Shown in pieces: positions 1 through 64,000 of a stretch of 64,000 nucleotides of DNA. A program made the translations under genes and the position numbers. Numbering within the stretch: the stretch's first letter is position 1; each line of letters begins with the position of its first letter. The stretch spans positions 14,527 to 78,526 of the forward strand of contig CAZHRW010000159.1 of assembly GCA_964535025.1 (NCBI GenBank), given 5' to 3'. This DNA comes from an uncultured Planctomycetales bacterium. Its GTDB lineage: Bacteria > Planctomycetota > Phycisphaerae > SM23-33 > FEN-1343. A model generated the notes under the pieces. It had not been told where the DNA came from. It did no database searches and worked only from the letters and a program-made list of their open reading frames with translations.

Positions 1-735
1 ATGAGCTGGTACCGCCCGGCGGGCTTCGACGCGTACAAGTACTACGTCGCCTGGGGCACCTTGAACCGCAACGCCCTGCACATGCCCCGCGGCGACGAGG
101 TCAACGGCCGCGCGGCGTGGCTGCTCGGCGAGCAGGGCGGCGATTGGGTCGACTACACCTTCGCGTTCACCGCCAACAACGCCTACCTCGGCTTCGGCGG
201 GGGCGTGGTCGTGCTGGTGCGGGACATGGATAACTGCTATTACCTCGACATCGCCCGCGGCCGTCTGGTGCGCAGGCTCGACGGCGCCGAGACCGTCCTG
301 ACGACCGTCGACGCCATTCAGATGCCCGCCACGGGCAGCCGGCGCTACGCCGTCTCCGTGGATGTCGAGCCGGCGGGCGTGACGATCGCCGTCGACGCCG
401 ACGACGACGGCACGACGGACCTGACCTTCACCGACGCCGATCCGACGGCCCTGGCGACGCTGAACGCCGGCGGCGTGGGCTTCCACTGCAACAACTCCGA
501 CAAGTGGCACGTCCTGCGCTTCGACGACCTCCGCGTCGAGGTCGCCGAGACGCGGAGCGGCGCGTCGGGTGATTGCGACGGCGATGGGGACGTCGATCTC
601 GACGATTTCGCCATTGTCAAGCTCAACTTCGGTCGCTCCGGCGTGACCGCCGGCGCCGCCGAGGGCGACCTGGACGGCGACGGGGACGTCGACCTCGACG
701 ACTTCGCGATCCTCAAGACGACCTTCGGGACGTGA
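1..735 (+). CDS. 3' part of a secreted protein (5' end lies outside the window). The C-terminus carries two dockerin-type repeats (GDCDGDGDVDLDDFAIVK and GDLDGDGDVDLDDFAILK).
   Basis: Open frame runs from the window edge to a stop at 735. The tandem Ca-binding dockerin type-I-like repeats are identical in style to the C-termini of the 9912..14918 and 31007..33328 proteins. Confidence 0.55.
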   Translation: MSWYRPAGFDAYKYYVAWGTLNRNALHMPRGDEVNGRAAWLLGEQGGDWVDYTFAFTANNAYLGFGGGVVVLVRDMDNCYYLDIARGRLVRRLDGAETVLTTVDAIQMPATGSRRYAVSVDVEPAGVTIAVDADDDGTTDLTFTDADPTALATLNAGGVGFHCNNSDKWHVLRFDDLRVEVAETRSGASGDCDGDGDVDLDDFAIVKLNFGRSGVTAGAAEGDLDGDGDVDLDDFAILKTTFGT

Positions 736-739
736 GGGT

Positions 740-1690
<951 letters not shown>

Positions 1691-1797
1691 GGCTGAGATC
1701 CTTTCACGTGAATCATAGGATGCGGATGTTCCGGAAAAACTCTACCTTTCTAGTGTAGTATGTCGCTGCTCAAACGTGCATTAAAATCATGAGGATT

Positions 1798-1810
1798 TTA
1801 CAATTTGTAA
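1798..1810. promoter_or_regulatory. perfect inverted repeat TTACAA-T-TTGTAA inside a ~190 bp AT-rich island between divergent cysK and the Rrf2 regulator. Candidate Rrf2/CymR-type operator.
   Basis: The palindrome is read directly from the sequence. The surrounding 1697..1885 is ~40% GC in a ~70% GC genome and also carries a direct repeat of TTCTAGT (about 1747 and 1818). Confidence 0.35.
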
Positions 1811-1939
1811 TAACCTATTCTAGTAAAAAGGGATAGGCAAAACAAATCGCGTGGGTTTCGGCGGTCTCCCTTGTATTGAGCCCAAGTGGGGGGGATAATG
1901 CTCAGCGGGGAGGTGCGGTTGGCGGGGAGGCAAGTGGTG

Positions 1940-2383
1940 ATGACACTCTCGCAGAAGTGCCAATACGCGGTGCGTGCCGTCCTGGAGTTGGCCAGGCGGT
2001 ATCGCCAGGGCCCGGTGCCCGCCGGGGAGGTGGCGGCCGTCCAGGGGATTCCGCGCCGGTTTCTGGAGGTGATCCTCAACGAGCTCAGGCCGACCGGCCT
2101 GGTGGCCTCCCGCCGCGGGGCGCACGGCGGGTACAGCCTGGCGCGGGACCCGCGGGAGATCACGGTCGCCGAGGTCATCCGCCTGGTCTGCGGGCCGCTC
2201 GAGCCCGTCCGCTCGGACGCCCTCGCCGGCGGCGGCGAGCTGCCCTGGGGGGCGCGGGCCCTGCAGGAGCTGTGGGACCGTGCCGGCCGCGCCGTGGACG
2301 ATGTCTATGCGTCGGTGACCTTCCACGACCTGGTCGACCGCGAGCGGTCGCTCCGCCGCGATGTGACCGACTACAGCATCTGA
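1940..2383 (+). CDS. Rrf2 family transcriptional regulator (CymR/IscR-like)
   Basis: MTLSQKCQYAVRAVLELA... is the Rrf2 wHTH N-terminus. Start moved to the in-frame ATG at 1940, since the track ORF 1886..2383 has a non-Rrf2 N-extension. Divergent from cysK, as for CymR. Confidence 0.8.
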   Translation: MTLSQKCQYAVRAVLELARRYRQGPVPAGEVAAVQGIPRRFLEVILNELRPTGLVASRRGAHGGYSLARDPREITVAEVIRLVCGPLEPVRSDALAGGGELPWGARALQELWDRAGRAVDDVYASVTFHDLVDRERSLRRDVTDYSI

Positions 2384-2648
2384 CCGGTCGCGGCCGCCGG
2401 GCGAAGAGGGCATCGCCGGTGCTCGGGTCAATCCCGCCAAACGAGGGGGGCGAAGTGGGCGAAGTACTGGAGCCGGCCGACCTTTGGTGCGCGGCAGGTT
2501 GTCGCTTTTACCCGTTTCCTCCTTGACAGACGCCCGCGACACCGCATAATGAGTGAGCGTTCATTCACTTTTGGACGAGCCAAGCCGCGAACCGGTCGCT
2601 GACGGTCGGCGGCGGCTTTTCGAGGCGGCACCCGGTGGAGTGCGGGCC

Positions 2649-3245
2649 ATGGCCAGACCGGCGGTCAAGAAGGATCGAATGGAGAGGGCGGCGATCGAGT
2701 TGTTCGCCACCCAGGGACTGGCGCGGACGACGGTCCGCGACATCGCCGCGGCGGCCGGGGTCGGCGAGGGGGCCTTGTACCGCCACTGGACCGGCAAGAA
2801 CGAGATGGCCTGGGCGCTCTATCGGCGGGAGGTCCACGCCTTCGCCGACGCCCTGCGGCCGTACCTGGAAGCGGCCGATGGACCCCTGGCCGATCGCGTG
2901 GCGGCGGCCGTGGCGTTCATCTACGGGGCCTACGACGTCGACCCGACCCGCCTGGCGTTCATCCTGTTTACCCAGCACGGCTTCCCGGCCGAGCACGTCC
3001 TCGACGATGCGTTCAATCCGTTCACGCTGGTGCTGGCGTTCTGCCGGCGGGAGATCCGCAGCGGGACGATCCCGCCGGCCGACGGGGAGGTCCTCGCGTC
3101 GCTGGTGATGGGGTCGGTCGTCCAGCCGCTGATCATGCACCGCTACGGGCGCGTCACGCGGCCGCCGCGGGCGATCGCCGCCGACGTGGCGGCGAGCATC
3201 ACGGCGCTGCTGCTAGCCGCGGCGGCGGGGGAGGCGACGGCATGA
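2649..3245 (+). CDS. TetR/AcrR family transcriptional regulator
   Basis: MARPAVKKDRMERAAIELFATQGLARTTVRDIAAAAGVGEGALYRHW is a TetR HTH. Start is at the internal ATG of track ORF 2553..3245. Its stop overlaps the next gene's ATG (ATGA). Confidence 0.8.
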   Translation: MARPAVKKDRMERAAIELFATQGLARTTVRDIAAAAGVGEGALYRHWTGKNEMAWALYRREVHAFADALRPYLEAADGPLADRVAAAVAFIYGAYDVDPTRLAFILFTQHGFPAEHVLDDAFNPFTLVLAFCRREIRSGTIPPADGEVLASLVMGSVVQPLIMHRYGRVTRPPRAIAADVAASITALLLAAAAGEATA

Positions 3246-3964
3246 GCGGCGCGAACGAATCCCGGCCGGGGGCGGCGGGACGGCTGGCGTGGCCGGTGGT
3301 GGGGGTGTTGTGCCTGCTGCCGGCGATCCAGACGGCGGCGGCCGTGTGGCTGGAAATCTACCCGGCGGTGACCTATCCGCTCATGAAGGTCGTGATGATC
3401 ATTCTCCCCCTGGCCATCTGGCGCGGCCGGCGCCTGGCGGTGCGGGATGTGGCCGCACGGATCGGCCTGGCACGGCCGCGGCTGCTGAGGGGCGTGGGGA
3501 TCGGCCTGGCGATGGCCGCGATCATCGTCGGCGGCTACGTTCTGCTCCTGCGCGGCCGCGTCGACGGGGCGGGGATCGCCCGCAAGACCACGTCGCTGGG
3601 GTTGCGGGAGTATTATTGGGCGATGGCCGTGGTCATTTCGCTGGCGAACGCCGCCTTCGAGGAATATTACTGGCGGGGGTTCCTGCTGAGCGAACTGCGG
3701 CCGTGGACCGGGTGGTCGTGGCGGCTGACCGTCCTGGCCGGGGCGCTGTTCGGGGTGCATCACGTTTTCGCCCTCGCGCCGCTGCTGGCCTGGCCGCTGG
3801 CGGCCGGGTGCACGGCGATCACGATGGTCGCCGGGGGCGTCTGGGCGTGGATGCGGGTGCGGGGGTGGTCGCTGGTGGATTGCTACCTCAGCCACGTTCT
3901 GGCGGACCTGGCGATCATGGGCGTCGGGTGGGATCTTTTGCAGCAGGCGGCGAGGGCCGGATGA
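3242..3964 (+). CDS. CPBP family intramembrane glutamic endopeptidase (CAAX protease/Abi-like)
   Basis: Multi-TM protein with EEYYWRGFLLSE (EExxxR), FGVHHVFA (FxxxH) and a distal H motif. Translationally coupled on both sides (ATGA overlaps at 3242 and 3961). Confidence 0.75.
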   Translation: MSGANESRPGAAGRLAWPVVGVLCLLPAIQTAAAVWLEIYPAVTYPLMKVVMIILPLAIWRGRRLAVRDVAARIGLARPRLLRGVGIGLAMAAIIVGGYVLLLRGRVDGAGIARKTTSLGLREYYWAMAVVISLANAAFEEYYWRGFLLSELRPWTGWSWRLTVLAGALFGVHHVFALAPLLAWPLAAGCTAITMVAGGVWAWMRVRGWSLVDCYLSHVLADLAIMGVGWDLLQQAARAG

Positions 3965-5274
3965 AGTACGACCAGGACACGCTCAATCAGATTCGTCGCG
4001 GCCGCAGCCGGTTCATCGCCATGGTGGTGACGTACGGGCTGGGCACGTTCAACGACAGTTTCTTCCGCCAGTCGGCCATGCTGCTGGCGGTCGCCGAAGG
4101 TCACGAGGCCATGCAGGGGTGGATCATGAGCCTGTTCGCCCTGCCGTACCTGCTGTTCGCCTCGCTGACCGGCTGGCTGGCGGACCGATTCTCCAAGAAG
4201 CGCGTCGTGATCGCCGCCAAGGCCCTGGAAGTGGTGGCGATGGTTCTGGGGGCCGTCGGGATCATCACGCTGAACTGGTGGTTCGTCCTGGCGATGGTGT
4301 TCATCATGGCGACCCAGTCGTGCCTGTTCAGCCCGGCCTTGAACGGGTCGATTCCCGAGCTGTACCCGGATGTGTACGTGACGCGGGCGAACGGGACGCT
4401 CAAGCTGGTCGTCACGGCCATGATCCTCGCCGGCGGCGCCGTCGCGGGGGTGGCGATGGGCTTCGAGGGCACCGGCTGGGGCGGCGTGCCGACCGAGCGG
4501 ATCGGCGTGGCGGTGGGGGTGGTGGCGATCTCGTTGTGCGGGCTGGCGATGAGCTTCGGCGTCGTGCGCCGGCCCGCGGCCGACCCCGACGCGCCGATAC
4601 CGCGACGGGGACCTGTCAGTACGATCCGCGAATTGATCGCCATTCGCCGCGATGCGCTGCTGGCGAAGGTGATCGCCACGAACGCGTTCACCTGGTTCGC
4701 CGGATCGTTGCTGATCCAGTTCATCAACCTGATGGCACAGAATGAATTCGGCTGGCCCAAGCAGGTCGCGGGGTACCTGGTGGCCGCCGAGTTGATCGGC
4801 CTGGCGGTGGGGGGGCTGGTGGTCAGTCGTCTGGGGGGCGGGCCGCGGTGGTACCGCGCGTTGGGGCCGTCCATACTGGCCATGGGCGGGCTGCTGGTGG
4901 TCATGGAGATGCTGCCGATGCTCCCCGACGGCGGGAGCGTGCTGTGGTCGTGGATGCCGTCGGCGCGGCGGCTGGCCGCGTACGGGCTGCTCGGTGCGAT
5001 CGGCGTGCTGGGCGGATCGGTCGTCATCCCCTGCGAGGCGTTCGTGCAGCGGCGCCCGCCGGCGGGGCGCAAGGGGACGGTTCTCGCCTCGGCCGGCTTC
5101 GCGGTGTTCGCGGGGATCCTGGTCTCCGGCCCGCTGGCGAACGTCCTGGCCGCACCCGGTGCGGGCGGACGATCGCTGGTCGCGCCCACCCGCGCGATGG
5201 CGCTGCTGGGGGTGGCGGCCCTGGCCGCCGGGGCGTTTTTCCGCCGCGCGTACGCGAAGGAGACCGAGGCATGA
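3961..5274 (+). CDS. MFS transporter, lysophospholipid transporter LplT-like
   Basis: In-frame ATG at 3961 inside track ORF 3289..5274; the upstream part of that ORF overlaps the CPBP gene out of frame. 12-TM MFS topology. Gene order MFS followed by an Aas-like acyltransferase mirrors lplT-aas. Confidence 0.7.
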   Translation: MKYDQDTLNQIRRGRSRFIAMVVTYGLGTFNDSFFRQSAMLLAVAEGHEAMQGWIMSLFALPYLLFASLTGWLADRFSKKRVVIAAKALEVVAMVLGAVGIITLNWWFVLAMVFIMATQSCLFSPALNGSIPELYPDVYVTRANGTLKLVVTAMILAGGAVAGVAMGFEGTGWGGVPTERIGVAVGVVAISLCGLAMSFGVVRRPAADPDAPIPRRGPVSTIRELIAIRRDALLAKVIATNAFTWFAGSLLIQFINLMAQNEFGWPKQVAGYLVAAELIGLAVGGLVVSRLGGGPRWYRALGPSILAMGGLLVVMEMLPMLPDGGSVLWSWMPSARRLAAYGLLGAIGVLGGSVVIPCEAFVQRRPPAGRKGTVLASAGFAVFAGILVSGPLANVLAAPGAGGRSLVAPTRAMALLGVAALAAGAFFRRAYAKETEA

Positions 5275-7913
5275 ATCGGCTGCTCACCTGGCTGGTCAAG
5301 GCGGTGCTGTGGCTGCGGTACCGCGTTCGCATCACCGGCGTCGACGAGGTCGCCCGGCGGGGGCGGTCGGGGATCCTCTTCCTGCCCAATCACCCGGCCC
5401 TGATCGACCCGATCATCCTGACGTCGCACCTGTACGGCCCGTTCGCCGTCCGCGCCCTGGCCGACCGGGGGCAGATCGACCGGTTTTTCATCCGGTGGCT
5501 GGCCCGACGGATCGGCGTGCTGCCGATCGAGGACGTCGCCACCGCCGGGCCCGACGCCGCCGACGCCGTCCGCCAGGCCGTCGACAAGGTGGTCGCGGGA
5601 CTGCGAGACGGCGACAATTTCATCCTCTACCCGGCCGGGCGGGCCTATCAGGGGTACCTCGAGGACCTCGGCGGAACCAGCGCCGTCGAGATGATCCTCC
5701 GCAAGTTGCCCGACGTCCGCGTCGTGCTCGTCCGCACCCGGGGCCTGTGGGGCAGCGCGTTCAGCCGCGCCTCCGGCACGGAGCCCGACGTCGCGACAAT
5801 CCTGCGCCGCGGTGTCGGCCGGCTGCTGCTTAACGGCATCGTCCTCGGCCCGCGCCGCCACGTGGAGATCACACTCGACGAGCCCGACGACCTGCCCCGC
5901 GGCGGCGATCGCCGGACCCTCAACCGCTACCTGGAAACGTTCTACAACGTCGGCGCCGAGCACAACACGTACGTCCCGTATACCTGGTGGGAGCGCGGCG
6001 GCGTGCGGACCGAGCCCGAACCCCGGCCGCCCGGCGTCCACGGCGACCTCGAGCGGGTCGGCGACGCCACCCGACGGCAGGTCGCCGACTACCTCCGCAC
6101 GCTCACCGGCCGCGACGAGCCGCTGTCGGACGACCTGCGGTTGGCGCACGACCTGGGGATGGACTCGCTGGCCCGCGCCGACCTGGTGATGTGGCTGGGG
6201 CGCGAGTTCGGCTACCCGCCGGGGGACGTCGACTCGCTGCGGACTGTGGGGGACGTGATGCTCGCGGCCGGCGGGCAGGCGCGGGGGGCGGTGGCCAGGC
6301 CGCTCAAGGCGGTGCCGGACCGGTGGTTTAACGACGGCGCCGAGCCGCGGCTGCTCGATGGGGTCGAAACCATGACCATCTGCGAGGCCTTCCTCGCCCA
6401 GGCCCGCCGCCGGCCGTCCGCCGTCGTCCTGGCCGACCAGACCAGTGGGGCGAAGACCTATCGCGATCTGGTGATGGGCATCCTGGCGCTCAGGCCCGCC
6501 ATCGAGGCGATCGACGGGACGCACGTGGCGATCATGCTGCCGGCCTCCGTCGCCGCCAACGTGGTCTACCTGGCGACGCTGTTCGCCGGCAAGACGCCCG
6601 TGATGGTCAACTGGACGACCGGGCGCAGGAACATCCTGCACGGCCTGGACGCCCTGGACGTTTCGGCGGTGCTGACGGCTCGGGAACTGGTCCACCGCTT
6701 AGGCGGCCAGGGCGTCGATCTCGGCGGCGCGGCCGAGCGGTTCGTCTACCTGGAGGACCTGCGGGCGTCGCTGACGACGAAGGCCAAGCTCGCCGCGTGG
6801 ATCGCCGCCCGCCTCGGCCTGCATCGCCTCGGCGCCGTCAGGCCGCCGGAGACCGCCGTGATCCTCTTCACCAGCGGGTCGGAGAACGTCCCCAAGATCG
6901 TCCCGCTGACCCACCGCAACATGCTGACCAACCTCGCCGACGCCTGGACCCGCTTCGCCCTCGGACCGACCGACAGCCTGCTGGGCATCCCCCCGCCGTT
7001 CCACTCGTTCGGATTAACGGCGACCATGCTCCTGTCGACCTGCACGGGACTGCGGGCGGCGTTTCATCCCAACCCGACCGAAGGGGCGGCGGTGGCCCGG
7101 TTGATCGACGCGTATGCCTGTTCGATCCTCGTGACCACGCCGACGTTCCTCAACGGGATGGTCCGCATGGCCGACGCCGACCAGTTGCTTTCGCTGCGGC
7201 TGGTCGTCTCGGGTGCCGAGGCCTGTCCGCCGCGGGTCTATGAGGCGATGGCCCGCCGGTGTCCGCAGGCGGTCGTGCTGGAAGGGTACGGCGTGACGGA
7301 GTGCTCGCCGATCATCTCGGTCAATCCCGAAGCCGATCCGCGGCCGGGGTCGATCGGCCCGGTCCTGCCGTCGATCGAGTACGCCATCACCGATCCCGAC
7401 ACGTTCGAGCGGGTCGAGGTCGGCCGGCGGGGCATGCTCCTGGTGCGGGGGCCCAGCGTGTTCGGAGGGTACCTCCAGCACGACGGGCCGTCGCCCTTTG
7501 TCGAGGCCGAGGGGCACACGTGGTATCGCACGGGCGACCTGGTCCGCGCCGATGAGGACGGCTGGCTGACGTTTGCCGGGCGGCTCAAGCGGTTCGCCAA
7601 GATCGGCGGGGAGATGATCTCCCTGCCGGCCATCGAGGCGGTGCTCACCGAGCGGTTCATTCGCGACGACGACGAGGGGCCCATCCTCGCCGTCGTCGCC
7701 GTGACGGCCGACGAGCGGCCGGAACTGGTGCTGGTGGCCGTGCGGGAGATCGATCGCGACGCCGCCAACGCCGCGATCCGCGAGGCGGGGCTGTCGGCCC
7801 TGCACAATATCCGGCGGGTCGAGCTGCTCGATGAGCTGCCCCTGCTGGGCACGGGCAAGACGGACTACCGGGCGCTCCAACGGCGACTCGCCGGCGAACA
7901 GAAGGACGCGTGA
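5271..7913 (+). CDS. three-domain Aas-like enzyme: PlsC-type lysophospholipid acyltransferase, then embedded acyl-carrier (phosphopantetheine-attachment) domain, then acyl-AMP ligase / acyl-ACP synthetase
   Basis: Start MNRLLTWLVKAV at 5271 (ATGA overlap with the MFS stop). NHPALIDPI = LPLAT HX4D motif. DLGMDSLARADLV = PP-binding DSL site. ILFTSGSENVPKIV, YGVTECSP and WYRTGDLV are AMP-binding motifs. Confidence 0.8.
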   Translation: MNRLLTWLVKAVLWLRYRVRITGVDEVARRGRSGILFLPNHPALIDPIILTSHLYGPFAVRALADRGQIDRFFIRWLARRIGVLPIEDVATAGPDAADAVRQAVDKVVAGLRDGDNFILYPAGRAYQGYLEDLGGTSAVEMILRKLPDVRVVLVRTRGLWGSAFSRASGTEPDVATILRRGVGRLLLNGIVLGPRRHVEITLDEPDDLPRGGDRRTLNRYLETFYNVGAEHNTYVPYTWWERGGVRTEPEPRPPGVHGDLERVGDATRRQVADYLRTLTGRDEPLSDDLRLAHDLGMDSLARADLVMWLGREFGYPPGDVDSLRTVGDVMLAAGGQARGAVARPLKAVPDRWFNDGAEPRLLDGVETMTICEAFLAQARRRPSAVVLADQTSGAKTYRDLVMGILALRPAIEAIDGTHVAIMLPASVAANVVYLATLFAGKTPVMVNWTTGRRNILHGLDALDVSAVLTARELVHRLGGQGVDLGGAAERFVYLEDLRASLTTKAKLAAWIAARLGLHRLGAVRPPETAVILFTSGSENVPKIVPLTHRNMLTNLADAWTRFALGPTDSLLGIPPPFHSFGLTATMLLSTCTGLRAAFHPNPTEGAAVARLIDAYACSILVTTPTFLNGMVRMADADQLLSLRLVVSGAEACPPRVYEAMARRCPQAVVLEGYGVTECSPIISVNPEADPRPGSIGPVLPSIEYAITDPDTFERVEVGRRGMLLVRGPSVFGGYLQHDGPSPFVEAEGHTWYRTGDLVRADEDGWLTFAGRLKRFAKIGGEMISLPAIEAVLTERFIRDDDEGPILAVVAVTADERPELVLVAVREIDRDAANAAIREAGLSALHNIRRVELLDELPLLGTGKTDYRALQRRLAGEQKDA

Positions 7914-8890
7914 GCATGCGAGAGGTGCTGATGCTGGGGATGCTGACCGGGATGACGCTGGCCGGCGGGTGCGGGGGCGTGCGGGACTTCTACGCCCGCA
8001 GCCTGGTCGTGCACACGCGCCTGCCGGGCCGCCTCCAATTGGCGCTGCAGCCGCCGGACGCGGTGCTGCTGCGTCGGGGGCGGATCGACCAGGCCCGCCG
8101 GATCGCCACGAGCGACGGGGTGTGCATCGACCTGTGGGTGATCAATGCCCGACCGGCGGCGGGGGACCGCCCGCGGGGCACGGTGGTGGCACTGCACGGG
8201 TTGGCGATGTCGCGGGTGGAGATGCTGGCCACCGCCCAACGCCTGGCCGATCGGGGCTTCGACGTCGTTCTACCCGACCACCGCGCGCACGGCCGCTCGA
8301 CGGGGCGGTACACGACCTTCGGGGCCAAGGAGGCCCGCGACGTCCGGGAGGTCCTCGACGTACTCCGGGCCGAGGGGGCCGTGGCGTTGCCCACCTATGC
8401 GGTGGGCGTGTCCATGGGCGGCGCGACGGCCGTGCTGTACGCCGCCGACGATCCCGACTGCCGGGGCGTCGTCGCCCTGGCCCCGCCGGCCGACACCCGC
8501 GCGATCCTCCGACGGCTGCTGGTCGTCTACGCCCCGTGGATGGTGGGTCGCCGGGCCGACGCCGTCGTCGATCGCGCCGGGGCGCTGGCCGATTTCGACG
8601 TCGACGCCACCAGCGCCGCCGACGCCGCTCGACGCCTGACGTGCCCGCTCCTGGTCGTGCACGGCACGTTCGACGCCATCGTGCCGACCTGGCACGGCCG
8701 CCGGGTCTACGCCGCGACCGCCGGGCCGAAACGCCTTGAATGCATCCGGGGCCTCGGTCACGCCCTCATCATGACCGGCCGTGCCGACTGGATCGCCGAC
8801 CAGGTCGACGCCATGGCCGCCGGCCGCTTCGTCGCCAAAGGCACCTGGGCGAGCGATAGGGAGACGCGAGATGAAAAAGTTAGCGGATGA
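7910..8890 (+). CDS. alpha/beta hydrolase (lipoprotein signal, lysophospholipase/esterase-like)
   Basis: LTGMTLAGGCGG lipobox; GVSMGGATA = GxSxG nucleophile elbow. GTGA/ATG start is coupled to the Aas-like stop. Confidence 0.7.
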   Translation: MSMREVLMLGMLTGMTLAGGCGGVRDFYARSLVVHTRLPGRLQLALQPPDAVLLRRGRIDQARRIATSDGVCIDLWVINARPAAGDRPRGTVVALHGLAMSRVEMLATAQRLADRGFDVVLPDHRAHGRSTGRYTTFGAKEARDVREVLDVLRAEGAVALPTYAVGVSMGGATAVLYAADDPDCRGVVALAPPADTRAILRRLLVVYAPWMVGRRADAVVDRAGALADFDVDATSAADAARRLTCPLLVVHGTFDAIVPTWHGRRVYAATAGPKRLECIRGLGHALIMTGRADWIADQVDAMAAGRFVAKGTWASDRETRDEKVSG

Positions 8891-9779
8891 TGCCCTCGAC
8901 GAGTCCCATTCCGCCGCGCCGTCCGTCAGCAAGCCAAAGAAGCCGCTGTGGCGGCGGCTGGTCGTGAGCGTCCTGCGCATCGTCATCGCGGCCTACGTCG
9001 GCCTGGCGCTGGTGCTGACGTCGTGTCAGTCGCGGATTGTCTATCAACCGTCGGAGACCATGGACGCGACGCCCGATGAGGCGGCGATGGAGTACGAAGA
9101 CGTCCGCTTCACCGCCGACGACGGGGTTCGCCTCCACGCGTGGTATATCCCGGCTGAGGGGGCCCGAGGCACGGTACTGGTCTGTCACGGCAATGCCGGC
9201 AATATCTCCGGCCGCCTGGCGACCGCGGCGCTGTTCCAGCGGCTGGGGCTGTCGGTGCTGCTGTTCGACTACCGTGGCTACGGGCTCAGCGAGGGCAAGC
9301 CGAGCGAGGAGGGCACTTACCTCGACGCGGCCGCCGCGTGGCGGTACCTTACCGAGGAGCGGGGGATCGACCCGGCCGGGATCGTGGTCTTCGGCCGTTC
9401 GCTGGGCTCGGCGATCGCGACCCGCCAGGCGGCCGCGGCGCCGCCGGCGGCGCTGATCGTCGAGTCGGCGTTCACCTCGGTCCCGGACGTCGCCAGGCAT
9501 TATTACCGCTTCCTGCCGGTCGGGTGGCTGTGCCGGTTCGACTACGCGACGGAAGCGACCATCGGCCGGGTGCGCTGCCCGGTCCTGGTCATCCACAGCC
9601 GCGACGACGAGATCATCCCCTTCGCCATGGGGCGGCGGGTGTTCGAGGCCGCGGGCGAGCCCAAACGCTTCCTGGCCATCGGCGGCGGACACAACGACGG
9701 CTTCCTCGTCAGCCAGGGCGATTATCTGCGCGAGATCGATTCGGTGCTCGACGAGGTCCTCGGCAAGGACGGGACCTGA
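8871..9779 (+). CDS. alpha/beta hydrolase with N-terminal membrane anchor
   Basis: Start MKKLADD at 8871, preceded by GGAGACG. TM segment LVVSVLRIVIAAYVGLALVL. CHGNAGN and GRSLGSAIA (GxSxG) motifs. Confidence 0.7.
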   Translation: MKKLADDALDESHSAAPSVSKPKKPLWRRLVVSVLRIVIAAYVGLALVLTSCQSRIVYQPSETMDATPDEAAMEYEDVRFTADDGVRLHAWYIPAEGARGTVLVCHGNAGNISGRLATAALFQRLGLSVLLFDYRGYGLSEGKPSEEGTYLDAAAAWRYLTEERGIDPAGIVVFGRSLGSAIATRQAAAAPPAALIVESAFTSVPDVARHYYRFLPVGWLCRFDYATEATIGRVRCPVLVIHSRDDEIIPFAMGRRVFEAAGEPKRFLAIGGGHNDGFLVSQGDYLREIDSVLDEVLGKDGT

Positions 9780-9911
9780 TCGGGGGTGCGAAACAATCCG
9801 GACGATAGGGGGCTGACGGGCGCCGGGGGATGTGATACAATGCCGGTGTCTTGCATTCTTTGTGAACAGGTGGGCCCGACGCGCATTCGCTGAATAGGAG
9901 ACAGACGCGTA

Positions 9912-12900
9912 ATGGAACGTTCGGCAACTCAGCCCCACGGTGGGCATCTCGGCGGTTGTCCGCTTCCCGGTTTCGAGACCCTCGAGCCGCGATTGATGCT
10001 GGCCGGCGACGTGGTGATCTCGGAGTTCATGGCCATCAACGATGGGACGCTGGCCGACGTGGACGGGGATTACAGCGACTGGATCGAACTGCACAACCGC
10101 GGCGACGACGCCGTCGACCTCGACGGGTGGTTTCTCACCGACGATCCGGCCGACCTGACCAAGTGGCGGATCCCCGCGATCACGCTGGCCGCCGGGGAGA
10201 TCGAGGTGATCTTCGCCTCCGACAAGGATCGCGACGACCCGGACGGTGAACTGCACACGGGCTTCAAGCTCAGCGGTTCGGGCGAGTACCTGGCGCTGGT
10301 GATGCCCGACGGGACCTCCATCGCCCACGCCTACGCGCCGACGGTCCAGTACGCCGACGTCTCCTACGGGCTCGACCTGGACGGCAACCCCGCCTACTTC
10401 GACCCGGCCACGCCCGGGGTGCCCAACGCCGGGGACGTGGAACTGCTGCCGGACGTCGAGTTCTCCGTCCAGCACGGCGTCTTCGACGCGCCGTTCACAC
10501 TGACGCTGAGCAGTTCGGTCCAGGATGCGACCATTTACTACACGCTGGACGGCACGGATCCCTACGGGGCGATCGACGCCGTCGAATACACCGGCCCGAT
10601 CGTCATCGACGCGACCACCGTCGTGCGGGCCTATGCCGAGACCTGGGACGCCGAATCCGCGGTGACCACGCAGACCTACATCTCCCTCGCATCGGTCCTG
10701 ACCCAGGGCGACGACCAGACCGCCATCGGCTTCCCCGACATCTGGCACGCCGGGGCCGGCGGCAGCGGCATCTACGACAGCGAATACCGCGACGCCGATT
10801 ACGAGATGGACCCGGACATCATCAACGACCCGGTCTGGGGGCCGCTGCTGACCGAGGCGCTCACCCAGATTCCGTCCATGGCGCTGACGCTGGACCCGTA
10901 CGACTTGTGGGACCCGGAAGACGGCATCTACCCCAACTCGATCCAGCGCGCCAGCCGCGACGACAAGTGGGAAAAGCCCTCGTCGCTGGAGTTGTTTTAC
11001 CCCGACGGCAGCACCGAGGAAGGCTTCACCGTCAACGCCGGCGCCCGCATGTTCGGCGAACTGGCCCGATGGGCCGCGGTCAACGACAAGCAGAGCTTCC
11101 GGATGGTGTTCCAGGGCGAGTACGGCCCGACGAAGCTGGTGACCGACTTCTTCGGCGACTCCGACGTCGACGAGTACGACACCATCGTCATGCGGGCCCA
11201 CTGGGGCAAGTCCTGGCTGCTGGACGAGGCCCTCGGCGACCGGCTGGGGGTTTCCTGGCTGAATTCCGATCCGTCGTCGGCCCAGTACCTCCGCGACCTC
11301 TACGCCCTGACCACCTTCGCCGATACCGGCAACCTCAGCTCCGACGGGCGCATGGTCCACCTGTACCTCAATGGCCTGTACTGGGGCCTTTACGAGGTCA
11401 TCGAACGGCCGGACAACTCCTTCAACGCCGAGCACCGTGGCGGGGACAAGGACGACTACAGCGTCATGAAGGGCGCCGCCGGCACATTCGCCTACCGCGG
11501 CGAGAACACGTATAACATTGGTGTGCACATGCCCTACTACATGTCCAACGGCCGCCTCCAGGACGGTAGCCGCGACATGTGGGACTGGCTCTTCCATACG
11601 TATTTCGATGCCCACGAGGACGGCATCAACATGCTCGAGCGGGACAATGTCACCCCGGTCCGCGGCACGATTAGTGATGAGGAACTGGCCGAGATCGCCC
11701 AATACGTCGACCTCGACAACCTCATCGACTACATGATCACGCTGTGGACGCTCAACCGCGGGGACTTCCCCGGCAAGAACTGGTACGCCGCCTGGGAAGG
11801 CGGCGCCGCCGACACGCCGCCCGACAAGCCGATCCAGTTCTACGTGTGGGACTCCGAAGCGTCCCTGGCCGGTACGGAGATCACGCATTGGACTCCGCCG
11901 GCCGAGCGATGGAACAGCCCCAGCAAGGGTAATGACACCGGCCCGGTCCGCATGTACTGGCGGCTGATCACCAACCAGGGCTTCCGCATCCGCTGGATGG
12001 AACGGGCCCGGGATCTGCTGGGCGACGGCGGGCCCCTCTCGGATGAGGCCTCCATGCAGCGCTACGCGGAGATGGCCTCGCAGATCGACATGGCCGTCAT
12101 CGCCGAATCCGCCCGCTGGGGCGACTCGGCGACGCTGCACATCAACGACCCGATGACCAAGGACGACTGGCAGGCCGAGTACGACCGCCTCATGGCCGAG
12201 TGGTTCCCCGGCCGCGCCGAGATGGTCCTGGCCGAGATGGGGGCGGCGGGGCTGGACGATGCGCCGACGGCGCCCGAGATCGACGTCCCCGGTGGTCTGG
12301 TTCAGCCCGGCACAATGGTGATGCTGAGCACGGTCGGCGACGGCGAGGTATGGTACACGCTCGACGGCACCGACCCCATGGACGGCGTCGGGATGCCGAT
12401 GCCGATGAGCGACCCGCGGCTGCAATGGGCCTTCAACGATACCGGAACCGATCTGGGCACCGCCTGGCGGGAAATCGACTACGACGATTCGACCTGGGGT
12501 ACGGGCACCGGCCGTCTCGGCTATGGCACCGGCGACGAGGATACCGCCATCGGCTTCGGCGACGATTCGCTCGACAAGCACATCACCACCTACTTCCGTG
12601 CCAACATCATCCTGGACGAAGTGCCGGACGATACGGTGACGCTCTACGTCCGCCGCGACGACGGCGTGGCGATCTACGTCAACGGCCATCGCATCGCCGA
12701 GCCGCACGACAATCTGCCCGCCGGCGAGATCACCTACGACACGCTGGCCAGCTCGTCGGTGGCCTTCGGGGCCGAAAACCAGTGGCACACATACGAAGTG
12801 GACCCGTCGCTGTTCGTCGAGGACCACAACGTGATCGCCGCGGAGGTCCACAAGTACAGCCCGCGCGGCTGGGACCTGACCTTCGAGATGACCACCGACC

Positions 12901-14918
12901 TGCCGTTGCAGAGCATCTCGGCCGTCCCCGTCGAACTGTTTACCGACACCCACCTGGTCGTCCGCACGATGCGCGACGGCAAGTGGAGCTACAAAACCGA
13001 GGCCGTCTACATCGTCGACGAGGCCCCGCCCCTGGCGATCACGGAGGTCAACTACAACCCGGCGGCCGCGATGGCGGCCGAATACCAGGCGGGCGCGACG
13101 GACGCCCAGGACTTCGAGTTCATCGAGGTCCACAACCCCACCGGCAATCCGATCCGCCAGATCGGCGCGACCCTGAGCGAGGGCATCACCGCGACGCTGC
13201 CATTGTTCGAACTCGAACCCGGCGAGTACGGCGTATTCGTCCGCGACCGCGAGGCCTTCCAATTGCGGTACGGCACCGACGTGAAGATCCTCGGCGAGTA
13301 CACTCGCCACCTGGGCAACGGGGGCGACCGGATCGTGCTGACCAGCTCCAACGGGGCGGTCCTGGCCGACTTCACCTATGACGACGCCGCCAACTGGCCC
13401 GGCCGCGCCGACGGCCGCGGCGCCACGCTGGAGGTCATCGACACCCAGGGCGACTACAACAGCGACGACACCTGGCGCTCGTCGACCGAGTATCTCGGCA
13501 CCCCCGGCGCCGCCGGGATCGGGCCCGTCGACTCGGTGATCATCAACGAAGTGGTCACCAATCCCGACGGCGGCTCCGACGCGATTGAACTGCACAACCC
13601 CACCGGCGAGGCGATCGACATCGGCGGCTGGTACCTCAGCGACACCGCCGACGAGTACACCCGCTACCGCATCGGCGACGATACGGTCATCCCGGCCGGC
13701 GGATACCTGGTCTTGACGGACGCCGAGCTGGGATTCGGCCTCAGCCGCTTCGGCGAGGACGTCTGGCTCATGGCCGCCGACGGCGACGGGGCCCTGACCC
13801 GGTTCGTCGACCACGTCGAATTCGGCGCGGCCCTGGAGGGGATGCCCTTCGGACGCTATCGGGGCCAGGACGCCGACGGCGATTTCACCGCCCTGGCGAG
13901 CATTACACTCGGCGGGCCCAACGCCGGGCCGTTCCCCAGCGACGTGATCCTCAGCGAAGTCCACTACCATCCCGGCGACCTGGCCGGATCGACTGAGGCC
14001 GACCTGGAGTTCCTCGAGCTGTACAACCGCAGCGATCACCCCGTCCCGCTCGACTGGTACGACGCCAACGGCAACGGCGTCCGCGACGCCGGCGAGCAGG
14101 GCGCCTGGCGGCTGGCCGGCGCCGTCGAGTTCGCCTTCCCGGCCGGCACGACGATCGACCCCGGCGGCACGCTGGTCGTTGTGGGCGCCGCGTCGGTCGA
14201 GGCGTTCCGGACGGCCTACGGGATCGATGAGAGCGTAGCCGTTTTGGGCGCCTGGGACGGCCGGCTGGCCAACGGCCGCGAGCGGATCGACCTGTGCCTG
14301 CCGGCGCCTCTGCGCACCGGGGACACCGAGACGGCCTACGTCGTGGCCGACTGGGTCGACTACAAGGACCACCTGCCCTGGCCCGTCTCGGCTGACGGCG
14401 CCGGCGATTCACTCCACCGCATGCGCGCCTGGGCGTACGGCAACGACGTCACGAACTGGTTCGCCGCCGAGCCCAACCCCGGGCAGGCGGCCCTGACGCC
14501 GGAGGCCCTGGAAGGCGATCTGAACCACGACCTCCAGGTCGACGGCGTCGACATCGGCCTGATCAACCGGGCTGTCCGCGAGGGGGCGACCGATCTGCGG
14601 TTCGACCTGGACGGCGACGGGGACGTCGACGGCGCCGACGTGGACTACCTGCTCCAGGGGATCCTCGGCACGCACGCCGGGGACTTCAACCTCGATGGGT
14701 ACGTCGACCTCGACGACTTCGACGCGCTCAAGACCGGCTTCGGCAAGCCCGCCGGCTGGTCCGGCGGCGACGCCAACGGCGACGGGAGGGTCGACCTGGA
14801 GGACTTCGCCATCCTCAAGAAAAACTACGGCGCCCAGCCGGTCCAGCAGGCCGATCCGGACAACCTGCTGGCGCCCCTGGACGTCCTGGCCGAAGTCGCC
14901 GCCGGCCCCCTTGGGTAG
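9912..14918 (+). CDS. giant secreted CotH kinase-like protein with four lamin-tail domains (LTD) and C-terminal dockerin repeats
   Basis: 1668 aa. LTD signatures VVISEFMAINDG...DWIELHN, ITEVNYNP...FIEVHNPTGNPI, VIINEVVTNPDG...IELHNPTGEAI, VILSEVHYHP...LELYNRSDHPV. CotH core MVHLYLNGLYWGLYEVIERPDNSF. C-terminal DLDGDGDVDGADVDYLL, GDFNLDGYVDLDDFDALK and GDANGDGRVDLEDFAILK dockerin repeats. N-terminal motif ETLEPRLMLAGD. Confidence 0.75.
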   Translation: MERSATQPHGGHLGGCPLPGFETLEPRLMLAGDVVISEFMAINDGTLADVDGDYSDWIELHNRGDDAVDLDGWFLTDDPADLTKWRIPAITLAAGEIEVIFASDKDRDDPDGELHTGFKLSGSGEYLALVMPDGTSIAHAYAPTVQYADVSYGLDLDGNPAYFDPATPGVPNAGDVELLPDVEFSVQHGVFDAPFTLTLSSSVQDATIYYTLDGTDPYGAIDAVEYTGPIVIDATTVVRAYAETWDAESAVTTQTYISLASVLTQGDDQTAIGFPDIWHAGAGGSGIYDSEYRDADYEMDPDIINDPVWGPLLTEALTQIPSMALTLDPYDLWDPEDGIYPNSIQRASRDDKWEKPSSLELFYPDGSTEEGFTVNAGARMFGELARWAAVNDKQSFRMVFQGEYGPTKLVTDFFGDSDVDEYDTIVMRAHWGKSWLLDEALGDRLGVSWLNSDPSSAQYLRDLYALTTFADTGNLSSDGRMVHLYLNGLYWGLYEVIERPDNSFNAEHRGGDKDDYSVMKGAAGTFAYRGENTYNIGVHMPYYMSNGRLQDGSRDMWDWLFHTYFDAHEDGINMLERDNVTPVRGTISDEELAEIAQYVDLDNLIDYMITLWTLNRGDFPGKNWYAAWEGGAADTPPDKPIQFYVWDSEASLAGTEITHWTPPAERWNSPSKGNDTGPVRMYWRLITNQGFRIRWMERARDLLGDGGPLSDEASMQRYAEMASQIDMAVIAESARWGDSATLHINDPMTKDDWQAEYDRLMAEWFPGRAEMVLAEMGAAGLDDAPTAPEIDVPGGLVQPGTMVMLSTVGDGEVWYTLDGTDPMDGVGMPMPMSDPRLQWAFNDTGTDLGTAWREIDYDDSTWGTGTGRLGYGTGDEDTAIGFGDDSLDKHITTYFRANIILDEVPDDTVTLYVRRDDGVAIYVNGHRIAEPHDNLPAGEITYDTLASSSVAFGAENQWHTYEVDPSLFVEDHNVIAAEVHKYSPRGWDLTFEMTTDLPLQSISAVPVELFTDTHLVVRTMRDGKWSYKTEAVYIVDEAPPLAITEVNYNPAAAMAAEYQAGATDAQDFEFIEVHNPTGNPIRQIGATLSEGITATLPLFELEPGEYGVFVRDREAFQLRYGTDVKILGEYTRHLGNGGDRIVLTSSNGAVLADFTYDDAANWPGRADGRGATLEVIDTQGDYNSDDTWRSSTEYLGTPGAAGIGPVDSVIINEVVTNPDGGSDAIELHNPTGEAIDIGGWYLSDTADEYTRYRIGDDTVIPAGGYLVLTDAELGFGLSRFGEDVWLMAADGDGALTRFVDHVEFGAALEGMPFGRYRGQDADGDFTALASITLGGPNAGPFPSDVILSEVHYHPGDLAGSTEADLEFLELYNRSDHPVPLDWYDANGNGVRDAGEQGAWRLAGAVEFAFPAGTTIDPGGTLVVVGAASVEAFRTAYGIDESVAVLGAWDGRLANGRERIDLCLPAPLRTGDTETAYVVADWVDYKDHLPWPVSADGAGDSLHRMRAWAYGNDVTNWFAAEPNPGQAALTPEALEGDLNHDLQVDGVDIGLINRAVREGATDLRFDLDGDGDVDGADVDYLLQGILGTHAGDFNLDGYVDLDDFDALKTGFGKPAGWSGGDANGDGRVDLEDFAILKKNYGAQPVQQADPDNLLAPLDVLAEVAAGPLG

Positions 14919-14939
14919 GGGGGCGTAACTGGACGGGTG

Positions 14940-15118
14940 GACTGGAGCCCCCAAAACCCGAAATCCGAAGCACGAAATCCGAAACAAACCTCAAAACGGA
15001 TAAGACGGCAAACGGCAAAACGGCCAAGCCCCGTTGTTTGGTGCTTTTCCGTTTTGCCGTTTCGAATTTGTTTCGAGTTTCGAGTTTCGAGCTTCGGATT
15101 TCGGATTTCCGGCGCGTC
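14940..15118. repeat. REP/MITE-like palindromic intergenic element, copy A (nested inverted repeats between convergent CotH gene and leuA)
   Basis: Outer arms CCCGAAATCCGAAGCACGAAATCCGAAACAAACC (about 14957..14990) and GAATTTGTTTCGAGTTTCGAGTTTCGAGCTTCGGATTTCGGATTTCCGG (about 15064..15112) are reverse complements. Inner hairpin CGGCAAAACGG...CCGTTTTGCCG. Shares modules with the element at 51436..51598. Confidence 0.5.
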
Positions 15119-15123
15119 AGCGC

Positions 15124-16665
15124 CTACGGATGGGCCGGCCGTTCCTTGCCGTTCTGGACGGTCAGGGCGCGGTTGACCGCGGCGAGGTAGGCCAGGCCGG
15201 AGGCCTCGACCACGTCGGTGTGGACCCCTCGGCCGCGGAATCTGCGGCCCTCGTGGATCACCTCGACGCTGACCTCGCCCTGGGCGTCGGTGCCGCCGGT
15301 CAGGGCGCGGAGCTGGTAGTCGCTTAGCGTCACCGATGCGCCGGTGATCCGCTGAATGGCCGAGTAGACCGCGTCGACGGGCCCGTCGCCGGTGGCGGCA
15401 TCGGTATGGTCCTCGTTGTCGCGGCTCAGGGTGACGGTGGCGGTCGGGGTGGTGCTGTCGCCGGCGATGGTCTGCAGGCCCTTGAGCGACCATACCTGGA
15501 TCGCCGTCTCCGTTTGCGCGTCGATGATCGCCTCGATGTCCTCGTCGTAGACGTTCTTCTTCTTGTCGGCCAGGGCGATGAACTGCTCGAAGGCGGCGTC
15601 CATGTCCTCGTCGGTGAGCGCGTAGCCCAGCGTCGCGACGCGGTCGCGGAAGGCGTGGCGGCCGGAGGGCTTGCCGAGGACGAGCTTGTTGGAGGGGATC
15701 CCGACGTCCTCCGGTCGCATGATCTCGTAGGTCTCGCGGTGCGCCATGACGCCGTGCTGGTGGATGCCCGCTTCGTGGGCGAAGGCGTTCTCGCCGACGA
15801 CGGCCTTGTTGCGCTGGACCATCAGCCCCGTGATGCTCGTGAGCAGACGGCTGGTGGGGTAGATCCGCTGGGTGGCGATCCGTGTCTCGGCGTCGAAGAC
15901 ATCCCCGCGGGTTCGCAGGGCCATGACAACCTCCTCGAGGGAGGCGTTGCCGGCCCGCTCGCCGATGCCGTTGACGGTGCACTCGACCTGCCCGGCCCCG
16001 GCGGCGACCGCCGCGAGACTGTTGGCCACGGCCAGGCCCAGGTCGTCATGACAATGGACGCTGATGACGGCCTTGTCGATATTGGGGACGTTCTCGCGGA
16101 TGTTGGCGATCAGGGCGCCGAACTGGTCGGGGATGGCGTAGCCGACCGTGTCGGGGATGTTCACCGTCGTCGCGCCGGCGGCGATGACCGCTTCCAGGAC
16201 GTCGTTGAGGAAGTCCCACTCGGTCCGCGAGGCGTCCTCGGGGCTGAACTCGACGTCGTCGGTGAACGTCCGGGCCAGGCGGACCGACTCGACGCTCATG
16301 TCGATGATCTGCTCCTTCTTCTTGCGGAGCTTATGGTTGCGGTGGATCTCGCTGGTGGCGCAGAACACGTGGATCCGCCGTTTCGACGCCGGGGCGAGCG
16401 CGTCGGCGGCGGTGACGATATCCTTCTCCAGCGACCGCGCCAGCCCGCAGATGATCGGCCCGGCGACGGCCTCGCTGATGGCGCGGACCGCCTGGAAGTC
16501 GCCGGGGGAAGCGACGGGGAAGCCCGCTTCGATGACATCCACGTTCAGCTTGGCCAGCGCGTGGGCCAACTGGAGCTTCTCATTGAGGTTCATGCTCGCG
16601 CCGGGGCTCTGTTCGCCGTCGCGGAGCGTGGTGTCGAAGATCGTGATGATGCGTTTCTCGGCCAT
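15124..16665 (-). CDS. leuA: 2-isopropylmalate synthase
   Basis: [25 protein letters not shown]... HxH metal site [15 protein letters not shown]; C-terminal LeuA regulatory domain. Start chosen at the internal ATG (16665). The track ORF extends to 16809 through an arginine-rich non-LeuA extension that overlaps the terminator hairpin. Confidence 0.85.
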
Positions 16666-16810
16666 AATAGGTGTACTCGCTGTCGTCCATTGTCCGTTCG
16701 AATCAAGGGCCGCGTCGCCGCGCGCCCACGCGGGGGGATCCGCGTTATAGTCGAAACGGCTTGCTGTTATACCGTTGTGCGGCCATCGGCGTCGCCTCCA
16801 AACAGGCATG

Positions 16811-16840
16811 AAAAAACCCGCAACCGGTCAGGGTCGCGGG
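16811..16840 (-). terminator. intrinsic terminator of the leuA leader (attenuator): 9-bp GC stem, 6-nt loop, U6 tract
   Basis: Minus-strand RNA CCCGCGACC-CUGACC-GGUUGCGGG-UUUUUU, read from plus-strand aaaaaacccgcaaccggtcagggtcgcggg. Confidence 0.6.
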
Positions 16841-16887
16841 TGATCGTTCCATCAGCTTCGGCGTGGTGCAGCAGATCCCGCGGCCCG

Positions 16888-16947
16888 TTAGCGCAACAGT
16901 AGCGCCAGGGCGTCGGCAAGGATCAGGCTGTCACCGGTCATGGTCAT
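16888..16947 (-). CDS. leu leader peptide MTMTGDSLILADALALLLR (19 aa, 7 Leu including LALLL run)
   Basis: ATG..TAA small ORF located between a consensus promoter and the terminator hairpin, ~150 nt upstream of leuA. Confidence 0.55.
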   Translation of the reverse strand: MTMTGDSLILADALALLLR

Positions 16948-16975
16948 CAGGGCTCTCGCAATAACGTCACCTCAT

Positions 16976-17003
16976 AGTATATCGGACAGGCGCGGGGTTT
17001 CAA
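16976..17003 (-). promoter_or_regulatory. sigma70-like promoter for the leu leader: -35 TTGAAA, 16-nt spacer, -10 TATACT
   Basis: Minus-strand sequence TTGAAAccccgcgcctgtccgaTATACT lies immediately downstream of the trpC stop and ~30 nt upstream of the leader ATG. Confidence 0.45.
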
Positions 17004-17016
17004 TCAGAAATCCGCC

Positions 17017-17832
17017 TTAACGTGCCGGGCCGAGCAGGTCGCCGATCTTCGCGGCGATGTCGTCGCTGCGCATGAGCGACTCGCCCACGAGGATCCCGCG
17101 GACGCCCGCGGCGGCGAGGCGCTCGACGTCGGCGTGGGTGTGGATGCCCGACTCGCTGACGAGGATGTCGCGGCCGTCGACCAGGTCGGCCAGGCGCAGC
17201 GTGGTGGCGATGTCGGTGGTGAAGGTGGTCAGGTCCCGATTATTGATCCCCAGCAGGACGTACCCGCCGGCAGGAAAACCCGCCAGCGAGCGGACGCGGA
17301 GAAGTTCGTCGGCGTCGTGGACCTCGATCAGGCACGTCAGCGACAACTGGCTGGCCAGGATGAGCAGGTCGGTCAAGGGGCCGGTCTGCAGGCACGCGGC
17401 GATCAGGAGGACCGCGTCGGCCCCGGCGGCCCGTGATTCGTAAACCTGGTAAGGATCAATAATAAAATCCTTGCGGAGGACGGGCAGGCCCACCGCCTGG
17501 CGGACCTGGGTGAGGTAGGCCAGGCTCCCCTGAAAGTACGTCTCATCCGTCAGGACACTGATGGCTGAGGCGCCGGCGGCCTCGTAGGTGCGGGCGATCG
17601 CGACGGGGTCGAAGTCGGTGCGGATGACGCCCGCCGAGGGCGAGGCCTTCTTGACCTCGGCGATGAGGTTGACGGCGCGGGCCGGGCGCCGGCTGATGGC
17701 GCGATAGAAGTTGCGACAGCGCGGCAGGTTGCGGCACTGGCGGATCAGCGTTTCGGTCGGACGCGCCTGCTTGGCCGCGGCGACTTCTTTGCGCTTGGTT
17801 TCGGTGATCTCATGCAATATAGTCCGGGCCAT
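17017..17832 (-). CDS. trpC: indole-3-glycerol phosphate synthase
   Basis: 271 aa. LIAEVKKASPSAGVIRTDFDPVAIARTYEAAGASAISVLTDETYFQGS is the TrpC signature. Confidence 0.9.
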   Translation of the reverse strand: MARTILHEITETKRKEVAAAKQARPTETLIRQCRNLPRCRNFYRAISRRPARAVNLIAEVKKASPSAGVIRTDFDPVAIARTYEAAGASAISVLTDETYFQGSLAYLTQVRQAVGLPVLRKDFIIDPYQVYESRAAGADAVLLIAACLQTGPLTDLLILASQLSLTCLIEVHDADELLRVRSLAGFPAGGYVLLGINNRDLTTFTTDIATTLRLADLVDGRDILVSESGIHTHADVERLAAAGVRGILVGESLMRSDDIAAKIGDLLGPAR

Positions 17833-17862
17833 AGTGGGGTAGTTTACTGTTTAGCGGGCATC

Positions 17863-18795
17863 ATGCTGAAGGCTTTTGGGATTTCTTTGCTCGTGGCCGA
17901 GCAGGCGACGCGTCCGACCACGGCGCCGGGTCGGCCCGGCGGGGTCGCCGTATCGCCGGCCGACCATTTCGCCATGATCGTCATGGCCCTGGGGCTGCTC
18001 GCCCTGGGCGTCTGGCTGTTCCGCCGCGTCGGCCACAGCCGCAAGCTGCTCCTGCACGATGCCCCGGGACGCCCGAACAACCTCGGCTGGCCCCACGTGA
18101 TCGTGATCGTCGGGTGGCTGGCGCTCGACCGGGGCTCGGCCCTGGTGGCGGCGCTGCAGGAGAGGGCCCCCGCGGACGTCACAGCCGGCGTCCTCGTCGG
18201 CGGCGCGATCTTCCAACTGATGATCCTGGCCATCGCCCTGGCGGCGGCCCACATGGGCTTCCGGCGGGGGATCGTCCACGGGATGGGGCTGTCGACCCGC
18301 CGGTGGTTCACCGACAGTGTGCGGGGCCTCCTGGCCGGCCTGGCGGTCTTTCCCGTGTGCATCGCGCTGTTCAGTCTGTCGGAGGTCCTGATCCCGGAGG
18401 CCTTCCAGCAGACCCATGTCGTGCTGGTGTTCCTCAGGCAGGATGCGGCCCTGTCGGGCAAGCTGGTGGCGGTCGCGGCGGCGGTGCTCGTGGCGCCCGT
18501 CGTCGAGGAGGTTCTCTATCGCGGCATCCTGCAGACCGCGCTGCGGCGGGTCCTCGGCGGGCCGTGGCCGGGGATTCTGGCCGCCGGCGCGCTGTTCACG
18601 CTCGCCCACCTGTCCTTTGCCGCCGACCCCGTCCGGCCGGTCGCCCTGGAAGACCTCGCGCCCCTGTTCGCCCTGGCAGTGGTGCTGGGCTACAACTACG
18701 AGCGGACCGGACGGCTGCTGCCGAGCATCATCACCCATTTCGTCTTCAACGCCGTCAACGTCGTCGGCGCCCTCCTGCCCGGCGGCGCCCCGTAA
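17863..18795 (+). CDS. CPBP family intramembrane metalloprotease (second copy)
   Basis: VVEEVLYRGILQ (EExxxR), FTLAHLSF, HFVFN motifs. Multi-TM. Start at the internal ATG so it does not overlap trpC. Confidence 0.7.
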   Translation: MLKAFGISLLVAEQATRPTTAPGRPGGVAVSPADHFAMIVMALGLLALGVWLFRRVGHSRKLLLHDAPGRPNNLGWPHVIVIVGWLALDRGSALVAALQERAPADVTAGVLVGGAIFQLMILAIALAAAHMGFRRGIVHGMGLSTRRWFTDSVRGLLAGLAVFPVCIALFSLSEVLIPEAFQQTHVVLVFLRQDAALSGKLVAVAAAVLVAPVVEEVLYRGILQTALRRVLGGPWPGILAAGALFTLAHLSFAADPVRPVALEDLAPLFALAVVLGYNYERTGRLLPSIITHFVFNAVNVVGALLPGGAP

Positions 18796-18820
18796 GAACC
18801 TAACGATCCAGGCAAATGCA

Positions 18821-18916
18821 GAGAGGCCACTTGCGGGTGACCCGGGGGCATTGGCCGGGGCTGAGCAGGCCTCCAACCAACATCCCCTTCCATGGGGCCG
18901 CCACAAGTGGCCTCTC
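18821..18916. repeat. long-range inverted repeat GAGAGGCCACTTG(C)GG ... CC(A)CAAGTGGCCTCTC (16-bp arms, ~70-nt spacer) in the 380-bp gap upstream of rhaB. Candidate structured RNA.
   Basis: Arms read directly at 18821..18836 and 18901..18916. GC-rich nested complementarity sits in between. No U-tract follows. Confidence 0.4.
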
Positions 18917-19173
18917 GCTCAATGCTCTATCCCACCAGCCAAGGCAAAGAGCATACGCCAAGCCGGCACGACAGTGAGCGGCGGACGCCGACATCCCTTC
19001 CTCCAGGTCGACGTCCGTACATATACTATATCCCCTGTCTCCATCGGTGTCAACAGAGATGCCGCCCGTGAAAACGCACCCTTCGCCGCCTTGACAACCG
19101 ACGCCCCGCCGCTAAGGTCATGGTAGTCGGGTTCCTGTGAGCCGGCGCCACCGACGGACCGGAGGAGCAGAGC

Positions 19174-20685
19174 ATGGCAGAAGTGAACAAATCCTTTGTT
19201 GCGGTAGACTTGGGTGCCAGCGGCGGCAAGGTGTTCGTCGGGACGCTCGGCGAAGGCTTTGAACTGCGCGAGGTCCATCGCTTCGACAACGGCGGGATCT
19301 CCACCTGGGCCGTCGGGGCCGACGGGACCACGGTCGAGAAGATCTACTGGGACGTGCTGCATATCTTCAACCAGGTGGTCGTCGGCCTCCGCAAAGCCGC
19401 GGACGCGGCCGACGGGCCCATCGCCAGCATCGGCATCGACATCTGGGCCGCCGACGCCGGGCTGCTCAATGCTCACGGGGAGCTGATCGGCCCGGTCTAC
19501 TGCTACCGCGACCACCGGCTCGACGACGTCCCCGACGAGCTGTTCAAGATCCTCTCGCCCCGCGAGCTGTTCGATATTACCGGCATCCCCAGTCAGCCGT
19601 TCTACCTGCTGAACCAGTTGTTCTGGCTCAAGCGGCATCGCCCGGACCTGCTGGCGATGACGCACCGCGTCGTGCCGATCGGCAGCCTGCTGCAGTACCA
19701 CTTGTGCGGCTCGACGGCCGCGGAGCAGACGTGGATGGCCGTGCAGCGGCTCACCGCTGCCGGCACCGCCGAGTACGACGACCGGCTGCTGGACGCCGCG
19801 GGGGTCGACCGGGCGATCCTGCCCGAGGTGGTCGCGCCCGGGACGGTCGTGGGAACGTTGCGGGACGAACTGGCCGACGAGACGCACCTGGGGCCGTGCA
19901 AGGTTGTCGCGACGAAGATGCACGACACCGCCTGCGCCTTCACCGCCGCCCCGGTGGCCGACCGTCGCACGGGGCTGATCATCTCATCGGGCACGTGGTC
20001 GCTGGTGGGGCGGATCCTCGACGAGCCGCTGGTCACCGACGCCGTCTTCGAGGGGCGCCTGGCCAACGAGGGCGTCCGCGGGGACGTGCGACTGCTCCGC
20101 AACGTCATGGGCACCTGGCCCGTCCAGCAGCTTCGCGAGGCGTGGATGCGGCAGGATGGGCGGGAGATTTCCTGGGACGAGATCGTCCAGCTCGCCGAGG
20201 CGGCGCCTCCGCTGGCGACGCTGGTGGATGTGGACGATCAGGCGATTTACAACCCCGCCGACATGGAGGCGGCCCTCCGCGAGCAGATCTCCCGCACGGG
20301 GCAGTCCCAGCCCGACGGGCGAGGCGGGCTGTTGCGGGCGGTCTACGAGGGGCTGGCATTGAAGGTTCGCGAGGTCAACGCCTTCCTGCAGCAGGCCACG
20401 GGTGACACCCACGAGGTGATCCACGTCGTCGGCGGCGGGGCGCGCAACGCCTTGCTCAACCAGTTCATCGCCGACGCGACGGGCCTGCCGGTTCAGGCCG
20501 GGCCGTACGAGGCGACCTGCATCGGCAACATCCTCGTTCAGGCGGTCGCCGCCGGCCGGTTCCCCGACACCCGGGCCGCCCGCGCCGTCGTCGATGCGGC
20601 TTTGCCGGTGGTCACCGTCGAGCCGGGCGATTTGGCCCGCTGGGACGCCGCGGCCGCCGCCCTGAGCGGCCGTCACGGCGGCTGA
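19174..20685 (+). CDS. rhaB: FGGY-family sugar kinase, rhamnulokinase-like
   Basis: 503 aa. FVAVDLGASGGKVFVG...REVHRFDNGG N-terminus as in RhaB. C-terminal HVVGGGARNALLNQFIADATGLPV FGGY motif. Confidence 0.75.
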   Translation: MAEVNKSFVAVDLGASGGKVFVGTLGEGFELREVHRFDNGGISTWAVGADGTTVEKIYWDVLHIFNQVVVGLRKAADAADGPIASIGIDIWAADAGLLNAHGELIGPVYCYRDHRLDDVPDELFKILSPRELFDITGIPSQPFYLLNQLFWLKRHRPDLLAMTHRVVPIGSLLQYHLCGSTAAEQTWMAVQRLTAAGTAEYDDRLLDAAGVDRAILPEVVAPGTVVGTLRDELADETHLGPCKVVATKMHDTACAFTAAPVADRRTGLIISSGTWSLVGRILDEPLVTDAVFEGRLANEGVRGDVRLLRNVMGTWPVQQLREAWMRQDGREISWDEIVQLAEAAPPLATLVDVDDQAIYNPADMEAALREQISRTGQSQPDGRGGLLRAVYEGLALKVREVNAFLQQATGDTHEVIHVVGGGARNALLNQFIADATGLPVQAGPYEATCIGNILVQAVAAGRFPDTRAARAVVDAALPVVTVEPGDLARWDAAAAALSGRHGG

Positions 20686-20708
20686 GGGGTTTCTTCGGCG
20701 GCACGAGC

Positions 20709-20737
20709 TTGACCGTGTCGGACCAATGCAGTACAGT
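20709..20737 (+). promoter_or_regulatory. candidate promoter for tRNA-Ser: -35 TTGACC, 17-nt spacer, -10 TACAGT
   Basis: Read from the sequence; lies ~30 nt upstream of the tRNA 5' end. Confidence 0.4.
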
Positions 20738-20769
20738 CCGCACGTTGCCGATACCATAGACGCCCCGCT

Positions 20770-20859
20770 GGAGAGGTGGCCGAGAGGCTGAAGGCACCGG
20801 TTTGCTAAACCGGCGTACGGTTTAAGGCCGTACCGCGGGTTCGAATCCCGCCCTCTCCG
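20770..20859 (+). tRNA. tRNA-Ser (anticodon GCU)
   Basis: GGAGAGGTGGCCGAGAGGCTGAAGGCACCGGTTTGCTAAACCGG + long variable arm + GCGGGTTCGAATCCCGCCCTCTCCG. 90 nt class II cloverleaf. CCA not encoded. Confidence 0.85.
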
Positions 20860-20999
20860 TGAAATGAGGAAGCTCGATTCTCCCTGGAGGGTCGGGCTTC
20901 TTCCGTATCAAGATCCCGACGGCGGGATTCGAACACGCCCCGCCGCGCCGCGGCGGCACGCAGGGCTCGATAGTCGCCGTTCACGTCTCCGCGGTTCGT

Positions 21000-21707
21000 T
21001 CAGTCGGCCCGATCTTCATTGTCCTGGAGAACTTCCAGCTCGATCAGCGCGGCCTTAGCGGCGAGTTGCTCGGCTTGCTTCTTGTTGTTGGCCCAGGCGC
21101 TGGTGAAGCGATGGCCGTTGCAGACGACGCAGATCTCGAAGGCCTTATCGTGGTCGGGGCCCTTTTCGTCGAGCAGTTCGTAGACGGGCGTGGTGTTCCA
21201 CGTCTGCTGGAGATGCTGCTGGAGGATGCTCTTGAAGTTGCGGGCGTGCTCGTTGGCGATCACCCGGTCGATCTGGTCGGCCATGTGCTCGAGGATGAAC
21301 CGCCGCGCGGGCTCCAGCCCGCCGTCGAGGTACACCGCACCGACGACGCTCTCCAGCACCGCCGCGCTGAGGCTGGACGGCAGCGAGCGGCGGGGGCCGA
21401 AGCCCTTGCCGACGTGCAGGCACGTGTCGAGGCCGATCTTCCGTGCCACCCGCCCGCAGACCTGGCGGGAGACCACCGCCGATTTGATCTTGGTCAACTC
21501 CCCCTCGAGGAACTCCGGGTGGGCGAGGTAGAGCGCCTCGCAGATCACCAGCCCCAGCACGACGTCGCCGAGGAATTCGAGGCGCTCGTTGGACTGCAGT
21601 CGCGACGGGGCGATCGACGAGTGCGTCAGCGCCATCCGCAGCAGGTCCAGGTCGGAAAACCGGTACTCAAGGATCTCCTGGCAACGGTCGAGTTGCTCCT
21701 GCATCAT
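21000..21707 (-). CDS. rnc: ribonuclease III
   Basis: ERLEFLGDVVLGLVICEALY RNase III signature plus C-terminal dsRBD. Start at the tandem ATG ATG (MMQEQLDRCQEILEYRF). Confidence 0.9.
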   Translation of the reverse strand: MMQEQLDRCQEILEYRFSDLDLLRMALTHSSIAPSRLQSNERLEFLGDVVLGLVICEALYLAHPEFLEGELTKIKSAVVSRQVCGRVARKIGLDTCLHVGKGFGPRRSLPSSLSAAVLESVVGAVYLDGGLEPARRFILEHMADQIDRVIANEHARNFKSILQQHLQQTWNTTPVYELLDEKGPDHDKAFEICVVCNGHRFTSAWANNKKQAEQLAAKAALIELEVLQDNEDRAD

Positions 21708-22104
21708 CGCGGCCCTCGCGGCGAAGGCCCATGGCGAGAGCCGCCTGTGGCCGCCGCGGCCGCATGGCAAGTCTCGTCAGGGGTCTTTGCATGCGCCAAA
21801 GACTCAGAGGCCCTCTACGATAGCGTCGCCGCCGGCGCTTGTCAATCCGGGCTCCGGGCAGGTTACCGCGGGGCCGCTGATGGAGTGGGCGAAGGAGATG
21901 CCGTCTTTTCGGGGGGGGTGCCGCGGGTGGGGTAAGGAATGACAAGGGGTTACAATTTCGGAGTTGCAATACCGAGATAGCTTGGGTGGGCGGAGGAATT
22001 GGTGGGCGCGCCGCCACATCGGGGTGGGGCGGCCCTATGATTGGGGTGGAAGCCGTCCGCTACTCCCCCCGCACCGGCGGGCCGGGCTGAGAGGAGTGAC
22101 CAGC

Positions 22105-23961
22105 ATGAATGACACCGCCGGTCTGCGGAAGGGACTGGGGCTCGTTCACGTGTTCGCCATCGCCTCCGGGGCGATGATCAGTTCCGGTCTGTTCATCCTG
22201 CCGGGCATGGCTCACGCCCAGGCCGGGCCGGGCGTGGTGTGGTCGTACCTGATGGCCGGCATCCTCGCGACGGCCGGCGCGCTGAGCATCGCCGAGCTGT
22301 CGACCGCCATGCCCAAGGCCGGCGGCGATTACTTCTTCATCACCCGCGGCTTCGGCCCCGGCGTCGGGACGGTCGCCGGGCTGCTGAGCTGGTTTTCCCT
22401 GTCGCTGAAGAGCGCCTTCGCCATCGTCGGCATGGCCGCGTTCGCCACGTTGATCGTACGGCTTCACGGCGTCGCGGCCGGCGGGCTGCTGGTGGTGCTG
22501 TTCGTGGGGCTCAACCTCCTCGGCGTCCGCGAAGCCGCCCGCGCCCAGGTCGCCATTGTCGCGGTCATGTTCGCGCTGCTGGCGATGTACCTGGTCGTCG
22601 GCTTCCCGCGAATCCGCGTCGAGCTGCTGATCCCCTTCGCCCCGCACGGCATGGCGGCGATCTTCGCGACGACCGGGTTCGTCTTCGTCTCCTACGGCGG
22701 GCTGCTCAACGTCGCCAGCGTCGCCGAGGAGGGCCAACGTCCCGGTCGCACCATCCCGATGGGACTGCTGTTGTCGTTGATCACCGTGACGATCCTCTAC
22801 ACGCTCGTCGTCGCCGTTACCAGCGGCGTGGTCGAAGACGCGGCGCTCGACAGCTCGCAGACGCCGATCTCCGACGGCGGGCGGGTCATCCTCGGCCAGG
22901 TCGGCTTCGTCGCCATGAGCCTCGGGGCGATCCTCGCGTTCGTCTCGACCGCCAACGCCGGGATCATGTCGGCGTCGCGCTACCTGCTGGCCCTCAGCCG
23001 CGACCGCCTCCTGCCCGAGCCCCTCGCCAGGGTCAACCGTCGCTTCCGGACGCCCCACGTGGCGATCGGCGTCACCGGCGTGGTGATCTTCCTGAGCCTG
23101 CTGCTGGCCCTCGAGGTCCTCGTCGAGGCCGCCTCGACCGTGCTGATCCTGGCCAACATCCTCTCGTGCCTGTCGGTGATCGTCCTGCGAGAGAGCGGCG
23201 TGCAGAACTACCGGCCGTCCTTCAGGACCCCGCTGTACCCGTGGGTGCCGCTGGGGGGCATTCTCGGCCTGGGCTTCGTCCTGTTCTCGATGGGGGCCGC
23301 GGCGTACGGCATCAGCGCGGGGCTGATCCTGGTGGGCTTCGCGATCTACTGGTTTTACGGCCGCAAGCGGGTCTCGCAGGAGTCGGCCCTGCTGCACCTG
23401 ATCGAGCGGCTGACCGCCCGCGAGCTGGTCACCGGCACGCTGGAGAGCGAACTGAAGGAGATCGTCCACGAGCGTGACCAGATCGCCCTCGATCGCTTCG
23501 ACCGGCTCGTCGAAGACGCCCCCGTCCTCGATGTCGGCGAGCCCATGACCGCCGAGGCGTTCTTTCAGGCCGCCGCCGCCGAGTTGGCGCCACGCGTGGC
23601 CATGGACGCCGGCGCCCTGGCCGCGATGCTCCGCCGGCGGGAGGCCGAGGGCTCCACGATGCTCAGCCCGTCGATGGCGATCCCGCACGTGGTGGTCCCC
23701 GGCGAGCACCAGTTCGGCCTGCTGCTGGCGCGGGCCCGCGAGGGCGTCCGGTTCGCCGACGGCCAGCCGGGCGCCGAGGCGATCTTCGTCCTCGCCGGCA
23801 CCGCCGACGAACGCAACTTCCACCTCCGCGCCCTGGCCGCCATCGCCCAGACCGTCCAGGAGAAGGACTTCCACCGCCGCTGGATGGCCGCCACCGGCGC
23901 CCAGGGCCTCCGCGACGTCATACTCCTGTCCGAACGCGGCCGACAGGAAGGAGCGGACTGA
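22105..23961 (+). CDS. APC-family amino acid permease fused to a C-terminal PTS EIIA type-2 (EIIA-Ntr-like) domain
   Basis: Start MNDTAGLRKGLG preceded by GAGGAG. 12-TM APC core. C-terminal domain has SMAIPHVVVPG with the conserved His, followed by IFVLAGTADERNFHLRALAAIA. Confidence 0.72.
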   Translation: MNDTAGLRKGLGLVHVFAIASGAMISSGLFILPGMAHAQAGPGVVWSYLMAGILATAGALSIAELSTAMPKAGGDYFFITRGFGPGVGTVAGLLSWFSLSLKSAFAIVGMAAFATLIVRLHGVAAGGLLVVLFVGLNLLGVREAARAQVAIVAVMFALLAMYLVVGFPRIRVELLIPFAPHGMAAIFATTGFVFVSYGGLLNVASVAEEGQRPGRTIPMGLLLSLITVTILYTLVVAVTSGVVEDAALDSSQTPISDGGRVILGQVGFVAMSLGAILAFVSTANAGIMSASRYLLALSRDRLLPEPLARVNRRFRTPHVAIGVTGVVIFLSLLLALEVLVEAASTVLILANILSCLSVIVLRESGVQNYRPSFRTPLYPWVPLGGILGLGFVLFSMGAAAYGISAGLILVGFAIYWFYGRKRVSQESALLHLIERLTARELVTGTLESELKEIVHERDQIALDRFDRLVEDAPVLDVGEPMTAEAFFQAAAAELAPRVAMDAGALAAMLRRREAEGSTMLSPSMAIPHVVVPGEHQFGLLLARAREGVRFADGQPGAEAIFVLAGTADERNFHLRALAAIAQTVQEKDFHRRWMAATGAQGLRDVILLSERGRQEGAD

Positions 23962-24148
23962 CACGCAATCCTTGCGTGAGCGCCGTTGACGAATACGTGA
24001 AAACCCGCGACACGGAACACCAGTGATTCGTTCCGTCACGTCACCCGTCATGCCATGGATCGGCGGATTTTTCCCCTCTTCTTTCCCCTTGACCCCGGGC
24101 GCCAACTGTGATATGAACGCCGCCTCATTCAACGAGCGAATATTCATA

Positions 24149-24853
24149 ATGCCGAATAAGCACTCAACGAGAGACGCCGGCCGCAAGCTTGCCCGCAAGG
24201 AGCGGGAGCGCCGGCGGCATCGCCGCGAGATCCTCGACGCCGCCGAGGCGGTGTTCGTTCGCAAGGGCTATGCGGCGGCGACGGTCGACGAGATCGCCCA
24301 GGAGGCCGAGTTCGCCGTCGGCACGCTGTATAACTTCTTCCAGGGCAAGGACGACCTGTATGCCCACGTCATGCGGAAGATCGTCGAGGACTTCATGGAG
24401 GCCTTCGAGACGCAGGTGTTGAGCCTGGACGATCCGATCGAGGCGATCACCGCGCTGATCGAGCTGCGATTGACGCATTTCGACGAGCATTGGGCCTTCT
24501 TCCGCGTGTTCCTGGAAACCTCCCCGGTCGGCCTGATCGACACGGCGCGGGTGCTGCCGGCGACAATCGTCGAGCAGCGCGACCGGTACCTCCGGGCGGT
24601 CAGCCGCCTGTTCGAAGACGGCGTGGCCCGCGGCGCCTTCGACGAGATCGATCCGCTGTACCTGACGCTGTGCCTGGAGGGGATGATCAACGCCTTCTTC
24701 TCGTACTGGTTCCGCCACAAGCCCACCGAGCCGCTGGCCGTGCGGGTAGAGAAGATGACCGCCGCCTTCCTCGGACGGGGGAAGATCCGCCCGGCGGACC
24801 ACCCGCCCGCGGCCGGCAGCCTCAACCGCAAGCGTCAAGGCAATAAGGAGTAA
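24149..24853 (+). CDS. TetR/AcrR family regulator of the efflux operon
   Basis: ILDAAEAVFVRKGYAAATVDEIAQEAEFAVGTLYNFF is a TetR HTH; start MPNKHST. Confidence 0.8.
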   Translation: MPNKHSTRDAGRKLARKERERRRHRREILDAAEAVFVRKGYAAATVDEIAQEAEFAVGTLYNFFQGKDDLYAHVMRKIVEDFMEAFETQVLSLDDPIEAITALIELRLTHFDEHWAFFRVFLETSPVGLIDTARVLPATIVEQRDRYLRAVSRLFEDGVARGAFDEIDPLYLTLCLEGMINAFFSYWFRHKPTEPLAVRVEKMTAAFLGRGKIRPADHPPAAGSLNRKRQGNKE

Positions 24854-24860
24854 CCTCGCC

Positions 24861-26399
24861 ATGGGCAACGATGGTCCCGCGCTTGTGAACATCCCCCCGA
24901 CGGCCCCGCGACGGTGGCTGGGACCGGCCCTGCTCGCGGTCGCCCTGGCGGCCGGCGGCTGCATAAGCGGAGCCGCCGGTCCCGAGCAGGTCTACAACGA
25001 CCGCGTCGCGGTCTACGAGCGCTGGCAGCGCGGCCGTGAGGCCGACGCCGAGACCCTGCCGGTCCTGTCGGGGCGGCTGAGCCTCGCCGACGCCGTCAAG
25101 GTCGCCCTGGCCTACAACAAGTCCCTCCTGGCCGTCCTCCAGGACAAGCGGATCGCCCGCGGCCGCGTGGTTGCCTCCTACGCCGAGGCGCTGCCGACCG
25201 TGACAGCCCAGGCGAGCTACACGCGGCTGGACGAGGTGACGAGCTTCAACGCCGGCGGGCAGTGGATCTCGACGGGCGAGTTGGACAACTACGCGGTCGA
25301 CCTGAGCGTCCGCCAGCCTGTCTACCGCGGCGGGGCGATCCGCTCGGCGATCCGCGGCGCGGAACTGTTCGCCCATCTGACCGACGAGACGGTCCGCGCC
25401 GGCGTCCAGGCCGTGGTCTACGACGTCGCGGCCACGTACTACGCGACGCTGCTGGCGCGGCAGCTCTACGAGGTCAACCGCCAGGCGGTCGTTTCCGCCG
25501 AGGCGCACCTGGCCGACGTGCGGACAAAAGCCGAGCAGGGCGTCGCGTCGCGGTTCGACGTGCTTCGCGCCCAGGTGGATGTCTCGAACTTCCAGGCCGA
25601 GATGATCCGCCAGCAGAACCGGCTGAACCTCGCCCGTACCCGGCTGCTCAAGACGATGGGCGCCTCGCAGGATACGCAGGTCGTCCTCAGCGACGAGTTG
25701 ACCTACCATCCGATCGAGCCGTCGGAGGCCGAGGCGGTCCGGCTGGCGTATCTCCGCCGGCCGGACCTCTACCGGGCCGAGCTGGCCGTCCGCCTGCAAA
25801 GCGAGGCCGTCCGGATCGCCCGCAGCGCCTATTGGCCGAGGATCGACGCACTGTTTACCCAAGGCTGGGCCCGACCCGACCCCCACACGTCCACCGACGA
25901 CTGGGGCGACCGGTGGACGGCGGGCGTGCAGGCGGAGATCCCGATCTTCGACGGGCTGCGGCGCGAGGGCCGCCTGATCGAGGAGAAGGCGGCGCTGGCG
26001 CGCCGGCGGATCGAGCGCGACGACGCGACCGACCAGGCCCTGCTGGAGATCCGCCAGGCTCTGCTGAGCGTGGAGGACGCCGAGCAATTCGTCGCCAGCC
26101 AGCGGCTGAACCTCGAGCGGGCCCACGAGGGGCTGCGGCTGGCGGAGGTCGGCTACCGGGAGGGCGTCAACACGGAGGTGGAAGTGGTCGACGCCCGCGC
26201 CGCCCTGACGCGGGCGCGGGGCTTGTATTACCAGGCGGTCCATGATCACGCGCTGGCCCGGCTGGCCCTGCAGCGGGCGACGGGCGGCCTGGCGCCGCCG
26301 CCGGGCGAGACCGCCGTCGAAGCCGTGCCGGCGCTGAGACCGCCGCACGAAGAGGCGCTCGAGCCGACCTCGGCGCCGGCGGGAGCAAACAACGAATGA
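24861..26399 (+). CDS. outer membrane efflux protein (TolC/OprM family, lipoprotein)
   Basis: Lipobox LAAGGC. Two OEP repeats with coiled-coil/beta-barrel pattern. Confidence 0.8.
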   Translation: MGNDGPALVNIPPTAPRRWLGPALLAVALAAGGCISGAAGPEQVYNDRVAVYERWQRGREADAETLPVLSGRLSLADAVKVALAYNKSLLAVLQDKRIARGRVVASYAEALPTVTAQASYTRLDEVTSFNAGGQWISTGELDNYAVDLSVRQPVYRGGAIRSAIRGAELFAHLTDETVRAGVQAVVYDVAATYYATLLARQLYEVNRQAVVSAEAHLADVRTKAEQGVASRFDVLRAQVDVSNFQAEMIRQQNRLNLARTRLLKTMGASQDTQVVLSDELTYHPIEPSEAEAVRLAYLRRPDLYRAELAVRLQSEAVRIARSAYWPRIDALFTQGWARPDPHTSTDDWGDRWTAGVQAEIPIFDGLRREGRLIEEKAALARRRIERDDATDQALLEIRQALLSVEDAEQFVASQRLNLERAHEGLRLAEVGYREGVNTEVEVVDARAALTRARGLYYQAVHDHALARLALQRATGGLAPPPGETAVEAVPALRPPHEEALEPTSAPAGANNE

Positions 26400-27589
26400 A
26401 ACGCATCGTCAAGACACTGGCGGTCCTCATCGCCCTCGCCGTCGTCGCGGTGGCGTCGGTGATCGGCTATCAGCAGGTTCAGCGGACCCCGGCAGCGTCC
26501 AAGTCACCCGCCACAACGCGGCCGGCCGCCGATCCCATCGAGGTGACGGTGGCGCCCGTTCGCACCGGGCGGGTGAGCCGTACCATCGAGGTGACCGGCG
26601 AGGTGCGCCCCTTGAAGGCCGTCCAGGTGGCCCCGGAGGTCGGCGGGCGCCTGAAGCGTCTGCGGCTGGCCGACGGGACGCTTATCGAGGAGGCCGTGGC
26701 CGTCCGTCGCGGCGACGTGGTGGCCGTGATCGATCCGGTCCGCTACCGCGCGGCGGTCGAGGCGGCCGAGTCGGGCGTGACGGTGGCCCAGGCCGCGCTG
26801 GGGCGGGCCGAGGTGACGCTCGCCGACGCCCGGCGCGAGAAGGAGCGATGGACCCGCCTGGTCGCCGACGGGGCGGGCACGCAGCGGGACCTGGACCAGG
26901 CGCTGACCGCTTTCGAGCGGGCCGTCGCGGAGGTCGATTATGCCCGGGCCCAGGTCCAACAGGCCGAGGCCCGGCGCGTGGTCGCGCAGGTGGACCTCGA
27001 CGAAACGACCGTCGAGGCGCCCTTCGACGGCGTGGTAACCCGGACGTTCGTCGACGAGGGCGCCTACGTCGGGCCGGGCACGCCGCTGTTCGCCCTGGCC
27101 GACCTCCACGCCGTCGAAATCACCGCCGGCGTGGCCGACCGCTACTATCCCCGCCTGGTCGTCGGCCGGACCGAAGCATCGGTCGAGGTGGACGCCTGCC
27201 CGGGCGAACGCTTTTCCGGCCGCGTCTGTCGCATCCGGCCGGCGATGGACCAGGCCACGCGGACGGTGCCGGTCACGATCGAGGTGCCCAACGGTGACAG
27301 CCATCTGACCGGCGGGATGTACGCCCGCGTCCGGCTGGTGCTCGAACAGCGCGACGACGTGCCGGTCGTGCCCGACGCGGCCCTCGTCCGCACCGCCGGC
27401 GCGGTCCGCGCCTACGTGGTCGAGGACGGCCGGATCCGGGTGCGTCCGGTGACGCTGGGGCTCACCGAGGGGGCCACGTGCGAGGTGACCGACGGGCTGC
27501 GCCCGGGTGAACGGGTGGTCCTTCGCGGCCAGCGGCTGCTCAGCGAGGGTATGGCCGTCCGGCCCATCGAGAAGGAGCCGGGGCGATGA
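26396..27589 (+). CDS. RND efflux periplasmic adaptor (membrane fusion protein, HlyD/AcrA family)
   Basis: N-terminal TM, lipoyl/beta-barrel domains. ATGA overlap with the OMF stop. Confidence 0.85.
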   Translation: MKRIVKTLAVLIALAVVAVASVIGYQQVQRTPAASKSPATTRPAADPIEVTVAPVRTGRVSRTIEVTGEVRPLKAVQVAPEVGGRLKRLRLADGTLIEEAVAVRRGDVVAVIDPVRYRAAVEAAESGVTVAQAALGRAEVTLADARREKERWTRLVADGAGTQRDLDQALTAFERAVAEVDYARAQVQQAEARRVVAQVDLDETTVEAPFDGVVTRTFVDEGAYVGPGTPLFALADLHAVEITAGVADRYYPRLVVGRTEASVEVDACPGERFSGRVCRIRPAMDQATRTVPVTIEVPNGDSHLTGGMYARVRLVLEQRDDVPVVPDAALVRTAGAVRAYVVEDGRIRVRPVTLGLTEGATCEVTDGLRPGERVVLRGQRLLSEGMAVRPIEKEPGR

Positions 27590-30500
27590 ATCTTCCAGGG
27601 ACCTCCGTTCGCCGGCCGGTCATGACGCTCATGGTGTTCCTGGGCGTGATCCTCGTCGGTGCGTTCTGCCTGGTCCAGATGCCCATCGACCTGTTCCCGG
27701 AGATGGACATCCCCTCGATCACCGTGGTGACGCCCTATCCCGGGGCCGGGCCGGAGGAGATCGAGGAGAAGGTCACCCAGCCATTGGAGAAGCGTCTCGC
27801 GACCGTCGAGGACATCAAGCACATCGTCTCGACCTCGCGGGAGGGGATGTCGACGATCCGCCTGCAGTTCGACTGGGAGACCGACCTCGATACCCGCGCC
27901 AACGACGTCCGCGACGCGATCGATATGGCCCAGCAGGAGGTCCCCGACGAGGCCGAGCGATCCCGGATCTTCAAGCTCGACCTGAGCGAGTTCCCCATCC
28001 TCGTCTACGGGGTCTTCGCCGAGGCCTCCTACGAGGACCTCGAGGACATCCTCGACGAGGAGGCGGCCAACCCGCTGGAGGGGATCCCGGGCGTCGGGTC
28101 GGTCCGCGTGATCACCCCGCTGCAGCGGCAGGTCAACGTGGATCTCGACCGCGAGCGGCTCGCCGCCCACGGGCTGGTGGTGGCCGACGTCGCCGGCGCC
28201 GTGGCCCGGGCCAACCGCCAGTCGTCCGCCGGCAGCATCAAGATGGGCGACACCGACTACCTGCCCCGCGTGCCGGCCGAGTTCGAGTCAGTCGAGCCGA
28301 TGAACGACATCGTCGTCCGCGCCGATGACGCCGGGATCGTGCGCCTGGGCGACCTCGGCACCGCCCGGGACGGGTTCAAGGACGTTCAGCTCGACGTCCG
28401 CGTCAACGGCAAGCGCGGGGCGCTGCTGATGGTCCAGAAGCAGTCCAACGCCAACACCGTCGAGGTCGCCCGCGCCGTCGAAGCCAGGCTCGCGCGGATC
28501 CTCGACAGCGGACGACTGCCCGCCGACGTGCAAATCGTCAACGTGATGGACTCCTCCGAGGACATCGAGCGGATGGTCGCCGACCTGGCCCAGACGCTGA
28601 TCATCGGCGGCGTTCTGGCCGTCGCCGCGGTGTTCGTGTTCCTCCGCCAGACCACCGGCACGCTGGTGATCGCCCTGACCATCCCCTTCGCGCTGATCGC
28701 CTCGGGAACGGCGATGTACCTGATGGACTACTCGATCAACATGATGACGCTGTTCGCGCTGATCGTGGCGCTGGGAATGGTGGTCGACAATGCGATCGTC
28801 GTCCTGGAGAACATTGCCCGCCACCGCGAGAGCGGCGAGCGGCTGGCCGAGGCGGCCACCTTCGGCGCCGCCGAGGTGTCCATGGCGATTGTCGCCTCGA
28901 CGATGACGACCCTGTGCATCTTCTTCCCCCTGCTGTTCGTCAAGGGGATCGCCCGGATCATCTTCAAGCCCTTCGCCGTCGTGGCCGCCGTGGTGATGCT
29001 CGCATCGCTGCTGACGGCGCTGACCATGACGCCCATGCTCAGCTCCCGCCTGCTCAAGCGCGGCCGTGACCGCGCGCCGGGCCGTTTCTTCCGGGCCACC
29101 GAGGCCGCCTTCAACGGCATGGCCGACGGCTACGCCTGGCTGCTGGGCTGGTGCCTGCGCCACCGCGCCGTGGTGATCGTGATCGTTCTGGCCGCGTTCG
29201 GCGGCAGCCTCGCGCTGGTGCCCGCGATCGGGTTCGAGTTCATGCCCAAGGAGGACCGCGCCCTGGTTCGGGGAACGATCGAGCTGCCCGTGGGCACCCG
29301 CCTGGAGCGCACGGCCGAGGCGCTGGAGGCGGTCGCGGCCGAGATCGACGCCGCGATCCCCGACGACCAGGTCCGCGCGGTGTTCACGCGGTGCGGGGTC
29401 AGCGAATCGGGGTTCAGCAGCGACGAGGGGACCCACATCGGTTCGTTCGGCGTCAAGCTCGTCCCGCGAGGCCGGCGCGACCGGCACGTCACGGAGATCG
29501 CCGACGACCTGCGCGAGCGGATCGCCCGCATCGCCGGGCGCTGCGGGATCGTGACGTTCCGGTTGGACCTCAACGATCCGATGTCGTCCATGGCCACCGG
29601 CGGCGAACAGCCGGTGAGCGTCAACATCCTCGGCGACGACCTGGACGTCGCCGACGCCTACGCCGCCCGCCTGGCCGGGCAGGTCCGCGAGGTGCCCGGG
29701 ACCGTCGACATCAGCATCTCCCGCGAGAAGGGCGCCCCCGAGGTCTGGGTCGACGTCGACCGCCGGAAGGCCTCGGCGCTGGGGCTGAACGCCTCCGACG
29801 TAACCGAGACGGTTCGCGCCAGCGTGTACGGCACGATCGCCAGCAAGTACCGCGTGCGGGGCGACGAGTACGACATCTTCGTCCGCCTCCGCGAAGCCGA
29901 CCGCGGCCGCCTGGACGACCTGCGCCACCTGCCCCTGCGGCTGCCGACCGGCGAGCTGGTTCGCACCGAACACGTCGCCGAGATCACCCGGCAGCGGGGG
30001 CCGCTGGAGATCGAGCGGAAGGATCAGCGCCGCATCGTCCGCGTCGAAGGCGACGCGCACGGCCGCTCGGTGGGCGAGGTGATCCGCGACGTCCAAGACC
30101 TCGTCCACGCCAGCGACGTGCCGGCCGGCGTCACCGTGACGATGGGCGGGCAGAGCGAGGATATCCGCGAGTCGTTCCTGTGGCTGTCGATCGCCCTGGT
30201 GATCGGGGCGCTGCTGGTCTACATGGTGATGGCCTCGCAGTTCGAATCGCTCATCGACCCGTTCGTCGTCATCTTCTCGGTGCCGGTGGCCTTCCTCGGC
30301 GTGATCTGGTTCCTCTTCCTGCGCGGATACAGCCTGAACATCATCGTCTTCCTCGGCTTGCTGCTGCTGGTGGGCATCGTGGTCAACAATGCCATCGTTC
30401 TGGTCGACTACATCAACATCCTGCGCGCCCGCGGGCGCTCCATGACCGAGGCCGTCCAGGAAGCCGGCCGGACGCGGCTGCGGCCGGTGCTGATGACCGC

Positions 30501-30699
30501 GATTACGACGATCGTCGCTCTGGTGCCGATGGCGTTCAAGCAGGGCCAGGGCTCGGAGGTGTGGAACCCGCTGGGCGCAACGATCATGGGCGGGCTGCTG
30601 GTGTCGACGCTGGTGACGCTGGTGCTGGTCCCCACGTTGTACAGCCTCTTCGAGCGCCGCGTCCGGCGTGGCCCGGAGGCGGAAGGAGCACGGCCGTGA
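27586..30699 (+). CDS. RND efflux transporter permease (AcrB/CzcA superfamily)
   Basis: 1037 aa, 12-TM with two large periplasmic loops. ATGA overlap with the MFP stop. Confidence 0.9.
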   Translation: MNLPGTSVRRPVMTLMVFLGVILVGAFCLVQMPIDLFPEMDIPSITVVTPYPGAGPEEIEEKVTQPLEKRLATVEDIKHIVSTSREGMSTIRLQFDWETDLDTRANDVRDAIDMAQQEVPDEAERSRIFKLDLSEFPILVYGVFAEASYEDLEDILDEEAANPLEGIPGVGSVRVITPLQRQVNVDLDRERLAAHGLVVADVAGAVARANRQSSAGSIKMGDTDYLPRVPAEFESVEPMNDIVVRADDAGIVRLGDLGTARDGFKDVQLDVRVNGKRGALLMVQKQSNANTVEVARAVEARLARILDSGRLPADVQIVNVMDSSEDIERMVADLAQTLIIGGVLAVAAVFVFLRQTTGTLVIALTIPFALIASGTAMYLMDYSINMMTLFALIVALGMVVDNAIVVLENIARHRESGERLAEAATFGAAEVSMAIVASTMTTLCIFFPLLFVKGIARIIFKPFAVVAAVVMLASLLTALTMTPMLSSRLLKRGRDRAPGRFFRATEAAFNGMADGYAWLLGWCLRHRAVVIVIVLAAFGGSLALVPAIGFEFMPKEDRALVRGTIELPVGTRLERTAEALEAVAAEIDAAIPDDQVRAVFTRCGVSESGFSSDEGTHIGSFGVKLVPRGRRDRHVTEIADDLRERIARIAGRCGIVTFRLDLNDPMSSMATGGEQPVSVNILGDDLDVADAYAARLAGQVREVPGTVDISISREKGAPEVWVDVDRRKASALGLNASDVTETVRASVYGTIASKYRVRGDEYDIFVRLREADRGRLDDLRHLPLRLPTGELVRTEHVAEITRQRGPLEIERKDQRRIVRVEGDAHGRSVGEVIRDVQDLVHASDVPAGVTVTMGGQSEDIRESFLWLSIALVIGALLVYMVMASQFESLIDPFVVIFSVPVAFLGVIWFLFLRGYSLNIIVFLGLLLLVGIVVNNAIVLVDYINILRARGRSMTEAVQEAGRTRLRPVLMTAITTIVALVPMAFKQGQGSEVWNPLGATIMGGLLVSTLVTLVLVPTLYSLFERRVRRGPEAEGARP

Positions 30700-30986
30700 A
30701 GCTGACGCTGATCACTTACAACGCGGCGATCGACGACGAGGTGATCGAGCAGGTCGCCGCCGTCGGCGCCGAAGGCTACACCAAGTGGACCGGCGTGATG
30801 GGTCAAGGCCGCACCAGCGGCCCCCATCTGCTCAGTCACGTCTGGCCCAAGGGCAACAACGTCCTGCTCGCCGTCACCGACGATGACGTCGCCGACCGGC
30901 TCCTCGCGGCGGTCCGCCGTCTGCGGGAAACCCTCGGCCGCGAGGGCGTCAAAGCCTTCGTCCTCAATGTCGACGCGGCCACCTGA
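30696..30986 (+). CDS. small PII-like (GlnB-like superfamily, DUF3240-like) protein translationally coupled to the RND pump
   Basis: GTG at 30696 overlaps the RND TGA. The 96-aa product VKLTLITYNAAIDDEVIEQVAAVGAEGYTKWTGVMGQGRTSG... fits a beta-alpha-beta-(T-loop)-beta-alpha-beta PII fold pattern. It is the in-frame tail of shadow ORF 29151..30986. Confidence 0.5.
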   Translation: MKLTLITYNAAIDDEVIEQVAAVGAEGYTKWTGVMGQGRTSGPHLLSHVWPKGNNVLLAVTDDDVADRLLAAVRRLRETLGREGVKAFVLNVDAAT

Positions 30987-31006
30987 GCGGACCCGGTGCG
31001 GGCGCG

Positions 31007-33328
31007 CTACGGGCCGGCAAAGCAGTGCTTGAGGATGGAGAAGTCGTCGAGGTCGACGTCCCCGTCGCCGTCAAGGTCGCCGTTGGCCTCGGTGGCGCCG
31101 GCCGCCATGCCGAAGTGGCACTTGAGGGTGGCGAAATCGTCGAGGTCGTAGCTGCGCTGGGGCACCTCGAAGGCGCCGATGTCGACCGCCTCGCCCTGGG
31201 GGCGGGCGGTCCCGTCGAGGTCGACGCCGATATCCAGGCCGTAGAGGCTTTCGAACAGGTCCACGTAGGCCTCGAGGCCGGCGCCGGCGTCGATGGCCGG
31301 GCTGGGATCGCTCGCCAGGGCCGGCCGCAGGTCGCCGGCGGCGGGGTCGACAAACCGCGGGTCGGCTTCGAGGTTGGCCCAGGCGTGATCGCCCCAGGCG
31401 GCCTGGAAGGCGTCGACGCCGTGAAGAACCGTGGAAGTCGCCCACTTGATCCGGGCGCTGCCGCCGGGCTGGTGGAACAGGTTGTGGGTGACCTGCGACC
31501 CGGCCGCCACGTCGGCGGAGGTGACGGCAAGGTGATGGGACGGCTCAGCGAGGTTGGCGACGATGTTGTTGTGGATGAACCAGCGCTGGTTGCCGCCGGC
31601 GGGGCTGGCAATGCCGGCGTCGACGTCGTGGATCGTGTTGCCCGCGATATGCACCTGGCCGTTGCCCCACCCGATGATCGCGGCGCCGGGCGACCAGGCG
31701 CTGTCGGGATTGTACTCGCCGCTGACGTGGTGGATGTCGCGGATGACATTGCCGAGGATGTAGGCGGTCACGGCCCCGTTGGAGCGGATGCCGTTCTGGC
31801 TGTTATAGATCTCATTATCGAGGATCCAGACGTTCTCGGGGTCGCCGTGGACCACCACGGCTGTCCCGTCCGAGCCCGAGCCGTTGGGGAAGGTCACCGG
31901 CGCGTAGCCGTACATGACGTTTTCGCTGAGGATCACGTCGCGGCTCTGCTTGACGTCGATGGCGTTCTCGCGGTTGTGGTCGATCAGGTTGCGGCCGACG
32001 TAGATCGAGGTGGCGACGTAAGCGGCGTAGGCGGCATTGTAGTAGAGCTGCACGCCATCCTCGCCGTTGCGGGTCATGCGGTTGTCCACGATCCACACCC
32101 GCCGGCTGTTGCCCTGGGGCGTGATGGCGTGCAGGCCGGTCTCGTCGGTGGGCGCGGGCGTGTTGTCGTGGATGTCATTGTCGTAGAAGACGATGTCGTC
32201 GTTGAAATGCCGCTCGGCGTCCCCGCCGAGGGTGTCGGAGACGGGCAGGACGGCCCACACGGCCCGGAACCCCGTCTCCAGGGGCGCCAGGTTCGTCGCC
32301 TCGCCGTGACGGATCGCCACGTGGTCCGAGGGGTTCAGCACCCGCAGGTAGCCTTCGGCGGTCCCCACGGTGTCGGTCCGGAAGTATTCCAGGACCAGAT
32401 ACGAGCCCCGCACGCGGACCTCGTTGGCGAACACGGCGCGGGCGCCGGGGCCGGCCCCCCGGACGAAGATCGGACGTTCGGCCGTGCCCCGCCCGGTGAT
32501 GCCCAGCCGCGGACCGTGGTAATTGGCGTAGGTGTACGGCCCGCCGTGGACCTCGACGACGCTGCCGGGGGGCAGATCGAGCGGGATCGTCCGACGCGGC
32601 CGATCGGGCGTGCCGAAGGGGTTCCCCGCGTCGGTGGCGTCGCCGTGGGCGTTGTCGATGTAATGGGTGTAGGGTCCGTCGGCGCCGAGGCGGTAGGGCT
32701 TGGGGCCGTCACCGTAGTCGAAGGTGTGTGAGGTGTCGGCGTACATCCAGTGCGTTTCCTCGATGCCGAACGACGGCGCCGGCACGCCGACCGGCGGGAC
32801 CCAGCAGCCGACCCGCTGCACCCGGACCGCATCGGCGACCAGCAGCCCTTCGCCGGTCAGCCGCACCGACAGCGTCTCGCCCCGCACCAGCAGCGGCGCG
32901 CCCAGGTCCTCCCAGGCGGTCTGGGCCTCGGTGAAGTCGTCCGGCGCGCTCCGCTGGTCGACGAGCAGCTCGCCGAGCATGCGGGTCGTCTGGCCGTCGA
33001 GGGGGTTGGCGATCGTGAATCGCGCCGCGGCGGCGCGGTCGGCGGCGGCCGTCCACGACGCCGACACGCGGTAGTGGTAGCCCGGGCACAGACCGGTGAA
33101 CGTCCACGTGGCCTCGGCGCCGGCCGTGCCGGTCGTGCGTGCGTCGCCGTCGTGGCCGGCGGTTTCGATCGTCCAGGCGCCGGTCGTCGTGAAACCCGCG
33201 CCCCCATCGTCGACGATCCGGGGCAGGGTCAGCGGGTCGGCGCTGAGCAGCAGGCGGTGTTCAAGCGTCTCCATCAAGGCACGCGCGCGGGGGCGCGGCC
33301 TGTCGTGGCGTCGGTCGGGCTGCATCAC
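31007..33328 (-). CDS. secreted right-handed parallel beta-helix (pectate-lyase-fold) protein with C-terminal dockerin repeats
   Basis: Repeated GNxIxDxxxGI beta-helix rungs (NVIRDIHHV..., IAGNTIHDVDAGI..., FIHNNIVANL). C-terminal ANGDLDGDGDVDLDDFSILK. N-terminal METLEHRLLLSAD motif. Confidence 0.7.
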   Translation of the reverse strand: MMQPDRRHDRPRPRARALMETLEHRLLLSADPLTLPRIVDDGGAGFTTTGAWTIETAGHDGDARTTGTAGAEATWTFTGLCPGYHYRVSASWTAAADRAAAARFTIANPLDGQTTRMLGELLVDQRSAPDDFTEAQTAWEDLGAPLLVRGETLSVRLTGEGLLVADAVRVQRVGCWVPPVGVPAPSFGIEETHWMYADTSHTFDYGDGPKPYRLGADGPYTHYIDNAHGDATDAGNPFGTPDRPRRTIPLDLPPGSVVEVHGGPYTYANYHGPRLGITGRGTAERPIFVRGAGPGARAVFANEVRVRGSYLVLEYFRTDTVGTAEGYLRVLNPSDHVAIRHGEATNLAPLETGFRAVWAVLPVSDTLGGDAERHFNDDIVFYDNDIHDNTPAPTDETGLHAITPQGNSRRVWIVDNRMTRNGEDGVQLYYNAAYAAYVATSIYVGRNLIDHNRENAIDVKQSRDVILSENVMYGYAPVTFPNGSGSDGTAVVVHGDPENVWILDNEIYNSQNGIRSNGAVTAYILGNVIRDIHHVSGEYNPDSAWSPGAAIIGWGNGQVHIAGNTIHDVDAGIASPAGGNQRWFIHNNIVANLAEPSHHLAVTSADVAAGSQVTHNLFHQPGGSARIKWATSTVLHGVDAFQAAWGDHAWANLEADPRFVDPAAGDLRPALASDPSPAIDAGAGLEAYVDLFESLYGLDIGVDLDGTARPQGEAVDIGAFEVPQRSYDLDDFATLKCHFGMAAGATEANGDLDGDGDVDLDDFSILKHCFAGP

Positions 33329-33511
33329 AGATTTGTCTCACTTATGCTTGGTCGGATTGGCGGGGGGATCCTGATCCGTCGGGTGATGATGAGCGTCCGT
33401 GCTCATAGTGCTTCTATAGCCTCAGTTGGACTTCCCGTCCAGAGAGAAAGTCGGTATACTCACGGGCGAGACTTGAGCCGATGTGTCGGCGGTCACCGTA
33501 GGGAGCCCACC

Positions 33512-34261
33512 ATGCGGGTGAAACTGTTTGACGTCCAGGCCGGTTTCGGCGGCGCCAGGCCGGGCACGCAGGTCGTGCCCGTCGAGGCGCTGACCGACCA
33601 GATGGATCGCCTCCACATCGCCGGGGCGCTGGTGCGGCTTCTCCCGGACGACCTGGACGGCGACGTCGTCCGCTCCAACGCGATGGTCTTTGACGCCCTC
33701 GCGGCCGATACGCGCCTCGTGCCCTGTCCGGTGGTCCTGCCGGCGGCCCTCGGCGACGTACCCGACGAGGCCGAGCAGGTCGACGCCGCCGTCGCCGCCG
33801 GCGCCCGGGCCGTCTGCATCCGCCCGGGGCGGGACTGCTGGACGCTCGAGCCGTGGTGTGCCGCGACGCTCCTGGACGCCCTGCAGCAGCGGCGGCTGCC
33901 CGTCGTGTGCGACCAGGCCCACGTGGCGGCCGACGCCGTCGCCCGCCTGGCCGGGACCTGGGGCGACCTGCCGCTGATCGTCACCGGCGCCGGCTACCGC
34001 CAGATGCGCACGCTCGTTCCGCTGATGCAAACGCACCCGAACATCTTCCTCTCGATCGGCAGCAACCTGACGGTCCATCGCGGCCTCGAGAGCCTGGCCG
34101 CGCGGGTCGGGGCCGATCGCCTGCTGTTCGGCACGGGCTTCCCCGCCGCCGAGGCGATGATGGCCGTGACGCAGTTGATGTACGCCGAGCTGGACGACGC
34201 AGCCAGGCAGCGGATCGGCGCCGGCAACCTCGAACGCCTGATGGGGGAGGTGCGCTCATGA
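33512..34261 (+). CDS. amidohydrolase-2 family (TIM-barrel metal-dependent hydrolase) protein
   Basis: Start MRVKLFDVQAGFGG inside track ORF 32750..34261. ATGA overlap with the downstream paralogue. Confidence 0.55.
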   Translation: MRVKLFDVQAGFGGARPGTQVVPVEALTDQMDRLHIAGALVRLLPDDLDGDVVRSNAMVFDALAADTRLVPCPVVLPAALGDVPDEAEQVDAAVAAGARAVCIRPGRDCWTLEPWCAATLLDALQQRRLPVVCDQAHVAADAVARLAGTWGDLPLIVTGAGYRQMRTLVPLMQTHPNIFLSIGSNLTVHRGLESLAARVGADRLLFGTGFPAAEAMMAVTQLMYAELDDAARQRIGAGNLERLMGEVRS

Positions 34262-35064
34262 CGACCTTGCTTGAACGCGGCCGTCGCGGCGAGCCGCTTG
34301 ACGACCTGGACATCGTGGACGTGCACGGCCACCTGGGCCGTCCGCCGTTCGGCGTGGGCGAGTTGTCGGCGGCGTCGCTGGTCGCCACGATGGATCGTCT
34401 CGGCGTGGCGACGGCCGTGATCAGCCACATCCACTGCCTCTGCGCCGGCGCGAGCGTCGGCAACGACGAGATCCTCGACGCCATGCGCGCCTTCCCGGGG
34501 CGCATTGAAGGCTACGTCCGCCTGTGGCCCAGCAGTGGTGAGGAGGTCCGCCGCGAGGCCGAGCGGTACCTCGACGCGGGGTTCGTGGGCATCAAGCTGC
34601 ACGACGTCACGGGTTTTCGCTACACAGCGCCCGCCTACGCGCCGGCTCTGGCACTGGCCGACCGGCGGCGCATGCCCGTCCTGCTGCACACGTGGGCGAA
34701 GGCGGAGGAGTTCGAGGACGTCGACCGCCTTGCCGCCGCTTATCCCCGCGCGAGCTTCATCCTCGCCCACAGCGGCGTGAGCGATTCGGTCGAGGCGTAC
34801 GGCCGGGTGGCCCGCGAGCACGCCAACGTGTATCTCGACCTGTGCATGAGCCTCACGCCGCCCGGCCACGTCGACCGCCTCGTCGCCGCCGCGGGCCTCG
34901 ACAAGGTCCTCTGGGGCTCCGACGCCACCTTCCTCAACATGGCCCACCAGCTCGGCAAGGTCCTCGGCGCCCGCCTCGACGACGCCGACAAACGCCGTCT
35001 GCTCTCGACCAACGCCCGTCGCCTGCTCGGGCGCATCCGGCGGGACGCAAAGCGCAAGCCTTGA
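34258..35064 (+). CDS. amidohydrolase-2 family protein (paralogue)
   Basis: DIVDVHGHLG...GIKLH...LLHTWAKAEE...ILAHSG metal-ligand pattern of PF04909-type hydrolases. Confidence 0.6.
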   Translation: MTTLLERGRRGEPLDDLDIVDVHGHLGRPPFGVGELSAASLVATMDRLGVATAVISHIHCLCAGASVGNDEILDAMRAFPGRIEGYVRLWPSSGEEVRREAERYLDAGFVGIKLHDVTGFRYTAPAYAPALALADRRRMPVLLHTWAKAEEFEDVDRLAAAYPRASFILAHSGVSDSVEAYGRVAREHANVYLDLCMSLTPPGHVDRLVAAAGLDKVLWGSDATFLNMAHQLGKVLGARLDDADKRRLLSTNARRLLGRIRRDAKRKP

Positions 35065-35082
35065 CCCGCGCCGGCGCCCGAC

Positions 35083-36363
35083 TCACGCAAGCGTCCGCAC
35101 GGCGTCGCGCATGATCCGCGTGATGGGCAGGTGCCGGGGGCAGCGGCGCTCGGCGAGGGCGAAGGTCTCACCGGCGAGGCGGCGGCGGGTCTCGGTCGGC
35201 AGGGCCCTAAACAGCTCGCGGGCGGTGTCGTGGTCGCCGTAATCGTTGTAGTACATCATGTAGCGCATCACGTCGCAGACCGGCAGGCCGTCGCACGCGC
35301 CTTCGCAGATGTCGGCGCAGCCGGCGCAATAGTCGCCGGCGGTCTGGCGGGCGTACTGCTCCATCAGGGCCTTTTCGTCGGCCGACAGTTTGGTCTGGTT
35401 CATGGCCGCGGCGATGTTGGACATCAGGACCGTGAGGCTGGGCATCTGCGAGCAGATCGAGGCGATGGCCTTGTTCTCCCAGATCGCCTTGAGCTTGGCC
35501 TGCTTGTCGGTATAGCCCTTTTGGACGAACTTCCCGGCCAGGGCCAGTTCGGCCTCGCTCTCGGTCTTGACGGGCCCGCCGCCCTGGGTCTTCATGGCGG
35601 TCAGGCCGATGCCGGCCTCGTGGCAGGCGTCGACGGCCCGCTTCATGTCATCGTCGTGCATCAGGCGGAAGTTGTACGTGGTCATGATGCCGTCGATGAA
35701 GCCGGCCTTGGACGCCCTGAGCATCGACGCGGGCATGTTGCGGTGGGTGGAGAACCCGAACAGCTTGATCCGCCCGCGTTTCTTCTCGCGCTCGGCCCAC
35801 TGCTTCCACGTGCGGCCGAACCGCTCGAGCTCCTCCGGGCCGCGGAGCCCGTGGATGAAGTACAGGTCGATGTAGTCGGTGTTCATCCGCTCCAGCGACT
35901 GCTCCAGCAGCCCCGTCATCCCGTCCGGGTCCCGCGCGCCCGACTTGGTCACCAGGAAGATCCGCTTGCGCTGCTTGGGGTTGGCCTTGAAGAACTTGCC
36001 GAACCCCAACTCGCTGTTGCCCCCGCGATAGGAGGCGGCGGTGTCCCAGTAGGTCACGCCGTACTTGAGGGCCTGCTTGAGCGTGAGCTGGTTGTTGACG
36101 ACGTCGAAGATGCCCCCCAGCGCCAGCATCGGCACGACGCGGCCGGTCTTGCCGAACTTGCGTGTCGGCACCGCCGGGGGCGCCGGCTGCGTCGCGGCCG
36201 GTTGGGTCTCGGCGGGTTGGGTGGTCGGCTGGGTGGTCGGCTGAGTGGCTTGCTCACCTCTGGCCAGGCCGGTCGCCGCCAGGAAGGCGCCGGCGCCGGC
36301 CGCGCCGCCGGTGCGGAGAAAATCGCGTCGGTTGAGCTGGTCGTGGTTGGGATCGGTGGTCAT
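35083..36363 (-). CDS. TAT-exported aldo/keto reductase with ATQP-repeat linker and C-terminal Cys-rich (putative Fe-S) motif
   Basis: Start MTTDPNHDQLNRRDFLRTGGAAGAGAFLA (twin-arginine signal). AKR core GVTYWDTAASYRGGNSELGFG...IFLVTK. C-terminal CAGCADICEGACDGLPVC. Confidence 0.75.
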   Translation of the reverse strand: MTTDPNHDQLNRRDFLRTGGAAGAGAFLAATGLARGEQATQPTTQPTTQPAETQPAATQPAPPAVPTRKFGKTGRVVPMLALGGIFDVVNNQLTLKQALKYGVTYWDTAASYRGGNSELGFGKFFKANPKQRKRIFLVTKSGARDPDGMTGLLEQSLERMNTDYIDLYFIHGLRGPEELERFGRTWKQWAEREKKRGRIKLFGFSTHRNMPASMLRASKAGFIDGIMTTYNFRLMHDDDMKRAVDACHEAGIGLTAMKTQGGGPVKTESEAELALAGKFVQKGYTDKQAKLKAIWENKAIASICSQMPSLTVLMSNIAAAMNQTKLSADEKALMEQYARQTAGDYCAGCADICEGACDGLPVCDVMRYMMYYNDYGDHDTARELFRALPTETRRRLAGETFALAERRCPRHLPITRIMRDAVRTLA

Positions 36364-36407
36364 GGGGGGCCTCTCTTGTTCGTTTACACCGAGCCGTCGA
36401 GCTTCTG

Positions 36408-38348
36408 CTACAGCAGCAGCGACCGCTCGCGGCTTCGGGTTTCGTTCTCGGCGGTCACGCGAATCGCTCGTTGGCCGCTGACCGGGCATTCGTGTTCGCA
36501 CACGCCGCACCCGATGCAGCGGGATGGGTCGACGTACGGCCTCTGCAGCCGGATGAGGACCTTCACACGGTCGCCCGGCGAGGGCGGGAAGTCCCATTCG
36601 GTCTGCTCGTCGAGGACGATCGTATCGCTCGTGTGGCGGACGATCCGCCGCCGGACGGGGTCGAAGGCCTCGGCCGGCGCGAGGTAGTAGTCTCCGGTGG
36701 CGTAGCCGCGCCCGCTCAGCGGGGTGCCGGTGAGTGTGACGGCGGCCCCGTCGACCGCCGCGACGGTGAAGACGCCGTCCCGCACAGCCGTGTAGCTTTC
36801 CCGGGTGAAGATCGCCTTGGGGCTGACCGGGCAGTTCTCCTGACAGACCAGGCAGGGGCGGTCCATGGCCCACGGCAGGCACCGGCTGCGATCGACGAAG
36901 GCCGTGCCGATGCGAACCGGCCCGTCATCGGCGTAATCGCCCCGGCCCATCCGCTGATCCAGTGACAGCGGCGCCAACGCGCCGGTGGGGCAGATGTTGC
37001 TGCACGCGACGCAGTTGAACCGGCAGCCACTGGAGCCGATGCGGTTGTTGAGCACCGGCGTCCAGGCCGCCTCGATGCCCTTGTCGAGCCCGGCCGGCTG
37101 CAGGACGTTGGTCGGGCAGACCCGCATGCACTGGCCGCACTTGATGCATCGCTTGAGGAACTCCCCCTCGCCGCGGGCCCCGGGTGGGCGGATCAGTCCG
37201 GGGTTCCAGTTTTCGCCGAGTGTGCCGGCCAGGCGAATCAGCGGCACGGCCGCCAGCCCGCCCAGCAGTGACAGCAGGACCCCACGGCGGGAGACGTCAG
37301 GCGAGGCGACCTGTCCGGCGGCCAGGCGGCCCGTAGTGAAGCCCATCACCCCGTGGGTGCAGTCGTCCAGGCAGTTGCCGCACAGGACGCATTCGCTGGT
37401 GCGGATCTCGCCGCTCGGTTCGCAGGCGCCTTCGCAGCTGCGCTCGCACAGGCGGCAGTGAATGCAATCGCTGTTGCGCTGTCCGATCCGCCAGACGGCG
37501 AAACGGCTGAATACCCCCAGCAGGGCACCCAGCGGGCAGATGAACCGGCAGTAGAACCGCGGCACGATGAGATTCGCCAGCAGGGCGCCGATGAAGATCC
37601 CGCCGATCACCCAGGTGCCCTGGTAATGCCGCGCCACCGGCGAAACCTGCTGCACGCTGTTATCCACGGCGGGCAGCACCGCCAGCGACAGCGAGCGATA
37701 TACCAGCGGGATCGGGTCCAGCAGCCCGGTCTGCAGGCTCGCGGCCCGGCCGGTCCGGTCGGGCAACACCATCGCCGCGACGACCCACACCGCCGCCAGC
37801 GCGAGCACCCACGCCGCCGCCCTGCGCCGGCGCTTGAGCACGCCGCCCAGGGCCAGCACGGCCAGAACCACCAGACCGGCGGCCACCAGGGCCGTCGGCC
37901 ACCGGGGGGCCGATCGGCTCCAACGGATGAGCTGGGCCGCCAACGTCCCCGCGGCGGCCGCCAGCAGGAACGTCAGCACGAGGTACTTGATCGCCTGGGC
38001 GCGGCGGTATCGGTTCGCGTCGATCTGCGCCTTGGCGGGCTTTCGCCGCCGGCCGAGCCAGCCGACGAATTGGTGCATCGTGCCGAACGGACAGACCCAG
38101 CCGCAGAAGACCCGCCCGAAGATGATGGTCACGACGAGGGTCACCAGTGCCAACATCAGCGGGCCGACCAGCACGCCGGTCGCCAGCGCGACGGAGACCG
38201 CCACCAGCGGGTCGGCGGCCAGCAGGGCGTTCACCGGCCAGCCCCGCAGTTGCCACCAGTGCTCGCCCGCGCTGGCGACCACGACAAAGAGCACCAGCAG
38301 AGCGAGGAAGAACACCTGGCTGATCCGTCGTACCGTGACAATCTTCAT
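36408..38348 (-). CDS. membrane polyferredoxin of the NapH/MauN/CcoG type (two CX3CP membrane modules plus about six 4Fe-4S ferredoxin motifs)
   Basis: FCGWVCPFG and YCRFICPLG. CIHCRLCERSC, CVLCGNCLDDC, CIKCGQCMRVCP, CVACSNICP, CLVCQENCP, CIGCGVCEHECP. Multiple TM helices. Confidence 0.8.
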   Translation of the reverse strand: MKIVTVRRISQVFFLALLVLFVVVASAGEHWWQLRGWPVNALLAADPLVAVSVALATGVLVGPLMLALVTLVVTIIFGRVFCGWVCPFGTMHQFVGWLGRRRKPAKAQIDANRYRRAQAIKYLVLTFLLAAAAGTLAAQLIRWSRSAPRWPTALVAAGLVVLAVLALGGVLKRRRRAAAWVLALAAVWVVAAMVLPDRTGRAASLQTGLLDPIPLVYRSLSLAVLPAVDNSVQQVSPVARHYQGTWVIGGIFIGALLANLIVPRFYCRFICPLGALLGVFSRFAVWRIGQRNSDCIHCRLCERSCEGACEPSGEIRTSECVLCGNCLDDCTHGVMGFTTGRLAAGQVASPDVSRRGVLLSLLGGLAAVPLIRLAGTLGENWNPGLIRPPGARGEGEFLKRCIKCGQCMRVCPTNVLQPAGLDKGIEAAWTPVLNNRIGSSGCRFNCVACSNICPTGALAPLSLDQRMGRGDYADDGPVRIGTAFVDRSRCLPWAMDRPCLVCQENCPVSPKAIFTRESYTAVRDGVFTVAAVDGAAVTLTGTPLSGRGYATGDYYLAPAEAFDPVRRRIVRHTSDTIVLDEQTEWDFPPSPGDRVKVLIRLQRPYVDPSRCIGCGVCEHECPVSGQRAIRVTAENETRSRERSLLL

Positions 38349-38359
38349 ACGAATCCCGT

Positions 38360-39355
38360 TCACCCGATCTCCGCGCGATGGAGCTTGATCGACCGCCACG
38401 CCGCGGCCCCGACGCCCGCCCGCTCGGCCTTGGCGAGGTAGGGCAGCTCGCCCGGCGCCAGGTCCAGCAGCGTCGCGGCATACGCGTCGGCCGCCACCTG
38501 GTCGGTCGAGACGATCATGGTGTTGGTCGCTTTGAGGTCGTCCACCGAGCCGCCGGTCGGCCCGTTGGTCATCATCGTCCGCGTGCCGTCGAGCACCACC
38601 AGCGTCGGCCGCACCATCATCGCCAGTTCCTTGATGGTGTTGTGGATGTCCTGGTGCAGGCGGTTGCGCCGCCCGCCCAGCAGGCCGTACCAGTTCTTCA
38701 TGCTCATCGATGCCCCGGCCCGGAAGTGGTTCTTCACCGGCGCGATGCCGATCACCTTGGTTGCGCCGGCCAGCGGCTCATACAGCACCGGCCAGTGGGT
38801 GATGATGCCGCCGTCCGGCAGGGTGTAGGGTCGGAACAGCGCCTCGCGCGGCAGCAAGACCTTGGCGCCGGCCCGCCGGGCGGCCGGACCGATGCCCGAC
38901 AGCTCGAAGCAGCTCACCGGGTCGTTGATCGGGTTGTCCGTCACCACCACCTCGGCCGCGCCCGCCGCCAGGCACAGTCGCACCACCTCGCCCACCAGGT
39001 CGGGATGGGCCGTGGCGCCCAGCGACGGCGGCGTGGCGAACGCGGCGTTGACCTTCACGACGACCCGGTCGCCGCGGCTGACGAACCGCTGGACGCCCCC
39101 CAGGGCCGCCAGGGCCCGACGGACGGTCTTGACGCGGTTGGCACCGGTGACGATGGCCATCTCGCCGCGGGCGTCGGCAATCGAGAAATCCCTCAACGCG
39201 GCGGCGCGGGCCGTGTCGCTGCCCGTGTCGCGTCCGGTCAGCAGGTACCCGCCCGCGGCGACACCGGCGATCGCGGCCCCAGCCTTGGCCGTGCGGGCGA
39301 GGAATGCCCGTCGGCTGCAGTACGGCCCGTCAGGGATGGGTCGGTCCTGGTTCAC
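38360..39355 (-). CDS. DUF362 domain protein with twin-arginine signal
   Basis: GTG start overlaps the upstream stop (GTGA). SRRAFLARTAKAGAAIAG TAT signal. DUF362-like core IVTGANRVKT...VVKVNAAF...VVTDNP. Confidence 0.65.
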   Translation of the reverse strand: MNQDRPIPDGPYCSRRAFLARTAKAGAAIAGVAAGGYLLTGRDTGSDTARAAALRDFSIADARGEMAIVTGANRVKTVRRALAALGGVQRFVSRGDRVVVKVNAAFATPPSLGATAHPDLVGEVVRLCLAAGAAEVVVTDNPINDPVSCFELSGIGPAARRAGAKVLLPREALFRPYTLPDGGIITHWPVLYEPLAGATKVIGIAPVKNHFRAGASMSMKNWYGLLGGRRNRLHQDIHNTIKELAMMVRPTLVVLDGTRTMMTNGPTGGSVDDLKATNTMIVSTDQVAADAYAATLLDLAPGELPYLAKAERAGVGAAAWRSIKLHRAEIG

Positions 39356-40353
39356 TCGGCCTCCGCGGAAAGTGTAGCGTGCAGCCGTCCGATAATCTGC
39401 TCGGCGGTGGGGCGGTCCGGGCATTCGTGAACGCCGGCGACGAACGGGCCGGCCGTGAAGACCATCTCGTAGGTGTCGAAGATCGTCGCCGCCCGCAGCG
39501 ACGCGATGGCCAGGTCCGTCTCGACCGGCTCGGCGCCGTTGGCGATGAAGAACGCATGGAACGCCCGGGCGTCTTCGGCCGCGGCCGCGGCGTCGGCCCG
39601 GCGGGCGAGGAAGGCCGTCACCGTCTGGCCGTTGACGTCATAGCGGGCTGAAAAGACGTCGCGCAGCTCGGCGATCCCGAACACGTTGCGGGCCAGCAGG
39701 GCGACGCTGTCGGCGAGAAGCCCCTCGGAGGGGAACAGCTCGAGCTCGTCGATGCCCGGGCCCGCCTCGAGCGACGCGGCCAAAGCCGCGGCGAACCGCC
39801 GGACCGCCTCGGCCACCGCTTCGGAGGACTCGGACGGGACGATCTCGACATAGTGCCGCCCCCGCGCGAAAAAGACGGCCCCGCCGCTGCGATAGGCGAA
39901 GGGGGTGAACTCCAGAGTCTCGCCGCCGCTTCGCCGTTGCGTACTGAAGACAGAGTACGCCGCGCGGTGGTCGTTCATCCTGTAGAGGTAGACCTCGAAC
40001 CACCCCGGGGCCTCGGCCGGCGTGAACCGCTGGCAGGTGAGGGCCTCGAAGCCGGCATCGGTGTACTGCGGGGCTTTGCCGTTGATCTTGTTGTAGAGCG
40101 TCTCGGCGCCGAATCGCTCGGCCGGCGTGTACGGCCGCGCGATCGCCGGCTCGACCGCGTCGAAGGCCGAGGCGATCTCCTCGCCCCGGCGGTCGGCGGC
40201 GGGCTCTTCGGCCGCGTCGGCGACGGCGTAGATCGACCGGTCGTAATGGAACTGCTTGAAGAAGACCCCCGCGGCGATGCCGACCAGGAGCAACAGGACG
40301 ACTGAGCCGACGAATGTCTCCTTCAGCGACGGCGACCGTTCACCTGGACCCAT
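39352..40353 (-). CDS. hypothetical membrane-anchored (single N-terminal TM) protein, first gene of the redox module
   Basis: ATG at 40353 preceded by GGAGTGGAGGG. TM VVLLLLVGIAAGVFF. Only the 3' 1 kb of the 1738-aa track ORF 39352..44568 is taken as coding. Confidence 0.5.
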   Translation of the reverse strand: MGPGERSPSLKETFVGSVVLLLLVGIAAGVFFKQFHYDRSIYAVADAAEEPAADRRGEEIASAFDAVEPAIARPYTPAERFGAETLYNKINGKAPQYTDAGFEALTCQRFTPAEAPGWFEVYLYRMNDHRAAYSVFSTQRRSGGETLEFTPFAYRSGGAVFFARGRHYVEIVPSESSEAVAEAVRRFAAALAASLEAGPGIDELELFPSEGLLADSVALLARNVFGIAELRDVFSARYDVNGQTVTAFLARRADAAAAAEDARAFHAFFIANGAEPVETDLAIASLRAATIFDTYEMVFTAGPFVAGVHECPDRPTAEQIIGRLHATLSAEAE

Positions 40354-40599
40354 GACGCCCTCCACTCCCCCGACGACCCATGCAACGATATCAGTGTCGT
40401 GAATCGGCCCCGCCATGTCAAGGACGGCCGCGACAGGACGGCCGCGCCGGGCGAATCGGCAAGTGCTTGCCATATCTTCGGCAAAAACGGCTCCGTCTGC
40501 GGCCGAACTGTGCCGCCTTTCGCTGTTTTGACTGGCCAATCCGCCGGTGCGCTGGTATATCCGGGGGCCGTGTTTCTCACCGCGGTTCAAGGAGTCTTT

Positions 40600-43812
<3,213 letters not shown>

Positions 43813-43827
43813 CAGGAGAAGACCCGG

Positions 43828-44589
43828 ATGAACGATGAAGTCCTCATCATGCCGTGCCTGGATATGCAGAACGGCCGCGTGGTCAAGGGCGTGCACTTCG
43901 TGGACATCCGCGACGCCGGCGACCCGGTCGAGTGTGCCGAGGCCTACTGCCGCGCGGGGGCCGACGAGCTGGCGCTGCTGGACATCACCGCCACGGTCGA
44001 GCGCCGCGGGACGATGCTCGAGGTGATCCGCCGCGTCGCGCCGGCGGTCACCGTGCCGTTCACGGTCGGCGGGGGCATCGGCGACGTGGCCACGGCGGCG
44101 GCGGTGCTCGAGGCGGGGGCCGACCGCATCTCGGTCAGCAGCGCCGCCTTCCGTGAGCCGGACCTCGTGCCGCGGCTTATCGACGAGTGCGGGCCGAAAG
44201 TGACCGTGGCGATCGACGTGGACCACAACGCCTCGCTGCCCAGCGGTTACGAGGTCTACATCGACGGCGGCCGCACCGCGACCGGGACCGACGCCGTCGA
44301 ATTCGCCAGGCGGGCCGCGGGATGGGGCGTCGACGTGATCCTTCCGACCAGCAAGGCCGGCGACGGCGCCCGAACGGGCTACGACCTGCCGATCATCCGC
44401 CGCATCCGCGAGGCCACGGGCCTCACCGTTGTCGCCTCCGGCGGCGCCGGTGCGCTCGAGCACTTTCTCGAGGCCGCCCGGGCCGGCGCCGGCGTCCTGC
44501 TGGCGGCGAGCGTGTTCCACTTCAACACGATCGCGATCCCCGATCTGAAGGCCTACCTCGCCGAGCACGGCGTCCGCGTGCGGCAGTAG
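43828..44589 (+). CDS. hisF: imidazole glycerol phosphate synthase cyclase subunit
   Basis: 253 aa. PCLDMQNGRVVKGVHF...GADELALLDIT...VPFTVGGGI HisF (beta/alpha)8 signature. Confidence 0.9.
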   Translation: MNDEVLIMPCLDMQNGRVVKGVHFVDIRDAGDPVECAEAYCRAGADELALLDITATVERRGTMLEVIRRVAPAVTVPFTVGGGIGDVATAAAVLEAGADRISVSSAAFREPDLVPRLIDECGPKVTVAIDVDHNASLPSGYEVYIDGGRTATGTDAVEFARRAAGWGVDVILPTSKAGDGARTGYDLPIIRRIREATGLTVVASGGAGALEHFLEAARAGAGVLLAASVFHFNTIAIPDLKAYLAEHGVRVRQ

Positions 44590-44610
44590 GGGGGCGTCGA
44601 AACACGCCGC

Positions 44611-45927
44611 CTAGCCCGATGAGCCGCGCGTTGAACGCCATTGTTCGTACGCGTCGTGGCTGGCGCGATAGATGTTCACCCAGATCGGGCTTTGCAGGAT
44701 CGGATCGCCCGCCGCTTCGAGCCAGCGCCAGAGACGGTCGTTCAGGTCCGCCTCGACCGCCGCGACGTCCGCGCGGCCGGAGAGGTTGTCGAACTCCAGC
44801 CGGTCGGCGGCGAGGTCGTACAGTTCCGTCACCGGGCAGGTATCGGGTTCCTTCGCCGGGGCGGTGATGTCGACGGGTGTGCGGAACGTCCTGAGGTTGG
44901 AGAAGTTTCGGATGAGTTTGTGCGTGCGCGTTCGCACACAGCGGGCCTCGGGTTGACTGCCGCCCATGAGGTACATTGCGAAGATCGCCTCCCGCGTCGC
45001 CGGCGCCGCGGCATCGCGAAGCAGGGCGGTGAACGGAATGCCGTCCAGGTCATAGGGCGGCGCCATGCCGATCAGGTCCAGCAGCGTCGGCGTCACGTCA
45101 ACATTGGAAATGAGGTGGCCCACCCGTCGCCCGCCGTCCACGCCGCCGGCCGGCCAGCGGACCAGGAAGGCCGTCTCGATGCCGGGATCGTAGAGGTACC
45201 ACTTGGCGCGGGGAAACTCCAACCCGTGATCGACCGTGAAGACGACGAGGGTGTCATCCGTGAGGCCGTTGTCGTCCAGGGCCTTGAGGATGATGCCCAC
45301 CGCGTCGTCCACCTTCCGCACCGCCCCCTGCAACTGGGCGGCGTCCGCCCGCGCGGCCTCGTTATCCACCAGGTACGGCGGCACCGTCACGCCCTTGCTC
45401 GCATCAGGCTTGACGCCGCCGACGTCCCATTTCCGGTGCGTCTCGCCGAACCCGATCTGTGCGTAAAAGGGGCGCTCGTCCGAACTCGCCGTGGCAGCGA
45501 ACGATGCGAAGGCCTCGGCGACCGTGTCGGCCGGGCGGTGAACCCCTTCCTGTTTGGCGTACCACTCCTCGAACGCCAGCCGGTCAATGTCCCACGGCAT
45601 CACCTCGTGCTGATGGTAGAACAGCACCGTCCGGTAGCCCCCGTCGCGCAGGATGTGCGAGAGGTGCCGCACGTCGTCGTGGAAGGTCCAACTGGACGGC
45701 GGATGCGACAGGCCCATCAGCCCGTTGCGCTGCGGCCACAGCCCCGTCATCATCGCCCCGCGGGAGGGCGAACAGACCGGCGACGTGCAGAAGAACTCCT
45801 CCAGCAGCACCCCCTCGGCCGCCAGGCGGTCGATGTTGGGCGTGTGGACCGTCTCCACGCCGTAACAGCCGAAATGACGCCCGGTGTCGTGGGTGGTGAT
45901 ATAGACGATATTCGGTCGCCGGGCCAT
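44611..45927 (-). CDS. sulfatase (formylglycine-dependent arylsulfatase family)
   Basis: PNIVYITTHDTGRH...CTSPVCSPSRGAMMTG, i.e. the C-x-P-x-R FGly motif. Confidence 0.85.
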   Translation of the reverse strand: MARRPNIVYITTHDTGRHFGCYGVETVHTPNIDRLAAEGVLLEEFFCTSPVCSPSRGAMMTGLWPQRNGLMGLSHPPSSWTFHDDVRHLSHILRDGGYRTVLFYHQHEVMPWDIDRLAFEEWYAKQEGVHRPADTVAEAFASFAATASSDERPFYAQIGFGETHRKWDVGGVKPDASKGVTVPPYLVDNEAARADAAQLQGAVRKVDDAVGIILKALDDNGLTDDTLVVFTVDHGLEFPRAKWYLYDPGIETAFLVRWPAGGVDGGRRVGHLISNVDVTPTLLDLIGMAPPYDLDGIPFTALLRDAAAPATREAIFAMYLMGGSQPEARCVRTRTHKLIRNFSNLRTFRTPVDITAPAKEPDTCPVTELYDLAADRLEFDNLSGRADVAAVEADLNDRLWRWLEAAGDPILQSPIWVNIYRASHDAYEQWRSTRGSSG

Positions 45928-45985
45928 GGGCGCCTCCGGTTCGATCAGGCTAAGCTCTTTTCTCTGCGTGGGCTACGGCGCCATT

Positions 45986-47437
45986 CTACCGGGCCGTCGC
46001 CGCCGCGGCGGCCGGACCCGAGGCCGGCGAGGCGGCACGCAGCCGCGCCAGGGCCGCGACCCACGGGCCCGTATCGGGCGCGGCCACCGTCACGATCTCG
46101 CCGCCGGTCACATCCGCACGGCCGCCCCAGTGGCCCGTGGCGGGGTTGATCCACCGCAGGTCGAAGCGGTCGGGATGCTCGTGGAGGTCCAGGCCGACCG
46201 AGCCGCCGCGGGGGAAGTACAGGGCGTAGGCCTGGCCGGGCCTGGCCGCGAGGTAGGCTTCATCGTCCCGGCGATCCGTGAGCAGGTGGTTGGCCGGGTC
46301 AAGGTCCCACAGCTTCATGCAGTACTCGAGCTTGCGGGCGGCCTTGAGGGCGGCGACGCTCGGGGCGGACAGACCCAGCCCGGAGGGAGGGCGGTGGAAC
46401 CGGGCGGCCGCGGCGCCGCCGAGGATATGGCGCCACCAGCGGTTCAGGCCTTCGGCGGTGTCGCCGTACTTGCCGCCGTCGGCGCCGTAGGTCTTGACCG
46501 TGTTCACCGGTCGCGGCCGGTCGGCGATGTGGCTCCGGACCCATTGAAAGTTGTCCCAGTGGGTCTGGCCGCTCTTCTGGTTGTTCTGCGAGACGTCGGC
46601 GAAGTCATAGCGCTCGGGGTGATCGAGCGTGTGCCGGTGCTCCTTGCTTGTAAGGTCCCACGCGTCCCACATTTCGGTGATGCACACCTCGACGCCGGCC
46701 TCGCGGGCCCGCCGGCGGATCCACTCGGCCCAGTAGATTGCCCACTGCGGGTCGCCGGAGGTCTCGTTATCGATGCAGTAGAGCACGTGGTCGTGCTTCA
46801 GTGTGTATGAGAGCATCTTGTCGACGAACCGCTGCTGGTAGGGCAGGACGACGGTGTTGTCACGCTGCTTGGGCGTGGTGTAGAAGAACGGCTGGGCGTT
46901 GCGGCCGGGGTGCTCGGGATACTCCGGGGCCAGGCCGGACGTTTCGTGGGTGTAATTGACATTGTTGGCGGGGTTGAACGGGTCGGCCCGCCAGTGGTCG
47001 CGGGAATGGTCGAAGCGGTCCCACAGCTCGATCTGCACGATGATGCCGCGCTCGTGCGTGAGGCGGAGCATGGTCTCGAAGCGCTGCCAGTACTCAGCGT
47101 TCCACGCGTCGAGATCGTAGGTGCCGTCCGGCCGCCGCGCGAAGGCGTGAATCTCGTAGCCGCGGTCGTTCCGGTCGCTCATGGTGTTGCGGATGTAGTT
47201 GGCCCCGGCGGCGGCCATGGCGTCGAGGTGGGCTTCGAGGTCGGGTATCTGGAAGAGGTTGTCGTCGTCGCTGGCGCCAAGCAGCAGGACCGGCCTGCCG
47301 CGGTATTGCCAGTAGCGCGGGTTGGCGTCCCAGGGGCGGATGCGGTCGCCGGCCCGCCTGTCCGGGTCCGACGGCGCGGCGGCCAGACTGATTGTCAACA
47401 CGAGGAGGAGGGACGGAAGCATGACAGTGTAATGCAT
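45986..47437 (-). CDS. secreted clan GH-A TIM-barrel glycoside hydrolase (GH5/DUF4038-like)
   Basis: Signal peptide. IDNETSGD (acid/base NE) and CITEMWD (nucleophile TE) in the expected beta-strand 4/7 spacing. Confidence 0.6.
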
Positions 47438-47567
47438 GGAACTCTCCCGAGGCCTGCGCGTAGGTGTACGTCGGCGAATCTAACGTTTCCGCTGTGTGAA
47501 GGCAAAGCCCAAAAAGCGCCGGGTCCCCGCTCAAGGGGTGCCGACGACCCCCGCCGTGGGGAAAGGC

Positions 47568-47595
47568 TTGCACGCCGGCCGTCAAGGCTTATATC
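47568..47595 (+). promoter_or_regulatory. candidate promoter: -35 TTGCAC, 16-nt spacer, -10 TATATC
   Basis: Read from the sequence; lies ~25 nt upstream of ATG 47619. Confidence 0.35.
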
Positions 47596-47618
47596 TCGAC
47601 CACATCACCGCCCAGTTG

Positions 47619-47903
47619 ATGACGTTCATCCAGCGCACCTATTGCTACCTCGGCCGGCGGCTGGAGAACTACTACCCCAACACGAACACACGCGTCGTCA
47701 CCGCCATCACCTACGGCGCGGGCGACCCGCACGCCTACGATGATGTGACCGCGTGGATCCGTGATCGCATGAAGGGCTATTACGGCCTCGAAACCGTCGG
47801 CAGCTTCACCCTTCACGGCGCCCGCCACGACGACGTCGTCGGCGAGGACCATCCCGAGATCCGCCGGGCGCGGGCGTTCGGCAGGGCGCTTGGGGAAGGG
47901 TAA
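47619..47903 (+). CDS. small hypothetical protein (94 aa; alternative upstream start at 47496)
   Basis: Only plus-strand ORF between two minus-strand genes, with a promoter-like element just upstream. No recognisable family. Confidence 0.3.
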   Translation: MTFIQRTYCYLGRRLENYYPNTNTRVVTAITYGAGDPHAYDDVTAWIRDRMKGYYGLETVGSFTLHGARHDDVVGEDHPEIRRARAFGRALGEG

Positions 47904-47917
47904 AACGCTCCGGCTGT

Positions 47918-49027
47918 CTACGTCCCTCGAATTTCCGCCCGCTCGATCGTCATCGCCTCCAGCCGCTCGGCGACCGGTTCGCTGCCGCAGCCGGGCCGGT
48001 CGGGGGCGGTGATTCGCGACGGGCCCGAGTGCACCACCTCGGGGCCGGCGAGGTCCGGCTCGTAAAAGCGCTTCGAAACGAACACGTCGGCAGGGTAGGT
48101 GAAGTTGTCCAGCGTTGCCAGCGCCAGGTTGTGGCGCGAGCCGACCGCCGACTCGAGCATGCCGCCCACCCAGCAGGGGATGCCCTTGTCGCGGCAGTAA
48201 TTATGGATCGCCACGGCGGGGGTGAGCCCGCCGACGCGGCCGTTCTTGATGTTGATGTACCCGACGATCCCCAGGTCGATCGCCTTGCGGGCCTTGTCGA
48301 CCGACGTGACGCTCTCGTCCAGGCAGATCGGCGTGGCGATCCGGCGGGCGAGCTCGGCGTGGTCGGCCAGGTCGTCGTGGGCGAGCGGCTGTTCGATCAT
48401 CGCCAGGTTGAACGCATCGAGCTGCTCGAACATCGGCGTGTCGGCCAGCGTGAAGCCGCTGTTGCAGTCGACGTGGATCGTCGTGTCGGGGAACGCGCCG
48501 CGGACGGTGCGAACCATGTCCACGTCCCAGCCGCGGCGGTACTTCAGCTTGACCCGCGCGAAGCCCGCCTCCACGGCCGCGGCCACCTTGGCCAGCAGTT
48601 CGTCGAGGGACGTCTGCACGCCGAAATCCGCGCCGACGGTCACGTCCGGCCCCCGGCCGCCCAGCAACCGCCAGAGGGGCATCTCCCGCCGGCGGGCCTC
48701 CAGGTCCCACCACGCCAGGTCCAGCGCCGCCTTGGCGAACCGGTTGTCCTTGATCGGCGCCAGCAGGGCCTGGAGCTCATCGCCCGAACCGACGTCGCGG
48801 CCGACCAGGCGCCCGGCGAGGTACTCGCGGATCGTCACGAAGGCCCCGGCCGCCGATTCGCCGCTGTAGGTCGGCAGGTTCGGCGCCCCCTCGCCCCAGC
48901 CGGACAGCTCGCCGCTGTCCATGCGGACCAGGACGGCCTCGATGGTGGAATCGTCGCCGAACGCCGTCCGAAAGGGGGACGTCAGCGGCATGGCCACACG
49001 GTAGACGTCGATACGGTCGATGTGCAT
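47918..49027 (-). CDS. enolase-superfamily enzyme of the MR/MLE group (o-succinylbenzoate synthase / N-acyl amino acid racemase / dipeptide epimerase-like)
   Basis: Start MHIDRIDVYRVAMPL. KLKYRRGWDVDMVRTVR...HVDCNSGFT...IEQP metal-ligand and KxK pattern. The track ORF's 130-aa N-extension is Arg/Pro-rich non-coding. Confidence 0.8.
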   Translation of the reverse strand: MHIDRIDVYRVAMPLTSPFRTAFGDDSTIEAVLVRMDSGELSGWGEGAPNLPTYSGESAAGAFVTIREYLAGRLVGRDVGSGDELQALLAPIKDNRFAKAALDLAWWDLEARRREMPLWRLLGGRGPDVTVGADFGVQTSLDELLAKVAAAVEAGFARVKLKYRRGWDVDMVRTVRGAFPDTTIHVDCNSGFTLADTPMFEQLDAFNLAMIEQPLAHDDLADHAELARRIATPICLDESVTSVDKARKAIDLGIVGYINIKNGRVGGLTPAVAIHNYCRDKGIPCWVGGMLESAVGSRHNLALATLDNFTYPADVFVSKRFYEPDLAGPEVVHSGPSRITAPDRPGCGSEPVAERLEAMTIERAEIRGT

Positions 49028-49032
49028 AAGTG

Positions 49033-49491
49033 TCACTCCGGGAATGCCCGACGCGTGAGGACGAACCGGTCCTCTTGGGGTCGGTAATAGCCCTTGATGA
49101 AGCCGCGTTCGGTGAAGCCGTGCCGCTCGTAGAGGGCCAGGGCGGCCTCGTTGACGGGGTCGACGGTGAGGAAGCTCGTCACGCCGCGTTCGTCGAGCCG
49201 CTCGACCAGCGCCGCCAGCAGGCGCCCGCCGATGCCCCGGCCGCGGCGGGCGGGGTCGACGAAGATCTTGTGCACCGCGTAGCGGCCATCCGTGCACGGG
49301 AACGCCACGGCCGCGCCGACGACCGCGTCGCCGGCGGTCGCCACGAGCGTGAGGGCGCACTGGCACCAGACCCGCCAGACGTGCTCGCCGTCCGGGATAA
49401 ACTCCCCCCGCCGGTTGCCCCGCCACGCACGGCGATCGAGCTCGGCGATCGCGAGGAAGTCCGATGCCGTCGCGGTGCGCAGGTCGATCAT
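49033..49491 (-). CDS. GNAT family N-acetyltransferase (152 aa)
   Basis: HKIFVDPARRGRGIGGRLLAAL = acetyl-CoA binding R/QxxGxG/A motif. ATG overlaps the ABC-F stop (ATGA). Confidence 0.75.
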   Translation of the reverse strand: MIDLRTATASDFLAIAELDRRAWRGNRRGEFIPDGEHVWRVWCQCALTLVATAGDAVVGAAVAFPCTDGRYAVHKIFVDPARRGRGIGGRLLAALVERLDERGVTSFLTVDPVNEAALALYERHGFTERGFIKGYYRPQEDRFVLTRRAFPE

Positions 49492-51419
49492 CCCGCTTCC
49501 TCCATCTTCACCTGCCAGACCTCCATCAGGGTGTCGATCTGCCGGCGGCGGGCGTCGTAGTCGGCCTGGACCTCGGCGAGCCTTGCCGCATCGGTAAAGA
49601 CCACCGGGTCGGAGAACGACTGCTCGATCGCCACCAGCGCCCGCTCGTGCTCGTGGATCCGCTGCTCGACCTCCTCGAGCGTAAGCTTGCTCATCTGGTA
49701 GGAGTTCAGCCCGCCCACCCGCTCGGTCGCCGCGGCCTGCCGGGACGACGGCTTCGGCGGCGACGGTTTCTTCGCGGCCTCGCGGGCGGCGGCCTCGGCG
49801 GCCTTGCGCTCCTCTCGCTCCCGCCAGAAGGTGTAGTTGCCCTCGACCAGCTCCCACCGGCGGGGCCACAGCAGCAGCAGACGGCTGCAGACGCGATCGA
49901 CGAAGTACCGGTCGTGGCTGACCAGCAGGATCGTCCCGTCATACTCGGCCAGCGCCGCTTCGAGCATTTCCCGCGAGGCGATGTCCAGGTGGTTGGTCGG
50001 CTCGTCGAGGATGAGGAAGTTCGGCCTGGAAAACAGCAGCCGTGCCAGCAGCAGACGGCTGCGCTCGCCGCCGGAGAGGCTCCCGACGGCCTTGAACACC
50101 TCTTGGCCGGTGAACAGGAACCGCGCCAGCCAGCTCCGCAGGACGTGCTCGTCGGCGGTGCCGGCGAAGGCGGCCATCTGCTCCAGGACGGTCAGCGACT
50201 CATCCAACCCGAGCTGCTTCTGGTCGTAGTAGCCCACCGTCATCCCCTTGCCGATCACGGCGGTGCCGGCGTCGGGCGGTTCGGTGCCGAGGGCCATCCG
50301 CAGGACGGTTGTCTTGCCGACGCCGTTGGGGCCGAGGATGGCGAGCTTCCCCCCGCCGCGGAGTTTCAGCGACAGGTCCTCGACGATCGGCGTGTCGCCG
50401 AACGCCTTGGTGATTCCATCCAGGACAAGGGCCTGGTCGGACCCGCGGGAGCCGGCGTGGATTTTCAGCGACAGGGCCTGCTCGTCGCGGACGGGGTCGG
50501 TCAGAAGCTCGCCGGCCTTGAGCCGTCGTTCGAGCCGGGTCGCACGGCCGCGGGCTTCGCGGCTGCGGGAGCCGGAGGCGTGGAAGCGGGCGATGAAGTC
50601 CCGCTCCCTGGCGATGGTGGCCTGGTCCTTTTCGTACTGCCGCCGGCGGTGCAGGCGGCGGATCGTGCGCTCCTGCACGTAGCGGGTGTAGTTGCCCGGG
50701 TACAGTTCCGTCCGCCCGCCGCCCAGTTCGTGGACCTTCATGACGACGCGGTCGAGCAGGTAGCGGTCGTGGCTGATCAGCATCACGGCGGCGGGGAGCT
50801 TGACGAGGTACTTCTCGAGCCACTGGACGCCCTCGAGGTCCAGGTGGTTGGTCGGCTCGTCCAGCAGCAGCAGGTTCGCCCCGCCCAGCAGGACCGACGC
50901 CAGCGCCAACCGGCACTGCTGGCCGCCGGAGAGGACACGGCAGGGCTTGTCACGCTCGTCGGGGGCGAAACCGACGCCGGCGAGGACCTCCTCGACGCGG
51001 TGCTCCCACGAGAAGCCGCCCGCCGCCTGGTGGCGGGCCTCGAGCTGGCCGTACTGCTTCATGAGCCGTCCAAGCGCCTCGCCGGACGCCGCGGCCATCG
51101 CCGCCGACAGCTCCCGCAGGCGGGCTTCCATCTTCACCACCTCGGCGAACGGCCGCGAGGCGACGGCGCGGACGGTCTGGTCGGTCTCGAGCCGGGGCTG
51201 CTGGGGCAGGTAGCCCACTCGCACGTTCTTGCCCCAGACGACCTTGCCGCTGGTCGGCAGGAGCGCCCTGGCGAGGATCCGCAGGATCGTCGTCTTGCCC
51301 GAGCCGTTCGGTCCGACCAGCGCGACCCGCTCGCCGGCATACAGGTCCACCGTCACGCCGCCGAGCACCTCGACCTTGCCGAACTCGTGGTGAATGTCTT
51401 GTAAGGAGGCAACGGACAT
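49488..51419 (-). CDS. ABC-F family ATPase, Uup-like (two ABC domains, C-terminal coiled-coil domain)
   Basis: Start MSVASLQDIHHEFGK. Walker A GPNGSGKTT and GPNGVGKTT. LSGGQQCRLALA and LSGGERSRLLLA signatures. Lys/Glu-rich coiled-coil tail. No TM domain. Confidence 0.85.
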   Translation of the reverse strand: MSVASLQDIHHEFGKVEVLGGVTVDLYAGERVALVGPNGSGKTTILRILARALLPTSGKVVWGKNVRVGYLPQQPRLETDQTVRAVASRPFAEVVKMEARLRELSAAMAAASGEALGRLMKQYGQLEARHQAAGGFSWEHRVEEVLAGVGFAPDERDKPCRVLSGGQQCRLALASVLLGGANLLLLDEPTNHLDLEGVQWLEKYLVKLPAAVMLISHDRYLLDRVVMKVHELGGGRTELYPGNYTRYVQERTIRRLHRRRQYEKDQATIARERDFIARFHASGSRSREARGRATRLERRLKAGELLTDPVRDEQALSLKIHAGSRGSDQALVLDGITKAFGDTPIVEDLSLKLRGGGKLAILGPNGVGKTTVLRMALGTEPPDAGTAVIGKGMTVGYYDQKQLGLDESLTVLEQMAAFAGTADEHVLRSWLARFLFTGQEVFKAVGSLSGGERSRLLLARLLFSRPNFLILDEPTNHLDIASREMLEAALAEYDGTILLVSHDRYFVDRVCSRLLLLWPRRWELVEGNYTFWREREERKAAEAAAREAAKKPSPPKPSSRQAAATERVGGLNSYQMSKLTLEEVEQRIHEHERALVAIEQSFSDPVVFTDAARLAEVQADYDARRRQIDTLMEVWQVKMEEAG

Positions 51420-51435
51420 CGCGGCCAGTATAACG

Positions 51436-51598
51436 CCCGGCCCTGCGGGCCGGGAAATTCGAAATACGAAACCAATCCGAAACGGCAAAACAGCACAGCT
51501 CGAAACGCCAAGGCGTCCGCCCAAGTCGTGTCGGGCTTTATCCGTTTGCCGTATTGGGAGTTGTTTCGTATTTCGAGTTTCGTGCTTCGGATTTCCGC
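51436..51598. repeat. REP/MITE-like palindromic intergenic element, copy B (between the FAH-family gene and the ABC-F gene)
   Basis: Right arm CGGAAATCCGAAGCACGAAACTCGAAATACGAAACAA (reverse complement of 51560..51597) matches the left arm of copy A almost base for base. Shares the ACGGCAAAAC/CCGTTTGCCG inner module. Contains hairpin CCCGGCCC-TGC-GGGCCGGG at 51436..51454. Confidence 0.5.
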
Positions 51599-51599
51599 G

Positions 51600-52529
51600 C
51601 TAGCGGCGGCGCGGCGTGTAGAACTCGCTCGGGCGCTCGCCCAGCGTGACGGTCAGGTCGCCGATCCCGTCGATGGTGGCGGTGATGACGTCGCCGGCGT
51701 TGAGGTATCGGCCGGTGCCCATGCCGACGCCCTCGGGCGTGCCGGTGGCGATGATGTCGCCGGGCGTGAGCGTCATGAGGTGCGAGAGGAACGAGACCAG
51801 CTCGTAGACGTCGAAGATCATCTGCCGCGTGTTGGCGTTCTGGCGGACCTCGCCGTTGACCGTCAGGCGGATCGACAGGTCCCGCGGATCGCCGATCGCG
51901 TCGGCGGTGACGATCGCCGGACCGGTCGGGCAGAACCCGTCGGCCCACTTGCCGGTCAGCCAGTCGTAGAACTCGTCCCACGGCCGTCTGGCACGGCCTT
52001 CGGCGAAGGTGACCGAACGGGCGGAGAGGTCATTGGCGATCGTGTAGCCGGCGATGCAGGCGGCGGCCTCGTCGGGCGAAACGTTCTTGGCCGGACGGCC
52101 GATCACGATGGCCAGCTCGGCCTCGTAGTCGATCTCCGTGCTGGTGGCTGGCCAGGCGATCGTGTCGCCGGGGTGGGCGATGCACGTGGCGGGCATCAGG
52201 AACGGTCGGGGTGTCGTGTCGCTGTGCGGGTCGTCGGTCAGGCCCTTGTCCAGGCGGCTTTCCTTGATGTGTTTGGCGTAGTTGCCCGCGATCGCGATGA
52301 TCTTCGGCGGCGACGGCACCGGCGCCAGCAGCCGCAGCTCGCCGGCCGGCACGCCGTCGGCCGACGCCGCCAACTCGCCGATTCGCTCGATCGCCGCGTC
52401 TTGCGCCTCCAGCGCCGCCAACAGCGACGCCGGCCCGTCCGGCCAGGCGGCGGGAATGTCCACGACCCGGTCGTCGACCATGACGCCGTAGGAAACGCGG
52501 CCGTTGTGTTCGAACGTCACAAGCTTCAT
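51600..52529 (-). CDS. fumarylacetoacetate hydrolase (FAH) family protein
   Basis: Start MKLVTFEHNGR. DYEAELAIVIG and metal-binding Glu/Asp pattern of the FAH/HpcE fold. Confidence 0.8.
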   Translation of the reverse strand: MKLVTFEHNGRVSYGVMVDDRVVDIPAAWPDGPASLLAALEAQDAAIERIGELAASADGVPAGELRLLAPVPSPPKIIAIAGNYAKHIKESRLDKGLTDDPHSDTTPRPFLMPATCIAHPGDTIAWPATSTEIDYEAELAIVIGRPAKNVSPDEAAACIAGYTIANDLSARSVTFAEGRARRPWDEFYDWLTGKWADGFCPTGPAIVTADAIGDPRDLSIRLTVNGEVRQNANTRQMIFDVYELVSFLSHLMTLTPGDIIATGTPEGVGMGTGRYLNAGDVITATIDGIGDLTVTLGERPSEFYTPRRR

Positions 52530-52631
52530 CGGCGGTGCTCCTTGGGGGAATGCCGGCCCTGCCCCGATGCAAGGCGGGAATAATCCAGCAGGACAGCTCG
52601 ACTGCTCTGGAAAAACGCATTGCGTTTTCAC

Positions 52632-52705
52632 TGGGCGATACTGGATTCGAACCAGTGACCTCACGGGTGTGATCCGTGCGCTCTAACCAGCTGAGCTAAT
52701 CGCCC
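52632..52705 (-). tRNA. tRNA-Val (anticodon CAC)
   Basis: Minus-strand GGGCGATTAGCTCAGCTGGTTAGAGCGCACGGATCACACCCGTGAGGTCACTGGTTCGAATCCAGTATCGCCCA. Clean 7/4/5/5 cloverleaf. Confidence 0.8.
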
Positions 52706-52798
52706 GGGTGCGAGCAACGATTTGTAGCCCCGCGACGGCGGCGTGTCAAGGCCGCCGCGGGAAAATGCCCGGCCGCGGCCGGTCCTACGGATGGTCGA

Positions 52799-53914
52799 TC
52801 AACGGCCGCCCAGCTCGCGGAGGATCGCGAGGGCTTCGACGAAGTCGGCCGGGAGGGGTGCTTCGAGCGTCATGGTCTCGCCCGTTGCGGGGTGATGGAA
52901 GGTGATCCGCCAGGCGTGGAGGGCCTGGCGGGTGATGATGGGGCCGACGGCCTGGTCGGGATGGCCTTCGAGCTGGCTGCGGTAGAGTGGGCCGCCGCCG
53001 TAGAGCCGATCGCCGACGATCGGGTGGCCCATGTGGCTGCAGTGGACGCGCAACTGGTGGGTCCGCCCGGTCTTGGGCTGCAGTTCCAGCAGCGTGAACG
53101 ACGGCGTCTCGCCCCCGCCGAGGCGCTCGCGGACGCGGTAGTGGGTGACGGCGGATTTCGACAGGGCGGCGAAGGGCCGTCCGGTCCGCCGGTCGACGGC
53201 GTACTTCTCCTTGATCCGCGGGTGCTGGCCGATCGGCAGGTCGATGATGTCCTCGTCGAGCTCGACGTGCCCGTGGACGACGGCCATGTAGGTTTTCTGC
53301 ACCCGCCGGTGCTCGAACTGGCTGCCGAGGCTCCGCAGGGCCAGCTCGCTCTTGGCCAGCAGGATGATGCCGGTCGTGTCGCGGTCGAGGCGATGGACGA
53401 TGCCGGGGCGGTAGGCTTCATCCCGCAGGGGCAGATCGCCGATGGAGGCGTTGTGCTGCTGGAAGTACCACGCCAGGGCGTTCAGCAGCGTGCCCGACCA
53501 GTTGCCCCGGGCGGGGTGGACGATCAGCCCCGGCGGCTTGTCGACGGCGATGAGGTGGTCGTCCTCGTAAACCACGCCGATCGGGATCGGCTCGGGCGGG
53601 ATCGTCTTGACCTCGGGTTCGGGCAGGAGCATGTCGATGACGTCGCCGGCCTGGACCGTGTAACTGCCCTTGACGGGACGGCCGTTGACGGTGATCCGCT
53701 CGTCCTTGATGAGCTTCTGAAGCAGCGAGCGCGACGCCACCTGCTTGCCGAGCCGTCCGGCGAGGTACTTGTCCAGCCGCCGCTGCGTCAGCGAGCGGCG
53801 GAGGGTGATGCGGCCGCGCCGGCCGCCGCTCTCGTCGACGGTTTCAACGAGCGGCTCGTGCTCATCGCTCCCCGCCTCGGCGGGGCCCTGTCGGGCTATG
53901 TCAGGTTCGGTCAT
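52799..53914 (-). CDS. RluA-family pseudouridine synthase (RluD-like, with S4 domain)
   Basis: HRLDRDTTGIILLAKS catalytic Asp motif. N-terminal S4-like LDKYLAGRLG. ATG at 53914 chosen (TTG at 53956 possible). Confidence 0.8.
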   Translation of the reverse strand: MTEPDIARQGPAEAGSDEHEPLVETVDESGGRRGRITLRRSLTQRRLDKYLAGRLGKQVASRSLLQKLIKDERITVNGRPVKGSYTVQAGDVIDMLLPEPEVKTIPPEPIPIGVVYEDDHLIAVDKPPGLIVHPARGNWSGTLLNALAWYFQQHNASIGDLPLRDEAYRPGIVHRLDRDTTGIILLAKSELALRSLGSQFEHRRVQKTYMAVVHGHVELDEDIIDLPIGQHPRIKEKYAVDRRTGRPFAALSKSAVTHYRVRERLGGGETPSFTLLELQPKTGRTHQLRVHCSHMGHPIVGDRLYGGGPLYRSQLEGHPDQAVGPIITRQALHAWRITFHHPATGETMTLEAPLPADFVEALAILRELGGR

Positions 53915-54031
53915 CGGCCCTGCCCTCGAAGGAGGGGTCGCTTCCACCCAAGACAATGGGCAGGCAGCCGACGCCCCCGCGAGGGTCCGGCTGCCTGCCC
54001 AGGGTGTCTACTGTGCCGCGATGTCCGCGGT

Positions 54032-54655
54032 TCAGACCAGTTCGCGCGCCAGGTCGGCGGCGCTGGCGGCGTCGGGGGCGTACCCGTCGGCGCCGATCTC
54101 GTCGCAGTAGCTCTGCGTGACCGGGGCGCCGCCGATGATAATCTTGATCTCCAGCCCGTCGGCCTTGACGGCCTTGGTGACCTCCGCCATCTGGGGCATC
54201 GTCGTCGTCAGCAGCGCGCTCATCGCCAGGACCTTCGCGTTGCTTTCCTTGGCCTTGGCGATGAAGGTCTCCGGCCCGACGTCCGTGCCCAAGTCCACCA
54301 CCTGGAACCCTGCGCCCTGCAACATCATGCCGACCAGGTTCTTGCCGATGTCGTGCAGGTCGCCCTTGACGGTGCCCAGCACCACGGTGCCCACCGGCTT
54401 GACGCCCGCTTTCTTCAGGTGCGGCTCGAGCAATGCCATCCCGGCCTTCATCGCCCGGGCGGCGATCAACACCTCGGGGACGTAGATCTCGTTGGCCTTG
54501 AAACGCACGCCCACCACGTTCATGCCTGCAATCAGGCCATTGTCCAGCACGTCGCCGGCCGGCACGCCCTCATCCAGGGCGGCCTGGCACTGCTCGGCCA
54601 CCGTGTCTCGATCTCCCTTGATTACGGCATCAGCAATCGCTTGCAAGTCGGCCAT
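54032..54655 (-). CDS. corrinoid (cobalamin-binding) protein, MtaC/MtbC-like
   Basis: 207 aa. Helical cap domain followed by a Rossmann B12-binding domain with GTVKGDLHDIGKNLVGMML (DxHxxG cobalt-ligand motif) and SALLTTT. Confidence 0.8.
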   Translation of the reverse strand: MADLQAIADAVIKGDRDTVAEQCQAALDEGVPAGDVLDNGLIAGMNVVGVRFKANEIYVPEVLIAARAMKAGMALLEPHLKKAGVKPVGTVVLGTVKGDLHDIGKNLVGMMLQGAGFQVVDLGTDVGPETFIAKAKESNAKVLAMSALLTTTMPQMAEVTKAVKADGLEIKIIIGGAPVTQSYCDEIGADGYAPDAASAADLARELV

Positions 54656-54815
54656 CGTTTTTGTCTCTCCATCCAGACACGCTCTTCAAATCGCCGCACG
54701 ACCGGCACCCGACGCGGCTGCCGGCGCGGCAGAGCCAACCAACGGTAGAGTCACCACCTACATACCAGAAAGCCCCCGTCGTGTAAGGCATTTTCTGGGA
54801 TTTTTCGATTTTGCG

Positions 54816-54825
54816 CCCCCCCCCC
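54816..54825. repeat. C10 homopolymer tract in the intergenic region upstream of the corrinoid-protein gene
   Basis: gcgccccccccccgagg, read directly from the sequence. Such tracts are rare in this sequence. Confidence 0.8.
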
Positions 54826-54843
54826 GAGGCCCTCCGGGGCGGC

Positions 54844-55572
54844 CTACGACGCCGGCTGCGTCGCGGCTTCGGACGGCTGCGTGGCCGCCGGCTGGGTGGC
54901 CGGTCGCCTCGCCAGCGACACGTCGTCGCCGAGCGTCTCGAGGCGCGTTCGGCGGGCGAGCGCCTCGGCGGCGATCAGCCGTGCGCCGCGATCGGCCAAG
55001 GCGGCGGCGGCGTCATACTGGGCGACAGCCTCTTCCCGGTCGCCGCGATACTCCGCTACGCGACCCAGGCCGAGCCGGGCCTTGCCCACCGCCCGAACCT
55101 GGTCGCCGTACTGGGCGATGACGGTCTCGAAGGCGGTCGCGGCTTCGGCCAGGCGGGCGGTGCGCTCGGTGTCGCTGAGGTCGTACCAGTCGTCGGCGAC
55201 CATTCGCAGGGCCAGTTCGCCGGCGTGGACGTGCGCCCAGGCGGCCACGGGGTCCTGGCCGCTCTGCTCGGCCAACTGCTGGAGGGACGCCAGGCGTTCG
55301 CGCGGGTCGGCCTGGGCCTGGAAGGCCGCCTCGTGCAGTTGAACCCGCTCGTTCTGTCTGGCCCGGGCGGCGTTCCCGATCAGCGTGATGATCAGGAAGA
55401 TCACCGCGCCGACGGCCAGGACCGACAGGACCACGGTGCCCAGGTGTTCCTTGAAAAAGACGCCGGCCTTGCTCAATTCCTTGGCCAGCTCGCTTTCTTT
55501 CAATTCGTGTCGGCGTTGAGACTTCAAAGGCTCCCCTCGCAGGGTAATCGGGTCAATAATTTCCCGACGCAC
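54844..55572 (-). CDS. membrane-anchored TPR-like protein (YfgM-like) with C-terminal ATQP repeats
   Basis: Single TM LGTVVLSVLAVGAVIFLIITLIG. Helical-repeat body. Tail PATQPAATQPSEAATQPAS. Confidence 0.5.
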   Translation of the reverse strand: MRREIIDPITLRGEPLKSQRRHELKESELAKELSKAGVFFKEHLGTVVLSVLAVGAVIFLIITLIGNAARARQNERVQLHEAAFQAQADPRERLASLQQLAEQSGQDPVAAWAHVHAGELALRMVADDWYDLSDTERTARLAEAATAFETVIAQYGDQVRAVGKARLGLGRVAEYRGDREEAVAQYDAAAALADRGARLIAAEALARRTRLETLGDDVSLARRPATQPAATQPSEAATQPAS

Positions 55573-56038
55573 GTGCCGGGACTTCCGGGACGATCAGGAC
55601 GTGGATGTCCGTACCTTTCCACCGGCGATCGGTAATCTTGATCGTGCAGCGCTCGCGGCCCCGCTGGAACTGCAGGAAAACATCGCCGCCGAGCATCTGG
55701 TCGGACATTTCGGTCCAGTCATGTTCGGGCATGTATCGCTTGTAAAACCTTCCGACGGCCCACTTATCGGCCGGGCCGACGTAATGGTGGTCCACCACGC
55801 GAATGCCGCTGGTGGCCACGGCGCGGGAGCGCTGGGAGTCCAGCTCAAACCGCTGGGGCACGGGCACATCCGTGAGCCGCCGCTCGGAGCCGGGCAGCAG
55901 CTCCGGCGCGATCCGCCGCTGCGAGCCGCTGCCGCCCGTGTCGACCGACTGGCCGTACGAACTGCAGCCGCCCGCTCCCAGGGCGCACAGGGCCGTAACC
56001 ACTGTCGCCATCGTCGCCAGGTGCATGGATCGGTTCAT
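55553..56038 (-). CDS. hypothetical lipoprotein
   Basis: MNRSMHLATMATVVTALCALGAGGCSS signal/lipobox. Start at the internal ATG of track ORF 55553..56137. Confidence 0.45.
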   Translation of the reverse strand: MNRSMHLATMATVVTALCALGAGGCSSYGQSVDTGGSGSQRRIAPELLPGSERRLTDVPVPQRFELDSQRSRAVATSGIRVVDHHYVGPADKWAVGRFYKRYMPEHDWTEMSDQMLGGDVFLQFQRGRERCTIKITDRRWKGTDIHVLIVPEVPARASGNY

Positions 56039-56205
56039 GGCGGTTCTCCCGCCCCCCGCGTGGTCGCGGCGGGCCTCGTGACTCCCGGAGATGCATTTTC
56101 GTTGTGTGATGGACGTTGTCAACAGGTTCGCGCCCATTATAGTGTGAGCGGGACCGCCGGCAAAGGTGTATCGTTGATCGCAGGGGGAGCAGACGGAGAA
56201 GGTCC

Positions 56206-56586
56206 ATGACCCGACAAGTCGTCATTCTGGTCGATCACGGCACGCCCGACGCGCCGTCGTCGCCGCCGCTGGCGCGTCTGGCGTCGATCCTGGCCGGCCG
56301 TGCGGGCGTGCGGGTGATCGCGGCCCACCTGGTCGGCGAGCCGTCGGTGACCGACGCGGCGGCGCGGGCGGCCGGCGAGGGGGCCGAACGGGTGATCGTC
56401 CTGCCTTGCCTGCTGAGCGACGGCCACCACACCCGCCGGACGTTGCCCGAACTGCTGGCCGAGGCGAGGCGGCGCCATCCGGACGTCGCGTTCGAGTTGG
56501 CCGAGCCGCTGGGGATCGACGACCGGCTCGCGGGGATCCTGCTGGATCGTCTGCGGGGCCGCCTGGCCGAACGGACCCCGGCATGA
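56206..56586 (+). CDS. CbiX/SirB-like small chelatase (sirohydrochlorin cobalto-/ferro-chelatase family)
   Basis: VVILVDHGTPD...AAHLVGEPSV...VLPCLLSDGHHT pattern of short CbiX. 126 aa. Confidence 0.6.
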   Translation: MTRQVVILVDHGTPDAPSSPPLARLASILAGRAGVRVIAAHLVGEPSVTDAAARAAGEGAERVIVLPCLLSDGHHTRRTLPELLAEARRRHPDVAFELAEPLGIDDRLAGILLDRLRGRLAERTPA

Positions 56587-57395
56587 ACGTCGAGATCGCC
56601 TGGGGTCGTCCCAACGCCCGCACGCCGATCGACCTGACGGACGTGCCCATCGCCATCGCCGACCTGCCGCCGGCCCTGGAGGGGTTCCGCCTGGCGGTCG
56701 TCAGCGACGTCCACTACGGCCGTCTCGTCGACGAGGCCTTCGTGCGACACCTGGCCGCCCTGGTCAACGGCCAGGCGCCCGACGCGATCGTCATCGCCGG
56801 CGACTTCATCGACCGCAGCCGGCGGCGGTTCGACGGCTGCGCGGACCTGCTGCGGGCCTTCCGCGCCCCGTCCGGCGTGCTGGGCGTCCTGGGCAACCAC
56901 GAGCACCGCCTTGGCGCCCGCCGGGCCCTGGAGGCGTACACCGCCGGCGGCGTCGACATGCTCGTCAACGCCCATCGCACCCTCGGCCGCGGCGGCGCGG
57001 GGCTCACCCTGGCGGGGCTGGACGACTGCATCGAGGGCCGCTGCGACCCCGTCGCGGCCCTCGACGGCGCCGACCCCGGCCGGCCGGTGATCCTCGCCTG
57101 CCACAGCCCCGACGTCGCCGAGGCCCTCGACGGCGTCGCCCGGGCCGACCTGGTGGTCGCGGGGCACACGCACGGCGGCCAGATCACGCTGTTCGGCCGG
57201 CCGCTGATGACGCAGATCCGCTATCGACGCTACACCCGCGGCCTGGCCGACGGCCCGCGGTGCCGGGTCTACACCTCCCGCGGGGCCGGCGTCACCCGCA
57301 TCCCGCTTCGCGTGGGGGCGCGGGCGGAGGTGCCGATGATCCGCCTGACGTGCGGCCAAGAGGGTTGCCAAAGCCCCGGCGGCCTTCTATCGTAA
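56583..57395 (+). CDS. metallophosphoesterase (calcineurin-like)
   Basis: VVSDVHYG, GDFIDR, GNHEH and GHTHGGQ motifs. ATGA overlap with the CbiX stop. Confidence 0.8.
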   Translation: MNVEIAWGRPNARTPIDLTDVPIAIADLPPALEGFRLAVVSDVHYGRLVDEAFVRHLAALVNGQAPDAIVIAGDFIDRSRRRFDGCADLLRAFRAPSGVLGVLGNHEHRLGARRALEAYTAGGVDMLVNAHRTLGRGGAGLTLAGLDDCIEGRCDPVAALDGADPGRPVILACHSPDVAEALDGVARADLVVAGHTHGGQITLFGRPLMTQIRYRRYTRGLADGPRCRVYTSRGAGVTRIPLRVGARAEVPMIRLTCGQEGCQSPGGLLS

Positions 57396-57401
57396 GCCGC
57401 C

Positions 57402-57764
57402 GTGGCTCCGTGGAGAACGATCGTGATCGTTGTGTTGAACCTGTTCGATATTCATCCGGGGCGCGAGCGGCAGTACGCCGAGTACCTCCGCCGCGTTCAG
57501 CCGATCCTCGACCGCGTCGGGGCGCGGGTCCTGCTGTACGGGCGCACCCGCTACGTGCACCTGGGCCCCTGCACGCAGGAATACTGCGGCCTGATCGCCT
57601 ACGACTCCGTCGACGCCCTCCGCCGTCTCAGCCACGACGAGGCGTTCAACACCATCCGCCCCCTGCGCGACGAAAGCACCTGCAATTACGTGCTCACCAC
57701 CGTCGAGGCGTTCGACTCCATGGCCGCCGCGGCCCGCGAGCTCGAGACGGCGCCCGAGCGGTAG
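57402..57764 (+). CDS. DUF1330 family protein
   Basis: ...QYAEYLRRVQPILDRVGARVLLYG... matches the DUF1330 pattern. GTG start. Confidence 0.45.
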   Translation: MAPWRTIVIVVLNLFDIHPGRERQYAEYLRRVQPILDRVGARVLLYGRTRYVHLGPCTQEYCGLIAYDSVDALRRLSHDEAFNTIRPLRDESTCNYVLTTVEAFDSMAAAARELETAPER

Positions 57765-57772
57765 GGCGTTGT

Positions 57773-58189
57773 TCAGGCGAGATCCCGCCCCGTGGACCCC
57801 GTGGCCAGCCGAGCGTGGAGGACGCCCTTTTCGCGGTGGAGGTGGTCGGCGAGGGCCTGGATGTCGCGTCCGCGTCCGCGGACCATGATCATCTCGGCGC
57901 AGAGGTGCTCGTCGAGATGGATGTGCGTGGTGGCCAGGACCTTCCCGCGGAAATGGTGCTGCTCGTCGGTAAGCCGTTCGCTCAGGCCGGGGCTGTGGTG
58001 GTCGTACAGCAGGGAGATCGTGCCGAGGCTCTCGGCGTTCGAGCGCCACCGGGCCTCGACGATGTGATTGCGGATCAGGTCGCGGATGAACTCCGAGCGG
58101 TTGCTGTAGTCGCTGTCGGCCACCTGGGCCTCCAACTGCTCGAACAGCGACCGCTCGATCGACACGCTGAAGCGAACGAGATCGGACAC
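57773..58189 (-). CDS. nikR: nickel-responsive regulator NikR (ribbon-helix-helix plus metal-binding C-domain)
   Basis: LVRFSVSIERSLFEQLEA = RHH beta-strand. C-domain YDHH...HLDEHLC = NikR His/Cys high-affinity Ni site. Confidence 0.7.
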   Translation of the reverse strand: MSDLVRFSVSIERSLFEQLEAQVADSDYSNRSEFIRDLIRNHIVEARWRSNAESLGTISLLYDHHSPGLSERLTDEQHHFRGKVLATTHIHLDEHLCAEMIMVRGRGRDIQALADHLHREKGVLHARLATGSTGRDLA

Positions 58190-58381
58190 GGGCGACTCCT
58201 TGTGCTGTGGGGCTTATCCTACCAGGGCGGGCGGCGTGTGCAAGCGTCCGCGGCCGGGCAGGGGGCTGTCAGGGGCTGACGACCCGCCTAAAGGGTTGTG
58301 TCGCGCGAGTTATGCCTGTATCCTAGCGGGTCACTGTAGATAGCGAGCCGGTGTCCCCACGGGGTCGTCGGTCCCGGGTCC

Positions 58382-59740
58382 TTGAGCGAAGAAAGGCGGA
58401 TGGCGATGATCGGCTGCAGTCTGGGACGAAACGTGCAGGTGACGGTGGCGGGGGGCTCCTACCAGGACGGCCTGCTGGCGGTGATCCAGGGCGTCCCGCC
58501 GGGGATGGTGCTGACCGAGCAGGAGATCTACGGCGACATGCTCCTGCGGAACCCCGGTGCCGACGAGCTGTCGAGCCCGCGGAAGGAGCCGGACCTGCCG
58601 GTGATCTACTGCGGGATCAACGCCGCCGACACCGTCGAGAACGCCGGCAACGCGCGGCATACCAACGGGACGCCGCTGGGGATCCTCATCCCCAATCTCG
58701 ACCGGCACTTCATCCACATCAAGCAGTACCAGGACACCAACCGCACCCCGCGGCCGGGCCATGCGTCCTACGCGACGTTCCAGAAGTACGGGCCCAACGA
58801 CGACGCCATCGGCGCCGGCATCTTCTCCGGCCGCTACACCAGCACGATCGTCGCCGCCGGCTATGTTGCCAAGCGCGTGCTCGAACGGTGCGGGATCCGC
58901 GTCTGCTCGTTTATCCGCGAGATGGCCGGCGTCCGCTGCGACGACGTCGCCGACGAGGCGCTGTTCAGCACCACCGACGCCTACAAGCGGATGCGCCACG
59001 ATTATGACCCGTTCTACCAGGCGGTTTACGTCAACGGCCGCGTCACGCCCGAGATGCGGTTCCTGGAGAAGATGGCCGTCTTCGCCGCCATCGAAGGCGA
59101 GATCGACGCCATCCGCCAGACGGCCAGGCCGGTCGAGGCCGACGCCGTCCGGGCCGAGTACGGCGTGCACCACGTGATCAACTGCCCGGACCCGGACGCG
59201 GCGGCGGCGATGCTCGAGGCCGCCAACAGGATTACGGTGACGGGCGATTCGTCCGGCGGCGTCGTCGAGGTCGTCGCGACGGGCGTCCCGGCCGGGCTGG
59301 GCGAGCCGGTCTTCAACAAGCTCGACGCCGAGCTCGGTCGGATGCTCGGCATCGGCGCCGTCAAGGGCGTCGAGGTCGGCGCGGGCTTCGCCGTCAAGGA
59401 TATGACCGGCTACGAGTGCAACGACCAGATGCGGGCCGTCGACGGCGAGGTCGTCTTCGATTCCAACAACGCCGGGGGCATCACCGGCGGCGTGTCGACG
59501 GGCCAGACGATCGTCGCCCGCCTGGCCGTCAAGCCCACGCCGACCATCGACCGGCCCCAGCACACCATCGACAAGTACACCCACGCCAACACCGAGCTGG
59601 CCGCGATCACCCGTCGCGATCCCACCATCGTCGGGCGGATCTGGCCCGTCGCGGAGAACTACACCGCCCTGGTCCTCCTGGACCACCTGATGGCCCACTA
59701 CGGCTACCAGGCGCTTAAGGAGAAGGCGGGACAGAAGTAA
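58382..59740 (+). CDS. aroC: chorismate synthase (longer than typical; true start may be the downstream MAMIG)
   Basis: SSPRKEPDLPVIYCGI, HTNGTPLGILIPN, GGITGGVSTGQ are AroC motifs. Confidence 0.72.
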   Translation: MSEERRMAMIGCSLGRNVQVTVAGGSYQDGLLAVIQGVPPGMVLTEQEIYGDMLLRNPGADELSSPRKEPDLPVIYCGINAADTVENAGNARHTNGTPLGILIPNLDRHFIHIKQYQDTNRTPRPGHASYATFQKYGPNDDAIGAGIFSGRYTSTIVAAGYVAKRVLERCGIRVCSFIREMAGVRCDDVADEALFSTTDAYKRMRHDYDPFYQAVYVNGRVTPEMRFLEKMAVFAAIEGEIDAIRQTARPVEADAVRAEYGVHHVINCPDPDAAAAMLEAANRITVTGDSSGGVVEVVATGVPAGLGEPVFNKLDAELGRMLGIGAVKGVEVGAGFAVKDMTGYECNDQMRAVDGEVVFDSNNAGGITGGVSTGQTIVARLAVKPTPTIDRPQHTIDKYTHANTELAAITRRDPTIVGRIWPVAENYTALVLLDHLMAHYGYQALKEKAGQK

Positions 59741-59757
59741 CGGCGACGGTCGAGGAT

Positions 59758-61923
59758 TCAGCGCCCCAGCAATCGCAGGCTGTTGAACACCACCAGCAGC
59801 GTGGCGCCGGTGTCGGCGGCGATGGCCATCCACAGCGACGCCGCCCCGGCGAGGGTGAGGATGATGAAGAGGGTCTTGAGGCCGAGGGCGAAGATGATGT
59901 TCTGCTTGATGATACGCAGCGTTCGCCGGGAGTGAGCGATCAGCCAGGGCAGGCGGGACAGGTCGTCGCTCATCAGGGCGACGTCGGCGGTTTCGATCGC
60001 CGCGTCGGTGCCCATGGCGCCCATGGCGATCCCGAAGGTCGCGGCGGCCATGGCCGGGGCGTCGTTGATCCCGTCGCCGACCATGGCGACGTGCCGGTGC
60101 TCGCGGACGAGACGGCCGACGGCCTCAACCTTATCCTCCGGCAGCAGTTCGCAGCGGAACTCGTCGACGCCGGCGGCGGCGGCGATCGCGCGGGCGGTGC
60201 CCTCGTTGTCGCCGGTGAGCATGATGACGCGGCTGACGCCGGCGCGTTTCACCGCACGGACGACGCCCGCGACGCCCTCCCGCAGGCCGTCGGCGATGGA
60301 GATCAGCCCGCAGACGTGGGCATCGTTGCCGACGGCGACCACGGTGTGGCCGGCGTCCTCCAGGGCCAGCGCGCGGGCGTGGATGGCGTCGGTTTCCTGT
60401 CCCTTTTCGTGCATCAGCCGGTGGCTGCCGATCCAGAACGGCCGCCCCTCGATGGTCGCCTCGGCGCCTTTGCCCTTGAGGGCAAGGAAGTTAGCGGCCT
60501 CCATCGGCCGCACCGATGCCTCCCGCGCCTTGCGGAGGATCGCCCGCGCCAGGGGATGTTCGCTGTGCGCCTCCAGCCCCGCCGCCCGCGCCAGCAGCTC
60601 GGCCTCGCTGTGGCCGTCGAGGGGCACGAGCACCTGGACGGCCGGGCGGCCGTGCGTGAGTGTGCCGGTCTTGTCGATCGCCAGGGCCTTCAGTCGTCCG
60701 GCGGCTTCGAGGTAGATCCCGCCCTTGATCAGCACCCCGCGCCGCGCCGAGGCCGTCAGGGCCGACACGACGGCGACCGGTGTGGAAATGACCAGGGCGC
60801 AAGGACATGCGATCACCAGCAGCACCAGCGCGCGGTAGAACCACGCCCCCCACGACGCCCCCGCGACCAGCGGCGGCGCGACGGCGACGGCGACGGCGGC
60901 GGCCATCATCGCCGGCGTGTAGTAGACCGCGAACCGGTCCACCCACTGCTGGCTGCGGGCGCGGCGGGCCTGGGCGCGCTCGACCATGTGGATGATCCGC
61001 GCGAGCGCCGTGTCCGCCGCGGCGCGGGTGGTGCGTAAGGCCAGTGCCCCGTTCTGGTTAATGGTCCCGGCGTGGACCTCGTCGCCGGGGGCCTTGTCCA
61101 CCGGCATCGACTCGCCGGTGATCGGGGCCTGGTTGACCGACGACCGGCCGTCCGTCACCACGCCATCCAGCGGGATCCGTTCGCCCGGGCGGACCATAAC
61201 CGTCGAGCCCACCGCCACTTCGCCGACGGGCACCTCGTGGGCGTGGTCCGCCGCGGCCCCGCCGGGCAGCACCCGGGCCGTCGGGGGGGACAGATCAAGC
61301 AGGGCGCCGATCGCGTTGCGGGCCCGCTCGACGCTCCAATGCTCCAGCAGCAGGGCGACCGCGAAGAGGAACGCCACCGTGGCCGCCTCGAACCACTCGC
61401 CGATGAGCATCGCGCCGAATACGGCGATGATCATCAGTAAGTTCATGTCCGGCCGAAGCCTGCGCAAGGCGCGGAAGGCCGGCGGCGCGACGAACCATCC
61501 CCCCAGGGCGATCGCCGCGGCGTAGGGGATGACCACCGCCACAGGCAGCGCGGCCTCCCCGTGCCCGCCGGCGAGGCTGTGCAGCAGGCTGCCGGAGAGC
61601 CACCAGTGGCTCACCAGGCCGCCCAGGAGGAAGACGCCGGAGGCGGCGGTGACAATCAGGCGCGCATGCTGTTTCCAAAAGGAGACTTGCGGCTGGCGGC
61701 CCCGCAGGTCCCACGGCGTGGCCTTCATGCCGGTCGCGTCGACGGCGGCGACGATCTGCTCGGGGGAGACCGCCTCGCCGTCGAATTCGACCGACATCCG
61801 GGCGTTGACCACGTCGAATTCCAGGTCGATCACGCCCGGCAGGCGGCCGACCTCGCGGCGGAGGATCGCCACCTCCTCCCCGCAGTCCAACCCCCGCACC
61901 TTGTAGTCGTTCGTTCGAGGCAT
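59758..61923 (-). CDS. heavy-metal translocating P1B-type ATPase (Zn/Cd/Co-type)
   Basis: N-terminal HMA-like domain. TM CPC motif VIACPCALVISTP. DKTGTLT phosphorylation site. GDGINDAPAM. C-terminal AADTGATLLVVFNSLRLL typical of P1B-2. Confidence 0.9.
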   Translation of the reverse strand: MPRTNDYKVRGLDCGEEVAILRREVGRLPGVIDLEFDVVNARMSVEFDGEAVSPEQIVAAVDATGMKATPWDLRGRQPQVSFWKQHARLIVTAASGVFLLGGLVSHWWLSGSLLHSLAGGHGEAALPVAVVIPYAAAIALGGWFVAPPAFRALRRLRPDMNLLMIIAVFGAMLIGEWFEAATVAFLFAVALLLEHWSVERARNAIGALLDLSPPTARVLPGGAAADHAHEVPVGEVAVGSTVMVRPGERIPLDGVVTDGRSSVNQAPITGESMPVDKAPGDEVHAGTINQNGALALRTTRAAADTALARIIHMVERAQARRARSQQWVDRFAVYYTPAMMAAAVAVAVAPPLVAGASWGAWFYRALVLLVIACPCALVISTPVAVVSALTASARRGVLIKGGIYLEAAGRLKALAIDKTGTLTHGRPAVQVLVPLDGHSEAELLARAAGLEAHSEHPLARAILRKAREASVRPMEAANFLALKGKGAEATIEGRPFWIGSHRLMHEKGQETDAIHARALALEDAGHTVVAVGNDAHVCGLISIADGLREGVAGVVRAVKRAGVSRVIMLTGDNEGTARAIAAAAGVDEFRCELLPEDKVEAVGRLVREHRHVAMVGDGINDAPAMAAATFGIAMGAMGTDAAIETADVALMSDDLSRLPWLIAHSRRTLRIIKQNIIFALGLKTLFIILTLAGAASLWMAIAADTGATLLVVFNSLRLLGR

Positions 61924-62104
61924 CCCAACACCTTGACCTTACCGTAGTCTAGGACATCCGCCGGCGACATCATCTCTTTTACGGCCGGCGGGCCGTCGGC
62001 GGTCCATCCCAGCGGGCAAGCCGATGAAATCGTTCGACATGAACACCGATCTCCGCTAGACTTCCATCCTGAATTGTCCTGCATTTTGTAAGGAGACAGA
62101 TGCC

Positions 62105-64000
62105 ATGCGATTCGCGCCCTCATTCGTTATTCCCGTCTGTATCGCCGCTTGTATTTCCCTCACCGTCGCGCAGCCGGCCATCCCCGACCGCGACCCGGCC
62201 CCCGCCCGGCCGGTCCGGTTGATCGAGGCGGTCCGCGGCCAGCATCCGCGCCTCCTCTTCAGCCAAGACGAGGTCCCCGCGCTGAAAGCGTTCGCCAAGA
62301 CCAAGCGGGGCCAGCAGTTCTGGTCGGAATTGACCGATTACCTCCCATCGTCGCGGCCGCCGTCGGAGCCGGAGTTCCTCCGCAACGCCACCGACGGCCA
62401 GCGCCAGGGCTTCTGGCGGATGCCCACCGTCGCCCTCCATTACGTCCTGACGGGCGATCAGCAGTCCTTCGACCGCAGCGTGGGCTACATGAAGCTCCTG
62501 CTGGAACTCGAACACTGGGAACTCGGCGGCGAGACCGATTACGGCATGAGCGCCGCCAACATCATGATCGGCGCCGCCCTCACCTACGACTGGCTGTACA
62601 ACGACCTCGACACCGAATTCCGCAACGCGTTCCGCGATAAACTCTTATTGCAGGCCCGGCGGATGATGCACAACGGCCACCTCGGCACTACCGGCGGGGG
62701 CGGCTACTGGCGGGGCGACCCGCAGAACAACCACCGCTGGCACCGCAATGCCGGGCTGGTCCTCTGCGCCCTGGCCGCCGCCGAACCCGATCGGGACGAC
62801 GATGACTGGCTGCTGGCCAAGGTCCGCGAGGAACTGGACTTCGTCACACGCTGGCTGCCCGAGGATGGCACGAGCCACGAGTCGTTCAGCTACGCCATCT
62901 TCGGCATGGCCCACCTGACGCTCGCCCTGGAAGCCTCGGACCGCTGCCTGGGCACCGAGTATCTGCAAATCCCGTTCATGAAAACTCTTCCGCGCTTCAT
63001 GACGGCCAGCTTCGCACCCGGGCTCGACAAGCGCTTCCGCTTCGGCGACCAGGGTGGCAGCAACGTGGGCAACCTCGGCTACGACGTGGCCCTCTTCCGT
63101 CCCATCGCCGTCCATAAGCTCAGCGACCATCTGGCCGTACTGAACGAACAGCTCGACCGCCACGGCGTCGGGCCGACGCGGGCATGGCTGGCGCTGCTGT
63201 GGTACCCGCGGGACCTCGAGCCCGGGCGCGTCGCGAACCTGCCCAACACGCACTTCTTCGACGATCTCGGCATCCTTATCGCCCGGAGCGGCTGGGAAAG
63301 CGGGCAGGCGGCGGCGATGTTTAAGTGCGGCCCCTTCGGGGGTTACACGCTCAACCGCTACCGGGCCGCCCGCGGCGGCCAGTACATCAACGTCGCCCAC
63401 GACGACCCCGACGCCAATGCGTTCCTCCTGTTCAACGAGGGGGCCTTCCTCACCGAGACGGACGGCTACTCCAAGCACAAGCAGTCGGCCAACCATAATA
63501 CCATCCTCATCAACGGCACCGGCCAGACCGTCCCCGGACGGGCCGAAGGGGGCGGCTGGTCCCAGCCCGGCGGGGATATGACCGAAACCGCCGTCGTAAC
63601 CGCTTTCGCGGAAAACGGTAAGAACGTCGCCATCGAGGGCGAGGCGTCGGGGTTCTACCCGGTCAATCCCCGCGGCGGCAACGAACGGCCGGCACTCGAG
63701 CGCTTCCGCCGGAGCTTCTTCTGGATCGACGGCCGCTACATCCTCGTCCTCGACGACATCCGCGCGGGCGAGCCCGTCGAGATCACCTGGCTGATGCAGG
63801 GCAAGGACCTCGACGCATCCGACGACGGCGAAGGACGTTACATCCTCACCTCCGGCGAGGCCGCCTGCCCGTTCCACGTCGTCACGACCGCCCCGGCGAC
63901 CGCGCGGATCGTCGACTCGCCCGCCGACAGCCGCGGTGAGCCGCTCGGCTGGCGACAGTTGCGCCTCACCAGTCGGACCACGTCGACGCTCGTGGTAAGT
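62105..64000 (+). CDS. secreted heparinase II/III-like polysaccharide lyase family protein (3' end outside the window)
   Basis: Frame opens at ATG 62105 and is still open at the window edge, so it is absent from the track. Signal peptide MRFAPSFVIPVCIAACISL. HPRLLF and DDPDANAFLLF...HNTILINGTGQ regions typical of alginate-lyase/heparinase II/III architecture. Confidence 0.65.
   Translation, partial: MRFAPSFVIPVCIAACISLTVAQPAIPDRDPAPARPVRLIEAVRGQHPRLLFSQDEVPALKAFAKTKRGQQFWSELTDYLPSSRPPSEPEFLRNATDGQRQGFWRMPTVALHYVLTGDQQSFDRSVGYMKLLLELEHWELGGETDYGMSAANIMIGAALTYDWLYNDLDTEFRNAFRDKLLLQARRMMHNGHLGTTGGGGYWRGDPQNNHRWHRNAGLVLCALAAAEPDRDDDDWLLAKVREELDFVTRWLPEDGTSHESFSYAIFGMAHLTLALEASDRCLGTEYLQIPFMKTLPRFMTASFAPGLDKRFRFGDQGGSNVGNLGYDVALFRPIAVHKLSDHLAVLNEQLDRHGVGPTRAWLALLWYPRDLEPGRVANLPNTHFFDDLGILIARSGWESGQAAAMFKCGPFGGYTLNRYRAARGGQYINVAHDDPDANAFLLFNEGAFLTETDGYSKHKQSANHNTILINGTGQTVPGRAEGGGWSQPGGDMTETAVVTAFAENGKNVAIEGEASGFYPVNPRGGNERPALERFRRSFFWIDGRYILVLDDIRAGEPVEITWLMQGKDLDASDDGEGRYILTSGEAACPFHVVTTAPATARIVDSPADSRGEPLGWRQLRLTSRTTSTLVVS

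What the first reader, a model, noticed from the sequence alone, without database searches (positions are those of the whole stretch)
2649..9779. TetR-headed, fully translationally coupled six-gene lysophospholipid recycling operon that includes a CPBP protease
Every junction from the TetR gene to the second hydrolase is a 4-nt ATGA/GTGA overlap or a short overlap: 3242, 3961, 5271, 7910, 8871. Gene order is TetR, CPBP intramembrane protease, LplT-like MFS flippase, Aas-like acyltransferase/acyl-ACP synthetase, lipoprotein alpha/beta hydrolase, membrane-anchored alpha/beta hydrolase. LplT-Aas pairs are known. Adding a TetR sensor, a CPBP (Abi-like) protease and two esterases to one coupled unit suggests a regulated envelope lipid remodelling or lipid-toxin detoxification system, not a simple housekeeping pair.
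Basis: partly seen in the sequence, partly recalled or inferred. Interest (0 to 1): 0.55.

Follow-up and report, generated by a model that had tools for sequence, protein, structure and literature searches.

The report
TetR-controlled lysophospholipid repair operon with CPBP protease
This is a real six-gene operon in a planctomycete: a fatty-acid-type repressor controls a known membrane-lipid repair pair (LplT flippase plus Aas re-acylating enzyme), with an unusual built-in acyl carrier domain, a conserved membrane protease partner, and two lineage-specific exported lipases.

Summary
Six same-strand genes (2649-9779) have the stated junctions. One strong promoter-like site lies upstream, and none lies inside the cluster.

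The LplT/Aas reading holds by direct comparison with the E. coli proteins, but three things change the picture.

1. The Aas-like enzyme has three domains: acyltransferase, acyl carrier domain and acyl-ACP synthetase. The HX4D motif and the phosphopantetheine serine (Ser299) are conserved. This architecture occurs in many phyla, and I found no paper describing it.
2. The conserved unit is not all six genes. TetR-CPBP-LplT-Aas recurs in Planctomycetota and Auribacterota. TetR-LplT-Aas without the CPBP recurs in Desulfobacterota. The two hydrolases follow Aas only in the closest relatives, and one has decayed in an 85%-identical relative.
3. The operator is identified: TGAGTGA-GCGT-TCATTCA, immediately after the -10 hexamer. 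It is conserved upstream of TetR in every TetR-headed locus whose upstream sequence was available (14). It has the same 7-4-7 layout and almost the same half-sites as the Bacillus acyl-CoA-responsive FadR box.

The CPBP keeps all its catalytic motifs and an Rce1-like fold, but its role is unknown.

Verdict: a new variant of a known system, of moderate interest. The function of the accessory genes is inferred, not shown.

The parts
2523..2550 (+). Sigma-70-type promoter: -35 TTGACA (2523-2528), 16-nt spacer, -10 CATAAT (2545-2550)
   Evidence: It matches 11 of 12 consensus positions and is the only strong site between 1700 and 9800. The same TTGACA / 16-17 nt / ATAAT layout is found upstream of TetR in related loci.
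2549..2569 (.). TetR operator. 7-4-7 inverted repeat TGAGTGA-GCGT-TCATTCA (2550-2567), lying inside the 18-nt palindrome AGTGAGCGTTCATTCACT (2552-2569). It starts at the last base of the -10 hexamer.
   Evidence: It is unique in the window. An equivalent site sits upstream of TetR in L081, L088, L082, L136, L086, L092, L007, L115/L138 and L170-L173. A degenerate pattern derived from these sites hits only them in 3.6 Mb searched on both strands. The layout and 13 of 14 half-site bases match the Bacillus FadR box WTGAATGAMTANTCATTCAN (PMC5397183).
2649..3245 (+). TetR-family repressor, 198 aa
   Evidence: Pfam TetR_N, E 1.7e-16. The start MARP... is conserved in homologues. Homologues at 44-83% identity head LplT-Aas loci in three phyla.
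3242..3964 (+). CPBP (Rce1-like) intramembrane glutamic protease, 240 aa
   Evidence: Pfam PF02517, E 9.8e-13. E140-E141...R145, F170...H174 and H218...D222 are invariant in 19-22 homologues. The AlphaFold model has pLDDT 92.9, and its only meaningful PDB match is Rce1 (4cad, probability 1.0, TM 0.54).
3961..5274 (+). LplT-type MFS lysophospholipid flippase, 437 aa
   Evidence: Pfam MFS_1. The best NCBIfam hit is the MFS part of MFS-Aas fusions (PRK08633, E 8e-48); LplT PRK11195 scores E 4e-16. It is 27% identical to E. coli LplT over 355 aa. E. coli LplT matches the profile built from this family at 1e-80.
5271..7913 (+). Three-domain Aas-type enzyme, 880 aa. Acyltransferase: about residues 1-240, His41/Asp46 (His41 codon 5391-5393). 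Carrier domain: about residues 260-340, nt 6048-6290, Ser299 codon 6165-6167. Acyl-ACP synthetase: about residues 370-880, from nt 6378.
   Evidence: Pfam Acyltransferase, PP-binding and AMP-binding. PRK08633 E 9e-136, chlamydial AasC model PRK06334 E 4.5e-99, E. coli Aas model E 2.5e-84. The synthetase domain is 32% identical to E. coli Aas (E 3e-71) and the transferase domain 31%. Among 80 family members: H41 80/80, D298 80/80, S299 74/80, adenylation motifs 80/80. In the model, Ser299 sits at the start of helix II of a small helical domain.
7910..8890 (+). Hydrolase 1: exported alpha/beta serine hydrolase, probable lipoprotein, 326 aa (lipobox LAGG-C21; GVS168MG, D255, H284)
   Evidence: Pfam Hydrolase_4, E 6.5e-27. 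The nearest solved relatives are monoacylglycerol lipases (M. tuberculosis 6eic, E 2e-10). The orthologue in L082 is 55% identical and also has a lipobox; L081 holds only a remnant with an internal deletion.
8871..9779 (+). Hydrolase 2: alpha/beta serine hydrolase with an N-terminal membrane anchor, 302 aa (KPKKPLWRR followed by a transmembrane helix; GRS177LG, D245, H274)
   Evidence: Pfam Hydrolase_4, E 5.2e-16. The nearest solved relative is the ABH domain of a Vibrio RtxA toxin (6imp, E 5.5e-14). Orthologues are 79% identical in L081 and 59% in L082.

Best explanation
This is one TetR-repressed operon for retrieving and re-acylating lysophospholipids at the cytoplasmic membrane. It is a variant of the LplT/Aas repair cycle.

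Shown here:
- A single promoter carries a conserved FadR-box-like operator placed immediately after the -10 hexamer.
- Six tightly coupled genes follow it.
- There is true homology to LplT and Aas.
- All catalytic motifs are intact.

Inferred mechanism:
1. Without ligand, the TetR dimer sits on TGAGTGA-N4-TCATTCA and blocks transcription.
2. A long-chain acyl compound releases it. Candidates are a free fatty acid, an acyl thioester or a lysophospholipid, all of which accumulate when membrane lipid is being hydrolysed.
3. The MFS protein flips lysophospholipid from the outer to the inner leaflet.
4. The synthetase domain of the Aas-type enzyme adenylates a free fatty acid and loads it on the enzyme's own phosphopantetheine arm at Ser299. 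E. coli Aas instead uses free ACP.
5. The HX4D acyltransferase domain (His41/Asp46) transfers the acyl chain to the lysophospholipid.
6. In this lineage, two exported serine hydrolases work at the periplasmic face. One is a lipoprotein resembling monoacylglycerol lipases; the other is membrane-anchored. They either generate or clear mono-acyl lipids.
7. The CPBP protease is a catalytically competent, recurrent partner of the pair. Its substrate is unknown. My best guess is that it removes a membrane-inserted or lipid-anchored peptide during the same envelope-damage response.
For: Operon structure:
- Overlapping junctions with Shine-Dalgarno-like sequences.
- One promoter-like site upstream and the next only after the last gene.
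- The tight junctions recur in L081, L082, L086, L088 and L087.

LplT/Aas identity:
-.
- The MFS is adjacent to or fused with Aas in roughly 20-25 of the 37 closer GTDB loci.
- The literature describes LplT/Aas as a bicistronic or fused pair forming a complex (PMC11416262).

Carrier domain:
- The Pfam PP-binding hit is above its threshold.
- D298 is present in 80/80 and S299 in 74/80 family members across phyla.
- The fold is helical, with the serine at the start of helix II.
- E. coli Aas does not release acyl-ACP (PMC5693948), so a covalent carrier is mechanistically natural.

Regulation:
- The operator is conserved in 14 loci ranging from AT-rich to 70% GC.
- In Desulfobaculum a second copy sits in a separate promoter directly in front of the LplT-Aas fusion gene.
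- The operator resembles the box of acyl-CoA-responsive FadR.

CPBP partnership:
- TetR-CPBP-LplT-Aas is found in two PVC phyla.
- 13 of 43 informative CPBP contexts have LplT-Aas, and these are spread over the whole CPBP tree.
- The catalytic motifs are invariant.

Hydrolases:
- Both have export signals, intact catalytic triads and lipase-type nearest relatives.

Physiological role:
- LplT/Aas protects against phospholipase attack (PMC8926400; PMC11416262).
Against: - No activity, transcript or ligand was measured.
- The MFS and Aas scores are far below NCBIfam equivalog cut-offs, so substrate specificity may differ from E. coli.
- The CPBP subfamily lies away from LplT-Aas in 30 of 43 informative contexts. 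Conversely, only 1-2 of 80 genome loci holding this Aas family carry it.
- The hydrolases are confined to close relatives, and one is decaying in a near relative. They may be dispensable or unrelated.
- TetR similarity to FadR proteins is limited to the DNA-binding domain, so the ligand is a guess.
- No phosphopantetheinyl transferase gene lies nearby.
Confidence: 0.58

Rival explanations
1. Only TetR-LplT-Aas is a functional unit. The CPBP and the two hydrolases are co-transcribed passengers with unrelated jobs, such as general membrane protein quality control or esterase activity on polymers taken up by the cell.
For: - TetR-LplT-Aas exists without the CPBP in Desulfobaculum (L170/L171) and in L172.
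- 30 of 43 informative CPBP contexts lack LplT-Aas, and the other neighbours are heterogeneous, including a sulfatase and a PEP-CTERM protein.
- The hydrolases are absent from every other TetR-CPBP-LplT-Aas locus, and hydrolase 1 carries an internal deletion in L081.
Against: - LplT-Aas/TetR is by far the most recurrent neighbour of this CPBP subfamily.
- The linked loci are spread over the whole CPBP tree and two phyla, with 4-nt overlaps.
- Both hydrolases are lipase-type and exported to the side of the membrane where LplT collects its substrate.
Confidence: 0.2
2. The operon serves nutrition rather than repair. The exported hydrolases cut environmental glycerolipids, LplT imports the lysolipids, and the self-contained Aas uses scavenged fatty acids to build the cell's own phospholipids, as chlamydiae do with host lipids.
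For: - Relatives of the same three-domain enzyme are common in Chlamydiota.
- The characterised chlamydial AasC/LpaT pair scavenges host fatty acids (PMC5693948).
- Both hydrolases are extracytoplasmic lipase types.
- A fatty-acyl-responsive repressor would fit substrate induction.
Against: - The hydrolases are missing from almost all related loci, so scavenging cannot be the ancestral logic of the module.
- No fatty-acid uptake or beta-oxidation genes lie in the window.
- It gives no role to the CPBP.
Confidence: 0.15
3. The acyltransferase-carrier-adenylation enzyme is a small assembly line that makes a special acylated lipid or lipopeptide. The MFS exports the product. The CPBP acts as a processing or self-immunity protein, as in bacteriocin loci, and TetR acts as a typical efflux regulator.
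For: - Embedded carrier domains are typical of assembly lines.
- CPBP/Abi proteins are known in bacteriocin processing and immunity (family description; PMC13559823).
- TetR with an MFS is a common efflux layout.
Against: - The MFS is specifically LplT-like and is repeatedly fused N-terminally to Aas-type enzymes.
- The adenylation domain's best matches are Aas and AasC, not NRPS or FAAL enzymes.
- There is no condensation, thioesterase or precursor-peptide gene.
- The same TetR and operator control a classical carrier-less LplT-Aas fusion.
Confidence: 0.06

Closest known systems
E. coli LplT/Aas 2-acyl-GPE cycle (lysophospholipid transporter plus bifunctional acyltransferase/acyl-ACP synthetase)
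   Same: - An MFS flippase homologue: 27% identity; profile E 1e-80.
- An HX4D acyltransferase followed by an ANL-type acyl-ACP synthetase in the same order: 31% and 32% identity.
- The two genes overlap in one operon.
   Different: - The gene order is lplT then aas, the reverse of E. coli.
- An insert of about 140 aa with a carrier domain lies between the two Aas domains.
- A dedicated TetR repressor, a CPBP protease and two hydrolases sit in the same operon.
- The E. coli pair has none of these in the annotated region fetched.
MFS-Aas fusion proteins (NCBIfam PRK08633 type; P. aeruginosa PA3267; Desulfobaculum L170)
   Same: - They are the best family matches for both the MFS and the Aas parts.
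- The Desulfobaculum fusion is under a 51%-identical TetR with the same operator type.
   Different: - Here the two proteins are separate. They are fused in L007 and in about 10 of the metagenomic homologues.
- The Desulfobaculum fusion has no carrier domain: only about 50 residues separate its transferase and synthetase parts.
Chlamydia trachomatis LpaT (CT775) and AasC (CT776)
   Same: The synthetase domain matches the AasC model at E 4.5e-99. The chemistry is the same: fatty acid activation on a carrier, then lysophospholipid acylation (PMC5693948).
   Different: In C. trachomatis these are two separate proteins using free ACP. Here, and in many environmental Chlamydiota, they form one polypeptide with its own carrier domain.
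Bacillus TetR-family FadR (YsiA) and its box WTGAATGAMTANTCATTCAN
   Same: The operator has the same 7-4-7 layout and 13 of 14 half-site bases are identical. There are weak HTH-level matches to FadR models and to B. halodurans FadR structures.
   Different: - There is no detectable similarity in the ligand-binding domain.
- The scores are far below the FadR cut-off.
- The regulated genes are for lipid repair, not beta-oxidation.
- The ligand is untested.
Rce1/CPBP intramembrane proteases, including S. aureus LnsB of the LnsAB lipoprotein N-acylation system
   Same: It shares the Pfam family and the fold. LnsB shows that a CPBP protein can take part in a reaction that uses a phospholipid sn-1 acyl chain (PMC13559823) and therefore, by my inference, leaves a lysophospholipid.
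   Different: - The LnsB motifs are degenerate and dispensable, whereas here all three are invariant.
- No LnsA-like NlpC/P60 gene was found among the genes scanned; five genes between 56.4 and 64 kb were not scanned.
- There is no specific sequence match to any named CPBP subfamily.
P. aeruginosa Arc3 next to aas (defence against phospholipase toxins)
   Same: The concept is the same: an accessory polytopic membrane protein encoded next to aas, acting with it to limit lysophospholipid damage (PMC8926400).
   Different: Arc3A is a protein with 35 transmembrane segments and no catalytic motifs. It is unrelated to CPBP and is controlled by Gac/Rsm, not by TetR.

Membership tests
LplT/Aas lysophospholipid remodelling system | MFS transporter homologous to LplT | tested here: met
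   It is 27% identical to E. coli LplT over 355 aa, E 1e-8. E. coli LplT matches the family profile at 1e-80. NCBIfam LplT scores E 4e-16 but lies below the equivalog cut-off.
LplT/Aas lysophospholipid remodelling system | N-terminal PlsC-type acyltransferase domain with an HX4D motif | tested here: met
   H41-PALI-D46. H41 is present in 80/80 and D46 in 76/80 family members. Identity to the E. coli Aas transferase domain is 31%.
LplT/Aas lysophospholipid remodelling system | C-terminal acyl-ACP synthetase (ANL) domain | tested here: met
   AMP-binding E 2e-62. Identity to E. coli Aas is 32% over 525 aa, E 3e-71. TSGSE...K542, E677, D756, R771 and K863 are conserved in 79-80 of 80 members.
LplT/Aas lysophospholipid remodelling system | The two genes are adjacent or fused and co-transcribed | tested here: met
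   There is a 4-nt overlap at 5271. The genes are adjacent or fused in roughly 20-25 of the 37 closer genome loci and in all TetR-headed loci of 44% identity or more.
LplT/Aas lysophospholipid remodelling system | Acyl donor made on free holo-ACP supplied in trans | tested here: not met
   A PP-binding domain with a conserved DSL serine lies between the two catalytic domains. This implies a carrier in cis. Whether free ACP can also serve is untested.
LplT/Aas lysophospholipid remodelling system | Lysophospholipid flipping and ATP-dependent re-acylation activity | not testable with these tools
   This needs a spheroplast uptake and acylation assay as in PMC11416262.
TetR-family repressor (FadR-like subgroup considered) | N-terminal TetR HTH domain | tested here: met
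   Pfam TetR_N, E 1.7e-16.
TetR-family repressor (FadR-like subgroup considered) | Palindromic operator overlapping the regulator's own promoter | tested here: met
   The 7-4-7 site at 2550-2567 lies immediately after the -10 hexamer. It is conserved in 14 loci and absent elsewhere.
TetR-family repressor (FadR-like subgroup considered) | Membership of the Bacillus FadR equivalog, with a long-chain acyl-CoA ligand | tested here: not met
   The NCBIfam FadR model scores 26 bits against a cut-off of 200, and only over the HTH. The operator similarity is a functional lead only. The ligand is untested.
CPBP (Rce1-like) intramembrane glutamic protease | Pfam PF02517 match above the gathering score | tested here: met
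   48.7 bits against 22.4.
CPBP (Rce1-like) intramembrane glutamic protease | Motifs EExxxR, FxxxH and HxxxN/D | tested here: met
   E140-E141-R145, F170-H174 and H218-D222 are invariant in 22 homologues.
CPBP (Rce1-like) intramembrane glutamic protease | Rce1-like helical-bundle fold | tested here: met
   The model has pLDDT 92.9. Its only meaningful PDB match is Rce1 (4cad, probability 1.00, TM 0.52-0.54).
CPBP (Rce1-like) intramembrane glutamic protease | Proteolytic activity on a defined substrate | not testable with these tools
   No substrate candidate is encoded in the conserved core.
LnsAB-type lipoprotein N-acylation system | CPBP partner with degenerate motifs plus an NlpC/P60 LnsA enzyme | tested here: not met
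   The motifs are intact here. No NlpC/P60 gene was found in the cluster or among the other window genes scanned; five genes between 56.4 and 64 kb were not scanned.
Known anti-phage defence systems | Match to a PADLOC model | tested here: not met
   None of the six proteins has a hit at E <= 0.001.

The most novel reading that the evidence does not exclude
The CPBP protease may be a true third component of the LplT/Aas machinery. It would be an intramembrane protease acting on a lipid-anchored or membrane-inserted peptide whose turnover is coupled to lysophospholipid retrieval. This would give the first lipid-linked function for a catalytically active bacterial CPBP. Alongside it, the carrier-embedded Aas would be a self-sufficient acyl-transfer enzyme that works independently of the cell's ACP pool, and the FadR-like TetR would be the first dedicated sensor and regulator of lysophospholipid repair.
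Probability: 0.22. Interest if true: 0.7.

Novelty: new variant of a known kind. Interest (0 to 1): 0.45.

Why it matters
LplT/Aas is the only dedicated lysophospholipid repair route known in Gram-negative bacteria, and it protects cells from host and bacterial phospholipases. How it is regulated, and what it works with, is largely unknown.

This locus offers three testable handles:
- A dedicated repressor with a defined operator, conserved across three phyla, that looks like a fatty-acyl sensor.
- A widespread but apparently undescribed form of Aas with its own carrier domain. This would uncouple repair from the fatty-acid-synthesis ACP pool.
- A catalytically intact CPBP protease repeatedly welded to the pair. 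Bacterial CPBP proteins are abundant and mostly of unknown function, so a conserved genetic partner is a useful entry point.

The two hydrolases illustrate how a lineage can bolt exported lipases onto the core. They are probably not part of the general design.

Tried and rejected
1. **LnsB-like role for the CPBP** (lipoprotein N-acylation producing lysolipid). An attractive idea, but the CPBP motifs here are invariant, whereas in LnsB they are dispensable. No LnsA-type gene was found among the window genes scanned, and no named CPBP subfamily matches.
2. **Anti-phage or Abi defence system.** There are no PADLOC hits.
3. **Riboswitch or attenuator in the roughly 80-nt leader (2570-2648).** Rfam finds nothing. 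A GC-rich hairpin followed by UUUU is present, but the fold is no better than shuffles (z -0.67).
4. **Internal terminators.** Hairpins followed by T-runs at 3906-3929 and 5213-5234 lie in coding sequence, have only 4-5 T and are weak. I did not treat them as splitting the operon.
5. **Terminator after 9779.** No significant structure was found.
6. **Horizontal transfer island.** The scored cluster genes have the same third-position GC as the rest of the window.
7. **A phosphopantetheinyl transferase or other recurrent partner next to the three-domain Aas in 79 genome loci.** Apart from the MFS, and an ABC-type ATPase gene seen in 10 loci and not followed up, neighbours looked like lineage-specific synteny.
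8. **A PEP-CTERM/exosortase link for the CPBP.** The match to TIGR03008 is weak (19.5 bits against 81). A PEP-CTERM protein lies upstream of the CPBP in only one small clade.
9. **Sequence matches in the PDB for the CPBP and the MFS.** None were found.
10. **Looking up the window's own contig by exact protein.** This failed.
11. **Literature search for CPBP together with lysophospholipid.** No papers were found.

Full report
**1. The observation**

The window is about 70% GC. Between 2553 and 9779 the + strand carries six consecutive ORFs whose third-position GC (0.87-0.91; scored for five of them, the MFS ORF was not scored separately) matches the rest of the window. The long reverse-strand ORFs are shadows of the high-GC coding strand.

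- ATGA at 3242, 3961 and 5271.
- GTGA at 7910.
- A 20-nt overlap at 8871-8890.

Conserved N-termini in homologues support the starts at 2649, 3242, 3961, 5271 and 8871. Only the hydrolase-1 start is ambiguous, between GTG 7910 and ATG 7916. Each start is preceded by a purine-rich, Shine-Dalgarno-like stretch inside the upstream gene.

The consensus scan finds one strong promoter-like site: TTGACA, 16 nt, CATAAT at 2523-2550, with 11 of 12 matches. The next site on this strand is at 9813-9841, after the last gene. The hairpin-plus-T sites inside the cluster are weak and lie in coding sequence. No Rfam family matches.

Runs of overlapping junctions are not unusual here. A second TetR-headed operon (TetR, OEP, HlyD, AcrB) at 24023-30699 is built the same way.

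**2. What the genes are**

Pfam and NCBIfam results:

| Gene | Best family evidence |
|---|---|
| TetR | TetR_N |
| CPBP | Rce1-like/CPBP |
| MFS | Best match is the transporter part of MFS-Aas fusions (E 8e-48); LplT matches at 4e-16 |
| Aas-like (880 aa) | Acyltransferase (19-125), PP-binding (270-328), AMP-binding (376-735); best full-length matches are Aas-type models (E 9e-136) and chlamydial AasC (E 4.5e-99) |
| Hydrolases 1 and 2 | Hydrolase_4 alpha/beta hydrolases |

Comparison with E. coli K-12:
- Synthetase domain: 32% identity to Aas over 525 residues (E 3e-71).
- Transferase domain: 31% identity.
- MFS: 27% identity to LplT over 355 residues.
- Both E. coli proteins match the profiles I built from the window's families, at 1e-114 and 1e-80.

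So the LplT/Aas assignment is sound at family level. All scores are well below NCBIfam equivalog cut-offs, so exact substrates may differ.

**3. The embedded carrier domain**

This stretch is a phosphopantetheine-binding domain.

Conservation among 80 full-length relatives from Planctomycetota, Acidobacteriota, Desulfobacterota, Myxococcota, Chlamydiota, Verrucomicrobiota and others:
- His41 of the HX4D motif: 80/80.
- Asp298: 80/80.
- Ser299: 74/80.
- Adenylation motifs: 79-80 of 80.

The six exceptions at Ser299 all belong to one clade, Holophagaceae and Geothrix, which has DAL in place of DSL.

An AlphaFold model (pLDDT 83) places Ser299 at the N-terminus of the second helix of a small helical domain, as in acyl carrier proteins.

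E. coli Aas uses free holo-ACP and does not release acyl-ACP (PMC11416262, PMC5693948), so a covalently built-in carrier is a natural variant. Source databases call these proteins only 'AMP-binding protein' or an acyl-ACP ligase/acyltransferase. I found no paper describing the architecture, which is not proof that none exists.

**4. Conservation of the cluster**

I anchored searches on three different genes.

*Aas anchor.* This used 80 species-representative genomes plus metagenomic contigs.
- The MFS is adjacent or fused in roughly 20-25 of the 37 closer loci.
- The CPBP accompanies it clearly only in one of the 80 (L007, Candidatus Theseobacter, Auribacterota), arranged as TetR, CPBP and an MFS-Aas fusion; a second locus has a marginal CPBP hit on the opposite strand.

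*Close relatives.*
- L088 (its Aas gene is cut off at the contig end) and L081 (85% Aas identity) share the Rrf2, TetR, CPBP, MFS, Aas order.
- L082 (65% Aas identity) has all six genes, plus an extra 175-aa lipoprotein gene between TetR and the CPBP.
- In L081, hydrolase 1 is reduced to a remnant that has lost residues 42-268, while hydrolase 2 is intact.

*CPBP anchor.* A metagenome scan gave 59 subfamily loci.
- 43 have enough downstream sequence to judge, and 13 of these have LplT-Aas directly after the CPBP.
- These 13 are spread over the whole CPBP tree, including its deepest branches.
- Other neighbours are heterogeneous: a sulfatase in 9 loci and a PEP-CTERM protein in one clade.
- None of these loci has the hydrolases.

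*TetR anchor.* Homologues of 44-83% identity head LplT-Aas loci even without the CPBP.
- Desulfobaculum sp. SPO524 (L170/L171): TetR followed by a classical, carrier-less MFS-acyltransferase-synthetase fusion.
- L172: TetR, a 42-aa ORF, MFS, Aas.

The nested picture is therefore:
- The LplT-Aas pair is widespread.
- A dedicated TetR regulates it in three phyla.
- The CPBP is a recurrent but separable partner.
- The two hydrolases are a recent add-on in one lineage.

**5. The operator**

Immediately after the -10 hexamer lies TGAGTGA-GCGT-TCATTCA (2550-2567), inside the palindrome AGTGAGCGTTCATTCACT (2552-2569). It is unique in the window.

The same promoter-plus-palindrome layout precedes TetR in every TetR-headed locus whose upstream sequence was available. 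The base composition of these loci ranges from AT-rich (L007) to 70% GC. The consensus is TRAGTRA-N4-TYAYTYA. A degenerate pattern derived from these sites hits nothing else in 3.6 Mb searched on both strands. That test is partly circular, because the pattern came from the sites themselves, but it does show specificity.

In Desulfobaculum a second copy (AAGTTAACGTTTACTT) sits in a separate promoter directly in front of the LplT-Aas gene. This is the clearest sign that this repressor controls LplT-Aas itself.

The site has the same 7-4-7 layout as the Bacillus TetR-type FadR box WTGAATGAMTANTCATTCAN, and 13 of 14 half-site bases are identical (PMC5397183). FadR is released by long-chain acyl-CoA. 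Protein similarity to FadR is confined to the DNA-binding domain. A fatty-acyl ligand is therefore a reasonable inference, not a result.

**6. The accessory proteins**

*CPBP.* E140-E141-R145, F170-H174 and H218-D222 are invariant in 22 homologues. A confident model (pLDDT 92.9) has Rce1 as its only meaningful structural match in the PDB.

This differs from S. aureus LnsB, a CPBP needed for lipoprotein N-acylation from the sn-1 chain of phosphatidylglycerol, whose motifs are degenerate and dispensable (PMC13559823). No LnsA-like gene was found among the window genes I scanned; five genes between 56.4 and 64 kb were not scanned. I therefore treat the CPBP as an active protease with an unknown substrate.

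*Hydrolase 1.* It has a signal peptide with a lipobox (Cys21) and a Ser168/Asp255/His284 triad. Its nearest solved relatives are monoacylglycerol lipases.

*Hydrolase 2.* It has a positively charged N-terminus followed by one transmembrane helix, and a Ser177/Asp245/His274 triad. Its nearest solved relative is the alpha/beta-hydrolase effector domain of a Vibrio RtxA toxin. From my own knowledge, that domain is a phospholipase A1.

Both hydrolases should therefore act outside the cytoplasm, on the side where LplT picks up its substrate. This topology is inferred from sequence.

**7. Mechanism and rivals**

The best-supported reading is a repressor-controlled lysophospholipid retrieval and re-acylation operon:
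1. A fatty-acyl signal releases TetR.
2. LplT flips lysophospholipid inward.
3. The synthetase domain loads a fatty acid onto the enzyme's own carrier arm.
4. The transferase domain restores the diacyl lipid.
5. The exported hydrolases make or clear mono-acyl lipids.
6. The CPBP handles an unknown membrane peptide in the same response.

LplT/Aas is known to protect against phospholipase attack and to sit next to other accessory membrane proteins such as Arc3 (PMC8926400).

The rivals, scored in their own section, are:
- The CPBP and hydrolases are passengers.
- The operon serves lipid scavenging rather than repair.
- The operon makes and exports a special lipid.

No known defence system matches.

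**8. Novelty and verdict**

The core is a known system. Four things are new, and all are predictions:
- The carrier-embedded Aas architecture.
- The dedicated TetR with its FadR-like operator, conserved across three phyla.
- The recurrent CPBP partner. No paper in the library mentions CPBP together with lysophospholipid.
- The lineage-specific hydrolase extension.

This is a new variant of a known kind. It would interest lipid and envelope specialists as a set of clean, testable hypotheses, but it is not very surprising. Interest: 0.45.

Noticed in passing
window 24023-30699 (+): A second TetR-headed, tightly coupled operon: TetR (TetR_N plus TetR_C_24), an outer membrane efflux protein, a HlyD-type adaptor and an AcrB-type RND pump. 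There are 4-nt overlaps at 26396 and 27586. It is an ordinary efflux operon, and it shows that this operon style is common in the genome.
   Followed up: partly
window 17812-18795 (+): A second, longer CPBP/Rce1-like gene (327 aa, Pfam E 1.7e-21). Its start overlaps the start of the divergent indole-3-glycerol-phosphate synthase gene (17017-17832, - strand). It is only distantly related to the operon's CPBP (profile E 6e-06).
   Followed up: partly
window 740-2383: A divergent pair: a PALP enzyme resembling cysteine synthase (740-1690, - strand) and an Rrf2/CymR-like regulator (1940-2383, + strand). An unusually AT-rich spacer separates them (about 1700-1885; GC 0.58 in that 500-nt bin). The pair lies just upstream of the TetR operon in L081 and L088 as well, so it is syntenic, but it appears to be a separate unit.
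   Followed up: partly
L081 7504-7781: In the 85%-identical relative, the hydrolase-1 gene keeps its signal peptide and lipobox (residues 3-41) and its C-terminus (269-324). It has lost the middle, including the catalytic serine. This is either gene decay or an assembly artefact in that MAG.
   Followed up: yes
L082 5479-6006: An extra 175-aa predicted lipoprotein with no Pfam match is inserted between TetR and the CPBP, overlapping TetR by 4 nt.
   Followed up: partly
L012, L015, L017, L023, L025, L076 (Holophagaceae/Geothrix): One clade of the three-domain Aas family has replaced the phosphopantetheine serine (DSL) with alanine (DAL), while keeping the rest of the carrier domain. In these loci no LplT-type MFS lies next to the gene.
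   Followed up: partly
L170 9579-9923 and L171 6297-6512: In Desulfobaculum, TetR and the LplT-Aas fusion have separate promoters, each with its own operator copy. A leader of 200-340 nt precedes the fusion gene.
   Followed up: partly
L173 8968-8984: A 40%-identical TetR carries the same operator type but sits next to ATP synthase genes, not LplT-Aas. The subfamily may regulate distant targets in some genomes.
   Followed up: no
L084/L085/L097/L108 and 9 other CPBP loci: Where this CPBP subfamily is not next to LplT-Aas, it lies downstream of a small protein ending in a PEP-CTERM motif (one clade), or has a sulfatase gene within about 1 kb, usually upstream (nine loci).
   Followed up: partly
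window 2578-2621: A GC-rich hairpin followed by UUUU lies in the roughly 80-nt leader between the operator and the TetR start codon. It looks like a terminator, but the fold is no more stable than shuffled sequence (z -0.67). Relatives with short leaders lack it.
   Followed up: partly
window 3906-3929 and 5213-5234: Two hairpin-plus-T-run sites lie 30-60 nt upstream of the CPBP/MFS and MFS/Aas junctions, inside coding sequence. T-runs are rare at 70% GC. Any effect on coupling or transcript processing is untested.
   Followed up: no
window 9912-14918 (+) and 1-735 (+): The operon is flanked by secreted-protein genes with dockerin domains. The downstream one is a 1668-aa protein with lamin-tail, CotH, Fn3-associated and dockerin domains, and it has its own promoter-like site at 9813-9841.
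   Followed up: no

Follow-up and report, generated by a model that had tools for sequence, protein, structure and literature searches.

Introduction

Aas and LplT form the standard bacterial system for lysophospholipid repair. In E. coli, Aas comprises two domains, a transferase (residues 1–203) and a synthetase (residues 204–719), and uses free holo-ACP, from which it makes the acyl-ACP that then serves as acyl donor (PMC11416262). Fused LplT-Aas proteins of ~1140 aa are represented by the models PRK08633 and PRK06814. Carrier domains covalently joined to fatty-acid ligases have been described in two other settings: Myxococcus ElbD, encoded in the elb operon for ether-lipid synthesis, combines a FAR-like N-terminal domain with ACS, ACP, and AGPAT-like domains (PMC9131029), while FAAL-ACP didomain loaders of natural-product pathways, such as HapA and NocH, consist of a ligase fused to its cognate carrier (PMC11837247). 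The descriptions of Aas that we found in the literature were all of two-domain, soluble-ACP-dependent enzymes, none with a built-in carrier, and our search returned no published account of a carrier-containing Aas-type family.

Here, we analyzed a window of 64,000 nucleotides from a member of the Planctomycetota (the whole stretch of DNA under study) in which one gene encodes an Aas-type protein that departs from the architecture of two domains and a separate free ACP, with a PP-binding domain located between the two catalytic domains.

Results

Gene and domain architecture

The gene and its immediate surroundings contain the following features:

2553..3245, + strand: TetR-family regulator (TetR_N), first gene of the string
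3242..3964, + strand: Rce1-like/CPBP intramembrane protease (240 aa; PF02517), between the TetR and MFS genes
3961..5274, + strand: LplT-like MFS transporter (437 aa; MFS_1), start at 3961, with ATGA overlaps at both ends
5271..7913, + strand: whole gene (880 aa), acyltransferase - ACP - acyl-AMP/ACP ligase, Aas-type with in-cis carrier
5271..6023, + strand: PlsC-type acyltransferase domain (aa 1–251)
6057..6275, + strand: acyl carrier (PP-binding) domain (aa ~263–335), from PF00550, profile, AF2, and Foldseek
6165..6167, + strand: Ser299 codon (GMDSL), predicted 4'-phosphopantetheine attachment site, from the translation of 6141–6200 and conservation
6375..7910, + strand: adenylate-forming ligase domain, Aas-S type (aa 369–880)
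7910..8890, + strand: alpha/beta hydrolase (Hydrolase_4/lysophospholipase-like; Pfam and NCBIfam), whose GTG start overlaps the enzyme stop codon
8781..9779, + strand: second alpha/beta hydrolase (Pfam), exact start uncertain

The enzyme gene starts with an ATG at 5271, with AAGGAG 8 nt upstream, and its stop codon ends at 7913. The initial annotation had described an acyltransferase-ACP-acyl-AMP ligase protein at 5271–7913; these coordinates were exact, and a Pfam scan of the 880-aa protein recovered Acyltransferase, PP-binding, and AMP-binding domains in that order, with the PP-binding match in the middle region. The motifs quoted in support (NHPALID, LAHDLGMDSLARADLVMWLG, TSGSENVPK, and YRTGD) were likewise all found in the translation. 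No reductase, NAD-binding, or other lipid-tailoring domain was detected in the protein by Pfam. The full-length AF2 model was obtained with a mean pLDDT of 86.2 and a pTM of 0.79, and the linkers flanking the ACP domain (aa 252–262 and aa 336–368) displayed pLDDT values of 67–76. Against the NCBIfam models, the whole protein scored far below cut-off for both PRK08633 (454.2 bits, cut-off 1221), to which it aligned well in the ligase part only, and PRK08043, the equivalog model of E. coli Aas (283.9 bits, cut-off 886).

An AcpP-like carrier domain with a conserved serine

The PF00550 match (aa 270–328) reached 26 bits in the whole protein (cut-off 20.8, E 1.1e-5) and rose to 30.5 bits (E 4.4e-7) when the domain was excised, and 30/30 homologous middle regions matched the same model. 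The serine context LAHDLGMDSLARADLVMWLG (aa 291–310, nt 6141–6200) includes Ser299, the predicted phosphopantetheinylation site. Loss of this residue among orthologues would have spoken against a functional carrier; instead, Asp298-Ser299 was invariant in 120/120 close homologues. Among distant cluster representatives (31–54% identity), the serine was kept in 119 of the 122 ACP-domain matches and was absent in two (P0134 and P0174), and the helix II recognition region (LxxDLGxDSL...W/L) was conserved in sequences down to ~31% identity.

Structure prediction placed helices at residues 265–279, 299–313, and 326–333, helix II having Ser299 at its N-terminus in the full and the domain-only model alike, and the domain-only AF2 model (pLDDT 88.5) displayed the ACP helical bundle. 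When compared to the PDB, a profile of the middle region matched type II ACPs of the AcpP type, down to E 1e-9. The top 50 Foldseek matches were all ACPs, nearly all from type II FAS or mitochondrial (probability 0.99–1.00, target-normalised TM mostly 0.65–0.8), the better ones superposing with an rmsd of ~1.5–2.5 Å over ~70 residues. With a pI of 4.3, the core of the ACP domain is acidic, like AcpP (pI 4.05). By sequence profile and fold, this domain most resembles the housekeeping type II ACPs.

Catalytic domains and comparison with E. coli Aas

The ligase domain was readily recognized, with an AMP-binding match (PF00501, aa 376–735) of 211.7 bits and the motifs TSGSENVPK (aa 534–542), EGYGVTEC, YRTGD (aa 752–756), GRLKRF, and GTGKTD, the residues of which were invariant among homologues. 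It aligned collinearly with residues 205–718 of E. coli Aas (BLASTP, 32% identity over 525 aa, E 3e-71), its best NCBIfam models were PRK08633, PRK06814, and PRK06334, and its Foldseek matches were ANL enzymes, including adenylation-carrier complexes.

The acyltransferase domain contains an N-terminal hydrophobic helix (aa 2–14), an HX4D block (NHPALID, aa 40–46), and a YPAGR block (aa 120–124). Its PF01553 match (aa 19–125) was barely above the cut-off of 23, with 24.1 bits vs 87 bits for E. coli Aas, and identity to the latter was 31% over 112 aa. Given this divergence, the enzyme may acylate another acceptor than E. coli Aas does. Across 120 homologues, H41, P42, and G123 were invariant, and position 46 carried D in 108 sequences and E in the other 12. 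Analyzed in isolation, the domain matched Aas-type NCBIfam models only, i.e., PRK08633 (62 bits) and PRK08043, and no significant sequence relative was found in the PDB. Stand-alone homologues, ~256 aa in length, terminate at the same boundary as the aa 1–251 domain, and some of these are encoded without an MFS or ligase gene nearby.

We also evaluated whether the linker of E. coli Aas might hide a cryptic ACP, a possibility raised together with the portrayal of that enzyme as a two-domain user of free ACP. The portrayal agrees with the published account (PMC11416262), and no PP-binding match was obtained for E. coli Aas even at E ≤ 1, indicating that its linker contains no cryptic ACP. In the alignment, the protein described here has ~160 additional residues, which represent a real inserted carrier domain with its linkers.

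Gene neighborhood

The ATG of the enzyme gene overlaps the stop codon of the upstream MFS gene by 4 nt (ATGA), an arrangement that we term translationally coupled. The MFS protein scored 162.9 bits against the N-terminal part of PRK08633 (NCBIfam), and matched the LplT model PRK11195 weakly (59 bits, cut-off 297). In 6/6 look-ups, an MFS gene was directly upstream of the enzyme gene; in five of these pairs the stop and start codons overlapped by 4 nt, and in the sixth the two genes abutted. An MFS gene was also directly upstream in the related loci L002, L003, L004, L011, and L020; no adjacent MFS gene was detected in L005, L008, L010, L012, L014, and L018, all of which include upstream flank. 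In addition, the MFS was fused in-frame to the enzyme in 23 of 121 ACP-containing representatives (e.g., P0015 and P0119, by Pfam), yielding proteins of ~1300 aa. In most relatives, an LplT-like MFS gene immediately precedes the enzyme gene, and its stop codon usually overlaps the start codon of the latter.

The Rce1-like protease gene is probably a member of the operon: its product is 76% identical in L002, and in L025 the MFS gene is immediately preceded by an Rce1-like gene. A TetR gene was likewise found upstream of the MFS-enzyme pair in L002, L003, and L027. The first downstream hydrolase (7910..8890) is a local addition that is not conserved in relatives, with no tblastn match in 20 related loci, and the second was also absent from related loci. 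Recurrent neighbors among those examined were limited to the MFS gene and, less often, the TetR and Rce1-like genes; no recurrent lipid-tailoring enzyme gene was identified among six related loci, and no PKS or NRPS genes were found in these six loci or in the window neighborhood.

A carrier-containing family in Planctomycetota and Lentisphaeria

At E ≤ 1e-30, the family included 312 cluster representatives, mainly from Planctomycetota and Lentisphaeria, whose database names were merely "AMP-binding protein", "hypothetical protein", or similar. This carrier-containing Aas variant is widespread but apparently undescribed, and the function of hundreds of PVC-group proteins goes unrecognized in present annotation.

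Discussion

Proposed function

Taken together, these observations indicate that the protein is probably an Aas-type lysophospholipid re-acylation enzyme that acquired an AcpP-like carrier and operates through a tethered acyl-ACP intermediate. In the mechanism we propose, a phosphopantetheinyl transferase would convert Ser299 to its holo form, after which the C-terminal ligase, by homology to Aas-S, would adenylate a free fatty acid and thioesterify the pantetheine arm of the in-cis ACP. The ACP, carried on flexible linkers of ~11 and ~33 residues, would then swing to the N-terminal PlsC-type acyltransferase, which would transfer the acyl group to a lysophospholipid, itself presumably flipped to the cytoplasmic leaflet by the putatively co-transcribed LplT-like MFS transporter. 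The choice of lysophospholipid as the likely acceptor follows from homology and from the conserved LplT-like neighbor. Since E. coli Aas works via acyl-ACP (PMC11416262), a tethered ACP would fit known chemistry. The suggestion in the initial annotation that such an enzyme would be self-sufficient is reasonable with respect to the carrier, which is embedded in the protein, but goes too far otherwise, as a phosphopantetheinyl transferase, ATP, and free fatty acid would still be needed.

The same chain of reactions, from ligase to in-cis ACP to acyltransferase, might nevertheless serve an acceptor other than a membrane lysophospholipid, in which case the MFS protein would import a different substrate. 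This acceptor could be glycerol-3-phosphate or lyso-PA, acylated with scavenged fatty acids, or a lipid specific to Planctomycetota lineages. The divergence of the acyltransferase from E. coli Aas and the score of the MFS protein far under the LplT cut-off are both consistent with this scenario, as are the stand-alone acyltransferase homologues encoded away from MFS and ligase genes, and ElbD offers a precedent for ligase, ACP, and acyltransferase acting in special lipid synthesis (PMC9131029). However, we consider it unlikely: even in isolation the acyltransferase was recognized by Aas-type models only, the MFS, acyltransferase, and ligase were all best matched by the same LplT-Aas fusion family, and neither the protein, with no reductase or other tailoring domain, nor its recurrent neighbors point to lipid tailoring.

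Two other scenarios would assign the carrier a different role. The ACP-like domain might be a structural spacer, or a docking module contacting the MFS protein or the membrane, in an enzyme that uses free acyl-ACP or holo-ACP as E. coli Aas does. The modest PF00550 score of 26 bits, the two distant sequences in which the serine is absent, and the existence of stand-alone acyltransferases, presumably served by a free donor, would all fit a spacer; yet the invariant Asp-Ser pair, the conservation of the helix II recognition region, the AcpP-like fold and acidic character of the domain, and its position exactly between the domain that would make the donor and the one that would use it, flanked on each side by a flexible linker, make this quite improbable. 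Still more improbable, with a likelihood that we regard as very slight, is that the protein acts as a FAAL-ACP-like loading module from which a separate PKS/NRPS or another enzyme of secondary metabolism would receive acyl chains: such fusions are well known in natural-product pathways (PMC11837247), and adenylation-carrier complexes were among the structural matches of the ligase, but here the ACP precedes the ligase and a PlsC-type acyltransferase is fused, Aas-type models are the nearest to the ligase, the carrier resembles AcpP of primary metabolism most and not PCP or PKS carriers, and PKS/NRPS genes were lacking from the neighborhoods surveyed.

If the protein is an Aas-type re-acylation enzyme with a tethered carrier, a large conserved family of this kind would represent genetic evidence for acyl-ACP channelling within the enzyme, and leads to the prediction that these bacteria do not mix recycled fatty acids with the FAS II pool. 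For engineers wishing to incorporate fatty acids into phospholipids, it would also be a source of a compact, ACP-independent module of 880 aa, or of ~1300 aa if the transporter is included. We further regard as possible, if somewhat doubtful, that these proteins establish a closed acyl relay which channels scavenged or recycled fatty acids into membrane phospholipid while bypassing the free acyl-ACP pool altogether, with the ~1300-aa forms as complete single-polypeptide repair machines. Should this be the case, the latter would unite flippase, acyltransferase, carrier, and ligase in one membrane-repair polypeptide, the family would give primary phospholipid homeostasis its first carrier-containing enzyme, and it would amount to a natural "Rosetta-stone" proof that Aas need never release its acyl-ACP intermediate.

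Comparison with known systems

With E. coli Aas and LplT, this system shares an N-terminal PlsC-type acyltransferase with HX4D, a C-terminal Aas-S ligase, and an adjacent, overlapping LplT-type MFS gene, although the LplT match is weak here. The MFS gene is upstream in this locus, whereas aas is upstream of lplT in E. coli, and the 719-aa E. coli enzyme has neither a carrier nor room for one, compared to 880 aa with an inserted ACP. E. coli Aas chemistry runs via an acyl-ACP intermediate (PMC11416262), and a similar chemistry here is expected from homology. Of the NCBIfam models, PRK08633, which represents fused LplT-Aas proteins, gave the top match to each of the three parts (MFS, acyltransferase, and ligase). 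In that model, however, only ~50 positions, too few to accommodate an ACP, separate the end of the acyltransferase match (~564) from the start of the ligase match (~615); the gap here is ~200 residues. Fused relatives of the ACP-containing family are longer (~1300 aa vs ~1140 aa), and the separate MFS gene, the presence of the ACP, and the sub-cut-off score rule out assignment of the 880-aa protein to PRK08633.

The carrier shares with AcpP its best sequence-profile and structural matches, the DSL motif at the start of helix II, and an acidic character. AcpP is a free protein of ~78 aa, while the carrier here is embedded in an 880-aa enzyme and is less acidic (13 acidic and 8 basic residues, vs 20 and 5 in AcpP). 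In FAAL-ACP proteins, the ligase is followed by an ACP that feeds PKS/NRPS, whereas here an AcpP-like ACP precedes the ligase and follows a lipid acyltransferase; this domain order, together with neighborhoods free of PKS/NRPS genes, excludes a FAAL-ACP loading didomain. In ElbD and ElbD-like proteins, too, one polypeptide contains a ligase that activates fatty acids together with an ACP and an acyltransferase of the AGPAT/PlsC-like kind (PMC9131029). The protein described here differs by the absence of a reductase, the order acyltransferase-ACP-ligase, an Aas-type lineage, and an MFS transporter partner, the first two of which rule out an ElbD-like ether-lipid enzyme. Since ElbD already provides a precedent for fusing a ligase, a carrier, and a lipid acyltransferase, the surprise of finding these three domains in one protein is moderate rather than fundamental.

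Domain architecture of the enzyme

One uninterrupted 880-codon reading frame (5271-7913, + strand) encodes the enzyme; the G+C content is ~69% throughout the window. An AAGGAG motif lies 8 nt 5' of the ATG at 5271, which overlaps the stop codon of the preceding gene (ATGA), and the closest relatives of the product are Planctomycetota MAG proteins (77-85% identity). The initial annotation had described an acyltransferase, a PP-binding, and an AMP-binding domain in this order; a Pfam scan returned the same arrangement, and all motifs quoted were found at their given positions in the translated frame.

Pfam domains of the 880-aa enzyme
aa 19-125: Acyltransferase, PF01553, 24.1 bits (cut-off 23)
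aa 270-328: PP-binding, PF00550, 26 bits (cut-off 20.8)
aa 376-735: AMP-binding, PF00501, 211.7 bits (cut-off 29.9)

Both catalytic domains look active, judging from their conserved motifs. Across 120 homologues (53-100% identity), the acyltransferase (AT) blocks NHPALID and YPAGR are kept, with H41, P42, and G123 invariant and position 46 occupied by Asp in 108 sequences and Glu in 12, while the ligase motifs TSGSE..PK, EGYGVTEC, YRTGD, GRLKRF, and the C-terminal GxGKxD lysine are invariant. The AT domain has diverged from the textbook PlsC: its NCBIfam matches are to Aas-type models only (PRK08633, 62 bits; PRK08043), and its profile found nothing significant among PDB sequences (GPAT1, E 0.5). 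MAGs of Deltaproteobacteria and Thermodesulfobacteriota carry stand-alone homologues of this domain (~256 aa, 50-56% identity; locus L015, 5983-6753; also loci L016, L017, L019, and L021), with no ligase, ACP, or MFS gene within 6 kb. Their C-terminus coincides exactly with the start of the linker in the 880-aa enzyme, which places the AT domain boundary at ~aa 251. So high an identity is unusual for proteins from different phyla, and horizontal transfer is a possible cause.

The inserted region as a carrier domain

The predicted 4'-phosphopantetheine attachment residue, Ser299, is encoded at 6165-6167, within nt 6141-6200 (LAHDLGMDSLARADLVMWLG). Conservation of this serine among orthologues, on which the carrier assignment partly depends, proved nearly complete: Asp298-Ser299 does not vary in the 120 close homologues and Leu300 hardly does, within a strongly conserved helix II and its approach (LxxDLGxDSLxxxxLxxWL). 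Among more distant cluster representatives (31-54% identity), the ACP domain was found in 121 of 150, and the serine was kept in 119 of 122 domain matches. The PP-binding match was likewise reproduced outside the window, as PF00550 was detected in all 30 excised homologue middle regions tested.

A profile of the carrier region searched against the PDB matched type II FAS and mitochondrial ACPs (Aquifex ACP, 1.2e-9; E. coli AcpP, ~9e-7), and the first matches were not NRPS or PKS carriers. In the full-length AlphaFold2 model (pLDDT 86, pTM 0.79), three ACP helices are predicted (265-279, 299-313, and 326-333), with helix II beginning at Ser299 and lower-confidence linkers on either side (pLDDT 67-76). 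Because a Foldseek search of this model against the PDB returned ANL ligases only, and was thus uninformative on the AT and ACP domains, the ACP region was modeled separately (pLDDT 88.5). The best 50 PDB matches of this second model were all ACPs, nearly all of them type II FAS or mitochondrial, with target-normalized TM-scores mostly of 0.65-0.8. The domain is also acidic (pI ~4.3, vs 4.05 for AcpP). Taken together, serine conservation, Pfam and PDB profile matches, predicted structures, and charge lead us to conclude that the inserted region is, to the extent such predictions allow, a bona fide AcpP-like carrier domain, whose predicted attachment serine appears to be under purifying selection.

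Conserved gene neighborhood

The enzyme gene belongs to a tight string of genes on the + strand, with 4-nt stop/start overlaps at each junction from the TetR gene through hydrolase 1.

Genes flanking the enzyme gene
2553-3245, +: TetR regulator
3242-3964, +: Rce1-like/CPBP protease
3961-5274, +: MFS transporter
7910-8890, +: alpha/beta hydrolase 1 (Hydrolase_4, lysophospholipase-like); GTG start overlaps the enzyme stop codon
8781-9779, +: alpha/beta hydrolase 2 (Hydrolase_4, lysophospholipase-like); exact start uncertain

The MFS protein has its best match (163 bits) in the N-terminal portion of PRK08633, the model of LplT-Aas fusions, and a weak one (59 bits) in LplT itself. The link to the MFS gene recurs across relatives. 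In all six that were looked up on long contigs, it lies directly upstream of the enzyme gene (4-nt overlap in five, abutting in one), as it does in loci L002, L003, L004, L011, and L020; no adjacent MFS gene was detected in L005, L008, L010, L012, L014, and L018, for which the upstream flank is present. An in-frame fusion of the two genes, which yields a ~1300-aa MFS-AT-ACP-ligase protein, was seen in 23 of the 121 ACP-containing representatives; at least 9 of the 120 closest homologues have it too. In L020, from a Brocadiaceae MAG, such a fusion (4771-8638) is split into overlapping frames (4771-6867 and 6704-8638); this break is a frameshift, through either assembly error or pseudogenization.

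TetR and Rce1-like genes were found again in some relatives. The Rce1-like/CPBP gene, which sits between the TetR and MFS genes with a 4-nt overlap on each side, has a 76%-identical copy in the same place in L002 (4023-4736) and a counterpart immediately 5' of the MFS gene in L025 (5041-5742). The protease may be a third component that recurs with the MFS-enzyme pair. The hydrolases were considered as conserved partners as well, but had no match in 20 related loci and hence seem to have been added locally, where they might provide free fatty acid or lysolipid.

Further along the window, a 1668-aa protein encoded at 9912-14918 (+) combines a CotH kinase, four lamin-tail domains, Fn3-associated and CHB_HEX_C domains, and a C-terminal dockerin; in the homologous locus L028, the matching side also carries a protein of similar domains, and L022 has an LTD protein. 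An amino-acid permease with a C-terminal PTS EIIA-2 domain, an uncommon transporter-regulator fusion, is encoded at 21943-23961 (+). The genes at 23990-30699 (+), coding for a TetR regulator followed by an outer-membrane factor (OEP), an HlyD-type adaptor, and an AcrB-type RND pump, are an ordinary tripartite efflux operon.

Distribution of the family

Using residues 1-348 as query against representatives of 50%-identity clusters, we retrieved 312 representatives at E≤1e-30 and 1086 at E≤1e-3. Named sources within Planctomycetota comprised Phycisphaerae, Sedimentisphaerales, Tepidisphaerales, and Brocadiia, alongside one Lentisphaeria MAG (tri-domain by Pfam) and a few MAGs labeled Deltaproteobacteria or Pseudomonadota. 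Nineteen representatives stop just past the ACP domain (AT-ACP, ~340-400 aa), and several others are MFS-AT proteins with neither ACP nor ligase. These shorter proteins, among them P0122, P0136, P0141, P0145, P0240, P0243, P0252, and P0254, may come from truncated contigs or may be a genuinely split version of the system.

Database names of family members ("AMP-binding protein", "hypothetical protein", "long-chain-fatty-acid--[ACP] ligase") leave the carrier unrecognized. A full-text literature search turned up no account of an Aas with an ACP domain, and neither a 2024 mechanistic LplT-Aas paper (PMC11416262) nor a 2026 survey of lysophospholipid acyltransferases mentions one. Domain content and models point to an enzyme of the Aas type that carries an AcpP-like ACP in cis; the family is abundant in the PVC group and apparently undescribed.

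Proposed function and comparison with known systems

The most economical reading, which we consider probable, is that Aas and LplT form a lysophospholipid-repair module here and that the soluble ACP has become part of the enzyme. The initial interpretation of an Aas homologue with a tethered carrier is supported as far as sequence, predicted structure, and comparison of genomes reach. The ligase would adenylate a fatty acid and transfer it to the pantetheine predicted on Ser299, the ACP would swing to the acyltransferase on linkers of ~11 and ~33 residues, and the acyltransferase would esterify a lysophospholipid that the MFS protein, as a putative flippase, supplies. The analysis shows the domains, the conserved serine, the ACP fold, and the MFS linkage, while pantetheinylation, acyl loading and transfer, and the acceptor are inferred from them and from homology.

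The acceptor might be a different lipid, which seems unlikely to us. That the ACP-like domain plays a structural, non-carrier role is improbable given the conservation of its serine. A role as loader for another pathway has a parallel in the FAAL-ACP didomains of natural-product loading (PMC11837247), but is highly improbable; PKS, NRPS, and lipid-tailoring genes were absent near the enzyme in the window and the related loci examined, and a PKS/NRPS loader was therefore set aside.

Within the captured-carrier reading, the surprise is moderate, since the chemistry is expected and conceptual precedent exists, and the family offers a clean, testable example of how primary lipid metabolism can capture a carrier. 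In older biochemical work, E. coli Aas is reported to bind ACP tightly, so that covalent fusion would be a natural step. The ligase half aligns with Aas residues 205-718 (32% identity, few gaps, E 3e-71) and the first ~110 residues with its transferase (31% identity), whereas residues ~125-368 have no match there. A cryptic ACP in E. coli Aas was considered and rejected: even at E≤1, Pfam gives just Acyltransferase and AMP-binding, and with the transferase spanning 1-203 and the synthetase 204-719 (PMC11416262), no carrier is hidden in the linker. The E. coli enzyme is described as working with free holo-ACP (PMC11416262), and the ~160 extra residues of the 880-aa enzyme are the predicted inserted domain plus linkers. 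Similarly, the model of ACP-less LplT-Aas fusions has ~50 positions between transferase and ligase matches, compared with ~200 residues here. The enzyme, although proposed to work like Aas, departs from it in two respects: its architecture is not two-domain, and it scores 284 where the equivalog cut-off is 886. ElbD of myxobacterial ether-lipid synthesis, although it has a reductase domain and lies in a different operon, likewise unites ligase, carrier, and glycerolipid acyltransferase in a single polypeptide (PMC9131029).

Follow-up and report, generated by a model that had tools for sequence, protein, structure and literature searches.

In Bacillus, CotH is a single-domain protein of 360 aa whose targets in the mother cell, CotB and CotG, are both encoded alongside it. 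The B. subtilis enzyme phosphorylates the Ser-rich repeats of these two proteins and is inactivated by the substitutions D228Q and D251A (PMC7821199). In Clostridium thermocellum, a Firmicute whose cohesin scaffold is documented, Cthe_0239 (lamin-tail domain (LTD), LTD, Fn3, CotH) and CseP/Cthe_0044 (CotH) are among the cloned cellulosomal proteins (PMC6083626). Cellulosomal proteins carry a dockerin by definition; the function of these two is not known (PMC12484212). Planctomycete surface proteins combining an LTD with cohesin-dockerin modules have been proposed as part of the Nemodlikiaceae 'planctosome' (Andrei et al. 2019, PMC6461901), itself only a hypothesis, which involves peptidases and proprotein-convertase P domains and no CotH. 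We examined a planctomycete gene that brings several of these elements together, located in a 64-kb stretch of DNA (hereafter, the window), and compared it with these systems and with related proteins of the PVC superphylum.

The gene (9912..14918, like all features below on the + strand) has an ATG start and encodes 1668 aa followed by a stop codon. A Shine-Dalgarno-like AGGAG (9896..9900) lies 11 nt before the ATG, and an in-frame stop at 9891-9893 makes 9912 the earliest possible start. It is a real coding gene under purifying selection, with codon-position GC of 0.66/0.45/0.91 in the + frame (GC3 0.913) and a dN/dS of 0.37 over the whole gene relative to its 76%-identical orthologue (P0002). 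An antisense ORF of 1830 aa (8880-14372) was rejected as a GC-rich shadow frame, its codon-position GC (0.90/0.46/0.65) being a non-coding pattern. Promoter and terminator scans returned numbers at chance level, and an Rfam scan of the window recovered two tRNAs only, both outside the gene. In the databases the protein is represented by P0001, which is 100% identical over its 1640 aa and begins at M29, which removes the N-terminal LEPR-XLL motif.

The initial annotation had described a CotH kinase-like protein with four LTDs and a dockerin, and a Pfam scan bore out all of these domains. In the full-length scan, LTDs were recovered in four stretches (E 4e-47, 159.5 bits in total). Their individual placement was obtained from segment scans in which each segment was scored alone against the PF00932 cut-off of 34.3 bits. 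LTD1 (aa 31-138, 10002..10325) scored 51.3 bits (E 1.8e-13), LTD3 (aa 1207-1291, 13530..13784) 58.7 bits, and LTD4 (Pfam match aa 1343-1437, 13938..14222) 37.9 bits; by eye, the LTD alignment extends the last of these to about aa 1525. LTD2 (aa 1040-1156, 13029..13379) scored 30.3 bits alone, below the cut-off, and is one of the four stretches of the full-length scan. Between LTD1 and the CotH domain lies a CHB_HEX_C_1/Fn3_assoc Ig-like domain (aa 188-256, 10473..10679; PF13287 E 1.3e-15, PF13290 E 7e-15). The N-terminal half of a second such domain was placed at aa 793-823 (12288..12380; 19.8 bits over profile positions 2-32 of 67, short of the cut-off), with a weak candidate for its C-terminal half at aa 1003-1037 (12918..13022). 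Splicing aa 780-826 to aa 1001-1045 covered profile positions 2-59 of 67 at 20.9 bits, below the cut-off of 22, a weak indication that the intervening module is nested inside a split CHB_HEX_C_1 domain. That module, which is PA14-like (aa 838-995), and the LEPR-XLL motif had both been missed in the initial annotation. The mature protein would thus read LTD1, CHB_HEX_C, CotH, PA14-like, LTD2-LTD4, two dockerin-like modules and a short conserved tail of 28 aa (AQPVQQADPDNLLAPLDVLAEVAAGPLG, 14832..14915), which is 75% identical in the orthologue. With a single LTD ahead of CotH and the other three downstream, this order differs from that of Cthe_0239, with which the combination of LTD, Fn3-like and CotH domains is nevertheless shared. 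The PA14-like module, the double dockerin and the LEPR-XLL leader set the planctomycete protein apart from those of C. thermocellum.

We hold with moderate confidence that this architecture represents an exported, probably cell-surface modular enzyme with a CotH phosphotransfer domain, encoded by a vertically inherited, Phycisphaerae-like chromosomal gene. Its CotH domain would most likely bind a nucleotide and a divalent metal and, by analogy with B. subtilis CotH, would transfer phosphate onto a substrate located outside the cell or in its envelope. The LTD, Ig-like and PA14-like modules may serve as spacers and binding modules. The need for a phosphate donor outside the cell is a point against reading the protein as an extracellular kinase.

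Identification of the catalytic domain as CotH, also claimed in the initial annotation, was confirmed by sequence profiles and by structure prediction. The Pfam match (PF08757) spans aa 450-761 (nt 11259-12194) and profile positions 39-312 of 322, with 74.6-77 bits against a cut-off of 23.8 (E 1.3e-20). A profile built from 20 family sequences matched B. cereus CotH (5jd9, E 3.9e-6), whereas the CotH region used as a single sequence in phmmer yielded chance matches only among PDB sequences. The region as modelled (aa 270-800, 10719..12311) was predicted by AF2 with a pLDDT of 78.8 and a pTM of 0.85. Its top Foldseek matches were the B. cereus structures 5jd9 and 5jda (E 1.3e-13, probability 1.00, TM 0.75 on the target), and other kinase folds ranked below them. 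The planctomycete and Bacillus proteins therefore share a Pfam family and an atypical kinase fold at about 14% sequence identity. They also have in common the D...N...D catalytic core and, as aligned, the G/R/K residues of the N-lobe. They differ in a lineage-specific insertion of about 70 aa (aa 522-590) and in an ESARWGD motif, both found in the planctomycete domain, and the planctomycete protein is multi-modular and predicted to be exported.

Active-site residues were mapped with the help of Freitas 2020 (PMC7821199) and a CotH sequence of the B. cereus group found with tblastn. The core GD618FPGKN623WY ... VWD647SE (11763..11852) aligns with D223, N228 and D246 of B. cereus and with the Bacillales motif FDGFxxNY...PWDYD, so that D618, N623 and D647 are the putative catalytic Asp, Asn and metal-binding Asp. 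We infer that B. cereus D223 and D246 correspond to B. subtilis D228 and D251, given the identical 23-residue spacing and an offset of +5. In the N-lobe, K393 (11088..11090) pairs in the alignment with K54, part of the KKSY stretch conserved in Bacillales CotH, and may take part in ATP binding; together with G382 and R386, which align with the conserved G46 and R50, it is invariant or nearly so across the family. Among 122 related domains, K393 is a lysine in all, and D618, N623 and D647 are kept in 120, 121 and 120, respectively. A pseudokinase, the outcome under which the kinase claim would have fallen, is unlikely given these near-invariant active-site residues, and the domain would apparently be active as a kinase.

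The same pattern bears on a second interpretation, in which the protein has no catalytic role and functions as a surface adhesin or a structural component, the CotH domain offering a binding surface and the LTD, PA14-like and dockerin modules mediating adhesion. Such a role has been proposed for the Mucorales CotH invasins, which are ligands of host GRP78 (PMC9973265), and a structural role has been discussed for cellulosomal CotH (PMC12484212). The accessory modules of the planctomycete protein resemble adhesin modules. The scarcity of ATP outside cells also counts in favour of this reading. The K/D/N/D residues are, however, near-invariant across 122 domains that are only 30-60% identical to the query, and the kinase N-lobe (aa 270-450) has a dN/dS of 0.14, the lowest in the whole protein, a pattern expected of an enzyme and not of a mere binding surface. 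We consider a purely adhesive or structural protein quite unlikely and retain the exported phosphotransferase as the preferred interpretation.

In the C-lobe, the ESARWGD motif (aa 732-738, 12105..12125) is kept in 118-122 of the 122 domains at each position. It is not conserved in three Bacillales CotH proteins: opposite it, the Bacillus CotH sequence used first has a gap in the mafft alignment and 'CESIRP' in the hhalign alignment, and the other two show no conserved E-S-x-R. We treat the motif as apparently clade-specific. Downstream of the catalytic domain, aa 838-995 (12423..12896) gave no Pfam match at E values up to 10. It is conserved in 88 of 120 homologues, with a location along the chain that varies. 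In Foldseek its AF2 model (pLDDT 82) resembled carbohydrate-binding domains of the PA14 type (6x8a, E 1e-5) and the sugar-binding domains of GH2, with TM scores of 0.32-0.43. The predicted fold suggests a PA14-like beta-sandwich that is probably sugar-binding, in our proposal for glycan; the likeness is purely structural and, at TM 0.3-0.4, modest.

A sugar-binding module at this position raises the possibility of a glycan-directed kinase, in which the PA14-like and CHB_HEX_C domains would target CotH to envelope glycans, EPS or an external polysaccharide, and the sugar itself would be phosphorylated. Such an activity has parallels among the Fam20/CotH-related secretory kinases, of which Fam20B (a xylose kinase) and POMK phosphorylate sugar. 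The placement of a PA14/GH2-like fold directly after the catalytic domain, its recurrence in the homologues and the presence of CHB_HEX_C_1 domains, typical of glycan-active enzymes, are consistent with it. Elsewhere in the window there are genes for beta-helix, Golvesin_C and heparinase II/III-like proteins, and the ESARWGD motif is not shared with the protein-kinase CotH of Bacillales. Against this reading, sugar binding is a prediction from fold likeness, no glycan-synthesis or glycan-degradation operon was linked to the gene in the neighbourhoods examined, and the sole characterised CotH enzymes phosphorylate proteins (PMC7821199). Phosphorylation of sugar by this protein appears rather unlikely. 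A more general proposal, which we regard as speculative and very unlikely, is that LTD-CotH proteins of the PVC type are extracellular phosphotransferases guided by the PA14-like lectin to surface or matrix glycans or glycoproteins, with the ESARWGD motif possibly adapting the substrate or the donor. If true, these proteins would be the bacterial equivalent, and a widespread one, of Fam20B, Fam20C and POMK, kinases of the eukaryotic secretory pathway.

The initial annotation had called the protein secreted or surface-exposed, which the N-terminus supports. It carries the LEPR-XLL or 'Planctomycete extracellular' motif (aa 20-35, FETLEPRLMLAGD, 9969..10016), scored at 21 bits by NF012209 (cut-off 17) and at only 15.4 bits, below the cut-off of 25.5, by PF07595, a family regarded in PMC8567305 as a cell-surface signal peptide of planctomycetes. 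Homologues have either a hydrophobic Sec-type signal peptide or a LEPR motif immediately ahead of LTD1. The orthologue and about half of the homologues retain LEPR-XLL right in front of LTD1, where it occupies the place of the Sec signal peptide of verrucomicrobial homologues. Given this position, it probably directs export in place of a Sec signal peptide. Inspection of the sequence revealed no hydrophobic h-region at the N-terminus of the protein, which leaves the export route putative.

At the C-terminus, the dockerin reported in the initial annotation is present above the cut-off, at 28.4 bits in two stretches of the full-length protein (Dockerin_1, PF00404, cut-off 22.9) and at 36 bits for the repeats at aa 1540-1640 when the C-terminal segment was scored. 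Its description as a single module does not fit the number of calcium loops. Four of the form D-x-[DN]-x-[DN]-x-x-[VI]-D-x-x-D, beginning at aa 1536, 1565, 1591 and 1620, point to what are probably two tandem dockerin-like modules. The first (aa 1533-1585, 14508..14666) was delimited by motif scan and PF00404 stretches and holds the loops at 1536 and 1565; the second (aa 1589-1640, 14676..14831), with the loops at 1591 and 1620, contains the best PF00404 stretch (aa 1589-1637). The DNA of module 2 is 72-74% identical to the dockerin repeats (555-728 in the window, family D1) of a neighbouring beta-helix protein encoded 9 kb upstream, at 1-735. We propose that the pair would attach the protein, in a Ca2+-dependent manner, to a partner protein or the cell surface.

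Tethering through a dockerin-cohesin pair, as initially suggested, would make the protein a subunit of a cellulosome-like 'planctosome', its double dockerin binding a cohesin scaffold on the outer membrane alongside further dockerin proteins, the beta-helix protein among them. This idea concerns anchoring and is compatible with the kinase, glycan-kinase and adhesin interpretations alike. The above-cut-off dockerin with its four calcium loops and the second dockerin-bearing protein nearby fit such an assembly, and there are precedents both in the cohesin-dockerin modules and LTD-bearing anchoring protein proposed for Nemodlikiaceae (PMC6461901) and in cellulosomal LTD-CotH proteins (PMC6083626). 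The planctosome is, however, itself a hypothesis, and we detected no cohesin in the ten large ORFs scanned in the window, so that dockerin-cohesin tethering stays a conjecture. The genes lying up to 10 kb away on the source contig likewise include no cohesin, and no cellulase context was seen in the window. Of 120 homologues, 53 terminate in dockerin-like Ca2+ repeats, predominantly LEPR-bearing ones, and this would equally fit a generic planctomycete surface-attachment or Ca2+-stabilised module. Membership in a cohesin-based complex is rather unlikely.

The rarity implied by the initial annotation did not hold: the cellulosomal proteins Cthe_0239 and CseP (PMC6083626) provide precedent, and proteins with this domain arrangement number in the thousands. 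We found more than 3900 homologues with shared architecture in Planctomycetota, Verrucomicrobiota and other phyla, and at least 5400 clusters at 50% identity that match the catalytic domain; NCBI names the homologues 'lamin tail domain-containing' or 'CotH kinase family' proteins. LTD/CotH proteins of the PVC superphylum (P0002, P0005, P0045, P0040 and others) are alike in architecture and conserved residues, with no essential difference from the protein described here. Their paralogues vary in LTD number, in additional PA14, Laminin_G_3, Big and TSP3 domains, and in N- and C-terminal sorting modules. The architecture is thus already known, and the gene is an unremarkable representative of a very large annotated family.

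The 76%-identical orthologue is full-length and syntenic, and three related MAGs preserve the order alpha/beta hydrolase, LTD-CotH gene, leuA, trpC. Unlike cotB and cotG beside Bacillus cotH, no candidate substrate gene lies beside the LTD-CotH gene in the neighbourhoods examined. A bAvd-like gene near the orthologue, together with a DGR preprint using the term 'CotH-like', raised the idea of a DGR target, which was dropped as the window has no template/variable repeat pair. Our literature search returned no report of a substrate for an LTD-CotH-type protein, in agreement with the initial view that the function of such proteins in non-sporulating bacteria is unknown. The role of exported CotH-family kinases in these bacteria is the question behind a large family with a near-invariant active site. 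This single locus, from an uncultured organism and with neither a linked substrate gene nor a cohesin partner identified, makes that question no easier to test. Its value lies in offering a clean, full-length and apparently catalytically intact example of the family. Two further observations are useful for the family as a whole, namely that the LEPR-XLL leader is cut off by database gene calls and that the PA14-like module lies outside Pfam coverage.

The CotH protein belongs to a known and very common protein type, whose members already carry the NCBI names "lamin tail domain-containing protein" or "CotH kinase family protein". Among 8000 candidates examined, >3900 proteins matched at E ≤ 1e-10, and the catalytic region alone matched 5409 clusters at 50% identity (1901 at E ≤ 1e-30). 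Genome matches spanned Phycisphaerae, Sedimentisphaerales, Pirellulales, Verrucomicrobiales, and Kiritimatiellia, and extended to Bacteroidota, Anaerolineales, KSB1, Sumerlaeota, and Myxococcota. Cellulosomes of bacteria and fungi are likewise known to contain CotH-dockerin proteins, which have no assigned function (PMC6083626, PMC12484212); Cthe_0239 of C. thermocellum, with a similar module set (lamin-tail domain (LTD), LTD, Fn3, CotH), is among the cloned cellulosomal proteins (PMC6083626). A single locus adds little by itself, and the interest lies with the function of the whole family.

The CotH gene (9912–14918, + strand, 1668 codons) starts at an ATG with AGGAG 11 nt upstream, and an in-frame stop at 9891–9893 excludes a longer N-terminus. 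In the public database the gene is instead called from M29 (nt 9996; P0001, 1640 aa), which loses the LEPR-XLL motif. The longer form from ATG 9912 is supported by the preceding Shine-Dalgarno sequence and by the conserved N-terminus of a syntenic, 76%-identical orthologue. Codon-position GC (0.66/0.45/0.91) follows the normal coding pattern for a ~69% GC genome. An antisense ORF of 1830 aa (8880–14372, − strand) covering most of the gene was rejected, as its inverse codon-position GC (0.90/0.46/0.65) identifies it as non-coding, a shadow frame produced by the GC-rich gene opposite. The window is nearly identical, base for base, to JGI metagenome contig MLSed_10000151 (131.5 kb), with zero differences in the CotH gene. 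A cluster of small indels in a G-rich stretch (3264–3336, 35 nt total) and five single-base differences beyond it indicate that the window is another assembly of the same population.

Pfam scans of the whole protein and of separate segments bore out the architecture proposed in the initial annotation, namely a CotH domain, four LTDs, and dockerin repeats. The CotH domain (aa 450–761) scored 74.6 bits against a cut-off of 23.8. The LTDs lie at aa 31–138 (51 bits), 1040–1156 (30 bits scored alone, slightly below the cut-off), 1207–1291 (59 bits), and 1343–1437 (38 bits), with a CHB_HEX_C_1/Fn3_assoc domain at aa 188–256 (E 1e-15). The C-terminus matched Dockerin_1 (28–36 bits, cut-off 22.9) and carries canonical Ca2+-loop motifs at four places (from aa 1536, 1565, 1591, and 1620), which probably make up two tandem dockerin-like modules; the 28-aa tail that follows is 75% identical in the orthologue. 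Two features, the LEPR-XLL motif and a module at aa 838–995, were absent from that annotation.

The CotH fold is present and its catalytic residues are intact. A single-sequence search of PDB sequences with the CotH region found no CotH structure, and a profile built from 20 family members matched Bacillus cereus CotH (5jd9, E 3.9e-6). The best structural matches of an AlphaFold model of aa 270–800 (pLDDT 78.8, pTM 0.85) were 5jd9 and 5jda (E 1.3e-13, TM 0.75), followed with far weaker scores by lipid kinases, HipA, and CtkA. In an alignment with three Bacillales CotH sequences, one of them from the B. cereus group, "RGD618FPGKN623WY ... VWD647SE" fell opposite the Bacillales motif "NFDGFxxNY ... 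PWDYD", and the N-lobe residues G382, R386, and K393 corresponded to conserved G46, R50, and K54. The two aspartates are 23 residues apart in B. cereus CotH, the same spacing as in B. subtilis D228/D251; the B. subtilis kinase is inactive when these two residues are mutated (PMC7821199). K393 was conserved in all 122 CotH domains compared (119 homologues), N623 in 121, and D618 and D647 in 120 each. The gene is under purifying selection, and dN/dS against the 76%-identical orthologue reached its minimum, 0.14, on the kinase N-lobe. The fold match, aligned residues, conservation, and low N-lobe dN/dS together argue against a pseudokinase and against a missing CotH domain; the conservation and the low N-lobe dN/dS also count against the rival reading of the protein as a non-catalytic adhesin. 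An ESARWGD motif (aa 732–738) is nearly invariant in the clade of this protein and not conserved in Bacillales CotH. A lineage-specific insertion at aa 522–590 (11475–11681), found in the closest relatives only, shows little conservation (60% identity to the orthologue) and was modelled with low confidence. Some homologues combine multiple CotH domains in one polypeptide, such as P0003 (2840 aa, four domains) and P0166 (4723 aa).

The LEPR-XLL motif (aa 20–35; NCBIfam, 21 bits vs 17) occupies the export-signal position, and no hydrophobic signal peptide was found at the N-terminus. In 120 homologues, either a classical signal peptide (mostly verrucomicrobial) or LEPRxLL (planctomycete) directly precedes the first LTD, and the literature treats PF07595 as a cell-surface signal peptide specific to planctomycetes (PMC8567305). 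Export is therefore well supported by comparison with homologues. Dockerin-like loops close 53 of the 120 homologues, chiefly those with the LEPR motif. A second dockerin (Pfam 27.8 bits) ends a 923-aa Beta_helix/NosD-like protein whose C-terminal end occupies 1–735 (+ strand), so at least two dockerin-bearing surface proteins lie within 15 kb; their dockerin repeat DNA (555–728 and 14666–14830) is 72–74% identical. In a rival reading, the CotH protein would be a subunit of a cohesin-dockerin complex; for other Planctomycetes, a cohesin-dockerin "planctosome" that includes an LTD-bearing anchor has been hypothesized (PMC6461901). No cohesin was found among ten large window ORFs scanned or among genes up to 10 kb away on the source contig. 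The initial annotation is thus partly supported: architecture, intact kinase, and export hold, and attachment through a dockerin-cohesin pair is conjecture.

The module at aa 838–995, covered by no Pfam model, recurs at varying positions in 88/120 homologues. Its AlphaFold model (pLDDT 82) resembles PA14 carbohydrate-binding and GH2 glycosidase sugar-binding domains in Foldseek (E 1e-5, probability 1.0, TM only 0.3–0.4), and it may, tentatively, interrupt a second CHB_HEX_C_1 domain, whose two parts would be aa 793–823 and 1003–1037. We hypothesize that the CotH protein, once exported, stays attached to the cell surface, and that its kinase domain uses a nucleotide to phosphorylate a protein or glycan of the envelope or the extracellular space. 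Glycan targeting would fall to the PA14-like module, a role also relevant to the rival in which the protein is specifically a glycan kinase; the LTDs would act as spacers or binding modules, and the dockerin pair would mediate Ca2+-dependent attachment.

MAGs with copies 76%, 70%, and 47% identical share the gene order alpha/beta hydrolase, CotH gene, leuA, trpC, which identifies the CotH gene as a stable chromosomal resident. It lacks a conserved functional partner, and no gene for a Ser-rich substrate lies next to it. MAG GCA_048622735.1 encodes two tandem LTD-CotH paralogues (L005, 4787–14770; 1660 and 1589 aa) besides the syntenic orthologue, hence at least three copies in the lineage. A GTTTCGA-rich 58-nt repeat (79% identical), matching no Rfam family, has one copy in the gap where the CotH gene and leuA converge (15045–15102) and another where two minus-strand genes meet (51538–51595). 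An orthologous locus (L004) carries a 23S_rRNA_IVP/bAvd-like four-helix-bundle gene (11210–11569, − strand) between FGGY kinase and RNase III genes; this gene is absent from the window, where no DGR-like repeat pair was found. Three further probable surface or polysaccharide-related proteins, a Beta_helix + Golvesin_C protein (31007–33337, − strand), a DUF6298/Collagen_bind_2-like protein (45986–47479, − strand), and a heparinase II/III-like protein cut by the window end (62060–64000, + strand), suggest a glycan-degrading lifestyle.

Follow-up and report, generated by a model that had tools for sequence, protein, structure and literature searches.

The two palindromic elements in the window, by which we mean the whole 64-kb stretch of DNA analysed here, are probably ORF-less, partly decayed representatives of a selfish class of heptamer-armed foldback elements that is very widespread and resembles the intervening sequences (IVSs) of 23S rRNA genes. 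Elements of this class would have long inverted arms built as tandem arrays of a 7-nt unit, CGAAAYN in the present case, around a variable centre, and full-length relatives would carry a PF05635 gene in the loop, an organisation also seen in the classical 23S rRNA IVSs. A deletion between the direct heptamer repeats on both sides of the gene probably gave rise to the ORF-less forms, and it is from such PF05635 cassettes that the window copies may descend. Neither 23S IVS cassettes nor PF05635 genes had been linked to the elements in the preliminary description of this DNA.

That description had placed palindromic elements at about the positions where we find them: copy A at 14950..15112 and copy B at 51450..51598, neither with an assigned strand and both delimited by inverted arms, predicted folds and an arm HMM, in the case of copy A also by Tandem Repeats Finder (TRF). 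Both are long imperfect hairpins of about 150-165 bp with AT-rich stems of about 50-60 bp, and their GC content is ~46%, compared with 69% for the 64-kb window. The arms are indeed built from oligomer repeats, as had been proposed, although CGAAAYN writes the repeat better than the unit originally given. Folding of the two strands yielded -91.3 and -98.6 kcal/mol for copy A (z -8.1 and -8.6 versus shuffled sequence) and -83.5 and -81.7 kcal/mol for copy B (z -7.1 and -6.1). When CGAAATNCGAAA was searched at ≤1 mismatch, 10 matches were found in the window against an expected 0.34, every one of them within the two copies; a scan with the arm HMM and at lag 7 revealed no third copy in the window. 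Copies A and B have the 18-mer GAAATCCGAAGCACGAAA in common. Despite this, the aligned elements are 69% identical, so that their arms cannot be called near-identical, and the proposed 35-nt core is exact in copy B only, without a match in copy A at ≤3 mismatches.

Copy A lies between the stop codons of a CotH-like gene (14918, + strand) and of leuA (15124, - strand), beginning 31 nt past the former and ending 11 nt short of the latter. The start of the original leuA ORF was over-extended; the LeuA protein comprises 513 aa. The two-level inverted structure described earlier is present, with outer arms at 14942-14985 and 15077-15120 (44 nt, 80% complementary) and an inner hairpin at 15010-15032 and 15040-15062 (23 nt, 87%). 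TRF detects period 7 at 14950-14985, 15070-15096 (95% matches) and 15093-15109, as well as a period-8 unit, CAAAACGG, at 14992-15024. The 5' outer arm (14950..14985, + strand) holds about five heptamers, CCAAAAC CCGAAAT CCGAAGC ACGAAAT CCGAAAC; it contains the 18-mer that recurs across phyla, and both the arm HMM (E = 4.9e-08) and the seed pattern used for the family search match there. The 3' outer arm (15059..15112, + strand) reads GTTTCGA x3.9 followed by TTCGGAT x2.4 according to TRF and the lag-7 scan, is matched by the arm HMM on the - strand (E = 2e-11), and has 6 units versus about 4-5 in the 5' arm. Between them, at 14992..15062 (no strand assigned), an inverted pair and the period-8 signal define inner arms in which CAAAACGG-type units lead to a CGGCAAAACGG...CCGTTTTGCCG hairpin. 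The ACGGCAAA motif of this inner part is a clade-specific flavour, which is also seen in copy B and at the related loci L135 and L138. A small GC hairpin found by folding, GGCGCGTCAGCGCC (15113..15126, no strand assigned), abuts copy A and overlaps the leuA stop codon; together with GGGGGC at 14945-14950, it may be a leftover of an ancestral GC-rich terminator stem, as comparison with the relatives L132 and L133 suggests.

Copy B is situated between the stop codon of an FAA-hydrolase gene (51600, - strand), 1 nt past which it starts, and the start of an ABC-F gene (51419, - strand). Its arms pair at 51454-51481 and 51554-51581 (28 nt, 86%). The seed-carrying arm (51554..51598, - strand) reads GGAAATCCGAAGCACGAAACTCGAAATACGAAAC on the - strand and is identified by the arm HMM (E = 1.6e-07) and the exact 35-mer. 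The partner arm GGAAATTCGAAATACGAAACCAATCCGAAAC (51453..51483, + strand), recognised from the inverted pair and from 12-mer matches, is shorter and more decayed and falls under the threshold of the arm HMM. Adjoining copy B at 51436..51454 (no strand assigned) is a GC hairpin, CCCGGCCC-TGC-GGGCCGGG, defined by its inverted pair and by alignment with L138 and L139; since its position is kept in these two relatives, the gene upstream probably has its resident terminator here. A GCGTTATACTGG box with a -10-like TATACT precedes the ABC-F start at 51425..51436 (- strand); it is nearly unchanged in three genomes and is a putative promoter.

The repeat extends far beyond one genome. An 18-nt arm pattern with 17 specified bases, GAAATCCGAAGCNCGAAA, matched at least 119 genome loci in ~99 assemblies, plus 12 viral contigs, which bears out the earlier suggestion of a dispersed family as opposed to a one-off terminator. 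By their record titles, the carriers come from at least nine phyla, including Planctomycetota, Verrucomicrobiota, Desulfobacterota, Patescibacteria and Omnitrophota, and the hosts span 35 to 71% GC. In 98 of the 133 matches listed, an arm that pairs with the seed follows downstream, mostly at a spacing of 120-150 nt. An alignment of 58 elements, in which copy A aligns over its full length with 57 members from other phyla, reveals a common architecture that reaches well past the seed, with conserved arm ends and a variable interior; the seed search favours conserved arms, and the uniformity of the family is overstated accordingly. Gene contexts, taken from a crude home-made gene caller, place the elements mostly downstream of stop codons and only 3 of 55 between divergent genes. 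Some loci are densely populated, with 3-5 elements per 8 kb. Four elements are located at helix tips within a single Saccharibacteria 23S rRNA gene (L022), at LSU model positions of about 165, 285 and 583.

Several other properties of the family were tried and discarded. A strand-specific RNA function was rejected, as the seed arm is on the strand of the gene 23 times and on the other strand 20 times, and sense-orientation mismatches are balanced between G-U (140) and A-C (128; p = 0.5), which gives no sign of selection on a one-strand RNA hairpin. Small flanking hairpins are not a family feature (flank folding of -6.3 versus -8.0 kcal/mol in controls). A general rule by which the elements insert into host hairpin loops was dropped, the signal being weak (4.3 versus 3.2 cross-flank pairs); cross-flank pairing is clear only in the subset L118, L123, L110 and L022. 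Rfam searches, run on the window at the gathering threshold and on copies A and B permissively, returned only far sub-threshold matches to miRNA precursors, of the kind that any long hairpin typically gives. A literature search by element sequence returned only unrelated primers.

The connection to IVSs comes from genes of the PF05635 family, that of the four-helix-bundle '23S rRNA intervening-sequence protein', alias S23p. The protein is pentameric and a relative of the diversity-generating retroelement (DGR) accessory protein Avd; to our knowledge, it is not known as a recombinase. In one element of the CGAAAYN family, L059, the 366-nt loop encodes a PF05635 protein. Inverted repeats flank 58 of 76 PF05635 genes, compared with 1 of 33 neighbouring ORFs (Fisher p = 1e-13). 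The flanks show tandem periodicity at lag 7 only, and the best-scoring flank pairs listed are nearly all heptamer arrays. Inverted arrays enclose the gene in five of six plasmid-borne cases examined (Calothrix, Nostoc, Geminocystis, Azospirillum, Gemmatirosa), and at L144, L151, L156 and L214 ORF-less hairpins adjoin cassettes of the same heptamer flavour. Unit sequence varies widely from cassette to cassette. Since L059 is the only CGAAAYN-type element with a PF05635 gene, all other cassettes using different heptamers, and since the CGAAAYN arm HMM found no match over 80 PF05635 loci, we infer the common ancestry of the heptamer flavours from their architecture and not from their sequence. 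Most of the PF05635 homologues listed are on contigs of a few kilobases or shorter.

Among known systems, the closest likeness is to the 23S rRNA IVSs of Salmonella, Leptospira and Coxiella. These have long complementary termini that form a stem around a variable loop, which may contain a PF05635 gene, as in L059; like the present family, they are sporadic, with a distribution that looks horizontal, and they are inserted at 23S helix tips, as are the L022 members. The Coxiella IVS consists of a terminal stem, an S23p ORF and GACAGAT heptamers in variable number, and RNase III cuts in the stem (PMC4990558); its arm thus resembles those of copies A and B in being a tandem heptamer array of variable length. 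In contrast to the 23S IVSs, the window copies are intergenic, outside rRNA and ORF-less; the arrays in their arms are far longer (~50-60 nt), and one arm sequence recurs across phyla.

Related genomes differ in the presence of the elements. Site A, the spacer between the CotH-like gene and leuA, is occupied in the window and empty in four relatives, L132-L135 (LeuA identity of 91, 88, 82 and 80%), which have a compact GC-rich hairpin (z -4.7 to -5.8) in place of the element. No clean insertion junction was seen, and the history of site A looks like replacement with deletion and not like simple insertion. The preliminary description regarded a lack of positional conservation among strains, combined with no more than two copies genome-wide, as evidence against its reading; the position is indeed not conserved at site A, yet this argues for gain or mobility and is no argument against such a family. 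At the site of copy B, the relatives keep only remnants. A third locus, the spacer between the RNase III gene and a tRNA, is found in three states: L132 has a full PF05635 cassette there, L133 has an ORF-less hairpin, and the window has GAGACGTGAACGGCGAC (20973..20989, - strand), the remnant of one arm from a second heptamer cassette, which is GC-rich. The adjacent RNase III gene (21000..21770, - strand) has an ERLEFLGD motif and is syntenic with the L132 and L133 genes called RNase III by Pfam.

An ordinary MITE, in other words an insertion sequence (IS) that was shortened by deletion, kept its long terminal inverted repeats and is mobilised in trans by a DDE-type transposase from another place in the genome, would look similar in many respects: the elements have terminal inverted arms with conserved ends and a variable interior, are small (<~500 bp) and ORF-less, occur in several copies and in both orientations (23 versus 20), and are present or absent at site A. 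We nevertheless consider this origin unlikely. No consistent target-site duplication is visible at aligned element ends, rRNA insertions or site A, the variable unit number blurring the boundaries. No arm pair encloses a transposase, and the only gene-enclosing pair, that of L059, holds PF05635; kilobase-scale loops with an autonomous copy were not found, the largest loops measuring 235-366 nt. All-against-all clustering of 676 ORFs near 131 loci gave no recurrent protein family other than one small generic cluster (8 loci). Moreover, the number of units in the arm arrays varies, whereas the ends that a transposase binds are fixed, and near-identical ends in at least nine phyla would require an undescribed and unusually promiscuous IS. 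The label REP/MITE-like, used in the preliminary description, is apt in the broad sense of a non-coding palindromic intergenic element; an affiliation with REP/RAYT or IS200/IS605 is not supported, and mobilisation as a REP or REPIN by a RAYT or an IS200/IS605 TnpA is very improbable. REPINs are likewise non-coding, intergenic palindromic repeats that lie past stop codons, form hairpins of about 100-160 nt and are multicopy, as the family is in some genomes. REP units, as defined in PMC3733652, are imperfect palindromes of 20-40 nt with a conserved GTAG or CGTC head; the arms of the family start with GGAAATCC or CCGAAATCC, without such a head or a discrete unit of that length. A cognate RAYT gene flanked by the repeats was not found in the 64 kb of the source genome that the analysis covered, and neither a Y1 nor any other transposase is present among 10 small ORFs of the window, which match TetR, NikR, HisF-like, B12-binding and similar proteins, nor does a Y1 transposase recur among the 676 ORFs. 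REP sequences are, finally, species-specific, whereas the heptamer-array arms are common to at least nine phyla.

A host-evolved bidirectional terminator or mRNA-stabilising 3' hairpin, which would be immobile and would have grown in situ through slippage in A-rich and T-rich flanks, would account for the position just past stop codons, for the rarity between divergent genes (3/55) and for the unequal unit numbers of the arms, and copy A lies between convergent genes where four relatives have a strong GC hairpin. Growth in place cannot, however, yield the same 30-50 nt arm sequence across phyla of 35-71% GC, four copies are inside a 23S rRNA gene, and wobble pairs show no strand asymmetry, all of which makes this explanation improbable. 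Of the terminator role proposed earlier, the terminator-type position and the GC hairpin of the relatives at site A stand, while a canonical signature is not above chance: the terminator scan gave 1 site in copy A versus 0.7 expected and 0 in copy B versus 0.4, and neither copy has a U-tract directly after a short GC-rich stem. Canonical promoter scans of the elements gave nothing above chance either. It is also conceivable, if quite doubtful, that the heptamer arrays are foremost putative binding sites of a protein reading in steps of 7 nt, for example pentameric PF05635 or cold-shock proteins, with a regulatory or nucleoid function and no selfish one. The strict 7-nt period with lag 7 as the sole enriched lag, the location of PF05635 genes between such arrays, and the binding of one CspB protein per heptamer (PMC4679880) are in keeping with it; the window has no PF05635 ORF, and the wide differences in unit sequence between cassettes speak against one conserved reader.

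The selfish foldback class that we favour would persist where a self-contained hairpin is harmless, namely just past stop codons, at the positions of terminator hairpins and at the tips of rRNA helices. If transcribed, copies A and B would form an arm duplex of about 50-60 bp, which, by analogy with IVSs, is probably cut by RNase III; the RNase III encoded in the window is, on the same analogy, the expected host enzyme for cutting long hairpins of this kind. Cutting of copy A would fix the 3' termini of the transcripts from leuA and the CotH-like gene, and cutting of copy B would uncouple the FAA-hydrolase and ABC-F cistrons. The host might conceivably benefit.

Similarities to other repeats bring out what is particular to these elements. 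The GGGAATC/GGGGAYT pairs of Xanthomonas and Nostoc (Rehm et al. 2015, PMC4692102) are likewise convergent inverted heptamer arrays of variable unit number, and they share the genomic placement of the family, being intergenic, located ≤50 nt from stop codons and between ORFs that are aligned, and seldom found where ORFs diverge; transcripts often start or stop within the Xanthomonas pairs. That study draws no link to S23p genes, IVSs or a cross-phylum family. Its G-rich units were taken to form G-quadruplexes, whereas CGAAAYN has no G-tract, and a G-quadruplex reading of copies A and B, for which at least four units with G-tracts of at least 3 each were demanded, was discarded. Cyanobacterial STRR sequences and the TAACTGA repeats of Beggiatoaceae (PMC4679880) are intergenic 7-nt tandem units with a similarly puzzling cross-phylum distribution and no known transfer mechanism; unlike copies A and B, they have been characterised as direct arrays that mostly precede start codons, without paired inverted foldback arms. 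Neisseria Correia elements and enterobacterial ERIC sequences are small ORF-less inverted-repeat elements of spacers that would fold as RNA hairpins, as would the window copies, from which they differ in that their ends are fixed, their target duplications are TA and their distribution is at the level of the genus. RNase III cleaves Correia RNA. The Foldback (FB) transposons of eukaryotes, which are often non-coding, have long inverted arms made of short-unit tandem arrays in variable number; with their unrelated sequence, they offer an architectural analogy only.

A broader reading, which we put forward tentatively, is that PF05635 genes and inverted heptamer arrays make up a single, previously unrecognised class of mobile cassette across bacteria. 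The 23S rRNA IVSs, many cyanobacterial STRR-type arrays, the Xanthomonas GGGAATC inverted pairs and the CGAAAYN hairpins would be its facets, the ORF-less hairpins would be non-autonomous derivatives of PF05635 cassettes, and the PF05635 protein might recognise its own arms in steps of 7 nt and promote spread or maintenance. Three questions would thus be joined: the origin and mobility of 23S IVSs, open since 1990, the role of S23p, and the over-representation of heptamers among the long tandem repeats of bacteria (PMC4990558, PMC4692102). About three quarters of the PF05635 genes examined lie between inverted repeats, mostly heptamer arrays, and one flavour keeps nearly the same arms from Patescibacteria to Planctomycetota. 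If the link is true, there is a large class of selfish elements with a mechanism of movement still to be found, many short unclassified insertions in the rRNA genes of CPR bacteria would be explained, and PF05635 cassettes would often be what breaks metagenome assemblies. The practical consequence for the window is modest: the hairpins are to be read as mobile-element relics at transcript boundaries and not as novel RNA genes.

The two AT-rich elements of the window, which has a GC content of 68.9%, lie at 14950-15112 (copy A; lowest 100-nt window, 46% GC) and 51450-51598 (copy B), with the sequence first described for them. Copy A has 44-nt outer inverted arms (14942-14985 and 15077-15120, 80% complementary) and an inner hairpin (15010-15032 and 15040-15062); the arms of copy B (51454-51481 and 51554-51581) are 28 nt long and 86% complementary. 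Tandem Repeats Finder identified period 7 in copy A at 14950-14985, 15070-15096 (95% matches), and 15093-15109, and a lag scan of the whole 64 kb revealed no further clean period-7 arrays. With up to one mismatch, CGAAATNCGAAA has 10 matches in the window, all within the two elements, versus 0.34 expected. Both elements fold 6 to 8.5 SD better than shuffles on either strand. They share the 18-mer GAAATCCGAAGCACGAAA; their identity is 69%, lower than the near-identity claimed in the preliminary description, whose 35-nt core is exact in copy B only.

Copy A occupies the spacer between two convergent genes, one encoding a 1668-aa CotH/LTD protein (9912-14918, + strand), the other leuA (15124-16665, − strand; the reading frame continues to 16809, but the relatives have 513 aa). 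Copy B begins 1 base past the stop codon of a fumarylacetoacetate-hydrolase gene (51600-52529, − strand) and ends 30 nt from the start of an ABC-F ATPase gene (49488-51419, − strand). By sequence match, the window corresponds to contig MLSed_10000151 of JGI metagenome 3300001533; the nearest relatives with names are Planctomycetota MAGs, followed by Phycisphaerae.

The arrangement of leuA facing the CotH gene is preserved in four relatives (L132-L135; LeuA identities of 91, 88, 82, and 80%), none of which has heptamers at this site. Their spacer measures 85-159 nt in L132, L133, and L135 and about 730 nt, including two small called ORFs, in L134. Each of the four has a compact GC-rich hairpin adjoining the CotH stop codon (e.g. 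CGGCCCCCGCCG...CGGCGGGGGCCG followed by TGCTGTTG); those of L132, L133, and L135 fold with z from −4.7 to −5.8. A single gain in the window lineage explains this pattern more parsimoniously than four losses. The element lacks clean junctions: in the window, GGGGGC survives on one side of it and CGCGCCGG on the other, with about 30 nt lost, so that the event looks like a replacement at the terminator hairpin. In L135, half an element is found upstream of leuA.

At the site of copy B, spacers of 120-127 nt in relatives with 85 and 84% identity contain a conserved GC hairpin, a GCGTTATACTG box, and, of the element itself, only fragments (..ACGGCAAACGAAGC.. and ..TTCGCATTTCGG..). These fragments indicate that copy B predates that split and has decayed in the relatives. 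The box is nearly identical 5' of the ABC-F gene in the window (51425-51436, − strand) and in the relatives L138 (~5025-5040) and L139 (~5033-5048), the spacer having diverged elsewhere among the three genomes, and is probably the −10 region of the gene's promoter.

A search of Rfam returned nothing resembling the window elements. When one genome per species was scanned, the arm pattern GAAATCCGAAGCNCGAAA was found at no fewer than 119 loci (those listed represent about 99 assemblies by accession prefix), and 12 viral contigs matched it as well. By our own arithmetic, chance would yield a few tens of matches across the whole collection, yet this seed pairs with a downstream partner arm in 98 of 133 matches, most commonly at a distance of 120-150 nt. 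The 58 elements that we aligned share a single architecture based on a CGAAAYN unit: a 5' outer arm (AAATCCGAAATCCGAAGCACGAAATCCGA), a junction (AACAAAT), a 5' inner arm (TCAAATGACCAAAATTCAAATGTTCAAAAC), a variable loop of 5-60 nt, and a 3' half in which outer arm, junction, and inner arm return as the reverse complement. Identity to the two-arm consensus stays at or above 60% far beyond the seed, and copy A aligns with the family over its full length. Among the matches listed, verified hairpins occur, by record title, in Planctomycetota (Phycisphaerae, Tepidisphaerales, Pirellulales, Planctomycetaceae, Gemmataceae), Patescibacteria (Saccharibacteria, Staskawiczbacteria, Nomurabacteria, and others), Verrucomicrobiota, Desulfobacterota/Thermodesulfobacteriota, Omnitrophota, Armatimonadota, Hydrogenedentota, Bacteroidota, and Pseudomonadota, at loci with 35 to 71% GC. 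Copies in one genome have a common inner-arm flavor, as in L043 and L045 of Tepidisphaeraceae; that of the window and its relatives is ACGGCAAA(A)CGG. Complete hairpins are also present on five IMG/VR contigs classed as viral (L121, L123, L124, L127, and L131), which are candidate phage sequences or host flanks. Unrelated palindromic repeats are nested in some loops (L005, 5930-6000; L020, 800-840; L074, 5690-5850; e.g. CCCTGTGGAAT...ATTCCACAGGG and CCCCCTTGATCCCC...GGGGGAG), and other hairpin elements may land preferentially in such loops.

According to a crude, composition-based gene caller, 43 elements lie between co-directional, 9 between convergent, and 3 between divergent genes. An element typically starts 3-50 nt past a stop codon with the following gene 15-70 nt further on, and at some loci nearly every spacer holds one. 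The A-rich array always precedes the T-rich array, whichever strand is read, and the seed arm displays no strand preference (gene strand 23, opposite strand 20). In the sense orientation, G-U mismatches are about as frequent as A-C mismatches (140 versus 128, p = 0.5), so nothing indicates selection for a hairpin in a single transcript. Some elements sit atop a host GC hairpin, a weak signal across the family, and small hairpins in the flanks do not characterize the family.

A Saccharibacteria MAG (L022) has four elements within its 23S rRNA gene (1318 bits against the Rfam LSU model); since no empty site could be clearer than a conserved rRNA gene, these copies are insertions. In the alignment stretch inspected, short loops at model positions ~165 and ~285 have given way to insertions of 179 and 211 nt, and a third insertion starts at ~583; these match three of the four elements, and the model placement covers these three, the fourth being 6186-6357. 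Two small hairpins bracket each element (3560-3790, 3870-4120, 4420-4630, and 6150-6390; e.g. CATCACAC-AGA-GTGTGATG and CACATCGTGC...GCGCGATGTG). Across the four sites their sequence varies but the pairing persists, suggestive of a four-way junction formed with the host helix. Directly past the end of the Rfam match, a LAGLIDADG-type ORF (6567-7193, GFVDGEGCF motif) implies that the rRNA gene bearing the four hairpin insertions also contains an intron. A survey of CPR rRNA genes reported many short insertions (<200 bp) lacking ORFs or intron features at known intervening-sequence (IVS) sites and left them uncharacterised (PMC11270868); at least some of these are members of the CGAAAYN family.

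One CGAAAYN element, in a Patescibacteria genome (L059), has a 366-nt loop encoding a match to PF05635, the 23S rRNA IVS protein S23p (Pfam, E = 6.6e-13). The window's closest relative, L132, carries a PF05635 gene between RNase III and a tRNA, flanked by arrays of a different heptamer, (GAGGCKT)n, in inverted orientation, with an inner motif, AACGGCAAC, reminiscent of the window elements. The last codons of this gene (L132, 1237-1596), ..RGLRREA*, are encoded by the array (GAGGCTT GAGACGG GAGGCTT GA), so the downstream arm begins within the ORF. A third PF05635 gene, in L093, is preceded by (GTTCCTA)x3. Among the matches listed, the L132 protein's homologues show 65-82% identity, their source names include Planctomycetota, Actinobacteria, Zixibacteria, and Hydrogenedentes, and most come from contigs no longer than a few kb, which fits assembly breaks at flanking heptamer arrays.

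In a wider sample of 80 metagenome loci encoding PF05635 relatives, an inverted repeat joins the 150-nt flanks of 58 of 76 PF05635 genes versus 1 of 33 neighboring ORFs (Fisher p = 1e-13). Lag-7 tandem self-similarity was detected in 13/77 upstream and 9/74 downstream flanks; lags 5, 6, 8, 9, and 10 gave 0-1 flanks each, hence the specificity for lag 7. At the best-scoring loci, the arms usually end 2-60 nt before the start codon and resume 0-20 nt after the stop codon; nearly all consist of heptamer arrays, among them (GGAGTCT)n, (GGAGGCT)n, (GTAGGCT)n, and (AGGTGCA)n. On plasmids of cultured bacteria, the gene occurs mostly in Nostoc, Calothrix, Trichormus, and Anabaena, and five of the six plasmid genes inspected lie between inverted arrays; arms are (GGGTGTA)n in Calothrix, (GGGAGTR)n in Nostoc edaphicum, (GGGAARA)n in Geminocystis, (GGACRGA)n in Azospirillum, and an octamer in Gemmatirosa. 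On plasmid gamma of Nostoc sp. PCC 7120 (L220; NC_003267.1, 14694-15832), the gene directly follows an ISL3 transposase gene and has a downstream (CTTCTGC/CCTCTGC)n array with no matching array upstream; ISL3 insertion may have disrupted this cassette.

The RNase III-tRNA spacer presents a three-state series: arm, PF05635 gene, arm, loop, and arm in L132; the last hairpin alone, without the ORF, in L133; and a 17-nt arm remnant (20973-20989) in the window. In L132, the two arrays flanking the gene are direct repeats of each other, and deletion between them would produce exactly the ORF-less form of L133. ORF-less hairpins of the same flavor also accompany cassettes at L144, L151, L156, and L214. 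Between RNase III and the tRNA (20770-20859), the window contains a T-arm and acceptor-like tRNA fragment (20900-20960, − strand; GGGGCGTGTTCGAATCCCGCC), which is duplicated in L133 (1300-1370) and looks like a scar of integration at the tRNA.

The preliminary description had called the element REP/MITE-like and suggested a cognate IS200/IS605 TnpA or REP-associated tyrosine transposase (RAYT). The dispersed palindromic repeat is borne out by the loci elsewhere; kinship to REP/RAYT systems is not. No transposase lies between arm pairs, and no protein family recurs beside the elements. Nor did neighboring proteins or arm-enclosed sequence include any known mobility enzyme. An IVS offers a closer model. 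In Coxiella, this element occupies helix 45, spans 428 nt, and combines a terminal stem of 28 bp with an S23p ORF and GACAGAT heptamers whose number differs among strains; RNase III cuts within the stem, and a mobile origin has been proposed only (PMC4990558). Xanthomonas has about 185 intergenic GGGAATC arrays, 70-75 as convergent inverted pairs, near stop codons and with transcripts often starting or stopping within them; the authors interpreted them as forming G-quadruplexes and drew no connection to S23p (PMC4692102). TAACTGA and STRR heptamers form direct arrays with unexplained cross-phylum spread (PMC4679880). Our literature collection, which is incomplete, yielded no paper joining these observations or describing the CGAAAYN family. 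The evidence best supports reading the window copies as relics, now ORF-less, of a class of IVS-like foldback elements with heptamer arms. They occupy transcript-boundary positions and, by analogy, would be RNase III substrates if transcribed. The weakest points of this reading include the shared ancestry of CGAAAYN arms with the other heptamer flavors, which L059 alone connects, and the lack of a mobility enzyme.

The window also contains a ~240-bp island at 1661-1901, with GC down to 34% and no Rfam match at the gathering threshold, flanked by a gene whose 5' side ends at ~1690 (− strand) and a TetR-family gene at 2553 (+ strand).
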